A stretch of 64,000 bases of DNA from Candidatus Doudnabacteria bacterium (GTDB lineage Bacteria; Patescibacteriota; Doudnabacteria; UBA920; O2-02-FULL-48-8). Location of the stretch: positions 760,235 to 824,234 of the forward strand of contig JBBCGO010000001.1 in assembly GCA_037200925.1 (NCBI GenBank), written 5' to 3'. Position 1 is the stretch's first letter, and each line of letters starts with the position of its first letter. Of the stretch, positions 1-64,000 are shown in pieces. Under the pieces are notes generated by a model that did no database searches, had not been told where the DNA came from, and worked only from the letters and a program-made list of their open reading frames with translations. The translations under genes and the position numbers were made by a program.

Positions 1-4
1 AACA

Positions 5-1066
5 ATGCTATTTGGTAAATCAAAAAGTCAGTTGGGGGTGGATATCGGATCATCAAACATCAAGATTGTCCAATTAAGGCCAAAAGATAGCAAATTTATC
101 CTGGAAACCTACGGTTTAGTGAATTTTTCTTACCAGATTGCGGCCAAGGACGGTAATAACGGGGTGACCCAAACCGCTCAATTGCTCAAAAATCTCATTA
201 CAAAGTCAAGAGTTACAACCAATCAGATAGTCGCTTCGCTTCCCAACAGCTCGGTCTTCACCTCTGTCATTGAGATGCCGAAAATTCCCGACAATGAGAT
301 GAAAACCGCCGTAGAATTTGAAGCCAAGAAATACGTCCCCCTGCCTTTGCAAGAAGTGGCCCTGTCCTGGAGTGTAATAGAGGATAAACGGGCAAGAAAT
401 GATCAAGACCTCAAGCCCGGCAATTCCAGACCTGAATTAAAGATCAAAGTTCTGTTAACAGCAGTGCCAACCACGGTAATAGATAATTATTTGAAAGTAT
501 TTGAGATGGCGGGATTAGAGCCCTTGGCCTTGGAAATCGAATCTCTGTCGCTTATAAGATCATTGGTAGGAGAGGATTTAAACATTAATCTTGTGATTGA
601 TATTGGAGCTAAAAGCACCAGCATTAATCTTGTGGAGAGCGGATATCTGCGGCTGTCGAAGAACTTAAATGTCGGCGGAGATACGGTAACGGGAAGCATT
701 GCACAAAGTTTGTCAGTGAACTTTGCCCGCGCCGAGCAGTTCAAAAAGGATTTTGGGTTGTCGGGTTCAGCGCAGCAGATTCCTGCCGTCATGCGGCCGA
801 TCCTGGATATCATCAAAAGCGAAGCATCCCAATTGATCAGCCTGTTTGAAAGCCGGGGGGAGCGGATTGATAAAATTTTACTCTCAGGCGGCGGCTCGAA
901 GCTCCCGAGTTTGAAAGAATATTTTTCCGGATTAGGCAAACCCGTAGTCTTGGCCGATCCTTGGAGCCAAGTGTTGTTCTCCCCAAGCCTTAGGCCGGTT
1001 ATCGAACCTTTGGGATTAAATTTGGCGGTCGCGGTCGGATTGGCAATGCGACGCTCCGATAAATAA
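5..1066 (+). CDS. pilM: Type IV pilus assembly protein PilM (actin-like ATPase fold)
   Basis: 353 aa. N-terminal 'VGVDIGSSNIKIVQL' actin-like/FtsA-type motif. First gene of a pilM-N-O-B-T-C cluster. Confidence 0.8.
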   Translation: MLFGKSKSQLGVDIGSSNIKIVQLRPKDSKFILETYGLVNFSYQIAAKDGNNGVTQTAQLLKNLITKSRVTTNQIVASLPNSSVFTSVIEMPKIPDNEMKTAVEFEAKKYVPLPLQEVALSWSVIEDKRARNDQDLKPGNSRPELKIKVLLTAVPTTVIDNYLKVFEMAGLEPLALEIESLSLIRSLVGEDLNINLVIDIGAKSTSINLVESGYLRLSKNLNVGGDTVTGSIAQSLSVNFARAEQFKKDFGLSGSAQQIPAVMRPILDIIKSEASQLISLFESRGERIDKILLSGGGSKLPSLKEYFSGLGKPVVLADPWSQVLFSPSLRPVIEPLGLNLAVAVGLAMRRSDK

Positions 1067-1226
1067 AAATGATTATTAATGAAATAAAAAATTACGAAGA
1101 AATTGAGTTGCGGCCCAGCCCTTTCACGCAAGAGCTGGACGAGAACAATTTTTTCGAGAGAAGTAATACGTCGACCATTGCATATTTTGTGCAAGCAAAA
1201 TCGCAGAGGTTTGACCAATTACGACA

Positions 1227-1784
1227 ATGGCTGAAATAAACCTGCTTCAAAACCGATTGAAAGACACCACTAATCTCGGCCAGCGCCAAAACAGATTAGT
1301 GATTACTGTTTTGTCAGCGATTTTAGTCGTTTTAGTCGGTATTACCGCGGTAATATTTTTCCTGAATAAATCTCTGGCTGACCAGACAATTACCGCCACA
1401 AGCACCAATCAGGATCTTACGAAACAACTAAATGATCAGCAAAGCAAACTCGGAAATGCCAAGTCATTCCAGGCGCAACTGGCGAATTTGCGCTTTCTGC
1501 TGAACGGCCATACATATGTATCGCCGTTGCTGGACGAATTATCAAGGGTAACTTATGCCAGATCACAGTTCATAAGTTTGGACGTGACACAGGTCGGTAA
1601 AATTCACCTTGAAGGCCGGGTTGATTCTTATACGGATCTCGGGAAATTGATCTTGGGCCTGTCCACTTCCCCCAAATTCAGTCAGATCAAACTGTTATCC
1701 GCAGTACCGTCCACCGGCAGCATTAACGGATATATCTTCTCCATCGATATGAACGTGACACCGGATATTTTTCTTAAAAAATAA
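1227..1784 (+). CDS. pilN: Type IV pilus assembly protein PilN
   Basis: 185 aa with a short cytoplasmic N-terminus 'INLL' and a single TM helix. Sits directly after pilM. Confidence 0.7.
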   Translation: MAEINLLQNRLKDTTNLGQRQNRLVITVLSAILVVLVGITAVIFFLNKSLADQTITATSTNQDLTKQLNDQQSKLGNAKSFQAQLANLRFLLNGHTYVSPLLDELSRVTYARSQFISLDVTQVGKIHLEGRVDSYTDLGKLILGLSTSPKFSQIKLLSAVPSTGSINGYIFSIDMNVTPDIFLKK

Positions 1785-1786
1785 TT

Positions 1787-2332
1787 ATGGCCCAAGTAAC
1801 TTTTAAAACAATCATTTACATAGCCATATTGCTGATCCTCGCGTGTTTTGGCGTCGGGTATTTTCTTACAACACCGCAATGGAGCCAATATTCCATTGGG
1901 AAAGCCCAGCTGGCAAAAGTGCAAAGCGACAACGTGCAAATAACTTCCGACCTAGCCTCTGTTCAGAGCTTTTTGGACGATTATCAGACCTATCAAAAAG
2001 ACGCTGATACGGTCAACCTGTCCCTCCCGATTAAATCATCAGACATGGCCAACTTTGCGGCCAGTCTCGGAGATCTGGCAAAATCATCCGGAGTAGTGCT
2101 CTCCAATATTGCCATACAAGAAACACCCACCACCGCGGCAACCACGGTTAATGCTATTCAGGTAATACCCGTGTCTCTTACTGCTTCCGGCACCTTTGCT
2201 TCGTTCAAGGACTTTATGATCAGGCTGGAAGACCATCTGCGGATAGTAGACGTAGGCCACGTGTCTTTGAAAACAGATGAAAATGGTTTAATCCAGTACC
2301 AAATGAATTTACAGACTTATTATCAGAAATAA
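1787..2332 (+). CDS. pilO: Type IV pilus assembly protein PilO-like
   Basis: 181 aa, N-terminal TM anchor, coiled-coil-like region. Position between pilN and pilB. Confidence 0.6.
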   Translation: MAQVTFKTIIYIAILLILACFGVGYFLTTPQWSQYSIGKAQLAKVQSDNVQITSDLASVQSFLDDYQTYQKDADTVNLSLPIKSSDMANFAASLGDLAKSSGVVLSNIAIQETPTTAATTVNAIQVIPVSLTASGTFASFKDFMIRLEDHLRIVDVGHVSLKTDENGLIQYQMNLQTYYQK

Positions 2333-2335
2333 TAT

Positions 2336-2668
2336 ATGGATCCAAAACGCAAAAAACTTTATATTATTTTAATCATAGCATGCGTAGTTATCAGCATCGG
2401 GGTTTTTCTTTGGGGCAGAGGCGGCTCAACCCCCGCGACGCCGGAAGCTAATGCACCAAGCCCGCTTAACACAACCGGCAATGCCGCAGGCCTAGGCCCG
2501 GTGCTTAAACCTGACGGGACTTATTCGGCGCCGGCCGTATTTCCGGAAAGCACGAAGCTGGACACATCAGTTTTGAATTTAGGTACTTTTACGTTATTAA
2601 AAGTCTACCCGCCGGCGACGGTTAGTGCGGGCGAACTTGGACGCGATGACCCATTTAAGAATTATTAG
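2336..2668 (+). CDS. Small membrane-anchored pilus accessory protein (PilP-like?)
   Basis: 110 aa with an N-terminal TM helix and a Pro/Ala/Thr-rich periplasmic part. The call rests on operon position only. Confidence 0.35.
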   Translation: MDPKRKKLYIILIIACVVISIGVFLWGRGGSTPATPEANAPSPLNTTGNAAGLGPVLKPDGTYSAPAVFPESTKLDTSVLNLGTFTLLKVYPPATVSAGELGRDDPFKNY

Positions 2669-2671
2669 GCG

Positions 2672-4441
2672 ATGGCGAATAACAAAGTCATAAGCTCTCC
2701 GCAACAAAAGACCCTCAGTTTTGAAAATTTTTTGCTGGAAAAGGGCTTCATAACTAAAGATAATTTGATCAAAGCCCGGGCCGAATCAACTACAGCCCAC
2801 CGGAACTTGTTCGATTATCTAGTCAGCGAGCGATATATTTCAGAAGAAGATCTGACAAAAGCCCGCGGTCTTTTTTTTAATGTGCCTTATGTTGACCTGC
2901 GGAACAAAACTATTCCGAAGGAAGTTATAGATATTACTTCCAAGGAAGCTGTATCCAATTACAAGTTCATGCCGTTTGAGCTGACAGATAATGTCCTTAA
3001 AGTAGCCTTGACCGATCCCACCAATCTTGCTGCGCTGGAAGCTTTGGAGTTTTTATCGCAAAAAAATAAATACAGAGTAGAACTTTATATCACCTCATAC
3101 AATAGTTTTCAGACAGTTTTTCGGAAGTCCGGCAGTATCACGAAAGAAGTAACCCAGGCATTGGAGGAGGTGGTTAATAAAGAAAAGATCGACCAGCGCA
3201 AGCTTGAAAGCAAAGTTGTTTTTGATGAGGGTCAAAGAATTTTTGACGAGGCTCCTATTTCCAAGATCGTGGATGTTTTTATCCGCCACGCGATCGAGGC
3301 CCGTGCTTCCGATATCCACATTGAGCCTTCGGAAGAGGATCTGCGCGTCAGATATCGCGTTGACGGCGTGCTTCACAGTTCCCTGATCTTGCCGAAATCC
3401 GTACATGCGGCGATCTTGTCGCGTATCAAAATTTTATCCAATCTGAAGATCGACGAACAGCGCCTGCCCCAGGACGGCCGGTTCCATCTGAACCTGGAAG
3501 GCAAGCCTATCGACTTCCGTGTCTCAACTTTTCCGACTGTTGTGGGCGAAAAAGCGGTTTTGCGCATTCTGGATAAATCAGCCGGCGCGCCGACCCTGAG
3601 CGAACTGGGATTGACCGGCCGCAGGCTGGAGATCGTGGAGGAAGCTATTAGAAAGCCGCACGGCATGTTTCTGATGACCGGGCCCACTGGGAGCGGCAAA
3701 TCAACTACGCTGTATTCCATTTTAAGCATATTAAATACGACAGCAGTCAATATTGTGACCCTGGAAGATCCGGTGGAATATTTTATTGATGGGGTCAACC
3801 AGGCTCAGATCCGTCCGGAGATCGGATTGACTTTTGCTTCGGGGCTTCGGTCCATTTTGCGCCAAGACCCGAATATTATAATGGTGGGGGAGATCCGCGA
3901 CCGGGAAACGGCGGACCTGGCCGTCAACTCGGCTTTGACGGGACATTTGGTATTTTCCACTTTGCACACAAATAGCGCCGTAGGCGGCATTCCTCGCCTG
4001 ATGGACATGGGTATAGAGCCGTTTTTATTGACCGACTCGCTGAACTTGATCGGAGCCCAGCGTCTGGTGCGAAAAATTTGCGATAAATGCAAAACAGCGG
4101 TAAAACCGACTGAAGAAATCGAGAAGATCATACGTGAGGGCATGGTCACAGTCGATAAGAAAGAATTGGAAGGTATTGATATGGAAAATATTAAGGTCTA
4201 TATCGGACGCGGCTGTCCGGTTTGCGGCAATACCGGATACCGGGGCCGGATCGGCATTTATGAAATGCTGGCGATCTCAAGGCAAATTCAGATCATGATC
4301 GGTGACCGTCAGCCGGCTGCAAAAATTCAAGACTATGCCATCAAAGAGGAACATTTTATTTTAATGCAACAAAGCGGCATAATAAAAGCATTGCGCGGCA
4401 TCACAACTGTTGAAGAAGTGGTGAGAGCGACCAAAGAATAA
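2672..4441 (+). CDS. pilB: Type IV pilus assembly ATPase PilB (GspE family)
   Basis: 589 aa. GspII_E N-terminal domain, Walker A 'GPTGSGKSTT', Walker B 'IMVGEIRD', tetracysteine 'CDKC...CPVC'. Confidence 0.9.
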   Translation: MANNKVISSPQQKTLSFENFLLEKGFITKDNLIKARAESTTAHRNLFDYLVSERYISEEDLTKARGLFFNVPYVDLRNKTIPKEVIDITSKEAVSNYKFMPFELTDNVLKVALTDPTNLAALEALEFLSQKNKYRVELYITSYNSFQTVFRKSGSITKEVTQALEEVVNKEKIDQRKLESKVVFDEGQRIFDEAPISKIVDVFIRHAIEARASDIHIEPSEEDLRVRYRVDGVLHSSLILPKSVHAAILSRIKILSNLKIDEQRLPQDGRFHLNLEGKPIDFRVSTFPTVVGEKAVLRILDKSAGAPTLSELGLTGRRLEIVEEAIRKPHGMFLMTGPTGSGKSTTLYSILSILNTTAVNIVTLEDPVEYFIDGVNQAQIRPEIGLTFASGLRSILRQDPNIIMVGEIRDRETADLAVNSALTGHLVFSTLHTNSAVGGIPRLMDMGIEPFLLTDSLNLIGAQRLVRKICDKCKTAVKPTEEIEKIIREGMVTVDKKELEGIDMENIKVYIGRGCPVCGNTGYRGRIGIYEMLAISRQIQIMIGDRQPAAKIQDYAIKEEHFILMQQSGIIKALRGITTVEEVVRATKE

Positions 4442-4443
4442 AT

Positions 4444-4830
4444 ATGTTTAACGTATTATTTGCCCATTCAGATCCAAAGATAGTTGACCTCTATCATCCC
4501 CGCCTGGCTGTTCATTTTTCCGTGGATTCGGCGCACGACGGCTTAACCGCCCTGCGCAAACTAAAACTTGCCAAGCCCGGATTAGTCGTTTCGGATTATG
4601 ACCTTCCCTTGCTGTCAGGACTGGCATTGTTGAAGTTTTGCAGGCGGCAAAGCGCTTATGCTTCCATCCCGTTTATCTTCCTTGCCGACATTGCAAACGC
4701 CCAGCAGGCTCTAAGTTCCGGCGCCAATGATTGGCTTCAACTGTCTTCAGTCACTCCGGACCTGCTTATCGGCAGAATTTACGGGCAATTAAAGCTAAAT
4801 CGATATGGTTTACAAATCAACAGAACTTGA
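4444..4830 (+). CDS. Stand-alone CheY-like receiver domain (PilH-like)
   Basis: 128 aa. Receiver-like 'LVVSDYDLPLLSGLALL' with a conserved Asp. Lies between pilB and pilT. Confidence 0.45.
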   Translation: MFNVLFAHSDPKIVDLYHPRLAVHFSVDSAHDGLTALRKLKLAKPGLVVSDYDLPLLSGLALLKFCRRQSAYASIPFIFLADIANAQQALSSGANDWLQLSSVTPDLLIGRIYGQLKLNRYGLQINRT

Positions 4831-5884
4831 AGTCAATACTTTATTGATGCTGGTGCTTCAAAGAGAAGCATCAGATCTGCATTTAATTGCCGGCAAGCCC
4901 CCGACACTTAGAATTGACAGCCAACTCGTGGAGCTGAAAGATTATGAGGTTTTATCCGGCAATGCGATTTCCGGCATCGTGGACGTTTTACTGGATACCG
5001 AGCAGAAAAAAAAAGAATTCCGCGACAACAAGGACTTGGATTTTTCTTTTTCTTTCAAAGACAATGTCCGGTTTCGGATCAACGTTTATTATCAGAAAGG
5101 TTATCCGGCCGCGGCCCTGCGCCTGATCTCGAACAAGATCAAAACGATCGAGGAATTGTACCTGCCGACCCAGCTTAAGGACCTGATCAATTACAAACAG
5201 GGTTTGGTCCTGATGGTCGGTCCTACCGGGCACGGAAAATCGACAACTCTGGCGGCTCTGATCGATCTGATCAACCATACCCGCGCGCAAAATATCGTGA
5301 CCATTGAAGACCCGATCGAATTTGTTTATCTTCAGGACAAGTCGCTGGTCAACCAGCGCGAGGTCGGGTTTGATACGACTTCGTTTGGCCGCGCTCTTCG
5401 TGCAGTTTTGCGTGAAGATCCGGATGTGGTTTTGGTCGGAGAAATGCGCGATTTGGAATCCATCGCCACGACGATCACCGTGGCTGAAACGGGACATCTC
5501 GTGTTTGCGACACTGCACACCAATAACGCCGCCCAGACCATTGACCGCATCATCGATGTCTTTCCCGCGTATCAGCAAAATCAAATTCGGACGCAGCTGG
5601 CCAATATTTTGGTGGCTGTCATCTCCCAGCGATTGCTTCCAAAGATCGGCGGGGGACGGGTGCCGGCGGTGGAGATCATGATGAAGAATAACGCCGTATC
5701 CAACGTTATTCGGGAAAACAAGACCTACGAACTGCCGAACATTATCCATACCTCGGCCGCCGCAGGGATGGTTTCTTTAGACAACAGTTTGGCGCTGCTG
5801 GTGAGGAGTAACGTGGTCAGGCTGGAAGACATAGTCGCGTATGTGACGGATCAGGATTTATTTGAAGGATTATTAAGAAGATAA
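4805..5884 (+). CDS. pilT: Twitching-motility retraction ATPase PilT
   Basis: 359 aa. 'ASDLHL' N-terminus, Walker A 'GPTGHGKSTT', 'VGEMRD', PilT family length. Confidence 0.9.
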   Translation: MVYKSTELEVNTLLMLVLQREASDLHLIAGKPPTLRIDSQLVELKDYEVLSGNAISGIVDVLLDTEQKKKEFRDNKDLDFSFSFKDNVRFRINVYYQKGYPAAALRLISNKIKTIEELYLPTQLKDLINYKQGLVLMVGPTGHGKSTTLAALIDLINHTRAQNIVTIEDPIEFVYLQDKSLVNQREVGFDTTSFGRALRAVLREDPDVVLVGEMRDLESIATTITVAETGHLVFATLHTNNAAQTIDRIIDVFPAYQQNQIRTQLANILVAVISQRLLPKIGGGRVPAVEIMMKNNAVSNVIRENKTYELPNIIHTSAAAGMVSLDNSLALLVRSNVVRLEDIVAYVTDQDLFEGLLRR

Positions 5885-5887
5885 TTT

Positions 5888-7090
5888 ATGGAATTTGCAT
5901 ACCAAGCGCGGGATAATACAGGCAAGATGCGGACCGGCACGGTTCAAGCCGTCAATGAAACCAATGCATTGGAGATCCTCGGAGAGCACGGTCTGATCGT
6001 GATCAAAATGCTGCCGAGCAACAAGGTTGACATCTTTGAACGCGTGAAAATTTTTGACAGGGTCTCTTCGAAAGATATTGTGCTGTTTTCACGACAGCTG
6101 GCTACTTTGATCAGCGCTAAGGTTCCGATCGTGGAAGCGATAAAAATTTTGCAAAGCCAGGTAGCTTCCAAAAAATTGAAATCCGTTCTGGGCGAGATCG
6201 CTCAGCTTGTGGAATCCGGCGACAGCTTTTCCTCGGCCGTGGCCCGTTACCCGAAAATATTTTCAAAACTTTATGTGAACCTGATCCGGGCCGGCGAACT
6301 GTCGGGGACTATGGATGAATCCTTGTCGTTTTTGGCCAATCAATTGGAAAAGGACTATGACCTGCGGTCCAAGGTCATCGGTGCTTTGACTTACCCGGCA
6401 TTCATTGTGGGAACCCTGGTCGTCGTCGGGTTTTTGATGTTTACTTACGTTCTGCCGCCGCTGGTCAGCGTTTTGCAGGCCTCATCCGTTGAATTACCGT
6501 TCACAACCAAGATTTTGATAGCGACCATGAATTTTGTCCAGCATTTCTGGTGGCTGGTCCTGGCAATCATCATCGGACTGATCGTTGGCTATCGGTTTTA
6601 CAGTAAAACCCCGGGCGGACAATATTTTATCGATAATGTCAAAATCCACCTGCCGGTGTTCGGTTCCTTGTTCCAAAAAATCTATATGACCCGATTCGCC
6701 AGAAATTTATCAACACTGATTGCAGGCGGGATCCCAATCGTCAGGGCGCTAGAATCGGTTGCCGATATAGTGGGGAACGAAGTCTATAAAGAGATCATAT
6801 TGGAGGCGGCTGAACAGGTCCGCAACGGCAAAAGCATTGCTTCCGCCCTAACCTCCAGGCCCGAATTCCCGGCGATTGTGGCGCAAATGACGCAAATCGG
6901 CGAGACTACCGGCCGTTTGCAGGAAATTTTGGACAAATTGGCGATATTTTATGAGAAGGAGATGGAGGTAGTTTTGAACACCTTAACGACCCTGCTTGAG
7001 CCTATTATAATGCTGGTCCTGGGCGTGGCGGTGGCGGTCATGGTTGCAGGAATTTTACTTCCGATATATAGTTTAGCTGGAGCTGCTTAA
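5888..7090 (+). CDS. pilC: Type IV pilus inner-membrane platform protein PilC (GspF family)
   Basis: 400 aa with two GspF repeats and 3 TM segments. Confidence 0.85.
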   Translation: MEFAYQARDNTGKMRTGTVQAVNETNALEILGEHGLIVIKMLPSNKVDIFERVKIFDRVSSKDIVLFSRQLATLISAKVPIVEAIKILQSQVASKKLKSVLGEIAQLVESGDSFSSAVARYPKIFSKLYVNLIRAGELSGTMDESLSFLANQLEKDYDLRSKVIGALTYPAFIVGTLVVVGFLMFTYVLPPLVSVLQASSVELPFTTKILIATMNFVQHFWWLVLAIIIGLIVGYRFYSKTPGGQYFIDNVKIHLPVFGSLFQKIYMTRFARNLSTLIAGGIPIVRALESVADIVGNEVYKEIILEAAEQVRNGKSIASALTSRPEFPAIVAQMTQIGETTGRLQEILDKLAIFYEKEMEVVLNTLTTLLEPIIMLVLGVAVAVMVAGILLPIYSLAGAA

Positions 7091-7225
7091 GACAGGTATG
7101 AGACAAAAATTAACAGGAAGCAATAATACATAAGAGGTAGTTAGGGAATTGAACAAATTCTTCATTTTCCTTTTTGCCTCTGATGTAATTTGTGGTTTCC
7201 TTCTTAAATGGAAGGGGGTGAAATT

Positions 7226-7696
7226 ATGAGAAACATGTTTAATCGAAAAAATAAGGGTTTTACTTTGATCGAATTATTGGTGGTTATCGCTATTATCGGC
7301 ATTTTGGCTTCTATCGTGCTGGTTTCTCTGAACTCTGCTCGTCAAAAATCACGTGACGCCAGACGTCTCGCAGACATCAGACAGGTTATGACCGCTTTGG
7401 AAATATTCTACAACGATAATAACCGTTATCCGTTGCCGCTAACTGCGTCAACCACAGGCCCTACACCAGCGGACGGCTCCCCAGCTTGGAGCACTTACGT
7501 TGCTATTTGGCCGACAACGCCGACGCCTAACGACGGTGCATGTACAGCCCCGCAAAACTTGTACACCTATACGCAAGGCCCAGGCGGCACTGCCTACAAA
7601 ATCGCCTTTTGTTTAGGTGCTCTTACAGGGGGATACCCCGGAGGTGTACCGCTGTATGCTTCGGGCGCAGGTATCAGCACTACGGCTCCATTCTAG
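7226..7696 (+). CDS. pilA: Type IV pilin (major pilin candidate), paralog 1
   Basis: Class III signal '[21 protein letters not shown]' (G|FTLIE). RBS GGAAGGGGG precedes the ATG at 7226. C-terminal 'YTYTQG...FCLG' motif is shared with paralogs 2 and 3. Confidence 0.8.
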
Positions 7697-7764
7697 CCTG
7701 AAGTATAAGAGTTGAGCGTACTTTCTTCCCTCACTTTCTTCTATGAGATTTCTCAAATTAGAAA

Positions 7765-8265
7765 GTGGGGGATCAAGTGCATTTAAATCACCTAACTTGT
7801 AACATGTATCATGGAACAAAAAAAACAAAACCGAAAAAAATTGATTCATGTTCCATATTCCATGAACTAGGCTTTATCAGCATTGAATCGCTGATTTTAA
7901 TTATTATGATTGGTTTGCTCATATTGACCGGTTTGACGGCTTATTTTTTTGCCGTTGGCCAAGCCCGCGACAAACAGAGAATGTCGGATATTGCCGCCAT
8001 CCAAACTGCATTGCAGATTTATTATAAAGAAAATGGTTTTTATCCGACCGGCCAAAGCATTGCTCAGCCTATGGGAATGACCGGTTACCTCGATAACTGG
8101 CCCACACCTCCGCAGCCTTCCGGCTTATGCACAAAAACGCAGAACCAATACCTTTATTCTCAAAAAGCCAACGGAGAAGACTTTAACCTGAGTTTCTGTC
8201 TGGGCCAAAAAACTGACGTTTTGTCCGCCGGGCCGCACACATTAGCTTCAAAAGGTATCCAATAG
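7765..8265 (+). CDS. Type IV pilin-like protein, paralog 2
   Basis: Prepilin-like 'HELGFISIESLILIIMIGLL'. Shares the C-terminal 'QYLYSQ...SFCLG' motif with paralog 1. Start codon uncertain. Confidence 0.55.
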   Translation: MGDQVHLNHLTCNMYHGTKKTKPKKIDSCSIFHELGFISIESLILIIMIGLLILTGLTAYFFAVGQARDKQRMSDIAAIQTALQIYYKENGFYPTGQSIAQPMGMTGYLDNWPTPPQPSGLCTKTQNQYLYSQKANGEDFNLSFCLGQKTDVLSAGPHTLASKGIQ

Positions 8266-8280
8266 TTCTGAACAAAAACT

Positions 8281-8769
8281 ATGAAAAATTTATCTTCAAA
8301 ATTGAAAAGGGCCGAGGGATTTACTCTGATTGAACTTCTGGTGGTCGTATCGATCATCGGGCTTTTGGCTTCTATCATAGTAGTTGCGCTTAGCAACGTA
8401 CGGCTCAAATCCCGCGATGCCAGGCGTCTGGCGGATATGCAACAGATCAAAACAGGCTTAGATATTTACTACAATTTAGGCTCAGGCTATCCGGATCCCG
8501 CCGATTGGAACGCGGCGCAGGCCGTACAAGGACAGCTTTCCTGTTCCGGGTCTCCAACTTTGACAGTTCCTCAGGATCCTCTGCATAATGGCACTCCGGC
8601 CTACGCGTATACTTACTCACAGGGAGGGAATATTTCTACGGGGTGTGGGGGAAACGTCTCCGCTGATTATGAAATTCAGTTTCAAACCGAGGGCGCTACT
8701 GACCTCGGTCCAGCAGGTACTTATTGGCTTTCCGGTTCCGCCGGAATAACTACTTCAGCTCCGTTTTAA
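8281..8769 (+). CDS. Type IV pilin, paralog 3
   Basis: '[22 protein letters not shown]' prepilin leader. Same length as paralog 1 (162 aa). Shares the C-terminal 'Y.Y.Q' motif. Confidence 0.8.
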   Translation: MKNLSSKLKRAEGFTLIELLVVVSIIGLLASIIVVALSNVRLKSRDARRLADMQQIKTGLDIYYNLGSGYPDPADWNAAQAVQGQLSCSGSPTLTVPQDPLHNGTPAYAYTYSQGGNISTGCGGNVSADYEIQFQTEGATDLGPAGTYWLSGSAGITTSAPF

Positions 8770-8829
8770 TTGACTGGAAAGTGAATTTAGAATAAATCCC
8801 GATGCTTGAGCAACGGGGTTTGTCATATT

Positions 8830-9588
8830 ATGACGCTACTATTTATTTTTATTTTCGGATTGATTGTCGGCAGTTTTTTGAATGTTGTGATTTTTCGGCT
8901 TGCTTCCGGCGAATCTTTTTTATTTGCCCGTTCTCATTGCCGCAGCTGTAAAAAGGAACTGCAGGCCAAGGATTTGATCCCAGTGTTTAGTTTTTTATAT
9001 TTGCGCGGCCGATGCCGGTATTGCGCCGCTGCAATTTCCAGGCAATATCCGGTTGTTGAACTGGCCACAGGGTTAATTTTTGTTTTGTTCGCCTTAAAGT
9101 TTCAAATGGTTTTCAGTTGGGTTTTTGCACTAAATATAATTTTCGCCTGTTTTCTGCTGGTGATAGCAGTGTATGATTTTAACCATTATCTGATCCTGGA
9201 TAAGGTTTTGCTGCCGGGTTTGGTCCTGGTTCTTCTTTATAACATTCTTCAAGGCTGGCCGGTCTTTTGGGCAGGCTTGCTTTCCGGGGCAGGGTTTGCA
9301 GGATTTTTTCTTGCGCAGTACCTGATCTCGCGGGGTAAATGGATCGGATTAGGCGATGTAAAATTAGGTTTCGTTTTGGGGAACCTGGCCGGCTGGCCAA
9401 TGAGTATTTTAGTTTTGATCTTAGCTTATGGGTCAGGCGCAGTTGTGGGAATAGCCTTGATCCTAATGGGACGCAAAAAATTCGGCTCTAAGTTGCCCTT
9501 TGGGATATTTTTGAGCTTGTCTGCTATAATAGTAATGCTGGCAGGGAACCCGATCATGACCTGGTATCTTAGATTGATCGGACTATAA
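8830..9588 (+). CDS. pilD: Prepilin peptidase PilD (A24 family)
   Basis: Polytopic membrane protein with an N-terminal zinc-binding 'CRSCKK...CRYC' box. The listed ORF begins at TTG 8806; an ATG at 8830 is preferred. Confidence 0.8.
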   Translation: MTLLFIFIFGLIVGSFLNVVIFRLASGESFLFARSHCRSCKKELQAKDLIPVFSFLYLRGRCRYCAAAISRQYPVVELATGLIFVLFALKFQMVFSWVFALNIIFACFLLVIAVYDFNHYLILDKVLLPGLVLVLLYNILQGWPVFWAGLLSGAGFAGFFLAQYLISRGKWIGLGDVKLGFVLGNLAGWPMSILVLILAYGSGAVVGIALILMGRKKFGSKLPFGIFLSLSAIIVMLAGNPIMTWYLRLIGL

Positions 9589-9601
9589 AGCTTTTTGCAA
9601 T

Positions 9602-10222
9602 ATGAAACTTAAATACATAAAAAAGAATAAGCCTACAGACCACAGGTTACACGCTACAAGTTATGGCTTCACCCTGATTGAGCTGATGGTGGTGCTTTTT
9701 ATAACCACAATGATCGCAGGGATCAGTGTGGCTAATTTCCGGGCTGCTGAAAAACAGAAACAAGCGGTGATAGCCGGCGATACGGTAGTTAATGCCATAA
9801 GAAACGCCCAGAATTTTACCCTCACGGGTAAAAATACGAATAACACGGATGCAACTTGCCGTGTGCCGCAGTATTACTATATTACTTTTAATTATTCGGG
9901 CGCCATTGTTTTATCCGCTGTCCACAACAACAACAGCGCGGGCACATGCAGTTCGGCTCCTGATACTATTGAAACTTATCCTTTGCCGATCAATACCAGG
10001 ATCAAAGCAAGCGGCCTGGTATTGGACGGAGCCATTGCCAGTTCTTCTATATCATTTATGTTCATGCCGCCGTTTGGCGTCCTGACTGCAGGTAAGGATA
10101 TCGGAACGATCAATGCCACTACTACTGCTGCTTTTACCACGGCGACGATAAGCGTGGAAACATTAGAAGGGTCGGCCAGCAAGACCGTAACTATTGATGG
10201 AATAGCGGGCAAGATTCAGTAA
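9602..10222 (+). CDS. Pseudopilin / minor pilin
   Basis: 'SYGFTLIELMVVLFITTMIAGIS' class III signal. 206 aa. Confidence 0.65.
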   Translation: MKLKYIKKNKPTDHRLHATSYGFTLIELMVVLFITTMIAGISVANFRAAEKQKQAVIAGDTVVNAIRNAQNFTLTGKNTNNTDATCRVPQYYYITFNYSGAIVLSAVHNNNSAGTCSSAPDTIETYPLPINTRIKASGLVLDGAIASSSISFMFMPPFGVLTAGKDIGTINATTTAAFTTATISVETLEGSASKTVTIDGIAGKIQ

Positions 10223-10227
10223 AATAA

Positions 10228-10959
10228 ATGTCAGCTTACTTAAAAAAATTTATTGAATATGCAGGCAAGTACGGATGGGTAATCAGCATCATATTGAGTG
10301 TTGCTGCTTTGGGATTCAGCGTATACAATTTACGTGTTTTGAAAATCAAGATTACTCAGCAAAATTCGCAGGCAGCAGCTGCGCCAGCTCCAGGAGGGGT
10401 GGCGGGGATATCAGTTGATAAGTTATTGGCGGGCATGAGCGGCAGCGAGCCTGTGCTCGGAGATAAAAACGCGCCGGTCACTATGTATGAGTTTGCCGAT
10501 TTCCAATGTCCTTTCTGCAAAAGATTTTTTGACAGCAGCCTGCCTGAGCTGAAGCAGAAATATGTTGATACCGGTAAGGTCAAGGTTATTTTCGTCAATG
10601 TGGCATTTTTAGGACAGGAATCCAAAGACGCGGCTGAAGCCGCCAAGTGCGCCTCTGACCAGGGTCAATTTTGGCCCTATCATGACAGTTTGTATGACAA
10701 CCAAAGCGGCGAAAACCAGGGAACTTTCAGTGCCGCCAAACTCCAAAGCCTGGCGAAGAACCTGCACCTTAACTTAAATGATTTTAACCAGTGCACCGCC
10801 AGCCACAAATATCAAAAAGCCGTGAGCGATGAAACTGACCTGGCAAACCAAAACGGCGTTTCCAGCACGCCCACTTTTTTAATTAACGGCCAGCAAATCA
10901 TCGGAGCCCAGCCGACAGCAACATTTGAACAAAAGCTTGATGATCTTTTAAAAAATTAA
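10228..10959 (+). CDS. DsbA-like thiol:disulfide oxidoreductase (membrane-anchored thioredoxin fold)
   Basis: N-terminal TM anchor and a 'CPFC' active site within a thioredoxin-like context ('FADFQCPFCKRFF'). Confidence 0.75.
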   Translation: MSAYLKKFIEYAGKYGWVISIILSVAALGFSVYNLRVLKIKITQQNSQAAAAPAPGGVAGISVDKLLAGMSGSEPVLGDKNAPVTMYEFADFQCPFCKRFFDSSLPELKQKYVDTGKVKVIFVNVAFLGQESKDAAEAAKCASDQGQFWPYHDSLYDNQSGENQGTFSAAKLQSLAKNLHLNLNDFNQCTASHKYQKAVSDETDLANQNGVSSTPTFLINGQQIIGAQPTATFEQKLDDLLKN

Positions 10960-11798
10960 TGTCCCAATCCGTAAGCCTAACTGTTGCATTTTTAGGCGGA
11001 GTACTGACATTGCTCCCTGCTTGCGGGCCGGCTCTATTGCCGGCATTTTTTGGTTTTGTGTTCACTGAAAAACAAAAATTGGTTCTGGCCACGGTGTTTT
11101 TCGGTCTGGGGTTTGCCTTAGTTTTTTTTCCTTTCAGCTATGGGTTTAATTTTTTGGTCCATTTGTTGATTTATTCGCGGGAGGTTTTATTTGGCATCAT
11201 AGGCTGGCTGCTCGTAATTTTCGGTCTATTGTCGCTGTTTAATTTTTATTTGCCTTTATACTCAGGCGGAATCAGGCCTGTTCACAAGTTTTGGCAAACT
11301 TTTTTTTTGGGCATTATTTTTGGCCTGACAAGCAGCACTTGCACGGCTCCCATTTACGGGGCGATTTTGTCGTTGAATAGCTTGAGCTCAGGCTTTGTGC
11401 AAGTCAACCTGCTGCTCTTAAGCTTTATGGCCGGCATGATCATTCCGCTTTTGATCCTGGCAGGTCTTGTCGAACATTATGGATTGTTAAATTTAAGCAT
11501 CTTTCAAAAACCTGTTCTGAGAATAAATGTGGGCCATCGCATTTTTTCATTCTTTCTCGGCAATCTGCTGGCAGCGCTGGTTTTTATCCCTCTGGGATTT
11601 GCTTTTATCGTCTCAAAAGGCGGCGCACCATTCCTGTCCTTTGCCCAGTCAACGGGAATTTTGATAAAGTTTGAAACTTTGAACGAATCCCTGATCACTT
11701 ACAATGCGGCCCATCCCCATCTTGATTACTGGGTTTTGGGCTTATTGCTGGCATTTTGCCTGTTGCTGTGGTTAAATACATACAGGAATAAAGAGTGA
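10959..11798 (+). CDS. ccdA: CcdA/DsbD-family thiol-disulfide transporter
   Basis: Polytopic membrane protein with conserved Cys in TM1 ('LPACGPA') and 'TSSTCTAPIYG'. Start overlaps the DsbA stop (ATGA-type coupling). Confidence 0.6.
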   Translation: MSQSVSLTVAFLGGVLTLLPACGPALLPAFFGFVFTEKQKLVLATVFFGLGFALVFFPFSYGFNFLVHLLIYSREVLFGIIGWLLVIFGLLSLFNFYLPLYSGGIRPVHKFWQTFFLGIIFGLTSSTCTAPIYGAILSLNSLSSGFVQVNLLLLSFMAGMIIPLLILAGLVEHYGLLNLSIFQKPVLRINVGHRIFSFFLGNLLAALVFIPLGFAFIVSKGGAPFLSFAQSTGILIKFETLNESLITYNAAHPHLDYWVLGLLLAFCLLLWLNTYRNKE

Positions 11799-12826
11799 TG
11801 CGAATAAATTTTAATTTGCCTGCGGCGGTTTTGATTATTTTTTTATTTGCCGCGGGGATTGGTATCGCTTTGCTTAGCTCTAAATCCATCCGGCAGCAAG
11901 CGGTTTCACTCGGCCTGCCGCCGATTGATCAGTTTCGGAACCTAAATTACCAAGATCAGCTGGATTTGATCAAGAGGGCTGCGGAAGCAGATCCGGTTAA
12001 GACATGGACTTATGTGAAATCGGCGTTTTTGATCAATGGCCAGCAGGCAGAGAATGCTCATGAGTTCGCTCATTTGGTCGGGAACGGGATGTACAGCAAG
12101 TATGGGCTTGATGGCATCACCAATTGCGATGAAACTTTTGGATTCGGCTGTTTCCACGGCGTCTCACAAGAACTGCTGGAACAAAAAGGCGTGTCCGTGG
12201 TCAAAGAAATCCAAAGCCGTTGCATTCAAATTTTCCCGCCTGATAAAACTCAGAATTATAACGGTTGTATCCATGGCATGGGGCACGGACTTCTGACCTG
12301 GGAACATTTCCAGGTCGGGAAAGCTCTGCTTGATTGTGATAATCTTGACCAACTTTACCAAAATTATTGTTATGACGGAGTGTTCATGGAACATGCATCG
12401 GATCTGGCCCAAAATGAATTTGATCCGGCGCATTCCTGGCAGTTTTGCTCGGCGCTTGCTGACAAATACCATTATAATTGCGCGCGGTATCAATCCCAGG
12501 TTTTTTTAACCCGGTTCGGCATCGATATTCCGAAGATCGGAGCTTATTGCGCGCAAGCGCCTGACGAAATATCCAGCTCCACGTGTTCCGAAAGTCTGGG
12601 TTATTATATTACTGACATGAATCTGGGTAAATTGCCGCAGATCTTACGATCTTGCAGTCAGATAAAGGGCGACGGTTCGTATCATTGCATCATTGGCGCT
12701 TCCCGGGAAGTCGCATTCCAAACTTATGTCGGATGGCAAGAAACGGCGGAAGCTTTGTGCGAAAGCCTGCCTGCTAATTGGAAAAATCAGTGCCCTACAA
12801 CCAGCCAATCTCTTGCTCCAATGTAA
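11795..12826 (+). CDS. Cys/His-rich exported protein, paralog A (unknown function)
   Basis: 343 aa with an N-terminal TM/signal anchor. Conserved 'C.HG', 'C.HGMGHG', 'CDN', 'C.DGVFME' motifs are shared with the downstream paralog. Confidence 0.6.
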   Translation: MMRINFNLPAAVLIIFLFAAGIGIALLSSKSIRQQAVSLGLPPIDQFRNLNYQDQLDLIKRAAEADPVKTWTYVKSAFLINGQQAENAHEFAHLVGNGMYSKYGLDGITNCDETFGFGCFHGVSQELLEQKGVSVVKEIQSRCIQIFPPDKTQNYNGCIHGMGHGLLTWEHFQVGKALLDCDNLDQLYQNYCYDGVFMEHASDLAQNEFDPAHSWQFCSALADKYHYNCARYQSQVFLTRFGIDIPKIGAYCAQAPDEISSSTCSESLGYYITDMNLGKLPQILRSCSQIKGDGSYHCIIGASREVAFQTYVGWQETAEALCESLPANWKNQCPTTSQSLAPM

Positions 12827-12830
12827 TTTT

Positions 12831-13997
12831 ATGATCGAATTTCGGCAAAAATTGAAAAAACCTAACTTTGTTTATTTCTGGGGGTTCTTAGCCGTTGTCT
12901 TCCTTGTCCTAGGATCGATCTTGTTTTTTGCGTCCAGGCTTATTATCAGGAGAAACGGACCGCTTCCGGTTTCGACAGCCGATGAGATCATTCAGATCAA
13001 AGATACCACGATTCTTACCGAACAAGTTGCATGGTACAAAAAATTGATCGAAAGGGTAGGCCCGTCCGAAGCTCAGGACGATCTGGTTAATTCCGGGCTG
13101 CCGTTTACCGGGCAAACCCATTTACTCAATCATACAGTGGGTGATTATCTGTACGAGAAGTTCGGGGTTACAGGGCTTTCGCAATGCAAAGAATATTTTC
13201 TGGCCTCCTGCTATCACGGATTTATACTGGACGCGATCGCCACGGGCGGCATTCCGGAAGTGGCGAAGGTCATGAATGCCTGCAGGACTGAGGGTGTCAG
13301 CACCGTTTTTCCGCAATGCTCCCACGCCGTGGGACATGGATTTCTCGCATTTGTCGGTTATAAAAATTTAACCCAATCACTGACCATGTGCGATGACATG
13401 GTTAAAAGCGTTCCCGATTTTCCGACCTTTAACTGCCAGGACGGCGTGTTTATGGAAAATATCTGGGCTCTGCACGACGGATCTGTTTCTGCCGATCGCT
13501 GGGTCAAACCTTCAGATCCGGTTTATCCCTGTGACGATTCCAGGATCGGCCAGAAATATTTGCTGGCCTGCTGGTCGAACCAGCCGTCGCTGATGTACCA
13601 GCAGTTTAGCGGCGATCTGAAAAAAGTGGCTGGCCAGTGCGGTATCTTGCAGCAAACCGACTTGCGGCAGATGTGTTACAACGGGCTTGCCAGGCAGATC
13701 CATCCGATCGCCGCCGGGAATCTGGATCAGACCTTTGACCTTTGCGGTTTGCTCGGGCGGACTTGGACCGATTACTGCATTCTGGTCAATGACACGGCTT
13801 CTTTTTCAGTCGGGGACAGGTCATTGCCGTTTGCGATCTGCGCCCGGATTGACGCTGCCAGCAAGGACAGCTGTTATCAACAACTGCTAGGCATGATCAA
13901 TGCCTATGCCAAAAGCTCCTCTGAACAGACTGATTGGTGCAATAAGATCGACAGTCCGACATGGAAAGACCAGTGTCAGGCGCAGCAAAGACAATAA
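12831..13997 (+). CDS. Cys/His-rich exported protein, paralog B (unknown function)
   Basis: Start taken at 'MIEFRQ' (the listed ORF begins upstream at 12693, overlapping paralog A). Same Cys/His motif set: 'SCYHG', 'CSHAVGHG', 'CDD', 'CQDGVFME'. Confidence 0.6.
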   Translation: MIEFRQKLKKPNFVYFWGFLAVVFLVLGSILFFASRLIIRRNGPLPVSTADEIIQIKDTTILTEQVAWYKKLIERVGPSEAQDDLVNSGLPFTGQTHLLNHTVGDYLYEKFGVTGLSQCKEYFLASCYHGFILDAIATGGIPEVAKVMNACRTEGVSTVFPQCSHAVGHGFLAFVGYKNLTQSLTMCDDMVKSVPDFPTFNCQDGVFMENIWALHDGSVSADRWVKPSDPVYPCDDSRIGQKYLLACWSNQPSLMYQQFSGDLKKVAGQCGILQQTDLRQMCYNGLARQIHPIAAGNLDQTFDLCGLLGRTWTDYCILVNDTASFSVGDRSLPFAICARIDAASKDSCYQQLLGMINAYAKSSSEQTDWCNKIDSPTWKDQCQAQQRQ

Positions 13998-14110
13998 AAT
14001 ATCTTTCTCCTTGACAGATTTACTTTTATGTTGTTTAATTTTATGAAATTGCTTGAGTTTTGAATATAACTGATAATAAGTGTTATAATATAAAATATAA
14101 ACAAACCATT

Positions 14111-14818
14111 ATGAGAAACAGAAATAAAAACTATAGGCAAAGCGGGCAAACCCTTATCGAAACCATCGTAGCGATTTTCATTTTGACCACAGCGCTAACC
14201 GCGGGGCTGGGGCTGGCAATATATGCTTTTTCCAGCGCAACTACGTCACAAAACGAAATTGTTGCCTCTAATTTGGCCCGCGAAGGTGTTGAAATCGTGC
14301 GGATGATGCGCGATTCCAACTGGCTGGCAGCTGATGCCAAGGATCCTACGAGTGTACAGGGCTGGGGATTGCAGTCATGTGCTGACCTCATTGGCGGCAG
14401 GCTTTGCTACCCCAAAGTCTATCAGGCTGTTCCCGGATACAATACCTATAATCTTACTTCCGGTAATCAGCGGGCGATTTTTGCCCCTAACCCTACGACT
14501 TCCACCTGGTCGTTAGATGCTACGGCTAATTATGATCTGTATCTGCAGGCCGACGGCACTTATTCCTCCACAGCCAACGGTCAGGCCGTTTTTGCCCGCA
14601 TGATTAACATCAGATTTAATCCTCCGGACGCTGGCACTCCTTCGGTCCCCGCTAATACTTATACTTTTCAGAATCCGGAGATGATCGTAAAATCCGTTGT
14701 GGCATGGCGGGGAAAAAGCTGCCCGTCCTTTAGTTCCAATCAAGATCTTTTGGCATTATCTTCGTCCTGCAAGGTCGTGGTCGAGGAGCATATGACCAAT
14801 TGGAAGGACTATAGGTAG
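14111..14818 (+). CDS. Minor pilin-like protein (prepilin-type N-terminus)
   Basis: 'RQSGQTLIETIVAIFILTTAL' class III signal after a short basic leader. The listed ORF start at 14060 is probably too far upstream. Confidence 0.6.
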   Translation: MRNRNKNYRQSGQTLIETIVAIFILTTALTAGLGLAIYAFSSATTSQNEIVASNLAREGVEIVRMMRDSNWLAADAKDPTSVQGWGLQSCADLIGGRLCYPKVYQAVPGYNTYNLTSGNQRAIFAPNPTTSTWSLDATANYDLYLQADGTYSSTANGQAVFARMINIRFNPPDAGTPSVPANTYTFQNPEMIVKSVVAWRGKSCPSFSSNQDLLALSSSCKVVVEEHMTNWKDYR

Positions 14819-14820
14819 AA

Positions 14821-15414
14821 ATGCCAAATAACAAATTCCAAATACCGAATAAAATCTCAAATTTTAAAATTGGGAAGTCTCAATCGGCGTTCACGCTGAT
14901 TGAGACGGTAGTCGCCACGGCTGTGTTCGCTTTTGTCGTGACTTCAATTCTGGGTGTATATATATCAACCATCCAGCTGGACCGCAAAAGCCGGGCGCAG
15001 AGAGCCGTGGCCCAGGACGCCCGGTTCATCATGGAGTTCTTAGCCAAAGAGGTCCGCAACGGGACCATCAATTACCCAAGTTACGCATCAAGCACGGTTT
15101 CCGGCACCAGTGACTTATATATCCAGAACCAGGCCAACGTAGTTGAGCACTTTTTTTTGAGCGGAACGAACATGCTCATAAACAAAGGCGGGGCCAACGC
15201 TAATATGAATTCCAGCGGCACAAAGGTTACCAATCTGCTGTTTTATATCCAGCCCACAACCGATCCCTATACACCGGCCAAGAGCGCTAACGATCAGCCT
15301 CATGTGACAGTGGTCCTGGATCTGCAGTCAAACTACGGAACTGCGGCCAAAGACACCGTGACCATGAGCCTGCAGGACTCGTTTGCTATCAGTCGGTATA
15401 CAAGCAGGAGATGA
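14821..15414 (+). CDS. Short pilin-like protein; pilin domain 100% identical to the N-terminus of the downstream giant gene
   Basis: 'SAFTLIETVVATAVFAF' prepilin signal. nt 14907-15388 are identical to 15536-16017 (tandem duplication). May be a functional short pilin or a duplication remnant. Confidence 0.5.
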   Translation: MPNNKFQIPNKISNFKIGKSQSAFTLIETVVATAVFAFVVTSILGVYISTIQLDRKSRAQRAVAQDARFIMEFLAKEVRNGTINYPSYASSTVSGTSDLYIQNQANVVEHFFLSGTNMLINKGGANANMNSSGTKVTNLLFYIQPTTDPYTPAKSANDQPHVTVVLDLQSNYGTAAKDTVTMSLQDSFAISRYTSRR

Positions 15415-15473
15415 TCGCAAAATCTTTTGGCATTATCTTTGTCCCGTAAACAAACCCGCAGCCTGAAAGCGCT

Positions 15474-18400
15474 ATGAATCTAAAACCTATAACCCGTAAC
15501 CTGAGATCTGATTCAGGCTTTACCCTGATCGAAGCGGTAGTCGCCACGGCTGTGTTCGCTTTTGTCGTGACTTCAATTCTGGGTGTATATATATCAACCA
15601 TCCAGCTGGACCGCAAAAGCCGGGCGCAGAGAGCCGTGGCCCAGGACGCCCGGTTCATCATGGAGTTCTTAGCCAAAGAGGTCCGCAACGGGACCATCAA
15701 TTACCCAAGTTACGCATCAAGCACGGTTTCCGGCACCAGTGACTTATATATCCAGAACCAGGCCAACGTAGTTGAGCACTTTTTTTTGAGCGGAACGAAC
15801 ATGCTCATAAACAAAGGCGGGGCCAACGCTAATATGAATTCCAGCGGCACAAAGGTTACCAATCTGCTGTTTTATATCCAGCCCACAACCGATCCCTATA
15901 CACCGGCCAAGAGCGCTAACGATCAGCCTCATGTGACAGTGGTCCTGGATCTGCAGTCAAACTACGGAACTGCGGCCAAAGACACCGTGACCATGAGCCT
16001 GCAGGACTCGTTTGCTACAAGGCAATATCCGCTCCGGGTGTTTGGCGCAGGTTATACCACTCCTCTCTATACCACCCCTACTTACCCGACTCCGGCTTCA
16101 GGATTCGCCACCGGCGGCGCTGTCAGTACCAGTGGTTCAAATACTGTCCGTACTTTTAGTACAAGCGACACACTTACGGTTTTCAGCGCAGGGACGATTC
16201 AATACCTGATAGTTGCCGGCGGCGGCGGCGGCGGACAAGCTGACGGCGCCGGTGGTGGTGCCGGAGGAGTGATTACAGGACAGATGTCAATTGCGGCGGG
16301 TACCTACCCTATAATTGTGGGCGGCGGGGGCACAGGTGCCACAGGCAGTTGTCTAATTTCTGGAGACACTGGTAGCTCAGGGTCAAACTCGAGTTTTCAT
16401 GGTCTCACTGCTATCGCCGGCGGCGGCGGCGGCAGTTATGGTACCAGCGGTCTCAATGGCGGCTCAGGCGGCGGGGGCGGCGCAGGCAATGGTGCTGCCA
16501 CTGCCGGGCTTGGAACACCTAACCAAGGACATGACGGCATGAACTCAAACAATCCTCCTTTTGGCGGCGGCGGCGGCGGTGCTACGGCGGTTGGTGGTGG
16601 TTGGACTGCTGCAGCCGGCATCGGTGGCGCTGGAATACCTTCCGATATCACCGGCGCGACTGTTTACTACGGCGGCGGCGGCGGTGGTGGTGCTAATAGT
16701 GCCAACGGATCTGGCGGTACCGGAGGAGTTGGCGGCGGCGGCACTGGCGGTACCGGCGGCGGCGGCGGCAATGGCATCAACGGTACAGGCGGCGGCGGCG
16801 GAGGAGGAGGCCGCATCAATACCGTTCCTAATCCTACCTGCAGCGGCGGCGGCACTGGCGGCAATGGCGTTGTACTCATTCGCTATCTGACAAATCCCGA
16901 TATTACTCCTCCGGTTGTCACAGCTTTTGATGTTCAGCCAAAATTTACTTCAGGCGCGGTTACCGCAACTTTCACAACCACTGACTCTGGAGGCTCGCAT
17001 CTGAAGGATGCTGAGCTTTGGCGGGCCACTGCCCGATCCAACTGCACGACTACAGATGACTCCGGCTGTAATGATTGGGCTGCTGTGGAAAGCGAAGTCG
17101 CCGTGAGCGACGTTGTATGGACAAGTTTGGTAAATACGACTGCTACCGGAAATACTCTGACAAAAACCGGCGGAGCGGTCGGTACCAATGATGCGGGAGC
17201 CGTTTCGACTCGGACCATCGACTCCGGTGACGGTTATGTGGAATTCACTTACAACGGCAGCGGTTTTGGCGGCTTTGTGGATGGGGGATTAAGCAATGGA
17301 AATACTGACCAGAGTGTTGCCGATATAGATTTTGGAATAAAGCTGCAGCAAAGTAATTTTTTCTATGCTGAGGAAAATGGAGTGCCTAAAGGCTCTGCCG
17401 GCTCTTATGTTGTCGGGGATGTATTCAGAATCGCAGTTGTAGGAGGCGTAGTCCAATATTCGAGGAACGGGACGGTATTTTATACCAGCGTTCAATCGCC
17501 GACTTACCCCTTGTTATTTGATACATCCATAAAAGAACTTAATAGTTCAATCGCTAATGCCAAGATAGCCTCAACAGTCTCAGATTCCTGGACCGGAAAT
17601 CTTACCGATACTCCTCCGGCCAATATTGCCGAAGTTTACGGACTGCGTGTCCATGACAATGCGGGAAACACAGGATTCCAGCAGACGAAGATAATGGTCG
17701 GCGAAGTTACCCCGCCTGTCGTCACAGCGTTTGACGTTCAGCCCAGAACTACTTCAGGTTCAGTTACCGCCACATTTACGGCCACTGATTCCGGAGGCTC
17801 GCATCTGAAGAATGCCGAGCTTTGGCGCGCTACTGCCCGAACCAACTGCACGATTTCGGATAATTCCGGCTGCAATGATTGGGCTGTTGCGGCAAACACA
17901 ACCATTCCCGCCAATAATGTTGTATGGACAAGCGCGGTAAATGCGACTGCGACAGGAAACACTCTGACAAAAACCGGCGGAACGGATGGAACCTATGACG
18001 CAGGAGCTGTTTCGACCCAGACCATCGGCACTGATGGCGGTTATGTGGAATTCACTTACGCGAGCGGTACCGGCTTGATGGCCGGCGGATTAAGCAATGG
18101 AAATACTGATCAGAGTGATGCCGATATAGATTTTGGAATAAAGCTGCAACAAAGTAGTTTTTTCTATGTTTATGAAAAAGGAGTACAAAAAGGCAGTACA
18201 GGCACTTATGCTGTCGGGGATGTATTCAGAATCGCAGTTGTAGGAGGCGTAGTCCAATATTCAAGGAACGGGACGGTATTTTATACCAGCGTTCAATCGC
18301 CGACTTACCCCTTGTTATTTGATACATCCATAGGCGGCAGTAATAATTCAATCTCTAATGCCAAGATTTATTATCCCTCCTTAGATTCCTGGTCGGGTAC

Positions 18401-21400
18401 CATGACTGATACTCCTCCCACCGATACCTCATACATCTATGGCGTGCACGTTTATGACTATTCGGGAAACTTTGGACTGGAACCTGCCAAGATCTTTGTG
18501 AGCTCAACCTCATACGGTGTCACAACTTCCGGTTTTTATACCGTATATACGTTTACGATAAGCGGCACGTTTACGGTTGCATCTCCGCAAAGTGTCCAAG
18601 TTCTGGTGGTGGGCGGAGGCGGAGGCGGCAGCGGCAGTGCTAGCGGTGGCGGTGGCGGAGGAGGAGGAGCCGGCGGTTATAATTACAATGCGAATTATAG
18701 TGTGACTCCAGGTTCATACTCTGTCACAGTAGGTGCCGGAGGTGCTGGAGGCGTTGCCAATGTCCGTGCCAATGCACCAAATGGTTCTAATTCAAGTTTC
18801 GGAACCATCACCTCTATCGGTGGTGGTGGCGGCAATGGTTGGACTGATCCGAAAGCTTCTAATGGCGGTTCGGGTGGCGGAGCGGAATGGGGTGATACAG
18901 TCGGATTAGGCACAGCCGGCCAGGGGAACAATGGCGGTCTTGCCTCTACTACTGCTCCTGCCTCCGGCGGCGGAGGCGGCGGAGGCGCAGGTGCGGTTGG
19001 AGGAGCCGGCTCTAGCACAAATGGCGGAAATGGGGGAATTGGTCTTGCAAATTCCATCACCGGTACGTCTGTCTACTATGCCGGCGGCGGCGGCGGCGGC
19101 TCAACCAATGCTGCAGGATCTGCAAGCGCCGGCGGCCTTGGCGGCGGCGGCGTCGGAGGAAAAGTTTCTGCCGGGTCGCCCGGAACTGCCGGCACAGGCG
19201 GAGGCGGCGGTTCAGGCTCGAATGGGCTTGCCGGCGGCGCAGGAGGCAGCGGTATTGTGATCATCAGTTTTCTTACAACCCCGGATACGACGCTTCCTGT
19301 AGTATCTGCTTTTGACGTACAACCCAGGACAGCATCAAGTTCTGTTACTGCCACATTCACTGCCACTGATAGCGGAGGCTCGCATCTGCAGAAAGCAAAT
19401 CTAATGAGAGCGGTTTACGACGCTTCCACTTGTACAACCACGGTCAATACCGGTTGTGTATGGTCTGTTGCATCAACTATCACCGCTCCAGCGGCTGCAG
19501 ATACTTGGAACGCCGGATCATCACCGCCGGCAATGTTTTCTGAAATTCCTCCGGCCGCATCTTATATCTATGGCATTCAAGTCTATGACAATGCGGGAAA
19601 CTTTGGTCTTGAGCCTGCAAAGATCAAAGTTGATGCATTCGGATTATCAGCCTCCGGCGGTACCATTACAACCTCAGGCGGAGTTACGACTGCGACATTC
19701 ACAACCAGCGGTACATTTACGGTTAGCGGTTCCGGGACAATTGATTATCTTGTGGTCGGCGGCGGCGGAGCCGGTGGTGCGGGCGGCGGTGTTGGCGGCG
19801 GCGGCGGCGGAGCCGGTGGCGTGTTCAGCGGTTCCATGGCCGTTACTGCTCAAGCCTACCCTATAACAATTGGTGCCGGCGGTGCCGGAGGAGGAGCGGC
19901 CGTAGGCCCCAAGGGCTCCAATACAGTATTTGGAGCTATCACAGCTCTCGGCGGCGGCGGCGGCGGTAATTATTGTAATAATGCTACAAATGGCGCTTCA
20001 GGCGGAGGCGGCTCTTATAACTGTACTGCTGGAACGGGTACGGCAGGTCAAGGGCATGATGGCGGAGCGGGTAGTACTGACTCGCCATACGGCGGCGGCG
20101 GCGGCGGCGGGGTTAGCGGCAGTGGCGGAGCCGGCAGCAATACAAACGGCGGTGCCGGCGGAGCCGGTATTGCAAGTTCTATCACGGGTTCGCCTGTCTT
20201 CTATGGCGGCGGCGGCGGGGGCAGTATCTCAAGCGGTCCTCCTGGTCCTGGCGGCTCAGGCGGCGGGGGAGCTGGCGGAAGCGGCGCTAGTAACGGAACA
20301 AATGCGACCCCCAACACGGGCGGCGGCGGCGGTTCAGGCAGCGGTGCCGGCGGCAGCGGCGTAGTTATTATTCGTTATATTTCACCTGTAGTGGAGGGCA
20401 TTGCCCCGGTCGTTTCAGCTTTCGATGTGCAGCCGAGAAGCGGTTCAAATTTAGCTACTGCAACGTTCACAGCCACTGATGCCGGAGGCTCGCATCTACA
20501 GAAAGCTGACCTCTGGAGAGCTCCTTATGATGCCAGTGTTTGCAATCCTGCGGGCAGTACTGCCGGATGTAATTTCGGTGCATCTCCGGTAGATTCAGTC
20601 AATGCTCCGCCCGCCTCGGATGGCCCATGGAACGGCACCTTGCATGATTATGCCGTCGGGTCTTTGGTCTATGGCCTCCATGTATATGACAATTCAGGCA
20701 ATACCGGATTTGAGCCCGCAAAGATCAAAGTTGACGGTCATGCGGCATTCGCCACAGGCGGCACTATTACAACTTCTGGTATTTATGCGATCCATACTTT
20801 TACCTCAAGCGGTACATTCACGGTTATTGGATCGTCCCCCGCATCAGTTGATTATCTTGTGATCGGCGGCGGCGGAGCGGGCGGTGGTGCCGGCAATCCG
20901 GGCGGCGGCGGCGGTGGTGCCGGCGGCATGCGTAACGGTTCGCTGGCAGTTAGCCCTCAATCCTACACAGTAACAATCGGCGGAGGAGGTGCGAGCGTCG
21001 GCGCGAATGGTTCTAATTCTGTATTTGGATCTATCACTGCTCTCGGTGGCGGTGGCGGTGGCACTTATGGTTCTGCTGCTGCAAGTGGCGGGTCGGGTGG
21101 TGGCGGCTCTTATACCTATTCCGTTGGAAATGGTACGTCCGGTCAGGGTAACAATGGCGGATCAGGTACTACTAATTCTCCTTACGGAGCCGGCGGCGGC
21201 GGCGGCGCGGGTGCTGTTGGAGGAGCCGGCAGCGCTTCTGTTGGCGGAACCGGCGGAGCCGGTGCTTCGAGTACCATTTCCGGCGCAACTGTCTTCTATG
21301 CCGGCGGCGGCGGAGGTAATGTCTCAAGCGGTACTTCGGGTCCTGGCGGCGCCGGCGGCGGCGGAGCGGGCGGCCTCGGCGGCGCCGGAACAAATGGGAC

Positions 21401-23357
21401 CGCCAATACAGGAGGAGGCGGCGGCGGCGGCAGCGGTTCCGGCGGCAGCGGCATTGTTATTATTCGTTATCTTATACCGGTTCTAGAAGCCACTCCTCCG
21501 GTCGTTTCAGCCTTTGATGTGCAGCCGAGAAATGGTTCAAACGCAGTTACCGCAACTTTCACAGCCACTGATGCCGGAGGATCGCATCTTCTGAAAGCTG
21601 ACCTCTGGAAAGCTGTCTATGATGTCAGCAACTGCAATCCTGCGGGCAGCACTGCCGGCTGTAACTTCGGAGCAACTCCGGTAAACTCAGTCAATGCTCC
21701 GGCTGGCTCGGATGGCCCATGGAGCAGCTCTATGCTTGATAATGCCGCGGGGTCTGTGGTCTATGGCCTGCATGTTTATGACAATTCTGGCAATACCGGA
21801 TTTGAGCCGGCAAAGATCAGAGTTGATGCCCCGGCAGCATTCGCCACAGGTGGCACTATTACAAGTTCTGGCTTCAATGAGATCCATACCTTTACGTCGA
21901 GTGGGACTTTCACGCCCAGCGGTTCCGGGTCGATTCAATATCTGATAGTCGGCGGCGGAGGCGCAGGAGGCAGCGGCAGCGGCGGCACGGGCGGCGGCGG
22001 CGGAGGCGGGGGAGGAGTGCAAACCGGCACGCTGGCAGTTACTGCTCAACCCTACACTGTAACAATCGGCGGCGGCGGGGCAGGAGGTGCCAGCTCTGGA
22101 GCGAACGGTTCTAATTCAGTATTTGCATCTATCACTGCTACCGGCGGCGGCGGCGGCGCTACTTATGGAGTTGCTCCCGGAAACGGCGGTTCCGGCGGCG
22201 GCGGCGATTATAACGGAGTTGCGGGAACCGGTACCTCGGGTCAGGGTAACAATGGCGGATTGGGTTCCACTACTTCTACTTACGGCGGCGGTGGTGGTGG
22301 AGGAGGTGGTACTGCTGGAGGAGCCGGCAGTGCTACTGTTGGCGGAACCGGCGGCGCGGGTTTTTCGAGTTCCATTTCCGGCTCAGCTATCTTCTATGCC
22401 GGCGGCGGTGGAGGAGGCATTGTAAGCGGCACTCCCGGTCTTGGCGGAGGCGGCGGAGGAGGCGCGGGCGGAGCCGCTGGAAACGGTACCAGCGCTACAC
22501 CCAACACCGGCGGCGGAGGAGGCGCGGGCGGAAGCTCATCAGGACTTGGAGCTGCCGGCGGTTCCGGAATTGTTATTATCCGGTATAATCCTAGTCCTAG
22601 TGCATTTTTGCTGACCTCAGGCTCCTCTTGGACGGTTCCTGCTGGAGTTACAAGTATACAAACATGGGCAATCGGCGGCGGCGGTGGGGCAGGAGGAGCC
22701 GGACCCGCAGATGCCTCAACTGGTAGCGGTGGTGGAGCGGGAGGAGTAGCCTATAGTGCTTTTACTGTATCTCCTGGGGCGACTGTTTCTTATAGTTTGG
22801 GCAGCGCAGGTACAGGGGGTTCCGGCTGCGCCGGCGGTTCGACCGGTACGGCCGGCGGAAATACTACTGTGACAGTAGGCGGAGTAACCATCACCGGAAA
22901 TGGCGGCGGGGCGGGCGGCTGCAATACGGGAGTCGGCGGTACGGGTGGAAGTTTCAGCCCTAGCGGTGCAGCTGGCGCAGCCGGTCAAGGTGTAACTGGC
23001 GAAGGAGGGGGAGGATACGGCGGCGCAATAGGCGGCGGCATTGGTACCGCAGGAGGCAATGCCGGAAGTACAGGCGGTCAAGCTGTGGATGTTTCGGGCT
23101 CGAATGCGGTAATATCTGCGGCAGGATTCAGTACTTCGTCTCCTGGTGTTGGAGGCGGCACTGCTAGTACCCCTGCAAACGCGGTGAATGGAACGAGCGC
23201 AACGGGAGTAGGCGCGGGCGGGGGAGGAGCAGGTTGGTATGGGGGAACCGGAGGAAACGGTCTGTATGGAGGAGGCGGAGCAGGCGCTGCGGGATATCAA
23301 ACTAGTACGACGGGCGGAGCGGGCGGAGCCGGAGCAGTTCTTATAACATTCCCTTAA
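15474..23357 (+). CDS. Giant (2,627 aa) pilin-leader-fused, glycine-rich repeat surface protein (putative pilus-associated adhesin)
   Basis: N-terminal prepilin signal 'GFTLIEAVVATAVF' plus a ~165-aa pilin domain. About 6 repeats follow, each an Ig-like module 'PPVV(T/S)AFDVQPR...TATFTATD(S/A)GGSHL' plus a Gly-rich module 'SGTFTV...YLVVGGGGAGG...'. Two copies of a ~120-aa lectin-like segment ('GYVEFTY...DIDFGIKLQQS...VFRIAVVGGVVQYSRNGTVFYT'). Local GC is far above the flanking DNA. Confidence 0.75.
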   Translation: MNLKPITRNLRSDSGFTLIEAVVATAVFAFVVTSILGVYISTIQLDRKSRAQRAVAQDARFIMEFLAKEVRNGTINYPSYASSTVSGTSDLYIQNQANVVEHFFLSGTNMLINKGGANANMNSSGTKVTNLLFYIQPTTDPYTPAKSANDQPHVTVVLDLQSNYGTAAKDTVTMSLQDSFATRQYPLRVFGAGYTTPLYTTPTYPTPASGFATGGAVSTSGSNTVRTFSTSDTLTVFSAGTIQYLIVAGGGGGGQADGAGGGAGGVITGQMSIAAGTYPIIVGGGGTGATGSCLISGDTGSSGSNSSFHGLTAIAGGGGGSYGTSGLNGGSGGGGGAGNGAATAGLGTPNQGHDGMNSNNPPFGGGGGGATAVGGGWTAAAGIGGAGIPSDITGATVYYGGGGGGGANSANGSGGTGGVGGGGTGGTGGGGGNGINGTGGGGGGGGRINTVPNPTCSGGGTGGNGVVLIRYLTNPDITPPVVTAFDVQPKFTSGAVTATFTTTDSGGSHLKDAELWRATARSNCTTTDDSGCNDWAAVESEVAVSDVVWTSLVNTTATGNTLTKTGGAVGTNDAGAVSTRTIDSGDGYVEFTYNGSGFGGFVDGGLSNGNTDQSVADIDFGIKLQQSNFFYAEENGVPKGSAGSYVVGDVFRIAVVGGVVQYSRNGTVFYTSVQSPTYPLLFDTSIKELNSSIANAKIASTVSDSWTGNLTDTPPANIAEVYGLRVHDNAGNTGFQQTKIMVGEVTPPVVTAFDVQPRTTSGSVTATFTATDSGGSHLKNAELWRATARTNCTISDNSGCNDWAVAANTTIPANNVVWTSAVNATATGNTLTKTGGTDGTYDAGAVSTQTIGTDGGYVEFTYASGTGLMAGGLSNGNTDQSDADIDFGIKLQQSSFFYVYEKGVQKGSTGTYAVGDVFRIAVVGGVVQYSRNGTVFYTSVQSPTYPLLFDTSIGGSNNSISNAKIYYPSLDSWSGTMTDTPPTDTSYIYGVHVYDYSGNFGLEPAKIFVSSTSYGVTTSGFYTVYTFTISGTFTVASPQSVQVLVVGGGGGGSGSASGGGGGGGGAGGYNYNANYSVTPGSYSVTVGAGGAGGVANVRANAPNGSNSSFGTITSIGGGGGNGWTDPKASNGGSGGGAEWGDTVGLGTAGQGNNGGLASTTAPASGGGGGGGAGAVGGAGSSTNGGNGGIGLANSITGTSVYYAGGGGGGSTNAAGSASAGGLGGGGVGGKVSAGSPGTAGTGGGGGSGSNGLAGGAGGSGIVIISFLTTPDTTLPVVSAFDVQPRTASSSVTATFTATDSGGSHLQKANLMRAVYDASTCTTTVNTGCVWSVASTITAPAAADTWNAGSSPPAMFSEIPPAASYIYGIQVYDNAGNFGLEPAKIKVDAFGLSASGGTITTSGGVTTATFTTSGTFTVSGSGTIDYLVVGGGGAGGAGGGVGGGGGGAGGVFSGSMAVTAQAYPITIGAGGAGGGAAVGPKGSNTVFGAITALGGGGGGNYCNNATNGASGGGGSYNCTAGTGTAGQGHDGGAGSTDSPYGGGGGGGVSGSGGAGSNTNGGAGGAGIASSITGSPVFYGGGGGGSISSGPPGPGGSGGGGAGGSGASNGTNATPNTGGGGGSGSGAGGSGVVIIRYISPVVEGIAPVVSAFDVQPRSGSNLATATFTATDAGGSHLQKADLWRAPYDASVCNPAGSTAGCNFGASPVDSVNAPPASDGPWNGTLHDYAVGSLVYGLHVYDNSGNTGFEPAKIKVDGHAAFATGGTITTSGIYAIHTFTSSGTFTVIGSSPASVDYLVIGGGGAGGGAGNPGGGGGGAGGMRNGSLAVSPQSYTVTIGGGGASVGANGSNSVFGSITALGGGGGGTYGSAAASGGSGGGGSYTYSVGNGTSGQGNNGGSGTTNSPYGAGGGGGAGAVGGAGSASVGGTGGAGASSTISGATVFYAGGGGGNVSSGTSGPGGAGGGGAGGLGGAGTNGTANTGGGGGGGSGSGGSGIVIIRYLIPVLEATPPVVSAFDVQPRNGSNAVTATFTATDAGGSHLLKADLWKAVYDVSNCNPAGSTAGCNFGATPVNSVNAPAGSDGPWSSSMLDNAAGSVVYGLHVYDNSGNTGFEPAKIRVDAPAAFATGGTITSSGFNEIHTFTSSGTFTPSGSGSIQYLIVGGGGAGGSGSGGTGGGGGGGGGVQTGTLAVTAQPYTVTIGGGGAGGASSGANGSNSVFASITATGGGGGATYGVAPGNGGSGGGGDYNGVAGTGTSGQGNNGGLGSTTSTYGGGGGGGGGTAGGAGSATVGGTGGAGFSSSISGSAIFYAGGGGGGIVSGTPGLGGGGGGGAGGAAGNGTSATPNTGGGGGAGGSSSGLGAAGGSGIVIIRYNPSPSAFLLTSGSSWTVPAGVTSIQTWAIGGGGGAGGAGPADASTGSGGGAGGVAYSAFTVSPGATVSYSLGSAGTGGSGCAGGSTGTAGGNTTVTVGGVTITGNGGGAGGCNTGVGGTGGSFSPSGAAGAAGQGVTGEGGGGYGGAIGGGIGTAGGNAGSTGGQAVDVSGSNAVISAAGFSTSSPGVGGGTASTPANAVNGTSATGVGAGGGGAGWYGGTGGNGLYGGGGAGAAGYQTSTTGGAGGAGAVLITFP

Positions 23358-23420
23358 TCTTGTTCCGGATACAATCATTATTCGGTATTTTACTCCATAA
23401 CTGATATAATATTGTTATAT

Positions 23421-24182
23421 ATGAAGCTAGATTTGACTTTTAGGAAAATTCAACCAAAAAGAAGCCAAGAAGGTGTTACCCTGCTGATCTCGGTTTTGGT
23501 CATGTCGGGTTTGGCTTTGATCAGTTTGTCGGTTGCGGCTTTCGCCATTCAGGAATTGCGAGCATCCAGAGCCGTGATAGCCACGGAACCTGCGATCTCA
23601 GCTGCGGAGTCAGGCGGCGAAGAAGGCTTATGGGCGATCAAACGTTTACCAGCTTCATCTCTGGTAAATTGCGCCACCGGTCAAACCCCGCTAACCTTAA
23701 GCAACGGTTCTTTTGATACTTTGTGCAAAACGTACGGCAGTGCAGTCATAAAACTGCAAGCCAATGTCCCTTTTATTTTTTATCTATATGATCCGGGTAA
23801 TATCAACGGCGATATGGACCTGCTGGCTTATCCCTATACTAATTTGACGGTCATTGACCAATCAGGAACTAACAATGTTTCCGTAAATATCGTGCGCATA
23901 GATCAAAGCGCCACTCCGGTTGCCGGGGTAACGGTACCACCCGGTGCAACGCAGGTAATTAATATTATTAGCGTAGCGCCAGGCTCTGAAGGACGGATGA
24001 AAGTGACTTTGTTGTCCGTCAGTGATGCGACCGTGAACTTGAATACCAATCAGGGCATGCCGAATTTCCCGACAATCAATTCGGGAGGCTGTGCCGCCAG
24101 AACTGCCGTGGCTGATTGCGATACCTCAAACTCAGAATTATTCAGCCGCAGGATCAATATTACCGTGCCGCAGCCGCAATAA
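23421..24182 (+). CDS. PilX-like minor pilin / pilus-associated protein
   Basis: Hydrophobic prepilin-like N-terminus 'QEGVTLLISVLVMSGLALISL' without Glu5. Last gene of the pilus block. Confidence 0.45.
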   Translation: MKLDLTFRKIQPKRSQEGVTLLISVLVMSGLALISLSVAAFAIQELRASRAVIATEPAISAAESGGEEGLWAIKRLPASSLVNCATGQTPLTLSNGSFDTLCKTYGSAVIKLQANVPFIFYLYDPGNINGDMDLLAYPYTNLTVIDQSGTNNVSVNIVRIDQSATPVAGVTVPPGATQVINIISVAPGSEGRMKVTLLSVSDATVNLNTNQGMPNFPTINSGGCAARTAVADCDTSNSELFSRRINITVPQPQ

Positions 24183-24188
24183 GCAGAA

Positions 24189-24217
24189 TTATGAAAACCG
24201 CCCTCAACGGGCGGTTT
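24189..24217 (+). terminator. Rho-independent terminator after the pilus block
   Basis: Hairpin 'CCGCCCtcaaCGGGCGG' followed by TTTTGTT. Confidence 0.6.
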
Positions 24218-24251
24218 TGTTATTATATTTTTAAATTCTATATTCTGCCTG

Positions 24252-24830
24252 TTAGGGAAGCTTGATCACCTGACCCACGGTAATTAAATCCGAATTCTGC
24301 AGATTTGGGTTTACTGCAATAATGTCATCAACCGTAATGTTGAACTGCTTGGCAATGCTTGCCAGCGTATCGCCGTTTTTGATCGTATAAATTTTATTAG
24401 GGACCTTACTAGTGGTATCTTGGGGGATCTTCAGAGTTTGCCCGGCGTGCAGAACGTATGGTTCGGCCAAATTGTTGATCTGGGCGATCGAGTCCCAGCG
24501 GACATTATACTGCTGGCTGATGTTGAACAGAGTATCGCCGTTCTTTACGGCATATTGGGTGAACTGCGGCTCAGGATCCTGATGAGTGGCGGCACCCAGG
24601 ACCTGTTTTTGGTCGGTAATTGCCGGGTCAGCAGTTGATTGTGCAATTGGCGCGGTTGATTTATTATTAACTACGGGAGAGATGTCCTTTTTCGGCCAAA
24701 GGTTGACTATGAGCAGAATGCTTGCGACTAAAAAAAATACCCCGGCTGCGGTCAATTTCACATCCCGCCGCTTCTGCGGGGTGATCTGAGCTCTCAGCTC
24801 GGGTGATAAGTGGGGTTTAATGTATTTCAT
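24252..24830 (-). CDS. LysM-domain peptidoglycan-binding membrane protein
   Basis: N-terminal TM helix and two LysM repeats ('YTIKNGDTLASIAKQFNITVDDI...', 'YAVKNGDTLFNISQQYNVRWDSI...'). Confidence 0.8.
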   Translation of the reverse strand: MKYIKPHLSPELRAQITPQKRRDVKLTAAGVFFLVASILLIVNLWPKKDISPVVNNKSTAPIAQSTADPAITDQKQVLGAATHQDPEPQFTQYAVKNGDTLFNISQQYNVRWDSIAQINNLAEPYVLHAGQTLKIPQDTTSKVPNKIYTIKNGDTLASIAKQFNITVDDIIAVNPNLQNSDLITVGQVIKLP

Positions 24831-24863
24831 TCTCTCTCGTTTTTGTATTTCAAATTTACGTAA

Positions 24864-26903
<2,040 letters not shown>

Positions 26904-26946
26904 TTTATATTATAAGTTTATCAACCGCAGGTCCTGAACAACTGAA

Positions 26947-27300
26947 GTGGAGGAATACTTGGCTTCTTTATGCCCCAAGCAGCGAAAACGGATCGCCCGC
27001 AAGGGAGGCCGGGTTTCACAAAAACTTGGCCGCGCGCACATTTGGAAGACTTCGGAAGATGCTTTGCGTGCAGCTCTGCTCAAAAGCAAGTTTTACGGCC
27101 GGCTTTTTGCCAACAAGCCGCCACCGGTCAAGAGTACTATGACCGTTCGCGAAGTCGTGGATTTTCTGGGCTTGTCCGTCCGTACGATCCATAACCGCCT
27201 GGCTGACGGCAAGCTTTACGGCAAGAAAAAAGGGAAAAAACTCCAGATCACTACGGCATCGGTCATCGCTTTGCGGCAAGAGTACAAAAAACTGTTTTGA
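26947..27300 (+). CDS. Small basic protein with a KGG-like N-terminal motif and a C-terminal HTH_17 (excisionase/MerR-like) DNA-binding motif
   Basis: 'IARKGGRVSQKLGRA' (KGG-like) and 'MTVREVVDFLGLSVRTIHNRLADGKL' (HTH_17). GC-rich region. Start codon uncertain. Confidence 0.4.
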   Translation: MEEYLASLCPKQRKRIARKGGRVSQKLGRAHIWKTSEDALRAALLKSKFYGRLFANKPPPVKSTMTVREVVDFLGLSVRTIHNRLADGKLYGKKKGKKLQITTASVIALRQEYKKLF

Positions 27301-27353
27301 GCGAGATTCTTTTTGTCCAAGGCTCAAAATTTTTGAAGCAAAGGAGGAGGCGG

Positions 27354-27643
27354 ATGAGCGATCCTTCGAACTTGGCAACTCGTGAAGACGCCGCCCGGAT
27401 CTTTGGCGTATCCCTGCGTGAATTATCCGAACTCATCGCTCCGGCAAGCTTAACTGGACCGTGTCTGACGCTGACAAAACCTTCCTGGTCGTAATGCCCG
27501 AAGATCCTGAAAAGTTCATGGCCGAGATCCGGGGCCCTAAACTTTTACGCGTCGTCGAAGCGGCAAGGAAGCATGATGCGCCTACCTCAAGAAAACCGCT
27601 CGCCAGTGTGTCCGATGAATTCTACTGGTCTCAGCCCAAATAG
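27354..27643 (+). pseudogene. HTH_17 excisionase-like small protein interrupted by an apparent -1 frameshift
   Basis: RBS GGAGG then ATG at 27354. 'AARIFGVSLRELSELIA' HTH. The reading frame continues in frame -1 from about 27443 (GG vs expected GGG) as '...KLNWTVSDADKTFLVV...'. Confidence 0.35.
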
Positions 27644-27685
27644 CGTTGCAAGCAAGTTGCCGCGCTTTTCTTTTTGCAAAGCAGG

Positions 27686-27714
27686 TTGTTTAAGGGGTTA
27701 AATTGTATTATCAT
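27686..27714 (+). promoter_or_regulatory. Sigma70-type promoter (TTGTTT-17-TATCAT) for KGG gene copy 1
   Basis: Near-identical 55-bp upstream block repeated at 28053-28081. Confidence 0.5.
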
Positions 27715-27752
27715 GCCAGTAATTTGTGAAGCTTCGATTTTTAGGGAGGGCA

Positions 27753-27917
27753 TATGGGTAAGGAAGACCGTACGGACCGCCGAGGATTTGCTTCCATGGA
27801 TCCAGAAAAACAGCGCAGGATCGCCAGCAAAGGCGGACGTTCTGCTCACGAGAAAGGCAAGGCTTACGAATGGGACGCCGAGGCGGCGCGTAACGCTGGC
27901 CGCAAGGCGGACAAGTA
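27753..27917 (+). CDS. KGG-repeat general-stress-like small protein (YciG/Con-10-like), copy 1
   Basis: 55 aa 'RGFASMDPEKQRRIASKGGRSAHEKG...AARNAGRKADK' with two KGG-type repeats. RBS GGAGGG. Too short to appear in the supplied ORF track. Confidence 0.6.
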
Positions 27918-28052
27918 AGCCGCGGCGGCCGTGGACGACTTGATCAGCCCGCAGCGCCATTCCAGATCCATCAATAGAATAAAGAGCAGTCAAATGATGA
28001 CTCTCCAACAGCGTTTGCGAGCATTTGCGGCGCTTTTTTTTGCCAAAGCAGA

Positions 28053-28081
28053 TTGTTCAAGAGGTTAAATTGTATTATCAT
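28053..28081 (+). promoter_or_regulatory. Sigma70-type promoter (TTGTTC-17-TATCAT) for KGG gene copy 2
   Basis: Duplicate of the 27686-27714 element. Confidence 0.5.
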
Positions 28082-28115
28082 GCCAGTAATTTGAGCAATT
28101 TTTTGAGGAGGATGC

Positions 28116-28375
28116 ATGGACCAGCAAGACCGCAAAAACCCTCGGGGGTTTGCATCTCTGTCAGTGGAAAGGCGGCGCGAGCTCGGCAGCAAGGGCGGAC
28201 CGCGCGGCGCACGAGAAGGGCACTGCGTTTGAATGGAACTCCGATGAGGCGCGAGATGCCGGCCGCAAAGGAGGACGACTCAGTCGCGGCGGCCGTGGAC
28301 GGCTCAGTGTGCTGGCGGAGAACTCTCCGCCTCTTTTTCCAGAACCAACCGAACAGGAGCAAGCGAGCTCAGTAG
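28116..28375 (+). pseudogene. KGG-repeat stress-like protein, copy 2, with an internal +1 frame change
   Basis: 'MDQQDRKNPRGFASLSVERRRELGSKGG' then a stop. The second KGG repeat ('AAHEKGTAFEWNSDEARDAGRKGGRLSRGGRG') continues in another frame. The 222-aa ORF 28150-28818 is a read-through artefact. Confidence 0.4.
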
Positions 28376-28606
28376 AACTGGTACGATCAAAGTTGAAGTC
28401 GGATGCGCGAACTGTCAGGTACCTTCCACGCATTCAGGCTCTGACGGCTTGTGCTATTCGTGCACGAAATTCCGCGGTGAACTGCGGACTTTTGATAATG
28501 CAGGCCTTGAGCGTCTTCTGCTTAGACAGAATTGGAGCGACAGTTGCTTTGGAATATTCTGCAGTGAGTACAAGCGCCGGGGTTTGCACCTGCCACAATA
28601 AGCGGC

Positions 28607-28640
28607 GTAACGTGTGTGTTGCGCCGCTTATTTATTTTGA
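28607..28640 (+). terminator. Rho-independent terminator
   Basis: Hairpin 'AGCGGCGtaacgtgtgtgttGCGCCGCT' followed by TATTTATTTT. Confidence 0.6.
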
Positions 28641-28678
28641 CCGCAGTTGCTGCACTTATTTTTTTGATTTAAGCTTGA

Positions 28679-29072
28679 ATGGCAAGAGGAGGAAGGGTGG
28701 TTCAATCAAAAAAACCTGTGACGGTTGGGTATGCTTGTCAGGTTTTGGACGTGACCGAAACCGAGCTTATGAAGCTTTTGGTGAAGAACAGGCTCAAATG
28801 GGCCATGGCAGCAGATAAAACCGTGGCCGTGGAACTGCCGGATGATGTTCCGCGATTTTCGGCAGAATTGAAGATCCAGCGGGAATCAATAAGCTTGGGG
28901 TCTGCGCGGCCGAACTTTCTGTGGCGCAAGACACGATCAAAACTTACTTGAAGAATGGCAAACTCAAGCGCGCACCCGCAGGCGTTACCTGATCACCAGC
29001 GAATCTGTGGAAAAACTGAAAGCTGTGCAAACAGCACAGCGAAGGAGACGGGCAAGGAGAGCGCGTCATGGC
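28679..29072 (+). pseudogene. Fragmented HTH_17 (excisionase-like) coding region spread over three frames
   Basis: HTH motif 'LGVCAAELSVAQDTIKTYLKNGKLKRAPAG' with its continuation 'RYLITSESVEKLKAVQ' in another frame (TT vs TTT near 28984). A separate N-terminal HTH-like part lies in the ORF starting at 28679. Confidence 0.3.
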
Positions 29073-29259
29073 TGAACCCGAAACTGATCTGATTCCTCGG
29101 CCTGCGCTCAGGGAGATCGAGAAGCGATACATTCTCGAGATCCTTGAATACACAGGTTGGGATAAGAAGAAATCTGCCAAGATCTTGGAGATCAGCCGCG
29201 GTACATTGTATCGCAAGATCTTAGTGTACGGTCTGATTCAGGCCAAGGAGGCGGTGTAA
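29068..29259 (+). CDS. Small stand-alone Fis-family (HTH_8) DNA-binding protein
   Basis: 63 aa 'LREIEKRYILEILEYTGWDKKKSAKILEISRGTLYRKI', a classic Fis/NtrC C-terminal HTH. Confidence 0.6.
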   Translation: MAEPETDLIPRPALREIEKRYILEILEYTGWDKKKSAKILEISRGTLYRKILVYGLIQAKEAV

Positions 29260-29306
29260 TCGATTACGGCCGCTTTTTTTTTCCCCAGACTATCCCCAAT
29301 AGGGGG

Positions 29307-29335
29307 TTGACACTCTTTTCAAAAAAAGTTATAAT
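29307..29335 (+). promoter_or_regulatory. Consensus sigma70 promoter (TTGACA-17-TATAAT), putative rRNA operon promoter
   Basis: Perfect -35 and -10 hexamers with a 17-bp spacer, followed by a ~600-nt structured leader and the 23S gene. Confidence 0.7.
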
Positions 29336-29955
29336 TTAATAAGTTTAGTCAAAACAAACAATTAATTTGATAAATAGGGCATAAATTATGGTTAATCAGG
29401 ACATTTTCACGATAAAGATAGGCGGTTCCATGAACTAGCACGCATTTTTTATGTGTGTGTGAGCATGACCCGCCAAAAGGCGGTTTTTTGTTGGAATTTA
29501 TATCTAGGATTCACTGCTTCCCCGCACAGCTTGACTTAAGCAGGGTCTGAAAGCAAGCAGTGGATTCTGGACGTAAAGGTTAGCACTTTGGACAACTAAC
29601 CGGCATCAAAAGAAACATGTTTTGCCGAATGCGTATGGGAACTGATGAGGTTCCGGTAGGCGCAGACGGACAGATTAATTTCTGAACATGTTTGAATCCA
29701 AGTCCTCGTCATGTAAACGGGCAAATAATAAGTAATTAGTAATCACTATTGCTAGTCAAATATATTATGAGGAAAGAACCTTCGGTTCTCTCCTCATCGC
29801 GCCCGTCGCAGAGCCGATTTTGCTTCGCAAAACAAGCGCCGCTTACTCCTCTCTCCTCCAAAAAGGAAAAGGAGCAGGCTGCTTGCCGAACGAAGTGAGG
29901 TCAGCTTTGCTGACAGCCGATGAGGGAAAACCGCAGGTTGTCCCTCATAACTTGA

Positions 29956-33321
<3,366 letters not shown>

Positions 33322-33519
33322 TTAATTCAAAATTAAAATTTTCCTCAGAAAATTTTATCCCGAGGATATATTTCTTGGGAAGGTTTTAGTTTTTTTGACT
33401 AGCAGTTAGTGATTATTAAAAATTACATAATTGTGTGCTGGGTAATGGAGTTGGGCGGATATGTTGTTGACGCGAAACCGGCGTGCGGAGTTTCTACCGT
33501 CCACGTTTCGAGGTTAGCG

Positions 33520-33880
33520 AATACACAACTTCTTCCCATCCTGGGAAAGTTACCAGGCTGGTGGGGCATTGTCTTGACCGCGTAATAAGGTCAAGACGCG
33601 ACAGATGTCTGCCTAAGCCAGTCTGGTAACTCTTCCCGGTTTCAAAAGTTACAAATTCGACTGTGAGATGTATTCCATCAAGAGTGAGTGAGGTGGAAGC
33701 AGGCTGCGGCCGAAGCGTCAAATCCTAACCTGTTGCGGGTTAGGACACAGTTCGGATACCGGAAAGTCACCAGGCTAAGTGAACAACGGCGCAACCTCCC
33801 CGGTTGCGAGGGAACGTTTGTCTGCGGTCTGGTGACTCTTCCCGGTTTTAATGGGGAAGGTTGCGGTTCTGAAACACGAT
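33520..33880 (+). ncRNA. Two tandem copies of a structured RNA motif in the 23S-tRNA spacer
   Basis: Copy 1 'GTTACCAGGCTGG...CCAGTCTGGTAACTCTTCCCGGTTT'. Copy 2 'GTCACCAGGCTAAG...GGTCTGGTGACTCTTCCCGGTTTT'. The closing stem shows a compensatory T>C / A>G change. Confidence 0.4.
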
Positions 33881-33943
33881 GCAATTGGTTCGTGCGACGA
33901 ACGGTAACTGACCCCCGCCAATTTCAAGGAGAAATAAGTTTGT

Positions 33944-34046
33944 GGGCGTGTAGCTCAGACGGTAGAGTGCTGAATTAGGATCGACTTTCTTTGCCATGTC
34001 GTCTCCTGATCAGAAGCCGCAGGTTCGAGTCCTGCCACGTCCACCA
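33944..34046 (+). tRNA. Atypical tRNA-like gene (103 nt) with about 27 extra nt in the anticodon-arm region; isotype undetermined
   Basis: Canonical acceptor (GGGCGTG/CACGTCC), D-arm 'TAGCTCAGACGGTAGAGT', T-arm 'GCAGGTTCGAGTCCTGC' and an encoded CCA. There are 34 nt between the anticodon-stem halves 'CTGAA'/'ATCAG', including the hairpin 'GGATCGAC...GTCGTCTCC'. Confidence 0.5.
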
Positions 34047-34061
34047 ACCTTTGCAACAAGA

Positions 34062-34137
34062 GTGGGATTAACTCAATGGTAGAGTGCCGCCTTGCAAAGG
34101 TGGAAGTTGGTGGGTTCGAATCCCATGTCCCGCTCCA
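34062..34137 (+). tRNA. tRNA-Cys (GCA)
   Basis: Cloverleaf with anticodon loop 'TTGCAAA', T-loop 'TTCGAAT' and encoded CCA. Acceptor stem carries two G-U pairs. Confidence 0.65.
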
Positions 34138-34348
34138 ACTTTTTTGGCGAAGACAACAAATTCGCCTCCATTTCCCAGCACGCAAGATAAGATGCCGATT
34201 GACGAAAGGCAATATTTTTGCTAAAATAATTAAGTATGCAAAGATATTCTGCTTCGTTAAAGTTGGTTGGTTTGTTGTTGGTCATTGCGGCAATAGGCAT
34301 CATTGTCTTTGCTGTAACGAGCAACACATTATAAATTTCATTTAATCT

Positions 34349-34463
34349 CCTCGTGTTTCAAGGCTTGTGGCCCGACCTGATCCCATCCCGAACTCAGAAG
34401 TCAAACGCAAGACCGCCGATGATACTTCAGTGTAAGACTGACGGGAAAGTAGGCAATGCGGGG
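34349..34463 (+). rRNA. rrf: 5S ribosomal RNA
   Basis: Conserved 'CCGAACTCAGAAGTCAAACG' and 'AGTAGG' blocks. Helix I 'CCTCGTG'/'TGCGGGG'. Followed by a T-run. Confidence 0.8.
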
Positions 34464-34471
34464 TTTTTAAT

Positions 34472-34906
34472 TTGTCTAAAATATTGCGTGTAGATATGCC
34501 TGTAAGCACTAGACATAATTATGGATTTCCGCTAGGCTTTGGAACATTGGGAGGACTTATGAAAAGGCTTCTTTTTCTGGTTTTTGGAGTAATTTGTGCT
34601 TGGTTTTTTGTTTTCGTCTTCGGCTTCGCAGATCCTTCGCAATTTCCAGAACCCTGGGTTTGGGTTATCATTCCAAGCGCATTTACTTTGGCCATTACGT
34701 GTTTCGCTGGCGCTGTAATGTCCCCATCAGATAAATTTGAGTGGCAACTGTTGTTTTTATTTGGAATGGCAGTCGCGGGATTAAATGCCACTTTTACATG
34801 TTTTTTTACTTTTCTGGTGAAATTTAAGGATGGAGGTAATTCCGGCCGCCTATCTGGTGGCAACAGTCATTTTGGGCTCGCTCACTTCTCTTTTTTGGGG
34901 AGCTGA
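34472..34906 (+). CDS. Hypothetical integral membrane protein (4 TM)
   Basis: 144 aa, hydrophobic. No recognisable motif. Confidence 0.4.
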   Translation: MSKILRVDMPVSTRHNYGFPLGFGTLGGLMKRLLFLVFGVICAWFFVFVFGFADPSQFPEPWVWVIIPSAFTLAITCFAGAVMSPSDKFEWQLLFLFGMAVAGLNATFTCFFTFLVKFKDGGNSGRLSGGNSHFGLAHFSFLGS

Positions 34907-34942
34907 GCCTTGTTACCCGAATCAGAAAAAAAAAGCATAATG

Positions 34943-34975
34943 TTTTCACGGCTGCGCGCAATGCGTAGCCTTTTT
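34943..34975 (+). terminator. Rho-independent terminator
   Basis: 'GGCTGCGCGCAATGCGTAGCC' plus TTTTTATT. A similar core 'GCCGCGCGCATGCGTGGC-TTTTTT' lies at 35391-35425. Confidence 0.5.
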
Positions 34976-35071
34976 ATTGCTGCCGGGCAAGCGATATGAA
35001 CGAGCGCTAGCAATACAGATGAATATGCGTATTTGCCAAAAGGCCATTTGAGGGTTATTATTTCTAATATG

Positions 35072-35368
35072 ACAGAAGCAACCGTCCCAAAAAGCGAACC
35101 TGAGCTCGTCCAGCAGGTGGAAAAGATGTACTTCGCGGTCCAGAGAAACCTGACCATAGAAGCCAAGAATATTATTTGGCATTGCCTGGAAACAGCCAAA
35201 GAGTACTATCCGACAACTTCATATAAAGAAGATTGGGTAGGGATGTTACACGCTCTGCAGGATGTTATAAATGACTTTGAAAATCAACTGTCCGGGCAAG
35301 CGGAACTAAAGCTCCATGCGCTGCAAAAAAATTTAGAAGAACTTAAAAAGAAAGAGACAGGCAAGTAA
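35072..35368 (+). CDS. Hypothetical cytoplasmic protein
   Basis: About 98 aa starting from 'MTEATVPK' (the listed ORF starts at 35033). C-terminal coiled-coil-like region. Confidence 0.35.
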   Translation, partial: TEATVPKSEPELVQQVEKMYFAVQRNLTIEAKNIIWHCLETAKEYYPTTSYKEDWVGMLHALQDVINDFENQLSGQAELKLHALQKNLEELKKKETGK

Positions 35369-35492
35369 ACTGCTCCCCGAAGTATCGATCATTTTCGGGC
35401 CGCGCGCATGCGTGGCTTTTTTAAAGAAACTTGACAAACAATTGGCTCGGAGTTAAACTCTTTTTTGTACGAATTAAAAGCAAAATAAACAT

Positions 35493-35792
35493 ATGGTTCC
35501 CACCTATGAGGCCTATATTGAAGACGAGGAGTCAGATGCGGAAAATGACGAGATCGAAGAAGTGATCACCGACATTGAAGATGAGTGTGCCTTAGTTTTT
35601 GACAACGAGGCCAATGGCAAAATGCTGAATGAAATTTTTGACGCCGCCAGGGCTAATTATGAAAAAGACCGCAGCGGTTGGAAAAGCTTTTTCGGCGACT
35701 TGAAGTTCGAATTGATCGCAACTGATGATGAAGACAACCTGCGGGATATTCTCTCTCATCATTTAAGAAAGGCCAGGCTGGAATTAAGCTGA
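35493..35792 (+). CDS. Hypothetical acidic protein
   Basis: 99 aa, very acidic N-terminus (EDEESDAENDEIEE). Stop overlaps the start of the next gene. Confidence 0.4.
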   Translation: MVPTYEAYIEDEESDAENDEIEEVITDIEDECALVFDNEANGKMLNEIFDAARANYEKDRSGWKSFFGDLKFELIATDDEDNLRDILSHHLRKARLELS

Positions 35793-37099
35793 TGCGAATC
35801 ATCGCTGACCTACAAATCCATTCAAAATACTCCCGAGCGTGTTCCCAGGACCTGAATCCTGGGAACATTGGTAAGTGGGCGGATAAAAAAGGCATCCAGG
35901 TGATCGGCACCGGAGACTTTACGCATCCCAAGTGGCTGGCGGAACTCAAAGATGCTTTGGAAGAAACCAAGCCCGGGCTTTATCAGCTCAAGGACAGATC
36001 CGCAAGGGCTTATTTTATGCTGACCGCGGAAGTGTCGTCTATCTATAAACAGGGCGACAAGGTCCGCAGGATCCACAATATGATCTTGGCCCCGAATTTT
36101 GCAGCAGTTGAAAAGATAATTGCGGGTTTGGAAAAAACAGGCGCCAATCTTAAGTCCGACGGCCGGCCGATCATGGGCGTGAAGTGTCCGGACCTGGTCA
36201 AAATAGTTTTAGATGCAGATCCCGGGAATGTGATCATTCCGGCGCATGCCTGGACCCCGCATTTCGGGTTGTTCGGCTCGCTTTCAGGGTTTGACACGAT
36301 CGAAGAAGCCTTCGGCGACCAGGCAAAGCATATTTTTGCGATTGAAACCGGGTTGTCATCTGACCCAAAGATGAATTGGCAGATCTCGAGGCTTGATAAT
36401 TATAGTTTGGTATCCAATTCTGATGCGCACAGTTTGCGGAAGATCGGCCGCGAAGCCAATGTCTTTGAAATTCCTGAAGAAAAATTATCATTTGATGAAA
36501 TTATCCGGGTGATCAAAGATAAAAACCCAAAAGAATTTTTGTTTACAATAGAATTCTTCCCGGAAGAGGGCAAATATCATCTGGATGGGCACGCGGACTG
36601 CAAGTTCTCCTGTTTGCCGAAAGAAACCAAGCGATTGAAAGGAATTTGCCCGGTTTGCGGCAAGAAATTATTGATCGGCGTTTTAAACAGGGTTGAGGCG
36701 TTGGGGGATAGGGAATTCGGCTTTATCCCAAAACGCGCAATTCCGTTTAGAAGTGTTATTCCCTTGGAAGAGGTGATAGCTGAAACATACGGCACCGGTA
36801 TTGGCAAAAAAGTTTTGGAAACATATGAACGAATGGTTAGTAACGCCCCCGGCGCTGTCGCGCCACCCCCTCTTAATTTAAGAGGGGGTAGGGGGAGTTA
36901 TTATACAGAGTTTGAGATACTCTTAGATTTACCACGAGAGGAAATAGTAAAAATTTCCGACCCGATTGTGGCAGAATCAATCATCCGTATTCGGGAAGGC
37001 AAAGTCCGCATTGAAGGCGGGTATGACGGAGTGTTTGGTAAAATCCATATATATTCTGACGAGGAAAGAAAGAAAGCCGAACAGCATAGTTTGTTTTGA
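35792..37099 (+). CDS. PHP-domain nuclease of the EndoQ / TIGR00375 family (putative deaminated-base endonuclease)
   Basis: N-terminal 'ADLQIHSKYSRACS...GTGDFTHPKW' PHP motifs and a C-terminal Zn-finger 'C..C...CPVCGKK'. Length 435 aa matches EndoQ. Confidence 0.5.
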   Translation: MRIIADLQIHSKYSRACSQDLNPGNIGKWADKKGIQVIGTGDFTHPKWLAELKDALEETKPGLYQLKDRSARAYFMLTAEVSSIYKQGDKVRRIHNMILAPNFAAVEKIIAGLEKTGANLKSDGRPIMGVKCPDLVKIVLDADPGNVIIPAHAWTPHFGLFGSLSGFDTIEEAFGDQAKHIFAIETGLSSDPKMNWQISRLDNYSLVSNSDAHSLRKIGREANVFEIPEEKLSFDEIIRVIKDKNPKEFLFTIEFFPEEGKYHLDGHADCKFSCLPKETKRLKGICPVCGKKLLIGVLNRVEALGDREFGFIPKRAIPFRSVIPLEEVIAETYGTGIGKKVLETYERMVSNAPGAVAPPPLNLRGGRGSYYTEFEILLDLPREEIVKISDPIVAESIIRIREGKVRIEGGYDGVFGKIHIYSDEERKKAEQHSLF

Positions 37100-37240
37100 A
37101 TATTTAATCGCAATTCCGAACTTGTTTCGGAATCTCAGATTAAAAGACCCTGAACCAAGTTCAGGGTTGCGATACGAAACCCCAGGCCTTGACATGGGCT
37201 TGGCTTTTTTGATAGGTTGGAAATATCCAAGGAGGCGAGC

Positions 37241-37538
37241 CATGGTGGGGAGTTTCGAGTCCGACGCGCAGCCGCAGTTCTGCTCCGATTGTGAAATCAA
37301 AATGGTCTTTGTGCCGGGCACACAGACCGACGGCGCCCATTTCATCTGTCCGAAATGCGGGTCTACGATGCCTCATCCGACTCCACTGCCGCTGATCCCT
37401 TTCACTGCCGCATGCTTCCAAGCCTTTTGGCTTCGGCCGCATCCGCTGCTGGGAAATCAGATCCCGGCCGACGTTTGGCTTCAGGGCCCTGAGATGCGGG
37501 AGCACATCAGGAATCTTCTGGGACTTGAATGGTCCTGA
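37241..37538 (+). CDS. Small zinc-ribbon protein
   Basis: RBS AGGAGG then ATG at 37241. 'CSDC...CPKC' 4-Cys ribbon. GC-rich. Confidence 0.45.
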
Positions 37539-37554
37539 CGTCAGGGTCAACACG

Positions 37555-37598
37555 CGACCAAACCAATCGGTGAGGTCGTTCTTTTTTTGTGATATAAT
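37555..37598 (+). repeat. Terminator-promoter cassette, copy 1 of 4 (hairpin 'CGACC...GGTCG' + T-run + extended -10 'TGATATAAT')
   Basis: Conserved core '...CGGTGAGGTCGTTCTTTTTTTGTGATATAAT'. Related copies at 38473, 38781 and 39275. Confidence 0.6.
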
Positions 37599-37640
37599 TT
37601 TGGCATGAGATGATTGTTTGATTTTGCTGCAGGAGGTTTT

Positions 37641-38456
37641 ATGCCAGAGGCGAAGTACTGCGGCCTGGATAGCCCGGCTCCGGACGGACTAAGGTTCCTA
37701 CCGAAAACGAATGTCTATGACCGCAACATGTTGGCGCATCTGACGCGCGAACATGTCACGATGCCCGAACCTCAGATCAAAGAATTCGTGGAAGCCGTCA
37801 CGCCCGATATGCGTTCGGAGTGGGATGCGGAGAATCTCTGTCGATTGCTGGTCATCCAGCCGCGGCAAGCAGGGTTCGCCTCATTCAGTCCGGAATTTGA
37901 GGCGTGTGAGGCACATTGGCGCCGCGACGAACTTGATCATTTTCGCATGTTCAGCCTGCTGATCGGTCTGCTGACCGGCAGATCAGCAGAAGCTATCGAA
38001 GCCGAGATGCGGCCGGAGGATCCTGATTACACGAATCAGAGACCGATCATCGGCCAAGAGCTTGAGATCGCTTTGGCCCTGGCATGGGACGAGTTCTTTA
38101 CGACCTACTACTACGGCCAGGATCGCGCTCTTTATCGCGCGCTTGGCCATCCCAAATTTTTGCGCTGGTTCAACCAGGTCATCAGGGACGAAAAGCTCCA
38201 CTTCGATAATTTCAGTTCGGTCGCCATCAGCTGCCATGCGAACAGAGCCTCGGAATTTCCGGCGATCATCGATCGGCTGGAAAGCATGGAGCTGGCCCGG
38301 TCAGAATCCCGCCAACTCGGAAAACGAGTCGATTTCCGGACATTCCTCATGGATCGGGGAAACTCCGAACAGACTCCCAGAGAGATCAAGCGCCTAAGCT
38401 CGCAATTTCGGAAAGCCATCACCGGCAAACTGAAGCTCGCGCAAGAGTTCGTTTGA
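37641..38456 (+). CDS. Hypothetical protein with ExxH motifs (possible ferritin-like/diiron fold)
   Basis: RBS GGAGG then ATG at 37641. 'DELDHF', 'DEKLHF' and 'EACEAH' motifs. 272 aa. GC-rich. Confidence 0.35.
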   Translation: MPEAKYCGLDSPAPDGLRFLPKTNVYDRNMLAHLTREHVTMPEPQIKEFVEAVTPDMRSEWDAENLCRLLVIQPRQAGFASFSPEFEACEAHWRRDELDHFRMFSLLIGLLTGRSAEAIEAEMRPEDPDYTNQRPIIGQELEIALALAWDEFFTTYYYGQDRALYRALGHPKFLRWFNQVIRDEKLHFDNFSSVAISCHANRASEFPAIIDRLESMELARSESRQLGKRVDFRTFLMDRGNSEQTPREIKRLSSQFRKAITGKLKLAQEFV

Positions 38457-38472
38457 TTAAAGCGGCCAAACC

Positions 38473-38518
38473 CGACAACGGGCGAGGTCGTTTTTTATTT
38501 CTGCTGAAGCATTGACAT
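38473..38518 (+). repeat. Terminator-promoter cassette, copy 2
   Basis: 'CGACAACGGGCGAGGTCGTTTTTTATTTCTGCTGAAGCATTGACAT'. Confidence 0.55.
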
Positions 38519-38561
38519 ATGTCCGGGTTTTTGCTAGGGTTGGGGTTGTAAGGAGGCTCGG

Positions 38562-38763
38562 CATGAGTACGTTTCGACTTCCGGCAGAAGTGAGCCTGAT
38601 GATTGGAATGGCGATTCCTAGAGATAAGCGCAGGCAGTTTTGGACAATGCGCAATGAGCTGCTTGGCAATCAAAGCCCTCAGCAGATCTGGCGTTCAGGC
38701 GCTGCGGGCCGAAAGAAGATCCGTGAGTTTATCCTCGCGGCCAAAAGCGGGGACATAACATGA
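38562..38763 (+). CDS. DUF2384-like (Xre/ParS/MbcA antitoxin C-terminal domain-like) small protein
   Basis: RBS AGGAGG then ATG. 'RQFWTMRNELLGNQSPQQIWRSGAAGRKKIREFILAAKSG' fits the W..N..LGG..P..L..G pattern of DUF2384. Confidence 0.4.
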
Positions 38764-38780
38764 CGGACAGCGGCTAAGCC

Positions 38781-38850
38781 CACGGGCGAGGTCGTTCTTT
38801 TTTTTGTTTCTGCGGAGCATTGACTAATGCTTGGTTTTCTGATATACTTT
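38781..38850 (+). repeat. Terminator-promoter cassette, copy 3 (TTGACT-17-TATACT)
   Basis: 'CACGGGCGAGGTCGTTCTTTTTTTTGTTTCTGCGGAGCATTGACTAATG...GATATACT'. Confidence 0.6.
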
Positions 38851-38887
38851 ATTGTTCAGCGAATTTCCGCTGGCATCCAAGGAGGAG

Positions 38888-39259
38888 CATTTGGCAAAAA
38901 AACGATACCCAAAGTCAAAGTTGCGGACGTATAAAAATCCCGATAACCTAAAGACGGCGGAGCGAGCTGAGCGTGAAGCCAAATTGCTCCGGAGATTGGA
39001 TCAACGCGCTTTATTTATACCGGCTTCGCTGATGCTGTCTTGTAATGTCCTCACACCCGAAGGCCGCATGAGGATATTTGGTTTGGGCAGGCTTGAGACT
39101 GACAGTTTCGGATCAGACATCAAAGGTCTGAGCACCGACTCGAATGTACTGCGAATCATAAAGGAGCGTCTGGCTCAGAAGATTCGTCCGGGAGAGCAGG
39201 AAGTGGTGGTCACTCTTCGCTTAGGGAAGAAAGGACAGGGGGTTCGAGTCCGTCTGTAA
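38888..39259 (+). CDS. Hypothetical protein (probable TTG start after GGAGG)
   Basis: The -10 element at 38841-38848 lies inside the listed ORF start (38852), so the TTG at 38888, 5 nt after GGAGG, is the likelier start. No recognisable domain. Confidence 0.35.
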   Translation, partial: HLAKKRYPKSKLRTYKNPDNLKTAERAEREAKLLRRLDQRALFIPASLMLSCNVLTPEGRMRIFGLGRLETDSFGSDIKGLSTDSNVLRIIKERLAQKIRPGEQEVVVTLRLGKKGQGVRVRL

Positions 39260-39274
39260 TTGATGTTGCTTTAT

Positions 39275-39333
39275 GCGACCAAACCCCGATAACGGGCGAG
39301 GTCGTTCTTTTTTTGTTTTTTTGATATACTTAG
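39275..39333 (+). repeat. Terminator-promoter cassette, copy 4
   Basis: 'GCGACCAAACCCCGATAACGGGCGAGGTCGTTCTTTTTTTGTTTTTTTGATATACT'. Confidence 0.6.
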
Positions 39334-39336
39334 CCC

Positions 39337-40080
39337 ATGCAAAAATATATCGCTGTTGTAAATCCGCGGATGGATGATGACGAAATTTCCAGTCTGATCG
39401 CCAAAGATATTGCCGGCGCGCTTTTTGAGATCTCACATCAAAATTATCCGCTGGCCGCGAAGATCATTCGGCAGATAAAAGAGCAAAGCGCTTTGCATAA
39501 CCGGCCGATCAGCATTATCCAGGATGTTTCGAACATGGAAGACCCGCTTGATCTGCAATTTGGGCTGCGAAGCGGGGTGGATTGGGTGGCAACTGACCGC
39601 CCTGAGCACGTTAGATTGTCCAAAGGGTTTAATAAACTGCCTGGTGTGATCTTTAAAGGCCGCGATCTGCCGAAACGCCTGCGCGTGGATAGTGTCATGG
39701 CGGACGGTTTTTTGGATCCTGATGCTGAAGTTATCGGGATGCAAAATGGGCAGATCAAGCACTTGATCTCGGAACATCCTGACCAACGGGTTTTGGATGC
39801 ATTAGCAGATATCCTATCTTATGCCGCAACTTCGGCAATCGCTGTGTCTGATCTTGACCTGGCGAAGGCTTTGTCTTTCAGGCGTGCCAGTAAGAAAATA
39901 TTTTTTGCACCCAAGGATAAGAGTGCTGCAGCCCGGGGCGGGATTTATTGGGGTGTTTATCCGATCTATATGGGCAACGATCTTATTTCGAGCCTCAAAA
40001 ATACCCGGTTTGTAAAAAAAGGAGAACGCATGGTGGATGCCACTAATATTAAGCATGTTGCAATTCATTCGATCCCATGA
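39337..40080 (+). CDS. Truncated/degenerate pyruvate-kinase-like protein (247 aa)
   Basis: 'DLQFGLRSGVDWVATDRPEHV' resembles the PK '(D/E)..F(G/A)...GVD(F/W)VA.SF(V/I)R...DV' block. The C-terminus 'VAIHSIP' resembles the PK C-terminal domain. The central catalytic region is missing. Confidence 0.4.
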   Translation: MQKYIAVVNPRMDDDEISSLIAKDIAGALFEISHQNYPLAAKIIRQIKEQSALHNRPISIIQDVSNMEDPLDLQFGLRSGVDWVATDRPEHVRLSKGFNKLPGVIFKGRDLPKRLRVDSVMADGFLDPDAEVIGMQNGQIKHLISEHPDQRVLDALADILSYAATSAIAVSDLDLAKALSFRRASKKIFFAPKDKSAAARGGIYWGVYPIYMGNDLISSLKNTRFVKKGERMVDATNIKHVAIHSIP

Positions 40081-40679
40081 GCAAAAAAAAGATCAAAGCC
40101 ATAATTTTTGATTTCGGCGGTGTGGTGGCGTACGGCGGATATTTGGATTTTATCAGGCATTATTGCGTGGAATGCATGACGCCTTCCGGCATGAAAAAGA
40201 TTAATAAGATGGAACACCAGGTGAATCTTGGGAATATATCCCAAACGGAATTTTACCGCGAGATAGCAAAGATCTTTCATGTGCATTTGACCCCTGCTCG
40301 CATGCATCGTTTGATAGTGAATAAAATGCAAACCAACTCATCTTTGGTTCGCTTGATCCCAAAATTGAAGAAAGCCAAAATTATTCTATTCAGCAATTCC
40401 ATAGGCTACATGGCCGCGGAAGTTATGAAAGCGAGACATCTGAGCAGTAAAAAATTATTTGACCGCGTGTTCTTATCCAACATCATGCATCTGGCCAAGC
40501 CGGACGAAAAATCTTACGAGTTTGTTCTGAAAAAACTTAAAGTAAAACCCGCCGAATCGCTGATGGTAGACGATAGAATAGAAAACATTCTGCCCGCTAA
40601 GCGACTGGGCATGAACGGTATCGTTTTCAAAAACACCCGGCAATTTGCCGGGGAATTAAAAAAATACGAGTTGATTTAG
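40077..40679 (+). CDS. HAD-superfamily hydrolase
   Basis: Motif I 'IIFDFGGVV' (second Asp replaced by Gly), motif II 'LFSNS', motif IV 'VDDR'. Confidence 0.6.
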   Translation: MSKKKIKAIIFDFGGVVAYGGYLDFIRHYCVECMTPSGMKKINKMEHQVNLGNISQTEFYREIAKIFHVHLTPARMHRLIVNKMQTNSSLVRLIPKLKKAKIILFSNSIGYMAAEVMKARHLSSKKLFDRVFLSNIMHLAKPDEKSYEFVLKKLKVKPAESLMVDDRIENILPAKRLGMNGIVFKNTRQFAGELKKYELI

Positions 40680-40741
40680 AGTTGATTTCTATGCCGAAAT
40701 AAGCTACAATGAGGCGACTAAACGCCTTATTTTGTTAAATA

Positions 40742-40829
40742 GGAAGGGTCGCATAGTGGCCTAGTGCACGCGCTTGGAAAGCGCGCATACCGCAAGGTAT
40801 CGGGAGTTCGAATCTCCCCCCTTCCGCCA
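40742..40829 (+). tRNA. tRNA-Ser (GGA), class II with long variable arm
   Basis: Acceptor GGAAGGG/CCCTTCC, anticodon loop 'TTGGAAA', variable arm 'CATACCGCAAGGTATC', T-loop 'TTCGAAT', encoded CCA. Confidence 0.75.
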
Positions 40830-40840
40830 GAGAATTTATA

Positions 40841-41116
40841 ATGGAAGAAATAATTTTAAAAGAACTACTGGTCATTCCAGGTATCGGAAAAAGCATTGCG
40901 CAAGATTTATTTGATCTGGGAATCAGAAAGGTTTCGGACTTGAAGGGCAAAGATCCGGAGAAACTTTATAAAGATTTTTGCTATCTGCAAGGGCAGCAGA
41001 TAGACAGATGTTTATTGTATGTTTTTCGGGGAGCAGTTTATTTCGCCAGCCATAAAACTCACGATCCTGAAAAATTAAAGTGGTGGAACTGGAAAGATCA
41101 AAATGGCGGAAGATAA
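40841..41116 (+). CDS. Helix-hairpin-helix motif small DNA-binding protein
   Basis: 'LLVIPGIGKSIAQDLFDLGI' HhH motif. 91 aa. Confidence 0.45.
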   Translation: MEEIILKELLVIPGIGKSIAQDLFDLGIRKVSDLKGKDPEKLYKDFCYLQGQQIDRCLLYVFRGAVYFASHKTHDPEKLKWWNWKDQNGGR

Positions 41117-41552
41117 GAAAAAATGGAAGCGGGAGATCTCGGCCGGCGGCGTTGTTTATAAGAAACAAAAGGGCCAGATTTTCGTATTAATGATCATGCC
41201 TACGGGCAGAAAGTACGGTCCACCCGAGGGCTACTGGGCTTTTCCCAAAGGCAAAATAGACGAAGGGGAGGACAAGAGGCATGCCGCGCTGCGGGAAGTT
41301 AAGGAAGAAACAGGCGTGCAGGCAAAGATCATGGAAGATCTGAGCTATGTTAAGTTTTTTCGAAATTACGACCAGACGCTTAAGTTTGTCCATTATTTTT
41401 TGATGGAATATGCCTTGGGCAAGCTTGCTGACCACGACAGGGAAGTCGCAAAGGTGAAGTGGTTCAAATTAAGCGAGATTGAATCTCATCTGAAATGGCC
41501 TGCTGATAAAGAAGTTTTTGAGAGAGCGAAGAAAATATTAGAAAATGTCTAA
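41103..41552 (+). CDS. NUDIX hydrolase
   Basis: Nudix box 'GKIDEGEDKRHAALREVKEETGV'. Confidence 0.8.
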   Translation: MAEDKKKWKREISAGGVVYKKQKGQIFVLMIMPTGRKYGPPEGYWAFPKGKIDEGEDKRHAALREVKEETGVQAKIMEDLSYVKFFRNYDQTLKFVHYFLMEYALGKLADHDREVAKVKWFKLSEIESHLKWPADKEVFERAKKILENV

Positions 41553-41608
41553 AGGTCTAATTTCTGAATTTCTAAATTAGGCATTCAGGACTTGAGAAAT
41601 TTTCGTTT

Positions 41609-43346
41609 ATGTTCGATTCACCGATTGACGAGATCAAATCCCGGCTGACCATTACTGAAGTTCTGGGAGATTATATCCAGATGAAGAAAGCCGGGACGAA
41701 TTTTAAAGCGGTTTGTCCGTTCCATTCGGAAAAAACGCCGTCTTTAATGGTGTCGCCGTCAAAACAGATCTGGCACTGCTTTGGCTGCGGCCTGGGCGGG
41801 GATATTTTTGAATTCATCAAACTGATAGAGAACGTAGAGTTTCCCGAAGCGCTTGCGGATCCTGGCGGACCGCGCCGGCGTAGAACTGAAAAAACCGACA
41901 GTTGAGCAGATCCAGATGGGGCGAGAAAAAAGATGTGCTGTTTGAGATCAACCTGCAAGCCGCCAAGTATTTTGCCAAAGTTCTGTGGGAATCCAATGCC
42001 GGTTCCGAAGCCCTATCTTACCTACGCAAGCGGGGACTGACCGATCAGACGATCAAAAATTGGCAGCTGGGTTTGCACCGGATGATTTTCATTACCTTGA
42101 GAATTTTTTGGCCAAAAGTTTTGACAAAAAAGATATTGAGCAGGCTGGTTTGATCGTCAAAAGCGACCGAGGTGATCACTTTGACCGTTTTCATGACCGG
42201 ATCATGTTCCCGATCACGAGTTTGCACGGCCAAGTTGTGGGCTTTACCGGCCGACTGCTTCACGATAAACCCAACACCGGCAAATACGTAAATAGCCCGG
42301 AGACCCCGATCTATAACAAGAGCCAGGTCATCTATGGTTTGTACCAGGGAAAAAATACGGTCCGCAAAGAAAATCGCGCAGTGGTTGTGGAAGGGAACAT
42401 GGATGTCATCGCCTGCCATCAGATCGGTTTTAGCCAAACTGTGGCTTCTTCCGGCACGGCCCTCACCGAGCAGCAGCTTTTGATTCTGCAAAGATTTACC
42501 AATAATCTTATTTTTGCTTTTGATTCAGACGCGGCCGGTTCCACGGCTACGAAACGGGCGTTGGAACTGGCGTTAAATCAGGGGTTCAATGTGAAGATCG
42601 CGGAGCTTGGAGGCGCCAAGGACCCGGATGAGCTGATCAGGCGGGGGATCGGGCTATGGGAGAAAGCGGTTGAGGGAGCGGAGAATTACGTTGACTTCTT
42701 TTTTGACCGGATCTTTGCGCAATATGATCCGACGAAAGTCGATGATAAGCGGCAAATCACCAAAGAACTGGGGCCTTTGATCTTTCGCGTGACAGACCCC
42801 GTATCGCGCGCGCATTATGTCAGAAAGCTGGCAAATGGCATCAATGTTGCAGAAAATAGCATCTGGGATATAATAAACAAGCTAAGTATGCCTAAACCGG
42901 TCCGTGCCGCCATCAAAAATGAGCCGCACAAGATGCGCCGGGAAGTGCTGATAGATCAGCTGTTAGGCCTAAGTATCAGTCAAAAGAACACTACAATGCT
43001 GCAGCAGTTCAAGCTGCAGGATTTTGGCCTACGGGCGGAAATATTCAGACTGCTCACCGAAAGCCAGCCTGATCTGGAAAAGTTAAGCCGAGCCAATCCC
43101 GAATTAGCCGCAACGCTGGAACTGCTCGTGTTTGCGGCAGAGATCGACCTGAAAGAGCAGCAACTGGACCCGAAAACCGAATTACCGAAGATCGCCGACC
43201 AGCTGCAGCAAATGGTCATTCGGCAGAGGATGCAAGAGCTGTCGGAGCAATTAAAGAACGCCGAGCAGAACAAGAATAAGATATTGATAGACGAGCTGTC
43301 AAAAGAATATATGATACTGAGCAACCGGATAAAAATTTCTAATTAA
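41609..43346 (+). CDS. dnaG: DNA primase DnaG; reading frame interrupted by three homopolymer-associated frameshifts in the first ~160 codons
   Basis: Zn-binding domain 'CPFHSEKTPS...CFGCG' in frame A. 'RILADRAGVELKKPT' in frame +1 after the T3C3 run at 41837-46. 'DVLFEINLQAAKYF' is in a third frame after the A7 run at 41934-40. 'FAPDDFHYLENF...' plus the TOPRIM 'EGNMDV', 'FDSDAAG' lie in a further frame after TTT 42072-74. Confidence 0.7.
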
Positions 43347-43357
43347 TAATTTTAAGC

Positions 43358-44585
43358 ATGGCTAAAGCAAAGAAGAAGAAAGTAAAAAAGGCAAAGAAAG
43401 CCGTTAAGAAAGTTATAAAGAAAGTCAGCAAGGCTGTAAAGGTGCGGTCGCGTATGCCTATGAAGCGGGAGCCCGAAAAAAAGACCGGGAGTTCTTTTGA
43501 TTGGGATAAAGCGGTTGACGACCTGGTCAAACGGGGAGTGGCGCGCGGGTTTCTGACCGAAGCTGAGGTCACGCACGCTTTGCCTGAAATGGAAAACAAT
43601 CTGCCGGCTCTGGAAAAACTGCTGGATGTTCTGGATTCCAAGGGCTTGGAGATCATGGATCAGGAAGTGGCCTCGGTCTGGCAGCAGGCGGCTGAATCGG
43701 CGCGCGTCAAGACGAAAAAAGAAGAGCAGATGGCAGAGTCCTACAATCTCGGAGATATTTATGACGATTCAATTCAAATGTATTTGCGCGAGATCGGCAA
43801 AACCGCTTTGCTGAAAGGCGTGGAAGAAGTTGAACTGGCAAAAAGGATCGGCAAAGGCGATGTGGCGGCCAGAAAAAGACTGATCGAAGCCAACTTGCGT
43901 TTGGTGGTATCTATTGCGAAAAAATACATGGGCCGCAACTTGGGGGCTTCTGGACCTGATCCAGGAAGGCAATCTCGGACTGTTCCGCGCGGTGGAGAAA
44001 TTTGACTGGCGCAAAGGCTACAAATTCTCAACTTACGCCACCTGGTGGATCCGCCAAGCCATCACACGCGCTCTGGCTGACCAGTCGCGCACGATCCGCA
44101 TTCCCGTGCATATGGTGGAAACGCTGAACAAATACGCTCAGGCGGAGCGCCAGCTGGTCCAGGACCTGGGACGCGAGCCTTTGCCGGAAGAGATTGCCTC
44201 TGAGATGGGCATTGAAGTTGAAAAAGTTTATCAGCTCAAGAAAATTTCTCAGGAAACCGTGTCCATAGACACGCCGGTGGGGGACAGCGATGAAGAAGAT
44301 TCGTACCTGGGCGATTTCATCGAAGACCCGGATACGGTCACGCCTTCGGAAACCGCGGGCCGGCAGATCCTGCGCGAATATGTCCAGGGGATCCTCAAGG
44401 ACCTGGATCCGCGCGAGCAGAAGATCTTGAAAATGCGATTTGGCCTGGAAGACGGGGTCACGCACACTTTGGAAGAGGTCGGCAAGGAATTCGGCGTCAC
44501 GCGCGAGCGCATCCGGCAGATAGAAGCCAAAGCCCTGGAGCGCATCAAGGATCACTATAATATTTCCAAACTGCGGGATTACTAA
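43358..44585 (+). CDS. rpoD: Primary sigma-70 factor RpoD with a Lys/Ala-rich N-terminal tail; one homopolymer frameshift
   Basis: Region 1.2/2 '[11 protein letters not shown]' continues as '[20 protein letters not shown]...[13 protein letters not shown]' in the +1 frame after the G5 run at 43942-46. Region 4 '[17 protein letters not shown]'. N-terminus '[27 protein letters not shown]'. Confidence 0.8.
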
Positions 44586-44598
44586 CAAAATTTTGAAA

Positions 44599-44640
44599 TA
44601 AAAAAAGAGGAGAGTACAAACATTGATGTTTGTACTCTCC
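44599..44640. terminator. Bidirectional hairpin terminator between rpoD and the convergent hydrolase gene
   Basis: 'GGAGAGTACAAACATTGATGTTTGTACTCTCC', with an A-run on the plus side and a T-run on the minus strand. Confidence 0.6.
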
Positions 44641-44674
44641 TTAAGTATTGTTCTAAAACCTCCTTAAGATTTTA

Positions 44675-47329
44675 TTACTTGCTTACTGACAAAGTCACGA
44701 ATCCGGAACTCAGATTCCCGGGATTATTAATGACCTTGAAGTAAACGGTGCCGACCAAATTCCATTGAACGTTGGACAAAGTGAGCTGCCCTTCGTTATT
44801 GAAAGTGGTTGCGGCCGGATAACAAGTAGTGGTTGCGGGTCCGCATGCGTACGCCTGTGACCCGTTGACGAAACCAGAACCGATGAGCGTCACCGTGAAT
44901 GGCTTGGCAGCGTGCGGTGCGATGTTTGTCGTCAAGCGGCTGAGCACCAGCGGTTTTGGAATAGGCGCAAGATAGACGAAATACGAGATCGTCGTTCCTC
45001 CCGCCAGATTCTGGGTCGCTGACGGCGAGATCGAGCTGATGATGAATCCGGAGGGAGCCATGCATACAAGCGCATAGTTGCCAGCGGGCTTTCCGGTCAG
45101 GTTCATCGGCGCAACCGTTGCAACTCCATTGAGCGTGCATCCGATGTTGCCATTGCCGCCGATCACATAAAGGTTGATCCCTCCTGTTGGCGGCAATTTC
45201 GTGAGCGTAACTGTGAAGCTCACCGTTCCTCCGCCCAGAAGGTTCTGGAAAGAGGTAGGTGAAATTGAGGTTACGGTGTAACCAATCGGAGCGACGCATG
45301 ACGACAAGGTATAGTTGCCAATAGTCTGATTACTCAAACTGGTAGGAACGCTACTAATTGTCTGGGTGCCCGAGGGTTTCGTGAGAATGCAGGACAGGCC
45401 GCCGTTGAGAACCGCTCCATCCTTGATGCCAAAGATGTTGACGGTGCCGGTGGGCGGAGCCGTAACCGTTATCGCGATTTTGGTTTTGGCGATCAGATTG
45501 CCCATCGTTGCCCAGAATTCGAAGCTGTATGTTCCCGGGATGGTGGTGGGACCCGGGGTGAGAGTGGCCTGGACAGAGATGCTTCCGTTTGCGGCGATCG
45601 CAATCTGACCTGACGTGTAGCTGTTGTAGCTGAAGCCGGCAGGACAAGCCAGCGAGCAGTAGAAATTCACAGTCACGTTTCCGGCTGTGTTGTTCTTCGG
45701 TTGCAGAGTTGCGCTGGCAGACACCAACTGTCCGGCAACCACAGATTTGGTCTGTGTATCCGGCGTGAAGGTGAGGGTTGGCGGTGGCAGGGCGACAGTG
45801 AAACTGTCCGAAGGATTCGACCAAGCTCCGGCATCGGTGTTGCGGAACTTAAAGAAGTAGCTGCCCGCGCCCAGTTGGAGGTTGTGCATCGTCAGACTAA
45901 TGCTTGTGACATTAGTTACCCCAACATCAGGATGTCTGCAACCGGCAGGACATCCGTTGGAACCAAATACCCAGACCTGGGTTTGTCCGAGAACAAAGTT
46001 GGTTCCGGTTCCCAAGGCGTCAAAATTCGTATTTGCAATTGGTGCGAATACCGCAATTTTGCCAATGGTGGGTTGAAGCGGCGCAGGCTTGTTGATCTGC
46101 ACTTGGCAGGTGGCTGTGACTGTCTGTTTGGGATTGCCGCTGTCGGTGACCGTGAAGGTGGCCGTGACAGTGCCAGCCTGAGCCGAAGTCGGTGCGGTAT
46201 ACGCGACAGAAGGAAAGCCGCCAGAAACAGCGCCTCCCCAACTGTGAGTAACCGTGCCTGTACCAAAGGAGTAGCTGCTGCTAAAGAGAGTGGCTTGTCC
46301 CGGATAGAGAAAGGCAGGGCTGGCGGAGCAGGAGGCCGTGAGGGGCGGGATCGGCGGGCCGATAGGCACGACGGGGAGCGAGGCTTCCATCTGCCGGTAG
46401 ATCTGTTTTTGAGTGGCAGAGCCATCGGCCATGTACCTAGACAAGTCATGGCCAGCTATTCCGTAGCCGATTTTGATCGCATCCCCAATCGCACCAAAAA
46501 GGCTTAGGAAAGCATCATCAACGGATTTGGCAAAGCAGGAAAGCCCGATATCATTTACATTCCAAGGCAAAGCTTTCTTAAAGCCGGCCATGCTCGGAGT
46601 CAGATAAATGAAATCACTACATTCTGTGGTATACATCTGCCTACCGTCAGCCACGTAGTTGGCGGGGGTGGCAATTGCAATCACAGAAAGTTGATTGGAA
46701 TCGGGCAATTTCTTCCCCTTACCATCAGCGTCTCGCAGACGGATACCATATTCCAAGTTGGCGTAAAAATTGCCTTGGCTATGGCCGACTAGCACCACGC
46801 GATAACCTTTGGCCCATAAGTCAAGTACAGCCTGATCCAAGGTTGCCAGGTCAGGATCGTCTTTGAACTGATCCTCTTGGAACTCCAAGGCACCGGCCAT
46901 AAAAGCTATGTGCGCCTTAGGATTGGTGTTCAGCAGGCTTGAGTCATTGAGATACTTGTCCACCTCCGAGAGAGCCATCTGGTCAATTGCCTGTGCGCTG
47001 TCGCCCTTTAGCAAAAAGGTCTTGAGCTTGCCAGCGCTATGGTTGTAGAGAGGATAGAAGATAGTGGTGGTGGTGTCGAGCATGGGATGAGCAGCGAAGA
47101 ATTTTTTTCTCATATCTTCGACTGTGTTTGCCCACACCACGTTGCCAGGTGTCAGAACGCCGTTGATTTTCTGATCGGTGACCAAAACCCCATTCACCCA
47201 GATGAACACAGCGCAGGTCCCGACCTTGAGACATGGTTGAACTGTCGTTGCCTGCGCCATTGCCTGGGCACTGGACAAAACCAGCAGACAGAACAGAATC
47301 ACGGTACGAACGAAACTATTTCTCATCAT
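44675..47329 (-). CDS. Secreted alpha/beta-hydrolase (GHSQG nucleophile elbow; lipase/esterase-like) with C-terminal Ig-like/beta-sandwich repeats
   Basis: Signal peptide 'VILFCLLVLSSAQAMA'. 'VVLVGHSQGNFY'. Multiple 'TATFTVTDSG'/'TVT' beta-rich repeats. GC-rich. RBS AGGAGG. Confidence 0.6.
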   Translation of the reverse strand: MMRNSFVRTVILFCLLVLSSAQAMAQATTVQPCLKVGTCAVFIWVNGVLVTDQKINGVLTPGNVVWANTVEDMRKKFFAAHPMLDTTTTIFYPLYNHSAGKLKTFLLKGDSAQAIDQMALSEVDKYLNDSSLLNTNPKAHIAFMAGALEFQEDQFKDDPDLATLDQAVLDLWAKGYRVVLVGHSQGNFYANLEYGIRLRDADGKGKKLPDSNQLSVIAIATPANYVADGRQMYTTECSDFIYLTPSMAGFKKALPWNVNDIGLSCFAKSVDDAFLSLFGAIGDAIKIGYGIAGHDLSRYMADGSATQKQIYRQMEASLPVVPIGPPIPPLTASCSASPAFLYPGQATLFSSSYSFGTGTVTHSWGGAVSGGFPSVAYTAPTSAQAGTVTATFTVTDSGNPKQTVTATCQVQINKPAPLQPTIGKIAVFAPIANTNFDALGTGTNFVLGQTQVWVFGSNGCPAGCRHPDVGVTNVTSISLTMHNLQLGAGSYFFKFRNTDAGAWSNPSDSFTVALPPPTLTFTPDTQTKSVVAGQLVSASATLQPKNNTAGNVTVNFYCSLACPAGFSYNSYTSGQIAIAANGSISVQATLTPGPTTIPGTYSFEFWATMGNLIAKTKIAITVTAPPTGTVNIFGIKDGAVLNGGLSCILTKPSGTQTISSVPTSLSNQTIGNYTLSSCVAPIGYTVTSISPTSFQNLLGGGTVSFTVTLTKLPPTGGINLYVIGGNGNIGCTLNGVATVAPMNLTGKPAGNYALVCMAPSGFIISSISPSATQNLAGGTTISYFVYLAPIPKPLVLSRLTTNIAPHAAKPFTVTLIGSGFVNGSQAYACGPATTTCYPAATTFNNEGQLTLSNVQWNLVGTVYFKVINNPGNLSSGFVTLSVSK

Positions 47330-47426
47330 TCCTCCTATGGGATCGGCAAAACAAAAAACACCGCCAGTCTTAGGATTAAGAATTGTTTGTGTTTATATTT
47401 TAGAGTTTTTTTTCCCCTCCTAGCTA

Positions 47427-47438
47427 CCAGTAATTACT
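47427..47438. promoter_or_regulatory. Perfect 12-bp palindrome CAGTAATTACTG with flanking ACCAGTAA direct repeats, upstream of the hydrolase gene
   Basis: Operator-like. Lies 100 bp upstream of the ATG at 47329 (minus strand). Confidence 0.3.
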
Positions 47439-47470
47439 GATAACCAGTAAGGGAAAGAAAAAGCATTTAT

Positions 47471-48055
47471 TTAGTATTGGCCTTGGACTAGAGGTTGGGT
47501 GCAGGCCTGGATCGTTCCATAAACTGGATTTCCGTAAGGAAGAGCTGTATTACTATTTTCTCTAGCTTTTTGGAGACGTTCTGGTGTGTTTCGCACAAGA
47601 CTAATCAAATAATTAGATTTTGAGTGATCTGTCGGACTATTACCAAAAGCTAGGTAATTATAACAATCCAAGAAAGAAAGAGAAGATACTTCCAGTTCCT
47701 TAAAGTGTTCGTGATCGCCAGTGGTGGTAATTATGTCTTGTTCTTTCTTCACCATAGCCCTTAGCACCCTTCTGATTTGGTCATTTTGAGGATACATATA
47801 GACTATTTCTCTTTGTAGATCGTCCCGAACTCCATCATGATCCGAGTCTATGCCAGCCAAAGTTGCTTTCCCAGCTTCTCCTGGATCTGGCGGAAGGACT
47901 ACCGGGACATCAGTAGCCGGGGGAGGAAGACCTCTAGTAGATAGCGGTTGCGGCAGGACCGGGTGATTAGCGCGGTATTGTCTTAAGCCAATTACTGCCA
48001 CTGTCACAGCAATTATTAGTATACCTGCTATCCAATATACTTTGTTCATATTCAT
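47471..48055 (-). CDS. Hypothetical membrane-anchored exported protein
   Basis: N-terminal TM 'VYWIAGILIIAVTVAVIGL'. Pro-rich linker. Confidence 0.4.
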   Translation of the reverse strand: MNMNKVYWIAGILIIAVTVAVIGLRQYRANHPVLPQPLSTRGLPPPATDVPVVLPPDPGEAGKATLAGIDSDHDGVRDDLQREIVYMYPQNDQIRRVLRAMVKKEQDIITTTGDHEHFKELEVSSLSFLDCYNYLAFGNSPTDHSKSNYLISLVRNTPERLQKARENSNTALPYGNPVYGTIQACTQPLVQGQY

Positions 48056-48202
48056 TATTTTAGGTCTTTCTTAGCTAAATTAGCTATTATTGATAATTAT
48101 ATCATCTTTTTTGCCTCCTATATATTGTCAAAGAACGGTATCATGGCTTTCTTGCTTTGAAGCCAAGCTACTTTAACTTGGAAGCATAAGTGATTTTACA
48201 AT

Positions 48203-48400
48203 TGTTGTCAATCATTAACAGCAATTTAAAACTGATTTCTTTTGAACCAAAAAAAGTTGGCGGAAGCCAACTTGTTTTAGCCAATGTTTAATTGCCTTTA
48301 TATTAAATTGTTGGTATATTATAACAGTAGAATCAGCGAATTTCTTTTTGACTAGGCCTACTGTCAGCATTCATAAACAAATATGGACTTATGGCCTAAA
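48203..48400 (+). repeat. About 185-bp direct repeat, copy A (duplicate of the TrmB-like gene promoter/5' end, with truncated start ATGGACTTATGGCCTAAATAG)
   Basis: About 90% identical to 50857-51058. Contains the imperfect palindrome 'TTGTTGTCAATCATTAACAGCAA' and a TATATTATAA -10-like element. Confidence 0.65.
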
Positions 48401-48404
48401 TAGT

Positions 48405-48438
48405 TGAAAAAAGCCGGACGATCGTCCGGCTTTTTTTA
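48405..48438. terminator. Bidirectional terminator (palindrome CCGGACGATCGTCCGG flanked by A-run/T-run), copy 1
   Basis: The same palindrome recurs at 51835-51850. Confidence 0.6.
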
Positions 48439-48464
48439 GTTTTAGAACAATAGTTACTATTACT

Positions 48465-49037
48465 TCATTCATCAAAAATTACTCCTTGTTTAATTAAGAA
48501 GCCTTTCTCGTCTGGAGTAATATTGAGCATCGCAGCGCTTTCGTGGGTTATCACACTTCCAATCATTTGTCGGTTATTGTAGAAAGTAGGATCTTCAAGA
48601 CCATAAAATTGTTTATCGCTATGCGGCCACCAAACTAAAAGAGTCTCATTTAGCTTTTGCTTCATTTTGTCTGACAAGTTAAAAAAGTAATGAACAAATA
48701 ATTTATTTTTATTCCAAACACCTTGTTCAATATCATTGTATTTCGTATTATCCCTTACTTCTTTTACGAAATCTTCTTTCAATTCACTAAATTGCTTCAA
48801 AAATCTCTGTTCCTTCTCAACGAAACCTGGTTCTACTGACGATTTACCCATTTCAAAATTAATAAAATTTAAGAAATTCAATTTTTTTGAAAAATATCGG
48901 GTAAATCTAACGGTATTGGAATTTGTGAAAAAGAAATTCCTGATTGCCGGTTCGGTCGCATCACTTCTGCTAAACCAAACCATATATTCTTTTGTCTTGT
49001 ATTCGTTTTCGTTCATACAGTTGCTTTTTTCTTCCAC
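48465..49037 (-). CDS. Hypothetical cytoplasmic protein (AT-rich gene)
   Basis: 190 aa, GC much lower than its neighbours. No recognisable motif. Confidence 0.4.
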   Translation of the reverse strand: MEEKSNCMNENEYKTKEYMVWFSRSDATEPAIRNFFFTNSNTVRFTRYFSKKLNFLNFINFEMGKSSVEPGFVEKEQRFLKQFSELKEDFVKEVRDNTKYNDIEQGVWNKNKLFVHYFFNLSDKMKQKLNETLLVWWPHSDKQFYGLEDPTFYNNRQMIGSVITHESAAMLNITPDEKGFLIKQGVIFDE

Positions 49038-49576
49038 CTCCTGTGAGTGAAATATGAACCAATAAGAGCAATCACCCCACCTAAAACAAAGTAAGATGGG
49101 CTCATTATCAAAATTACCAATAGGGGCAGTAATAAAACTAATAACTGTGCTTGTGCAGTTTTCAAAGAATATAGGTATGTTTGTTCAATTTGACCCTTAA
49201 GCATATTTGGATTTTTCTTTAATGCTTTGAAGATCACTATATTTCGTAGATGATTAGCATTGATATATACCATCGTAGTAAACAATAAACCTGGGATTAT
49301 GGCAAAACTTTGAGAGTTATAAATAATATTCTTTTGAGATAAATAATAAAATAAATAGATAAGCAAAGAGACTAAGACTACATACAATAAATGACGGAAG
49401 TTATATTTAAATTCCGCAACGTTTTTCTGAAACATTGGATTCATTTCGTAATTATCAGCTTTAATATGTTCAGAATAACCTTGTGTATATAATCTTGCCC
49501 CTTTAATGGTCAAATAAAAATCTAAGAACATTAGAGCGGCTGTTACGATGATTATAAAGAATACATTGTGGATCAT
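49013..49576 (-). CDS. Hypothetical integral membrane protein (AT-rich gene)
   Basis: 187 aa, 4-5 TM. Overlaps the downstream gene by 25 nt. Confidence 0.4.
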   Translation of the reverse strand: MIHNVFFIIIVTAALMFLDFYLTIKGARLYTQGYSEHIKADNYEMNPMFQKNVAEFKYNFRHLLYVVLVSLLIYLFYYLSQKNIIYNSQSFAIIPGLLFTTMVYINANHLRNIVIFKALKKNPNMLKGQIEQTYLYSLKTAQAQLLVLLLPLLVILIMSPSYFVLGGVIALIGSYFTHRRWKKKATV

Positions 49577-49686
49577 AATGGTTTTAACATAAAATATTCT
49601 AGAGTTAGTATACTTATATATTTATTTAAGATTACTAAAAGAAACTACTAGTGGCATCGTTCCTAGCAATTCCGCGGGTTTTTATA

Positions 49687-49914
49687 TTATTTTTCAGTTT
49701 TAAAAATGTCAGATACAAAGTAACAATGATAGCCCATTTTTTCAATAGCGACCAGGAGTTGTTCTTTAGTAGTACCAAACTGGGGATCATACGCAATTTC
49801 AATAAAGCCAGTATGAATTCCGACCCAAAGAACACCCGGTAAATCTATACCATTGTCAAAATCCTCATTGCTATCACTGCGAAGATTGTCTACTGTAAAA
49901 GTTAATATATTCAT
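49687..49914 (-). CDS. Hypothetical small protein
   Basis: 75 aa, no motif. Confidence 0.3.
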   Translation of the reverse strand: MNILTFTVDNLRSDSNEDFDNGIDLPGVLWVGIHTGFIEIAYDPQFGTTKEQLLVAIEKMGYHCYFVSDIFKTEK

Positions 49915-49983
49915 ATATTGATAAAATTTAATAAGTAGACCAGTGGTATAGAGATTTTTCTATACCACTGGAGATGACCGGGC

Positions 49984-50700
49984 TTACAAAGCGAGGAGCA
50001 AACCCCAGATTGCACCGGCGATTGTGCCTGCTGCTCCCGATAACAACCATGAATAAAGGTTGATTCCGACAGCAGAGAGCGACTGTTGCATAGCGTTCTG
50101 GATAACGATCTGCAGATCGTGGAAGTTCGGACAGGGTGGAGTGGCCAAGCAGAGCCACTTATTCCGAGAATCGTAGATCACAAATCGTTTGCAAACAACG
50201 CCACTGCCATTTCGTGTTGTAGCCGTCCCAATGTGCAGATGCGACCACGCTTTTGAATCCGGTGTGTTTACATTTGCCTTGATGGTGATATGGAAATGAT
50301 CCACTGGATTTGTCACACATGGGGCAAGCGGATGAGGCGGTTCACTGTCGTGAGAGCCGACGTAGATGTATGCGACACCAAGATTTACACCCACATCACT
50401 TGGGTTCAAACGGCCGTTAGTTCGTGACTGCAAACTGCCGTCAGTGAGGTTCAAGCCAATTTCGCCACCAGCGGCGACAATCGCTTCCAATCCTGCGGGG
50501 TCGATTTGCTGCCCGGCAGGATTCGAGATCGTCGTCGTACCATCCGGAGCTACAGTGACTTGGTATGCTCCTGATTGAGAGCTGGCGCCAGGAGGGGAGT
50601 CAGCCATGATTTGGCTTGGTTGAGTCGACAGCTTGTTGCATCCAACCATACCCAGCATAGAGAGAGCGACGAGTACGACGAGTGCTCTTCGTTGTCTCAT
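49984..50700 (-). CDS. Putative lipoprotein
   Basis: Signal peptide with lipobox 'LGMVGC'. 238 aa. Confidence 0.45.
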   Translation of the reverse strand: MRQRRALVVLVALSMLGMVGCNKLSTQPSQIMADSPPGASSQSGAYQVTVAPDGTTTISNPAGQQIDPAGLEAIVAAGGEIGLNLTDGSLQSRTNGRLNPSDVGVNLGVAYIYVGSHDSEPPHPLAPCVTNPVDHFHITIKANVNTPDSKAWSHLHIGTATTRNGSGVVCKRFVIYDSRNKWLCLATPPCPNFHDLQIVIQNAMQQSLSAVGINLYSWLLSGAAGTIAGAIWGLLLAL

Positions 50701-50856
50701 TCTATCATCCTACCTTTTGAAGCCGTTGTCAATTAGGACTAAAAACAGTCCTGTGAAGCGTCTCTTGAGATCCTCCTTGAATCTGAAAAAAGACAAATCG
50801 ACCGCGATGTTTGGATAGGTCTTTTTGTCTTTGATTTAAGTCTACGCTATTAAAGT

Positions 50857-51058
50857 TTGTTGTCAATCATTAACAGCAATTTAAAACTGATTTCTTTTGA
50901 GCCAAAAAAAGTTGGCAGAAGCCAACCGGTTTTGACCAATGTTTAATTGCCTTTATATTAAATTGTTGGTATATTATAACAGTAGAAGTTGCGGGTTTTC
51001 TTTTTTACCCCTCTACTGTCAATATTCATAAACAAATATGGATTTATTGCTTAAACAA
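50857..51058 (+). repeat. About 185-bp direct repeat, copy B (native promoter/operator region and start of the TrmB-like gene)
   Basis: See copy A. Confidence 0.65.
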
Positions 51059-51823
51059 CTCATAGATTTCGGCCTTTCCGACAAAGAGGCGAAGATATAC
51101 CTCGCTTTGCTTAAACTGGAAGCGGCAACAGTGTTTGAGGTAGCGAAGCAATCGGGGATCAATCGAAGTTCGGCTTATGTTGTCTTGGAAGCCTTGAAGA
51201 AAAAAGGCCTGGTCGGGGTTTCAGACGATAAAAAGGTCCGCAGGTACGTCGCAGCTTCTCCGGAAACCTTGCTTTACGCGGCAAAAAGCACCGCCAAAAA
51301 ACAGGAAAATATAAAATCCGGAATAGAATCAATTCTTCCTGAACTGAAAGCCTTACACAAAGATACAAAACGAAAACCAAAAGTGAAAGTGTTCGAAGGT
51401 GAAAATGGCGCAAGAGAAGTATATTTGGATCCTTTTCGAACAAAGACTAAAGAATTTAGAACTTTTGCAAATCCAATAAATATATTCAAGCGCGTTCCTG
51501 ATCTGATGCAAGAGTATGATAAAGAAACAGAGGGAAGTGGTGGAATCAAAATGTATTTCATAAATCCTGCAACCAAAGAACTGTTGGAGTTATATAAACA
51601 TATATCACCTCCTAAACATGCTGAAATTTCTTTAATTCCGGAAGACAAATTCAAATTCTCGTCTGATATGGGGATATATGGCGACAAAGTCTCTCTTGTT
51701 TCTCCAAAAGATAATTTTGGGATTATCATTGAGAGTAAAGAGATTGCCGATATGCTTAAAAATAGTTTTGATCTGGCGTGGGAAGAAGCGAAAAGATTAA
51801 ATAAAAAAATAAAGAAGTCTTAG
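51038..51823 (+). CDS. TrmB-family transcriptional regulator
   Basis: N-terminal wHTH 'LSDKEAKIYLALLKLEAATVFEVAKQSGINRSSAYVVLEALKKKGLV'. Confidence 0.65.
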   Translation: MDLLLKQLIDFGLSDKEAKIYLALLKLEAATVFEVAKQSGINRSSAYVVLEALKKKGLVGVSDDKKVRRYVAASPETLLYAAKSTAKKQENIKSGIESILPELKALHKDTKRKPKVKVFEGENGAREVYLDPFRTKTKEFRTFANPINIFKRVPDLMQEYDKETEGSGGIKMYFINPATKELLELYKHISPPKHAEISLIPEDKFKFSSDMGIYGDKVSLVSPKDNFGIIIESKEIADMLKNSFDLAWEEAKRLNKKIKKS

Positions 51824-51826
51824 CAA

Positions 51827-51858
51827 TAAAAAAACCGGACGATCGTCCGGTTTTTTTA
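51827..51858. terminator. Bidirectional terminator (CCGGACGATCGTCCGG), copy 2
   Basis: A-run, palindrome, then T-run, between convergent genes. Confidence 0.6.
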
Positions 51859-51869
51859 GTTCATTCTTT

Positions 51870-52289
51870 TTATACTTTTTTTGCCGCTTTTTTCGCCAGT
51901 GTTTCCTTCAGTCTGGTCACAATTTCTTCAGTGGTATAGTAAGCTTTGACCATATAGTCATCTATATTCAATTCTTTGGCTTTTTGGATCTCTTCTTTGC
52001 CGAAGAGGTTGCTCAGAACGATGACTGAAGTTCCGGCAACAACCGGGTCGGGATCTTTCCGGATAACTTCCAGGATCTGGAACCCGTCCATCTCCGGCAG
52101 CATCAGGTCCAAAAGCACGATATCGGGTTTTTCCTTTTTCCAGTTTGCTATCGCAGATTTGCCGTCAGCGGCTTCGACAACGGCGAAACCCGAGGTGGAC
52201 AGCTTATGAACCATGATCTCGCGCATGGTCACGTCATCTTCGACAACCAGGACTTTAGTTTGTTTTTCGGCCATTTTGGCTATTCCCAA
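51870..52289 (-). CDS. Stand-alone response-regulator receiver domain (CheY-like)
   Basis: 'VLVVEDDVTMREIM...DIVLLDLMLPEMDGFQIL'. 139 aa, no output domain. Confidence 0.8.
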   Translation of the reverse strand: MGIAKMAEKQTKVLVVEDDVTMREIMVHKLSTSGFAVVEAADGKSAIANWKKEKPDIVLLDLMLPEMDGFQILEVIRKDPDPVVAGTSVIVLSNLFGKEEIQKAKELNIDDYMVKAYYTTEEIVTRLKETLAKKAAKKV

Positions 52290-52335
52290 GCTTTCTTGGA
52301 GGATAATTAATGATACCGATAATATAGCAAATATT

Positions 52336-52365
52336 GATTTTTATTGCAATATTGGTTAGAATAAA
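52336..52365 (+). promoter_or_regulatory. Putative promoter TTGATT-17-TAGAAT for the dehydrogenase-ligase-E1-nitroreductase operon
   Basis: Sits in the divergent intergenic region. Confidence 0.35.
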
Positions 52366-52409
52366 AAAGTGAAAGTTACAAAAAGACACCAAATACTCAA
52401 ACAAAAAAA

Positions 52410-53459
52410 ATGCCTGTAAAAGAGGCCAAAAAGCCCAAACTTATTGTTGATTTAAGTAAAAGTTCCAAGTTAAAAGGCTTTATTGTCATTTACAATGATA
52501 ATCTAGGCCCGGCACTGGGAGGAACCAGGATCGTTGACTACAAGTCAACCAAGGAAGCTTTGATTGATGCTAAGAGATTAGCAAGAGCTATGACATATAA
52601 ATCAGCTGTGGCCGGCCTGCCATTCGGCGGCGGCAAGGGTGTGATAGTCAAGCAACCGGGGATGAGTAAAAAAGAAACACTCAAAGAATACGCATTACAG
52701 GTTCATAAACTGAAAGGAAAATTTCATACTGGCGAAGATGTGGGTTTGAATGAAGCAGATGTCCAGTATATGCTGAAATTCAGCCCTTACTTCGTAGGGA
52801 AAACTGGCATGGCTGGAGATCCTTCTCAGTTTGCCGCGTTAAGCGCATTCAAAACCCTGAAGATTGCTTTAAAGTTTTTATACAAAAGCGATAAAATTGC
52901 CGGCCGGACATTTGCGGTCAAAGGAGTCGGCAATACCGGATCTTCTTTGACCAAGCTTTTATCAAAGGCCGGGGGCAAGGTTTTTGTTTTTGATCCGGAC
53001 ATAAAGAAAGTAAAAAAACTTGTCCGCTCAACAAAAAATGTTTTTGCAGCGAAAGACGATATAGCTGAATTAAAGGTCGATGTTTTTTGTCCTTGTGCTT
53101 TGGGCAATGATATTACAAAAAAGAACGTGAACAAGATCCAAGCCAAAATTATTTGCGGAACGGCGAATAATCAGCTGGAATCTCCTGAAATTGCCGATAT
53201 TTTGTTTAAGCGCGGAATTTTGAAAGTACCGGATTATATCGCCAATGCCGGAGGGGTCATTGATGTTGCCGATGAACTATTGCCGGGCGGGTATGACAAA
53301 AAACGGGTCTTGCGCAAGATCGACAGTATGAAGAAAATTTTGCTTTTTGTCTTAAATCAGTCAAAAAAGACCAAGAAAAGTCCCATCAGAATATCCGATG
53401 CCATGGCAGAAAGATCTTTTCTCGGGAAGAAAGAGAGCTACAATGTCTATAACAGGTGA
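52410..53459 (+). CDS. Glu/Leu/Phe/Val dehydrogenase-family amino-acid dehydrogenase
   Basis: 'GLPFGGGKGV' catalytic Lys motif and a Rossmann 'GVGNTGSSL'. Confidence 0.75.
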   Translation: MPVKEAKKPKLIVDLSKSSKLKGFIVIYNDNLGPALGGTRIVDYKSTKEALIDAKRLARAMTYKSAVAGLPFGGGKGVIVKQPGMSKKETLKEYALQVHKLKGKFHTGEDVGLNEADVQYMLKFSPYFVGKTGMAGDPSQFAALSAFKTLKIALKFLYKSDKIAGRTFAVKGVGNTGSSLTKLLSKAGGKVFVFDPDIKKVKKLVRSTKNVFAAKDDIAELKVDVFCPCALGNDITKKNVNKIQAKIICGTANNQLESPEIADILFKRGILKVPDYIANAGGVIDVADELLPGGYDKKRVLRKIDSMKKILLFVLNQSKKTKKSPIRISDAMAERSFLGKKESYNVYNR

Positions 53460-54930
53460 AAAAATATCAGCTCAGGATATTATAAAGTCATACAAAGTCA
53501 AACCGGAAGAACATTGGCTGTCTGTCCAGAGAAAAAAAACTTTGACGTTGTTCCGGCAAATGTCGAAACAAGTCCCGGCTTATGTGAAATTTTTGAAACA
53601 AAATGATTTTGATCCAAAAAAGGTCAAAAATTATGAAGATCTGAAAACTGTTCCTTTTATCGACAAAAAGAATTATTTTCAAAGATTTCCGATTTCCGAA
53701 TTTGTCTGGCAAAATGAGTTTGAACGGACACCTTTTGTCTTTACGTCAACATCCGGTTCAACCGGCATGCCGACGTATTTTTTAAGAGACGAAATATTGG
53801 ACTGGCAATTTTCCGTACTCGCCCAAATGTTCATGGATAAGGGAAGAAAAGGAACCACTCTCCTGATTGACTGCTTTGGTATGGGTGTGTGGATCGGCGG
53901 GCTGATAACCTACCAAGCTTTTCGGTTATGCGCGCTGAGGGGTTATCCTTTGTCCATCATAACCCCGGGGATAAACAAAAAAGAGATTTTTCACAGTCTG
54001 AAAAACGCCGCGCCTCATTTTGACAATGTTATTCTGGCCGGTTATCCGCCGTTTATTAAAGACGTGATTGATGAGGCGGAATCAGAAGGGATAAAATTTG
54101 GCAGCCATATGCGCTTGTTTTTTGCTGCCGAAGGGTTTACAGAAAATTTTCGCGATCATATTGTGAAGAATCTTCATGTGCGTAATCTTTATTTCGATAC
54201 CATGAATATTTACGGCACTGCGGAACATGGCGGAATGGCGTCCGAAACACCGGGCTCAATACTGATCCGGCGGTTAGCTATAAAAAACCCCGCGGTTTAC
54301 GAAGAAATTTTTCATAATGAAAAGTTGCCGACTCTGGCTCAATACAATCCGATGTTCATTAGTTTTGAGGCAGAACAGAACAAAATTTTGATCAGCGCTC
54401 ACAGTACAATGCCGATCTTCCGTTACAAAATCGGGGACAATGGCGGAATTTTGAGCTTAAGCCAGATCGAATCCGCATTTACCAAAAATAAGATCAATTT
54501 GCGTTCGGAAGCAAAAAGATTGAGGATCGATTTGCTGGATCTGCCTTTTGTATATATCTATGAAAGAAGCGATCTTTCAACGAAGCTTTACGGAGCAATT
54601 ATTTATCCTGAACCGATCAAGGAAGCGCTTTTGGATAAAAGGCTGCGAAGACATGTCAGCGGGAAATTCACTCTGATTACGAAATTCGACCCGAAACAGA
54701 ACGAATACCTGGAGATCAATATTGAGTTGCTGCCGAAATTCAAAAGCAGCGCGGCTCTTCACAAGCTTTGCCAGAAATTAATTGTTGAAAGCCTGCTCAA
54801 GAAGAACGCGGAGTATAAGAATAATTACAGCTCCATTCCGCATAAAGTCACGCCGAAAATAGTTTTTTGGACTTACGGCGATCCTATATATTTTAGCGGC
54901 CAAGGAAAGCAGAAATGGACAAAGAATTAG
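53443..54930 (+). CDS. Adenylate-forming enzyme of the PaaK / F390-synthetase / GH3-like superfamily
   Basis: 'TSTSGSTGMPTYF' P-loop-like adenylation motif and 'YGTAEHGG'. Overlaps the upstream gene by 17 nt. Confidence 0.55.
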   Translation: MSITGEKISAQDIIKSYKVKPEEHWLSVQRKKTLTLFRQMSKQVPAYVKFLKQNDFDPKKVKNYEDLKTVPFIDKKNYFQRFPISEFVWQNEFERTPFVFTSTSGSTGMPTYFLRDEILDWQFSVLAQMFMDKGRKGTTLLIDCFGMGVWIGGLITYQAFRLCALRGYPLSIITPGINKKEIFHSLKNAAPHFDNVILAGYPPFIKDVIDEAESEGIKFGSHMRLFFAAEGFTENFRDHIVKNLHVRNLYFDTMNIYGTAEHGGMASETPGSILIRRLAIKNPAVYEEIFHNEKLPTLAQYNPMFISFEAEQNKILISAHSTMPIFRYKIGDNGGILSLSQIESAFTKNKINLRSEAKRLRIDLLDLPFVYIYERSDLSTKLYGAIIYPEPIKEALLDKRLRRHVSGKFTLITKFDPKQNEYLEINIELLPKFKSSAALHKLCQKLIVESLLKKNAEYKNNYSSIPHKVTPKIVFWTYGDPIYFSGQGKQKWTKN

Positions 54931-56108
54931 AAAAATTGATCGGAGATAAAAACAATCCGGCTGAATCGAAGCCTAAGATTTTTAGTTTGGCTAAAGAGTC
55001 AGGCAGAGATGAATTGAAACAGCTTTTTGCGCAGAATAGGATACAAACCACGGTTGACGATTTCCGCCAGCAGCATCAGGAACTTTTCGCCATAAATAAT
55101 CCGGCGAAAGTTTACACTCCGGATTTTGAAAAGGAATTCGGCGAATACTACGACCAACTGAGTAAAAAACAGCCGATGGCCGAACAGGGCAACTGGGTTT
55201 ATTTTCCGTGGCTTGCGACGGTTGTGCATCTGCTAGAAGATGTTGATTTTCAGCGGGTCCGCACGGCAAGAAACAGAAACCTGATCAGTGAAGAGGAACA
55301 AAAAAAGTTTTACAATTCCACCATCGGGATCGGCGGATTGAGTGTGGGAAATAGCGTCATTTTGGCCATTGTCCTGCAGGGCGGGGCAAAACATTTACGG
55401 CTGGCGGACTTTGATAATTTGGCTTTGTCCAATCTTAACCGCATCCGCAGCGGGGTGGAAAGTTTAGGGCTTAGAAAAGTCGAGATGACGGCACGGCAAA
55501 TTTATGCCCTCAACCCATATGCTGAAGTCGAATTATTTGCGGAAGGGCTTACAACGGACAACCTCGATAAGTTTTTTGCAGGGCCGCCCAAACTCGATTT
55601 GGTCATCGATGAATTGGATAATATTGCGGTCAAATATTTGATCCGCGAGCAGGCAAAAAAGCACGGCGTACCGCTCGTAATGGGCGCCGATAACGGGGAC
55701 AATGCGGTCGTGGATGTGGAACGCTATGATCTTGATCCGAACACGCCGTTCTTCCACGGTAGACTGGGGGATGTGAATTATGAGCAGCTGACCAAGCTGG
55801 ACAAATTTGGCATCGGGAGAACCATCACCCAGCACATCGGTCCGGAGAATGTTACTGATAAAATGCAGAATTCTCTGATGGAAATGGGTAAAACGATCGT
55901 TTCTTGGCCGCAACTCGGCGGCGCGGCGCTCTTAAACGGTTCTGCCGTTGCATACAGCGTCAGAAGAATTCTGAACGGCCAGCCATTGGAACAAAACCGC
56001 GCGCTGATATCGCTGGATGAAAAATTGGATCCGGAATATAACACACCTCAAGCCCAAGAAAAACGAAACAAACTGACGGAAGACTTCAAAAAGATAATGA
56101 AGTTATAA
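54915..56108 (+). CDS. ThiF/MoeB/HesA-family E1-like protein (no Zn CxxC, long N-terminal extension)
   Basis: Rossmann 'IGIGGLSVGNSVILAIVLQGG' and 'ADFDNLALSNLNR'. Overlaps the upstream gene by 16 nt. Confidence 0.6.
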   Translation: MDKELEKLIGDKNNPAESKPKIFSLAKESGRDELKQLFAQNRIQTTVDDFRQQHQELFAINNPAKVYTPDFEKEFGEYYDQLSKKQPMAEQGNWVYFPWLATVVHLLEDVDFQRVRTARNRNLISEEEQKKFYNSTIGIGGLSVGNSVILAIVLQGGAKHLRLADFDNLALSNLNRIRSGVESLGLRKVEMTARQIYALNPYAEVELFAEGLTTDNLDKFFAGPPKLDLVIDELDNIAVKYLIREQAKKHGVPLVMGADNGDNAVVDVERYDLDPNTPFFHGRLGDVNYEQLTKLDKFGIGRTITQHIGPENVTDKMQNSLMEMGKTIVSWPQLGGAALLNGSAVAYSVRRILNGQPLEQNRALISLDEKLDPEYNTPQAQEKRNKLTEDFKKIMKL

Positions 56109-57164
56109 ATGGAAGAAACAATATTAAAAATTATTGAAGCAGCAATTCGAGCTCCTTCAGGCGAGAATTGCCAACCTTGGTTGATAAAGCTTTCTGAAAA
56201 TAAACTCAATCTTTATAACGATCCGTCCAAGGATACATCTGTTTACAACTATGGTCAGAAAGGATCAATGGTCGCTCAAGGTGCTTTTATAGAGAATCTG
56301 GCGATTGCATCCAAAGCCTTAGGATTAAGTGCGCAGCTAAATATGTTTCCCGATCCTTCAAACGAAGATTTGATTGCTACGGTTGGTTTTTCACAATCTT
56401 CTGCGGTTGATGATCCACTATATGGCGCTATTTTCAATCGATCGAGCAACAGAAAATCTTATAAAAAGATAAAATTTACGGAGGAACAGCGAGCCAGTAT
56501 TCTTATTTCAGGAATTGAAACAGGTAGCAAGGTTATATTGCTCGAAGATCCGCTTAAAATTAAAGATTTATCAAAACCCATAAGTCTGAACGAACAATTG
56601 ATTTTTGAGAACCAATTTTTGCATGATTTTTTTTATGCTCATATTCACTGGACTCAGGAAGAAGATGAAAAATATAAATTCGGCTTTTATATCAAGACCC
56701 TTGAACTGAATCTGCCACAATCAATCGCCATAAAGTTGTTGCGATCGTGGAAATGGACGAACCTATTAGATAAAATTGGCATCTCAAAACAGATCGCAAA
56801 AGACAACGCAAAAAATTATGAAACCGCTTCAGCACTAGGAATCATTGTCATTCCAACTAATTCCCGAAATGATTATGTTGTCGCTGGTCGCGCGATGGAA
56901 AGAGTGTGGCTTAAGGTAACATCTATGGGCCTGAGTTTGCAGCCGATGACAGGCATATTATTTTTTATGCAGAAGATATTATCCGGAAAACATGAGGAAT
57001 TCAGTACTGAGCAGGTTCAGTTGATTAAAGAGGGCTATCAAAAAATTTCTTCTGGGTTCGACGTTACAAACCAAACAATCGCCATGCTGTTTCGGATCGG
57101 CGATGGAGGCGAACCCTCCGCAAAATCTTTGCGCTATACCATTCCGGAAATAATGCAAAAATAA
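56109..57164 (+). CDS. Two-lobed nitroreductase-superfamily protein (SagB/Acg-like)
   Basis: 'AIRAPSGENCQPW' nitroreductase signature and a C-terminal 'AGRAMERVWLKVTSMGLSLQPM'. Starts 1 nt after the upstream stop. Confidence 0.6.
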   Translation: MEETILKIIEAAIRAPSGENCQPWLIKLSENKLNLYNDPSKDTSVYNYGQKGSMVAQGAFIENLAIASKALGLSAQLNMFPDPSNEDLIATVGFSQSSAVDDPLYGAIFNRSSNRKSYKKIKFTEEQRASILISGIETGSKVILLEDPLKIKDLSKPISLNEQLIFENQFLHDFFYAHIHWTQEEDEKYKFGFYIKTLELNLPQSIAIKLLRSWKWTNLLDKIGISKQIAKDNAKNYETASALGIIVIPTNSRNDYVVAGRAMERVWLKVTSMGLSLQPMTGILFFMQKILSGKHEEFSTEQVQLIKEGYQKISSGFDVTNQTIAMLFRIGDGGEPSAKSLRYTIPEIMQK

Positions 57165-57188
57165 TTTCATAAGAATAAATATCTAAAA

Positions 57189-58865
57189 ATGAATTTTTTG
57201 GCAAATTTAAGCATAATTCCCGTAGGAATCGCAGTATCTGCTATTGGAATTTTGGGTTTTGTCATTTTTTTCAATAACCGCAATAGCATTACCAATCGAA
57301 CTTTTCTTTGGTTTTCGTTGATTGCTATCTTATGGAACACGACAAGTTATTTATCTTACCAATTTACTTCAACGGTTCTGATTTTGTGGCTGCTGAGAAT
57401 TCAACTATTTTTTGCGGTTTGGTATTGTTTCTTTTTATTTAGATTTTTCTATGTTTTTCCCAATGAAAAAATAATTTTTTCAAAAATACATAAATTTATA
57501 ATTATTCCATTTGTAGCTTTGACTTCCTTAGTGACACTAAGTCCATTAGCAATAACGGAAGTGAACAGAGCTTCCAATCAAGGTAAATCCGGTGATGTGA
57601 TCGGATTAGGAATGATCTTATTTGGCGTTACAGTCGTTTCTTTGATCGCAAGCGGCATTGTGGTTTTTTTCGAAAAAAGGAAAAGGAAGAAAGGAAAAGA
57701 AAGAACCCCGTATAATTATATTTTGATCGGAACGATCATAACTTTTTCTTTATACATTGTGTTCAATTTCGTTTTCCCGGTTTTTTTACAAAACGTTCGG
57801 TATATTTCATATGGAGCGATTTTCAGTTTTCCTTTTATTGCCTTCACAAGTTATGCGATTATTCGGCATAGGTTCCTGGATGTAAAAGTCATTTCCACGG
57901 AAATTTTGGTTTTTGTTCTGTCTGCAGTGACTCTGATTGAAATTCTCACTTCCCAGAGTATTCCCGTGGTATTAGTAAGAATCTTGGAGTTTTTCCTGGT
58001 TTTGGTAATCGGAATCCTGCTTATCAGAAGTGTTGTGCGGGAAGTAAAACAGCGCGAACAGTTGGAAATTTTAGACAAACAACTCGAGGCTGCAAATCAA
58101 CAGCTTAAAATCCTGGACCAAGCCAGAGCCGAGTTTATCACCATCGCCAGCCATCAGCTGCGCACGCCGCCTGCGACCATCAAATGGTATCTGGCCGCGA
58201 TCCTCGACGGCGATTACGGCAAATTTGACGAATCGGTGAAACAAGAGCTGCGCAAAACGGCCTCCACTAATAATTCCATGATCGCCTTGATCGATGACCT
58301 TCTGAACGCTTCGCGCATTGAACGGGGTAAAATGGAATTTGTTTTCGTACCCACGAATCTGACTGAAATTACGCAGATCACGGTGGACCAGCTTTTGCCT
58401 CAGGCGGAAATGAGAAAGTTGAAATTAGTTTTTGAAAAGCCGAAAGTTGACTTGCCGATCATCTCGGCGGACAAGGAAAAACTGCGCCAGGTCATCAATA
58501 ACCTCATCGATAATGCCATCAAATATACAACAGAGGGGACGATCGAAGTAACTTTGTCTCAAACCAAAACGGATGTCATCCTGAAGGTCACGGATTCGGG
58601 CCGGGGAGTGGCGCCCGGACAGCTGGGCGAGATATTCAAGAAATACGAGCGGGGCGCGAGTCCGGCCAGAAATTCTTCCGGCTTGGGGCTGGGGCTATAC
58701 GTAGCCAAAGTCATTATTGATCAGCATAAGGGCAAAATTTGGGTTGAGTCAAAAGGAGAAGGAAAAGGATCAAGCTTTATTTTTTCCCTCCCGATCAAAG
58801 CGCAGCTGACGGACAGCGAATTTGATCTGGCCAAGGGACAGGCAACCCCGCCCGGTAAAACATGA
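57189..58865 (+). CDS. Membrane sensor histidine kinase
   Basis: 7-8 N-terminal TM segments, HisKA 'ITIASHQLRTPPATI' and HATPase 'GLGLGLYVAKVIIDQHKGKIWVES'. Confidence 0.85.
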   Translation: MNFLANLSIIPVGIAVSAIGILGFVIFFNNRNSITNRTFLWFSLIAILWNTTSYLSYQFTSTVLILWLLRIQLFFAVWYCFFLFRFFYVFPNEKIIFSKIHKFIIIPFVALTSLVTLSPLAITEVNRASNQGKSGDVIGLGMILFGVTVVSLIASGIVVFFEKRKRKKGKERTPYNYILIGTIITFSLYIVFNFVFPVFLQNVRYISYGAIFSFPFIAFTSYAIIRHRFLDVKVISTEILVFVLSAVTLIEILTSQSIPVVLVRILEFFLVLVIGILLIRSVVREVKQREQLEILDKQLEAANQQLKILDQARAEFITIASHQLRTPPATIKWYLAAILDGDYGKFDESVKQELRKTASTNNSMIALIDDLLNASRIERGKMEFVFVPTNLTEITQITVDQLLPQAEMRKLKLVFEKPKVDLPIISADKEKLRQVINNLIDNAIKYTTEGTIEVTLSQTKTDVILKVTDSGRGVAPGQLGEIFKKYERGASPARNSSGLGLGLYVAKVIIDQHKGKIWVESKGEGKGSSFIFSLPIKAQLTDSEFDLAKGQATPPGKT

Positions 58866-59731
58866 AAACTAAAACCAAAATCGCTGCTATCATTCTGCCG
58901 GCAGTTTTGCTGTTTTTTTTGCTGTTTCTGCTTGCAGGGCACAGTAATTGGTCACTGCTGAATCCGAAAGGACCAATTGCCCAACAGGAGCGCAATCTGA
59001 TGGTTGTTGGCATATCGCTCATGCTTATCGTAGTCGTGCCGGTGTTCATTTTGTTGTTTACTTTTGCCTTCAAATATCGGGAAGGGAACAAAGCCAAATA
59101 CGCCCCCAACCAGCGCCACAGCACGAAATTTCAATTATTGTTGTGGGCGATCCCAACGGTGATCATTCTGATTTTGGCAGTGATCAACTGGAAAAGCACG
59201 CACCAGTTAGACCCTTTCAAACCTCTTATCTCGAACGTAAAACCGATTACGATCCAGGTCGTATCTTTGCCGTGGAAATGGCTGTTTATTTATCCGGAGC
59301 AAAATATCGCAACGGTTAACTTTGTGGAGTTCCCACAGACCACGCCCGTTAATTTTCAATTGACTTCCGATGCCGCGATGAATTCATTCTGGATCCCACA
59401 GCTTGGCGGGCAGATGTACGCGATGGCCGGAATGAGCACGCAACTGCACCTTATGGCTTCCGCGCCCGGCTCTTTTGCCGGTTCGGCTGCGGAGATAAGC
59501 GGGCAAGGTTTCTCAGGGATGAAATTTACGGCCAAGGCAGTTACAAACTCTGACTTTGACAGTTGGGTTAAGTCAGTTCAGGCTAGGCGCACCCCATTGG
59601 GCCTTGCGGAATACAATAAATTAGCCGCACCGAGTTCAAACAACCCGCCGGCTTTTTATTCCTCCACGGACAAAAATTTATATAATAATATAATCATGAA
59701 ATACATGATGCCCACGCAGGGGATCCAATGA
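58862..59731 (+). CDS. cyoA: Cytochrome bo3-type quinol oxidase subunit II
   Basis: 2 TM plus a cupredoxin-like domain without CuA ligands: '[25 protein letters not shown]'. Confidence 0.8.
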
Positions 59732-61701
59732 GCATATTATTCGGAAAACTGACCCTTGCCGCTTTGCCGCACGAATGGTTCACCATCGCCGGAACTATTT
59801 TTATCACCATTATGGGCATAGCCGTTGTGGCTTTTTTAACGCACAAAAAGCTTTGGAAATGGCTTTGGAAGGAGTGGCTGACATCAACTGACCCGAAAAA
59901 GATCGGGATCATGTATATTATTGTCGCTTCGCTTATGCTGTTTCGCGGCGCCATTGATGCCGGAATGATATGGCTGCAGCAGTCGCTTTCTGTCGGGGTT
60001 TCTAACGGGTATATTTCTCCCAATCACTTTCAGCAGATCTTTACGGCACACGGCGATATTATGATCTTTTTCGTTACGATGGGATTTCTGGCGGGGCTTT
60101 GGAATCTGATCCTGCCGTTGCAGATCGGCAGCAGGGACGTGGCTTTTCCGTTTTTAAATACTTTAAGCTTATGGCTGTATATTGCGGGAGCGATCTTTGT
60201 TAACCTGTTTTTTGTCCTGGGAGGGGAGTTCGCCGCAACCGGCTGGCTCGCGCTGCCGCCATTATCCGAACTCCAGTTCAGCCCCGGGGTCGGGGTTGAC
60301 TATTGGATATGGAGCCTGCAGATATCGGGCTTGGGGACATTGCTTGGAGGCATTAATTTTCTCGTGACCATCCTCAAGATGCGAGCGCCCGGAATGACCT
60401 TGATGAAAATGCCGATGTTCGTGTGGACTTCCCTCTGCAGCATGGTGCTTGTTGTTTCTATTTTCCCGATCCTGGCCGCAACGATCGCGCTTCTGACGCT
60501 GGACCGATTCATGGGTATGCATTTTTTTACTACTTCGTTTGGCGGCAACCCGATGATGTACATTAGCCTTATCTGGTCATGGGGGCACCCGGAAGTATAT
60601 GTTCTTATCCTCCCTGCTTACGGCATCTATTCAGAAATAGTCGCAACGTTCAGCCAAAAACGCCTATCCGGATACGGTTCGGTAGTTGCCGGCTCGATCG
60701 GCATCACGCTTTTGGCCCTGCTGGTGTGGCTGCATCATTTCTTTACCATGGGCGCCGGCGCGGATGTCAACGCGTTCTTCGGCATCATGACCATGTTCAT
60801 CACGGTGCCCACGGCTGCGCTGGTTTTCAACTGGCTTGCCACTATGTACAAAGGCCGCATCCGATTTTTCACGCCTATGGATTGGTTTGTGGGATTCGTT
60901 TTCACATTCACTTTGGGCGGCATGGCCGGAGTGCTGATGGGGATCCCGGGAGTGGATTTTCAGGTGCATAACACTTTGTATCTAGTGGCGCATTTCCACA
61001 CTATGATCATTGGTGGTGCATTGTTCGGGATCTTTGCTGGCATTACTTATTGGTTTCCCAAGGCCACAGGGTTTACCCTGAATGAACGGCTCGGCAGATA
61101 TGCGTTTTGGTGCTGGATCATAGGATTTTTTGCGTCGTTTGTCCCGCTGTATATTTTAGGATTCATGGGCGCCACCAGAAGGCTCGACCACTATGAGGCA
61201 TCTACCGGCTGGCAGCCGTTGTTCATTGTTGCGGGAGTTGGCCTGATCATCATTGCGTGCGGCGCGCTCTTCCAAGTATTGCAAATAATCGTCAGCATCA
61301 AGCAGAGAAAACAGAACATTGATAAGACCGGAGATCCGTGGAACGGCAGAACGCTTGAGTGGGCGATTCCATCGCCGCCGCCTGTATATAATTTTGCGAT
61401 CATACCCAAAGTTACAGAGCGCGATCAGTTCTGGGCGGATAAAGCATCCAAGCAAACGGCCAAACAGGTTTACGAAGATATTCATATGCCCAAAAATACC
61501 GCGCTGGGAATATATACTTCCGGATTCATCTTCTTGTTCGGGTTTGCCATGGTCTGGCATATTGTTTGGCTGGCAATAGTTGGCCTTCTCGGTGCGATAA
61601 GCTGCGTCATCATCAGATCGTTCGATGAAGACACCGAATATGTCATCCCGGCTGACGAAGTTGCGAAAATGGAAGCCGAAAGGAAAAGCTTTTATGGATG
61701 A
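59728..61701 (+). CDS. cyoB: Cytochrome bo3 quinol oxidase subunit I (heme-copper oxidase)
   Basis: 657 aa. 'WSWGHPEVY', 'HHFFTMG', 'HFHTMIIGG'. Confidence 0.9.
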
Positions 61702-62266
61702 ACACGAAAAAAACGATAAACTTAAATTAGGATTCTGGGTCTATCTGATGACTGACCTGATAATGTTTGCGGTCCTGTTTGCGGCTTTCGCAGTGCTCCG
61801 GGGCAATACTTTTGGTGGGGCTTCGGCAAAAGAGCTTCTCAGCTTGCCGGGAGCTTTAGCAAATACCCTGATCCTGCTAACCAGCAGTTTTACCTGCGGA
61901 CTGGCGATCCTCGCAGTTGCTAAAAAAGACAAGATCGGCACACAGATCAGTTTAGGAGTGACGTTTGTACTCGGGCTCACATTCCTTATCCTGGAATTAA
62001 ATGAATTTTCAAAGCTGGTGGCCGATGGCAATAGCTGGCAGAGAAGCGCATTTCTATCTTCCTTTTTTACTCTAGTCGGCACGCACGGATTGCACATTAC
62101 CGTGGGGCTGTTATGCATCATTATTTCCATGATAATGATCTGGCGCCGCGGCCTTACTCCTTCCATTTCCGGCAAACTCGTGCGCCTAAGCCTGTTCTGG
62201 CATTTTTTGGATGTTGTCTGGATTTTTATTTTTACGATAGTTTATCTGATGGGGACTATAAAATGA
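61694..62266 (+). CDS. cyoC: Quinol oxidase subunit III
   Basis: Start at 'MDEHEKND'. 5 TM. The upstream extension of the listed ORF overlaps cyoB. Confidence 0.75.
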
Positions 62267-62604
62267 ACAACGCGACATTCAAGTCATATTTTCTGGGGTT
62301 CGTATTGTCAGCCGCCTTGACCCTGACGGCTTTTATCGCGGTCATCAGGCATTTACTTCCCGCATCGAATTTGATTTTTGTGATCATGGGACTTGCCCTG
62401 ATCCAGCTTTGGGTCCAATTGGTATTTTTCCTGCATCTGGACTACGAGAAGGGGCCGCGGTGGAATTTGGCGATCTTTATCTCCACGATCGGAATTATCC
62501 TTATCGTTGTCGTAGGAACGCTTTGGATAATGAAGAATCTTAATTACAATATGACGCCTGCGCAAGTCGACAAATATATCCAGGACCAGGCAGGCGGATT
62601 CTAG
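62263..62604 (+). CDS. cyoD: Quinol oxidase subunit IV
   Basis: Start at 'MNNATFKSY' (ATGA overlap with cyoC). 3 TM, about 113 aa. Confidence 0.7.
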   Translation: MNNATFKSYFLGFVLSAALTLTAFIAVIRHLLPASNLIFVIMGLALIQLWVQLVFFLHLDYEKGPRWNLAIFISTIGIILIVVVGTLWIMKNLNYNMTPAQVDKYIQDQAGGF

Positions 62605-62606
62605 AA

Positions 62607-63461
62607 ATGTTCAAAATTTATTATCAGCTCACCAAACCGGGAATTATCTATGGCAACGCGATCACGACTATCGCCGGATTTTTTTTGGCGTCAAGAGGAC
62701 ACATGAATTGGCGGCTGCTTTTGGCAACTTTGGTTGGATTATCTTTGGTCATTGCCTCGGCTTGCGTGTTCAACAATTTATACGATCGCGACATTGACAG
62801 AAAAATGGAACGCACCCGCAGCCGCGCGTTGGTCACAGGGTCGATATCAAAAACAAATGCCATAATATTTGGCATTGTTCTGATTTTTTTGGGAGCATTT
62901 GTTCTTCGCTTTCATACGAACACGCGGGCTTTGCTCGCGGCGCTGTTTGGATTTTTCGTCTATGTATTTGCATATACGCCGCTCAAGCACCGGTCAGTCC
63001 ATGCCACTCTTGTGGGCGCTATTGCCGGTGCGGTGCCGCCTGTGGTGGGATACACGGCGGTAACAAACCGATTTGATCTTGCGGCCTTGCTTTTGTTCTT
63101 GATCTTAGTTGCCTGGCAGATGCCGCATTTTTATGCGATAGCTATCCGCCGGCTTGATGAATACCGATCAGCCGGGATCCCGGTCCTGCCGGTGCAAAAG
63201 GGGATTGCGGTTACCAAGATAAACATCTTGCTTTATATCGTGGCCTTTATTATTGCGACCACATTACTAACCTTGTTCGGATTTGCAGGATATATTTATC
63301 TTGTTGTTATGCTTTTATTTGGGCTGATATGGCTGACAGTTTGTATTCAAGGTTTTAGGGCCAACAACAATGATTCTGTCTGGGCCCGTAATATGTTTAA
63401 ATTTTCGCTAGTAGTACTTTTAGTATTTAGTGTTGCCATATCAATTAATGCTATAATATAA
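62607..63461 (+). CDS. cyoE: Protoheme IX farnesyltransferase (heme O synthase), UbiA family
   Basis: 'NNLYDRDIDRKMERTRSR' UbiA motif. 8-9 TM. Confidence 0.85.
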   Translation: MFKIYYQLTKPGIIYGNAITTIAGFFLASRGHMNWRLLLATLVGLSLVIASACVFNNLYDRDIDRKMERTRSRALVTGSISKTNAIIFGIVLIFLGAFVLRFHTNTRALLAALFGFFVYVFAYTPLKHRSVHATLVGAIAGAVPPVVGYTAVTNRFDLAALLLFLILVAWQMPHFYAIAIRRLDEYRSAGIPVLPVQKGIAVTKINILLYIVAFIIATTLLTLFGFAGYIYLVVMLLFGLIWLTVCIQGFRANNNDSVWARNMFKFSLVVLLVFSVAISINAII

Positions 63462-63463
63462 CT

Positions 63464-63712
63464 GTGAAAAAAAGATATCTTAAACCTGGCAACATGCTTA
63501 TAATCGGTTTATTATTATATTATCCAGCAAATTTTTTTCGTACCAGTAATTCTATAGGTTGGTTTATATTATTTTTTGTTGGTAAGTTATTATTTGTTCT
63601 GGGATTATTGTTCGCTGCGATTATCGTTTTGGGTTATATATTTGATAAAAAGCTGAAGAATAATAGATTTATGTTTGATTTTTTCGGCATCGGACCAGAA
63701 CTAAAAAAATAA
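63464..63712 (+). CDS. Small hypothetical membrane protein
   Basis: 82 aa, 2 TM. Confidence 0.3.
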   Translation: MKKRYLKPGNMLIIGLLLYYPANFFRTSNSIGWFILFFVGKLLFVLGLLFAAIIVLGYIFDKKLKNNRFMFDFFGIGPELKK

Positions 63713-63725
63713 TAATAATATCTAT

Positions 63726-63977
63726 ATGATTTTAATTATTCACATAATTGCGGCGGTTTCAAGTCTGGTGTTGACCGGTTATCTGTATTTTCGACCGTCT
63801 AAACTTGGACTCAATGCTGATTATTTTTTAGTTGGCACAATGCTGCTTACGGGATTTTACCTGATCTTGAGCAAGCCTGCCCATATGACACAAACCTGCA
63901 TTGAGGGATTGGTTTACTTGGGAGTTGTGTCTTACGGCATCGTTTTGGCTCGGCATAAATTGGCCAAGTTGATTTGA
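63726..63977 (+). CDS. Small hypothetical membrane protein
   Basis: 83 aa, 2-3 TM. Confidence 0.3.
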   Translation: MILIIHIIAAVSSLVLTGYLYFRPSKLGLNADYFLVGTMLLTGFYLILSKPAHMTQTCIEGLVYLGVVSYGIVLARHKLAKLI

Positions 63978-64000
63978 GCTGCTAGTTTATATGGCTGATC

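Follow-up and report, generated by a model that had tools for sequence, protein, structure and literature searches.

We found in a Candidatus Doudnabacteria genome a block of coupled genes which is, with a probability of roughly 60%, a biosynthetic operon forming an oxazolone-type (azlactone) small molecule from amino acids through ligase-based N-acylation. Judged by sequence and fold comparison, it is most likely a Patescibacteria variant of the TrzAS, TyzACB and OxzAB pathways, and the product would be a reactive ring-shaped small molecule in a CPR bacterium with a tiny genome. The new elements are a PaaK-type ligase and a variable deaminating enzyme, which replace the canonical N-acyltransferase, and a 7TM kinase conserved alongside. 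In the window (the whole analysed stretch of 64,000 nucleotides) the block and its upstream neighbours are arranged as follows:

51038-51823, + strand: TrmB-family transcriptional regulator (PF01978, 66 bits)
51870-52289, - strand: stand-alone CheY-like receiver without output domain (PF00072, 83 bits)
52334-52362, + strand: promoter-like site, TTGATT-17-TAGAAT (9/12 matches), in the 120-nt leader of the operon
52410-53459, + strand: Leu/Phe/Trp-type amino-acid dehydrogenase, DH (PF02812 and PF00208)
53443-54930, + strand: divergent PaaK-family adenylate-forming ligase (PaaK fold, ANL motifs)
54915-56108, + strand: ThiF-like protein, N-terminal half of the split TrzS/Rv1355c family (PF00899, NF005901)
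56109-57164, + strand: nitroreductase-like protein, NTR, with a single-chain two-lobed Acg-type fold (NF005901, Acg family, AF2/Foldseek)
57189-58865, + strand: sensor histidine kinase, HK, with a membrane-embedded 7TM input domain (HisKA_7TM, HisKA, HATPase_c)

An earlier sequence-only reading had described these open reading frames as four coupled genes followed by a sensor kinase, and all of this was confirmed. Successive gaps from the dehydrogenase gene are -17, -16, 0 and +24 nt, with -4 nt between the kinase gene and cyoA. For the ligase, the start at 53443 was favoured over the upstream ATG at 53398 by the N-termini and lengths of 45 homologues. No strong terminator was found inside 52410-58865; the promoter-like site is a consensus match only. 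Both upstream regulators had been described as divergent, which holds for the receiver gene, found divergent in the same position in loci L001, L003, L039 and L081, but not for TrmB, which is transcribed in the operon's direction and converges on the receiver gene; a strong bidirectional terminator (51827-51858) lies between the two. In 23 loci the module has a receiver gene at its flank, directly adjacent in 11. TrmB is a peripheral component linked only occasionally: 4-6 of 80 loci, and also L082, have a homologue next to the module.

We find this arrangement again in 80 sampled genomes, which belong to at least ten named candidate CPR lineages. The module, once thought unexpected in a reduced genome, is strongly conserved in the sampled Patescibacteria and not an oddity of one genome. 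Within this sample of 80 loci (denominators vary from one comparison to another: 64, 65, 47 or 71), 60/64 have a PaaK-like gene that precedes ThiF by at most 1.7 kb. NTR is found somewhere in the locus in 51/65, directly after ThiF in 37, and is absent from 14 of these 65 fetched loci; an orthologous 7TM kinase lies at most 6 kb downstream of ThiF in 36/47. Median gaps in the module are 3-12 nt, and the median gap from NTR to kinase is 3 nt. The linkage is far beyond chance, and the genes are syntenic in dozens of genomes. Two natural fusions were detected: P0335 (1242 aa) joins DH, PaaK-like and ThiF parts in the window's gene order, and P0277 joins ThiF to an aromatic lyase. Fusions and synteny together indicate that the parts form one pathway, in agreement with the single functional unit proposed before.

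The ThiF and NTR genes are the two halves of a Rv1355c/TrzS-family enzyme. Against NF005901 (Rv1355c family, curated equivalog cutoff 476 bits), ThiF alone scored 352 bits over profile positions 7-353 of 722 and NTR alone 201 bits over positions 375-717; joined, they gave one continuous match of 561 bits (residues 14-745 against positions 7-717 of 722), which bears out the Rv1355c-like pairing suggested at the outset. With identities of only about 26-41% between the CPR proteins and fused relatives elsewhere, substrate or product may differ from what the equivalog label implies. Inside CPR, fused ThiF-NTR versions with the same neighbours occur in L081 and L082. Invariant residues of ThiF comprise G141-x-S143-x-G145, D165, D167, N173, N175, R176, K188, E233 and D235, and the nucleotide motif and adenylation Asp (D235 in VIDELDN) are also invariant in 27 fused homologues. 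A check for E1-type Cys or Zn motifs revealed neither an invariant Cys nor a CxxC motif in ThiF. Its closest solved relative is the cyclodehydratase TcdA, and it is about 62% identical across Patescibacteria lineages. NTR scored 143 bits with the Acg family model, and its AF2 model (pLDDT 95.5) had a sole strong Foldseek match, the Acg homologue 2ymv (E 5e-17, TM 0.72/0.78). Conserved NTR residues are A15-P-S17, N20, Q22, P23, W24, G58, R111, R115, G192, G260, R329 and R342, while the NTR partners are very divergent (mean identity about 33%, a subset 21-27%).

No characterised pathway was known to the sequence-only reading; however, Rv1355c has been characterised since December 2025 as the oxazolone synthase TrzS, an ATP-dependent cyclase and flavin oxidase that converts N-acyl amino acids to oxazolones and whose oxidase domain has Acg 2YMV as closest reported structure (PMC12856293). 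A split form, TyzB/TyzC, has also been characterised experimentally (PMC10404671). Both cyclise N-acyl amino acids at the expense of ATP and desaturate them with O2 (PMC12856293, PMC10404671).

The family searches left the assignments in place, including that of the ligase, which has no Pfam match but a PaaK fold. Its scores were 53 bits with the PaaK model (cutoff 646) and 24-40 bits with the FlxY model (cutoff 520). Through Foldseek, its AF2 model (pLDDT 88.8) matched PaaK1 2y27 best (E 1.8e-23, TM 0.70/0.80), and after the true PaaKs came AjiA1, NatL2 and ClxA (TM about 0.60/0.68, E about 1e-18). Of the former label PaaK/GH3-like, the PaaK type stands and the GH3 type does not. The ANL motifs T103-S-G-S-T-G108, Y257-G-x-A260, G331-D332, R375-x-D377 and K489 are invariant; K489 is 6 residues from the C-terminal end, and a NatL2-like C-terminal extension is absent. 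PaaK enzymes are typically CoA ligases, and we found no sign of CoA independence in the sequence or model of this one. NatL2 and ClxA are PaaK-family enzymes that join an acyl-adenylate to a nucleophile without CoA (PMC7204872, PMC12519233).

The dehydrogenase carries both ELFV domains and is closest to Leu and Trp dehydrogenases (best PDB matches LeuDH 6acf, 225 bits, and TrpDH 5b37, 212 bits; best NCBIfam match ScyB TrpDH, 257 bits, under the 600-bit cutoff). The Glu/Leu/Phe dehydrogenase family assignment is thus kept, but the module does not always include this enzyme, which is present in 21/71 loci. In the slot upstream of the ligase, 21 loci have the dehydrogenase, 12 an aromatic ammonia-lyase and 5+3 an aminotransferase, and in 30/71 loci no deaminating enzyme is nearby. 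The lyase of these alternative loci is closest to the FlxA tyrosine ammonia-lyase (620 bits). The ligases fall into two deep clades (identity about 51% within, about 31% between), and one of them holds all lyase-linked ligases (12/12) and none of the remaining 59; ThiF (0.63/0.63/0.62), NTR and the kinase have no matching split. This match of clade and upstream enzyme suggests that the product of the upstream enzyme is the ligase's substrate, and together with the P0335 fusion it upholds the idea that ligase and dehydrogenase feed the pathway. Arylpyruvates are substrates of aminotransferase and adenylating-enzyme pairs (TdiD/TdiA type), and coumarate of TAL and ligase pairs (flexirubin FlxA/FlxY, PYP). 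As the upstream enzymes suggest, the acyl group probably comes from a 2-oxo or aryl acid made from an amino acid and is not a short fatty acyl chain; no natural oxazolone is known to carry a 2-oxoacyl or cinnamoyl group. It is ambiguous in which direction the dehydrogenase or aminotransferase works, and these enzymes could instead supply the acceptor amino acid.

In the proposed pathway, the dehydrogenase would oxidatively deaminate a hydrophobic or aromatic L-amino acid to a 2-oxo acid. This task may fall to a HisC-like aminotransferase in other lineages, or a FlxA-like ammonia-lyase may give an aryl-acrylic acid there. The ligase, the proposed maker of the N-acyl amino acid in place of an acyltransferase, would adenylate this acid and then use it to acylate a second amino acid at its alpha-amino group, standing in for the acyl-CoA-dependent TrzA/TyzA/OxzA step. 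The ThiF-like enzyme would then adenylate the free carboxylate, and the amide oxygen would close the 5(4H)-oxazolone ring. With O2, the FMN oxidase would desaturate C-alpha to C-beta, giving a conjugated 4-alkylidene or 4-arylidene oxazolone. The 7TM kinase and the receiver may control the operon or respond to the product. The kinase (HisKA_7TM at residues 16-232) is also found beside the fused ThiF-NTR forms, and its linkage may point to regulation or signalling. No co-variation is seen between its 7TM sensor and the ligase clade (0.338 within lyase-linked loci, 0.341 between), so product sensing gains no support.

The oxazolone might still be made with the PaaK-like protein as an ordinary acyl-CoA ligase, yielding 2-oxoacyl-, arylacetyl- or cinnamoyl-CoA from which an unlinked N-acyltransferase forms the N-acyl amino acid. 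True CoA ligases (PaaK1/2, BT_0428, FlxY) are indeed closest by sequence and fold, and all characterised oxazolone pathways use acyl-CoA and an acyltransferase. We consider this route unlikely, because canonical clusters keep an acyltransferase adjacent, whereas GNAT, FeeM or LuxI-type families are not recurrent in or beside the module in the 80 loci, and because P0335 puts the ligase product beside the cyclase. Outside CPR, acyltransferase genes were found by Pfam beside family members L086 and L087, and a PaaK-like gene in 0/7 contexts. A comparably low probability is given to a different heterocycle or activated product of an acid and amino-acid conjugate, where adenylation, cyclisation and flavin oxidation are kept but the ligase forms an ester or other adduct, or the dehydrogenase acts on the ligated intermediate. 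The low identity to characterised enzymes, the NTR divergence, the ester made by NatL2 where an amide was predicted, and an extra protein of about 305 aa (cluster 8) between NTR and kinase in 10-11 loci would fit such a product; the full-length, collinear Rv1355c-family match above the curated cutoff and the retained catalytic motifs speak for a TrzS-type oxazolone.

Peptide or protein modification, by TOMM-like azole formation or E1-like activation of a carrier C-terminus, was suggested by the pairing of ThiF/E1-like and nitroreductase-like (McbC/SagB-like) proteins, which co-occur in TOMM clusters. We regard it as very improbable: as reported earlier for the window, there is no YcaO, precursor peptide or sulfur carrier, and the window leader contains no YcaO, conserved small ORF or GG-terminal carrier, nor does any of these recur in the 80 loci. 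Besides, ThiF is without the Cys motifs, NTR is of Acg/FDO type, and the full-length match of the pair is to TrzS, an enzyme acting on small molecules. There is no need for the TOMM analogy, and most likely the pair acts on a small N-acyl amino acid, not on a peptide. Least probable is a housekeeping role with incidental clustering, such as ct6A formation (TcdA), Moco/thiamine sulfur transfer (MoeB/ThiF) or PaaK-type amino-acid fermentation, even though TcdA is the closest solved relative of ThiF, some homologues are labelled TcdA or MoeB in source annotations, and the ThiF identity across lineages is unusually high for secondary metabolism. The proteins do not match housekeeping MoeB or an NAD(P)H nitroreductase; the TcdA, MoeB and ThiF models scored 39-67 bits against cutoffs of 152-450 and covered the Rossmann core only, whereas the N- and C-terminal extensions match Rv1355c, and fusions and co-variation tie ThiF to the ligase and deaminating enzymes.

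Compared with known systems, the preferred oxazolone operon shares with TOMM clusters (microcin B17-type McbB/C/D) an E1-like protein and a nitroreductase-superfamily FMN dehydrogenase leading to an oxidised five-membered heterocycle, but the window has no YcaO or precursor peptide, the ThiF ATP site is intact, and the oxidase is not SagB-type. The ligase resembles PaaK (2Y27, 2Y4N) in fold and ANL motifs, but is about 60 residues longer and lies outside a phenylacetate catabolic cluster. The lyase-then-ligase pairing of alternative CPR loci is like flexirubin FlxA/FlxY, although the window ligase is outside a polyene pigment cluster. The benzoxazole ligases NatL2, AjiA1 and ClxA, its next-best structural matches, pass an acyl-adenylate to an amine or hydroxyl without CoA before heterocyclisation (PMC7204872, PMC12519233); identity is only about 15%, their cyclase is an amidohydrolase instead of a ThiF/FDO pair, and the C-terminal extension and Zn site by which NatL2 excludes CoA are not evident in the window ligase.

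OxzAB of Pseudoalteromonas rubra, the first oxazolone synthetase (bioRxiv 10.1101/2020.06.11.147165), has the same ThiF and nitroreductase chemistry on an N-acyl aromatic amino acid and the same order of supplier enzyme, then cyclase/oxidase. However, OxzB is fused and of a different subcluster (the window ThiF scored only 64 bits with NF011424, the other ThiF-NTR fusion model), the supplier OxzA is an N-acyltransferase, and the system's distribution was reported as proteobacterial. TyzACB (Rv2336-2338c) of M. tuberculosis, for N-acyl tyrazolone biosynthesis, is likewise split, with a separate ThiF cyclase (TyzB) beside a single-chain FDO with a lid (TyzC); its TyzA is a FeeM/AHL-synthase-like acyltransferase using lauroyl-CoA, TyzB (318 aa) is without the N-terminal extension of about 110 residues common to the window ThiF and Rv1355c, and ligase, dehydrogenase and kinase are not reported in that cluster (PMC10404671). 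TrzAS (Rv1356c-Rv1355c) of M. tuberculosis and M. smegmatis makes N-acyl tryptazolone (PMC12856293). The window enzyme is split over two genes, with fused forms in other CPR, and in place of a TrzA-type acyl-CoA N-acyltransferase there are a PaaK-type ligase and a dehydrogenase upstream; in common with TrzAS are the end-to-end Rv1355c match, the ThiF adenylation motif, an oxidase closest to Acg 2YMV, and signal-transduction neighbours, which are c-di-GMP genes in M. tuberculosis and a histidine kinase in the window.

The ORFs of the block were located exactly at the positions given in the sequence-only reading, and its assignments of an ELFV dehydrogenase, a ThiF protein, a receiver and a TrmB regulator were borne out by both Pfam and NCBIfam. 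The features are as follows.

51038-51823, + strand: TrmB regulator (Pfam/NCBIfam)
51870-52289, - strand: receiver of 139 aa, divergent from the operon (Pfam/NCBIfam)
52334-52362: promoter-like site upstream of the dehydrogenase gene
52410-53459, + strand: Leu/Phe-type amino-acid dehydrogenase (PF02812, PF00208)
53443-54930, + strand: PaaK-like adenylating enzyme, the ligase (AF2 fold, ANL motifs)
54915-56108, + strand: ThiF-like protein (Pfam/NCBIfam; N-terminal half of NF005901)
56109-57164, + strand: nitroreductase-like protein, the proposed flavin-dependent oxidase, FDO (C-terminal half of NF005901, AF2 fold)
57189-58865, + strand: histidine kinase, HisKA_7TM (Pfam/NCBIfam)

The gaps between successive genes of the block are -17, -16, 0 and +24 nt, and no strong terminator was found within it. 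ThiF and FDO are encoded here by two abutting genes (56108/56109) and not as a single fused polypeptide. The kinase stop overlaps by 4 nt the start of a quinol-oxidase operon at 58862-63461 (COX2 + COX_ARM, COX1, COX3 and a UbiA-type haem O synthase). This kinase-CyoA-CyoB order was shared only with the closest relative, locus L001; because characterised homologues of the FDO use O2, the juxtaposition may not be accidental.

Kleetz et al. reported that the Rv1355c-type enzyme TrzS cyclises N-acyl-tryptophan with ATP and then desaturates it with O2 to N-acyl tryptazolone, an oxazolone, and that its substrate is made by TrzA (Rv1356c), an acyl-CoA N-acyltransferase (PMC12856293). According to the same study, oxazolones are destroyed by acid and by methanol. 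A split version, composed of TyzB (ThiF), TyzC (FDO) and the acyltransferase TyzA, was described by Grigg et al. in 2023 (PMC10404671). In the window, ThiF matched the NCBIfam model NF005901 'Rv1355c family protein' with 352 bits (profile 7-353 of 722) and the nitroreductase-like protein matched it with 201 bits (profile 375-717). Joined in silico, the two scored 561 bits in one stretch, residues 14-745 corresponding to profile 7-717 of 722, where the curated equivalog cutoff is 476 bits; the earlier comparison with Rv1355c-like proteins was correct. Since ThiF matches the front half of the model, its neighbour the back half and the joined pair exceeds the cutoff, we infer that the two together constitute a split TrzS-type oxazolone synthase.

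ThiF keeps its nucleotide loop, its D-x-D...N-x-N-R motif and its adenylation Asp (D235) intact, and none of the residues G141, S143, G145, D165, D167, N173, N175, R176, K188 and D235 varies among 15 CPR (Patescibacteria) and 27 fused homologues. In M. smegmatis TrzS the adenylation Asp is D217, and R540 and Q651 are FMN-site residues (PMC12856293); judged by motif, D235 is the probable counterpart of D217. The nearest solved relative of ThiF in profile comparison was TcdA, with VIDELDN aligned to VIDAIDS of TcdA and with a PDB match spanning only residues ~136-262. TcdA is an ATP-dependent cyclodehydratase. The AF2 model of the FDO (pLDDT 95.5) presents a single-chain Acg-like fold; its sole strong structural match in Foldseek was the M. 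smegmatis Acg homologue 2YMV (E 5e-17, TM 0.72/0.78), the next being near 1e-5. Residues R111, R115, R329, R342 and Q22 of the FDO are kept across fused homologues, a conservation at motif level only, and the CPR proteins share only 26-41% identity with fused relatives outside CPR. ThiF and FDO very probably act as a cyclase/desaturase on a small acyl-amino-acid-like substrate.

The ligase had no Pfam match at E <= 0.01, and its score against the PaaK model TIGR02155 was 53.5 bits, far below the cutoff of 646, so that it is not a PaaK equivalog. Its AF2 model (pLDDT 88.8) best matched PaaK1 (2y27; E 1.8e-23, TM 0.70/0.80 in Foldseek), followed by AjiA1, NatL2 and ClxA, with the GH3 enzymes much more distant. 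Its ANL core motifs, namely TSGSTG (103-108), YGxA (257-260), GD (331-332) and RxD (375-377), do not vary among 46 homologues, nor does the C-terminal catalytic Lys, K489. As modelled, the ligase is thus a PaaK-type two-domain fold with ANL core motifs. Of the PaaK/GH3-like nature first proposed, the PaaK-type fold stands and GH3 falls on both fold and HMM evidence: there was no GH3 Pfam match, and JAR1 (4epl) gave a TM of only 0.45/0.41 with an rmsd of 14 A. PaaK-type coupling without CoA has been demonstrated by experiment for NatL2 (ester) and ClxA (amide) (PMC7204872, PMC12519233). By analogy, the ligase might convert the deaminated acid straight into the amide, a step to which we give slightly under an even chance.

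The dehydrogenase contains both ELFV domains (PF02812, 78 bits; PF00208, 75 bits). It was closest to leucine and tryptophan dehydrogenases in the PDB comparison, which places it in the Leu/Phe/Trp branch, and it passes no equivalog cutoff (ScyB 257 vs 600). Its pocket residues do not point to one substrate: the Gly in 'TGEDVG' is PheDH-like, the Val in 'GGVIDV' LeuDH-like. Only 21 of 71 loci contain this gene, and the slot upstream of the ligase is variable.

Enzymes in the slot upstream of the ligase
Leu/Phe/Trp-type dehydrogenase: 21 loci
Aromatic amino-acid ammonia-lyase: 12 loci (PF00221, 536 bits; best NCBIfam match FlxA tyrosine ammonia-lyase, 620 bits)
HisC-like class I/II aminotransferase: 5 loci
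IlvE-type class IV aminotransferase: 3 loci
No recognisable enzyme: 30 loci

Removal of the alpha-amino group is common to all of these enzymes. The ligases fall into two deep clades, with ~51% identity within and ~31% between them; all of the lyase-linked ligases (12/12) and none of the others (0/59) belong to one clade. The same clade could not be identified as FlxY, its scores of 34-40 bits against a cutoff of 520 not being diagnostic. No matching split was found in ThiF (0.63 within either group, 0.62 between), in the FDO or in the kinase, and because these are unsplit, the division of the ligases reflects function and not lineage.

ThiF had 3064 relatives at E < 1e-10 and the ligase 1612; the best 120 of the 3064 were all from Patescibacteria, with 61-79% identity. 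When 1.84 billion representatives were searched for ThiF relatives, the CPR ThiF grouped within relatives that are either split (~360-400 aa) or fused (~720-790 aa). We fetched 80 reference-genome loci, all from Patescibacteria, and corrected the counts for contig ends. The names among them include Doudna-, Parcu-/Pacei-, Kaiser-, Lipton-, Uhr-, Nomura-, Adler- and Taylorbacteria; many further loci records were named Saccharibacteria, apparently a generic submission label, and Vogel- and Magasanikbacteria homologues were found in protein searches. In 60 of 64 loci a PaaK-like gene precedes ThiF by no more than 1.7 kb; the FDO gene comes directly after ThiF in 37 of 65 and occurs anywhere in the locus in 51 of 65; and in 36 of 47 an orthologous 7TM kinase is encoded at most 6 kb downstream. 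The median intergenic gaps are 12, 4 and 3 nt. These neighbour counts and short gaps define a core of ligase, ThiF, FDO and 7TM kinase in that order, and the module proposed from one genome is syntenic across related ones, with some loci containing no deaminating enzyme or no FDO.

The search of 1.84 billion representatives also yielded gene fusions. The protein P0335 (1242 aa, Patescibacteria) is a dehydrogenase-ligase-ThiF fusion with the same order as in the window, its dehydrogenase part 39% (E 3e-70) and its ligase part 35% (E 4e-87) identical to the window proteins, and P0277 (924 aa) is a fusion of ThiF and aromatic lyase. Two CPR loci carry a fused ThiF-FDO gene, L081 in the order response regulator, dehydrogenase, ligase, fused gene, histidine kinase and response regulator, and L082 in the order lyase, ligase, fused gene, 7TM kinase and TrmB; L083 contains ThiF-lyase, ligase, FDO and 7TM kinase. 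Some genomes contain two paralogous ligase-ThiF modules: in L052 both are on a single contig, and L057 and L060 belong to a single MAG (CAYIBQ01). One of the two is lyase-linked and the other of the dehydrogenase type, which implies two different products in one organism.

A TOMM synthetase, suggested by a separate ThiF protein beside a nitroreductase, was rejected since there is neither YcaO nor precursor gene. The sequence-only reading had reported no YcaO, precursor peptide or sulfur carrier, and this held: no YcaO was found among the block genes and no precursor peptide or GG-terminal carrier near the module, the ORFs of at least 20 aa in 52200-52450 were only unconserved frames of 23-49 aa with no credible ORF in 52290-52409, and no small ORF recurred in the 80 loci. 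A sulfur-carrier E1 of the MoeB/ThiF kind was likewise rejected. ThiF scored 52-67 bits against cutoffs of 152-450, so the housekeeping MoeB match that would have made the operon ordinary does not hold; neither an invariant Cys nor a CxxC motif, the E1 features looked for, is present in ThiF, and no small GG-terminal protein (ThiS/MoaD-like) was found near the module in the 80 loci. TcdA itself was excluded by 38.8 bits against the NF011696 cutoff of 304.

Profile searches found no acyl-CoA N-acyltransferase of the OxzA/TyzA/TrzA type in the window block, and no recurrent GNAT, FeeM or LuxI/AHL-synthase-like family was found in or beside the module among the 80 loci. Such genes did appear in the positive controls: an Acetyltransf_1 gene overlaps the fused-gene start in L086 (Saccharothrix), and L087 (Methylocaldum-type) has two PF13444/TIGR03694 acyltransferases. 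Conversely, a PaaK-like gene was found in none of seven non-CPR contexts. A protein family of ~305 aa, cluster 8, lies between FDO and kinase in 10-11 CPR loci and has no Pfam, NCBIfam or PDB match; by BLAST it was related neither to the canonical acyltransferases nor to the 228-aa partner from outside CPR. Its 'DLGAGG' motif hints at a putative SAM-dependent methyltransferase. Cluster 8 is absent from the window (example L005:13143-14054; also L006, L010, L022, L023, L067 and others).

Outside CPR, genes of the Rv1355c family have two more partners that are conserved and unannotated: proteins of 228/229 aa (L084:8265-8951 and L090:7360-8049, 44% identical) are followed by a 7TMR-DISM kinase, and proteins of 712/847 aa (L085:3454-5997 and L089:115-2253; 34% identical, E 1e-95) lie directly upstream of the family gene. 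Either kind of partner might serve as an alternative 'first enzyme' in pathways of the oxazolone type. The 847-aa upstream protein of Polyangium was rejected as a ligase homologue (E 0.42).

We therefore favour an oxazolone pathway that starts from amino acids through a ligase, at a probability of about 0.6. The dehydrogenase, or elsewhere an aminotransferase or lyase, would turn an amino acid into a 2-oxo acid or aryl-acrylic acid; the PaaK-like enzyme would adenylate the deaminated acid and form an N-acyl amino acid; ThiF would adenylate the carboxylate, so that the amide oxygen closes the oxazolone ring; and the FDO would desaturate C-alpha to C-beta with O2. The reaction direction of the dehydrogenase is ambiguous. 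Adenylation of arylpyruvates made by an aminotransferase (TdiD/TdiA-type) and of coumarate made by TAL (FlxA/FlxY, PYP) are established pairings. The ThiF-FDO chemistry is known; what is new is the ligase/deaminase front end, the conserved kinase and the spread over many CPR lineages. Full-text literature searches revealed no account of the module, of CPR genes for oxazolones or of a PaaK-type partner for an oxazolone synthase.

That the kinase keeps its place in 36/47 loci, often 3 nt behind the FDO gene, speaks for a functional link. No co-variation with the ligase clade was seen in its 7TM sensor region (identity 0.338 among lyase-linked loci, 0.341 between), which lends no support to product sensing; the kinase may respond to the product or simply regulate the operon. 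In non-CPR loci, L084 (Algoriphagus) and L090 contain the fused gene, the conserved 228/229-aa protein, the 7TMR-DISM kinase and a hybrid kinase, and in L089 a hybrid kinase overlaps the fused-gene start. L088 (Gordonia polyisoprenivorans MAG) encodes an 820-aa GGDEF-ThiF fusion at 5001-7463 (P0464; also P0462), which echoes the c-di-GMP genes adjoining trzAS in M. tuberculosis (PMC12856293). We might speculate, while considering it rather unlikely, that the module forms a self-contained circuit for chemical signalling across CPR, with an amino-acid-derived oxazolone as the signal and the 7TM kinase as its reader. The oxazolone would then be made without acyl-CoA or fatty-acid metabolism, be diffusible or membrane-soluble and pass between CPR cells or between episymbiont and host, and lineage 'dialects' would be set by the swapped deaminating enzyme and the ligase clade. 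If true, this would give bacterial oxazolones at large their first physiological role, since the non-CPR loci are likewise tied to 7TMR-DISM kinases, hybrid kinases or GGDEF. ABC exporters (ABC_membrane + ABC_tran, ~590-610 aa) lie beside the module in L013, L028, L044, L065 and L069, and MacB-type exporters flank L087; they are possible product export genes.

Several other features were observed in the window. The 23S rRNA gene, in the region 29955-34464, is 3375 nt long against a model of 2925 nt, which amounts to ~450 nt of insertions, and no 16S gene was found in the window. Between the 23S and 5S genes there are two tRNAs, of which the 100-nt one at 33944-34043 matched Rfam, was missed by ARAGORN and may contain an intron. 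The 23S insertions and the intervening tRNAs are in keeping with a CPR organism. A 2627-aa ORF at 15474-23357 has an N-terminal pilin-type methylation motif, five Gly_rich_2 repeats (PF21722, 295 bits) and a GC content of 55-60% vs ~45% elsewhere in the window, and looks like a giant pilin-like surface protein. The region 47471-50700 is of low GC (31.8% at 48-50 kb) and encodes several proteins without a Pfam match:

47471-48055, 48465-49037 and 49013-49576: proteins without a Pfam match
49984-50700: 238-aa lipoprotein-like ORF without a Pfam match

CPR bacteria have genomes of ~1 Mb, almost no biosynthesis and no lipid metabolism. A 6.5-kb pathway kept despite such tiny genomes, with ThiF ~62% identical, in at least ten named candidate lineages (Doudna-, Pacei-/Parcu-, Kaiser-, Lipton-, Uhr-, Nomura-, Adler-, Taylor-, Vogel- and Magasanikbacteria) must matter to their lifestyle, and a predicted route without acyl-CoA would suit organisms lacking lipid metabolism. 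The CPR module is thereby tied to very recently defined oxazolone chemistry. The new PaaK-type ligase clade provides candidate amide-bond-forming biocatalysts, and the dedicated 7TM sensor kinase is a further concrete partner. Because ThiF-FDO genes are repeatedly linked to signalling proteins, in CPR and beyond, the idea that oxazolones are signals becomes directly testable. Several thousand proteins labelled 'hypothetical', 'phenylacetate-CoA ligase', 'MoeB/ThiF' or 'TcdA' could be re-annotated.

The known oxazolone pathways, OxzAB (De Rond et al.) and the later described TyzACB and TrzAS, have an adjoining N-acyltransferase as their defining partner, whereas the window cluster has none. The product type of such clusters is an N-acyl 4-alkylidene-oxazol-5(4H)-one made with ATP and O2. 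Separate ThiF and FDO genes are shared between TyzB/TyzC and the window; TrzS, in contrast, combines both in one polypeptide, a form that recurs in CPR in the fused orthologues of L081 and L082.
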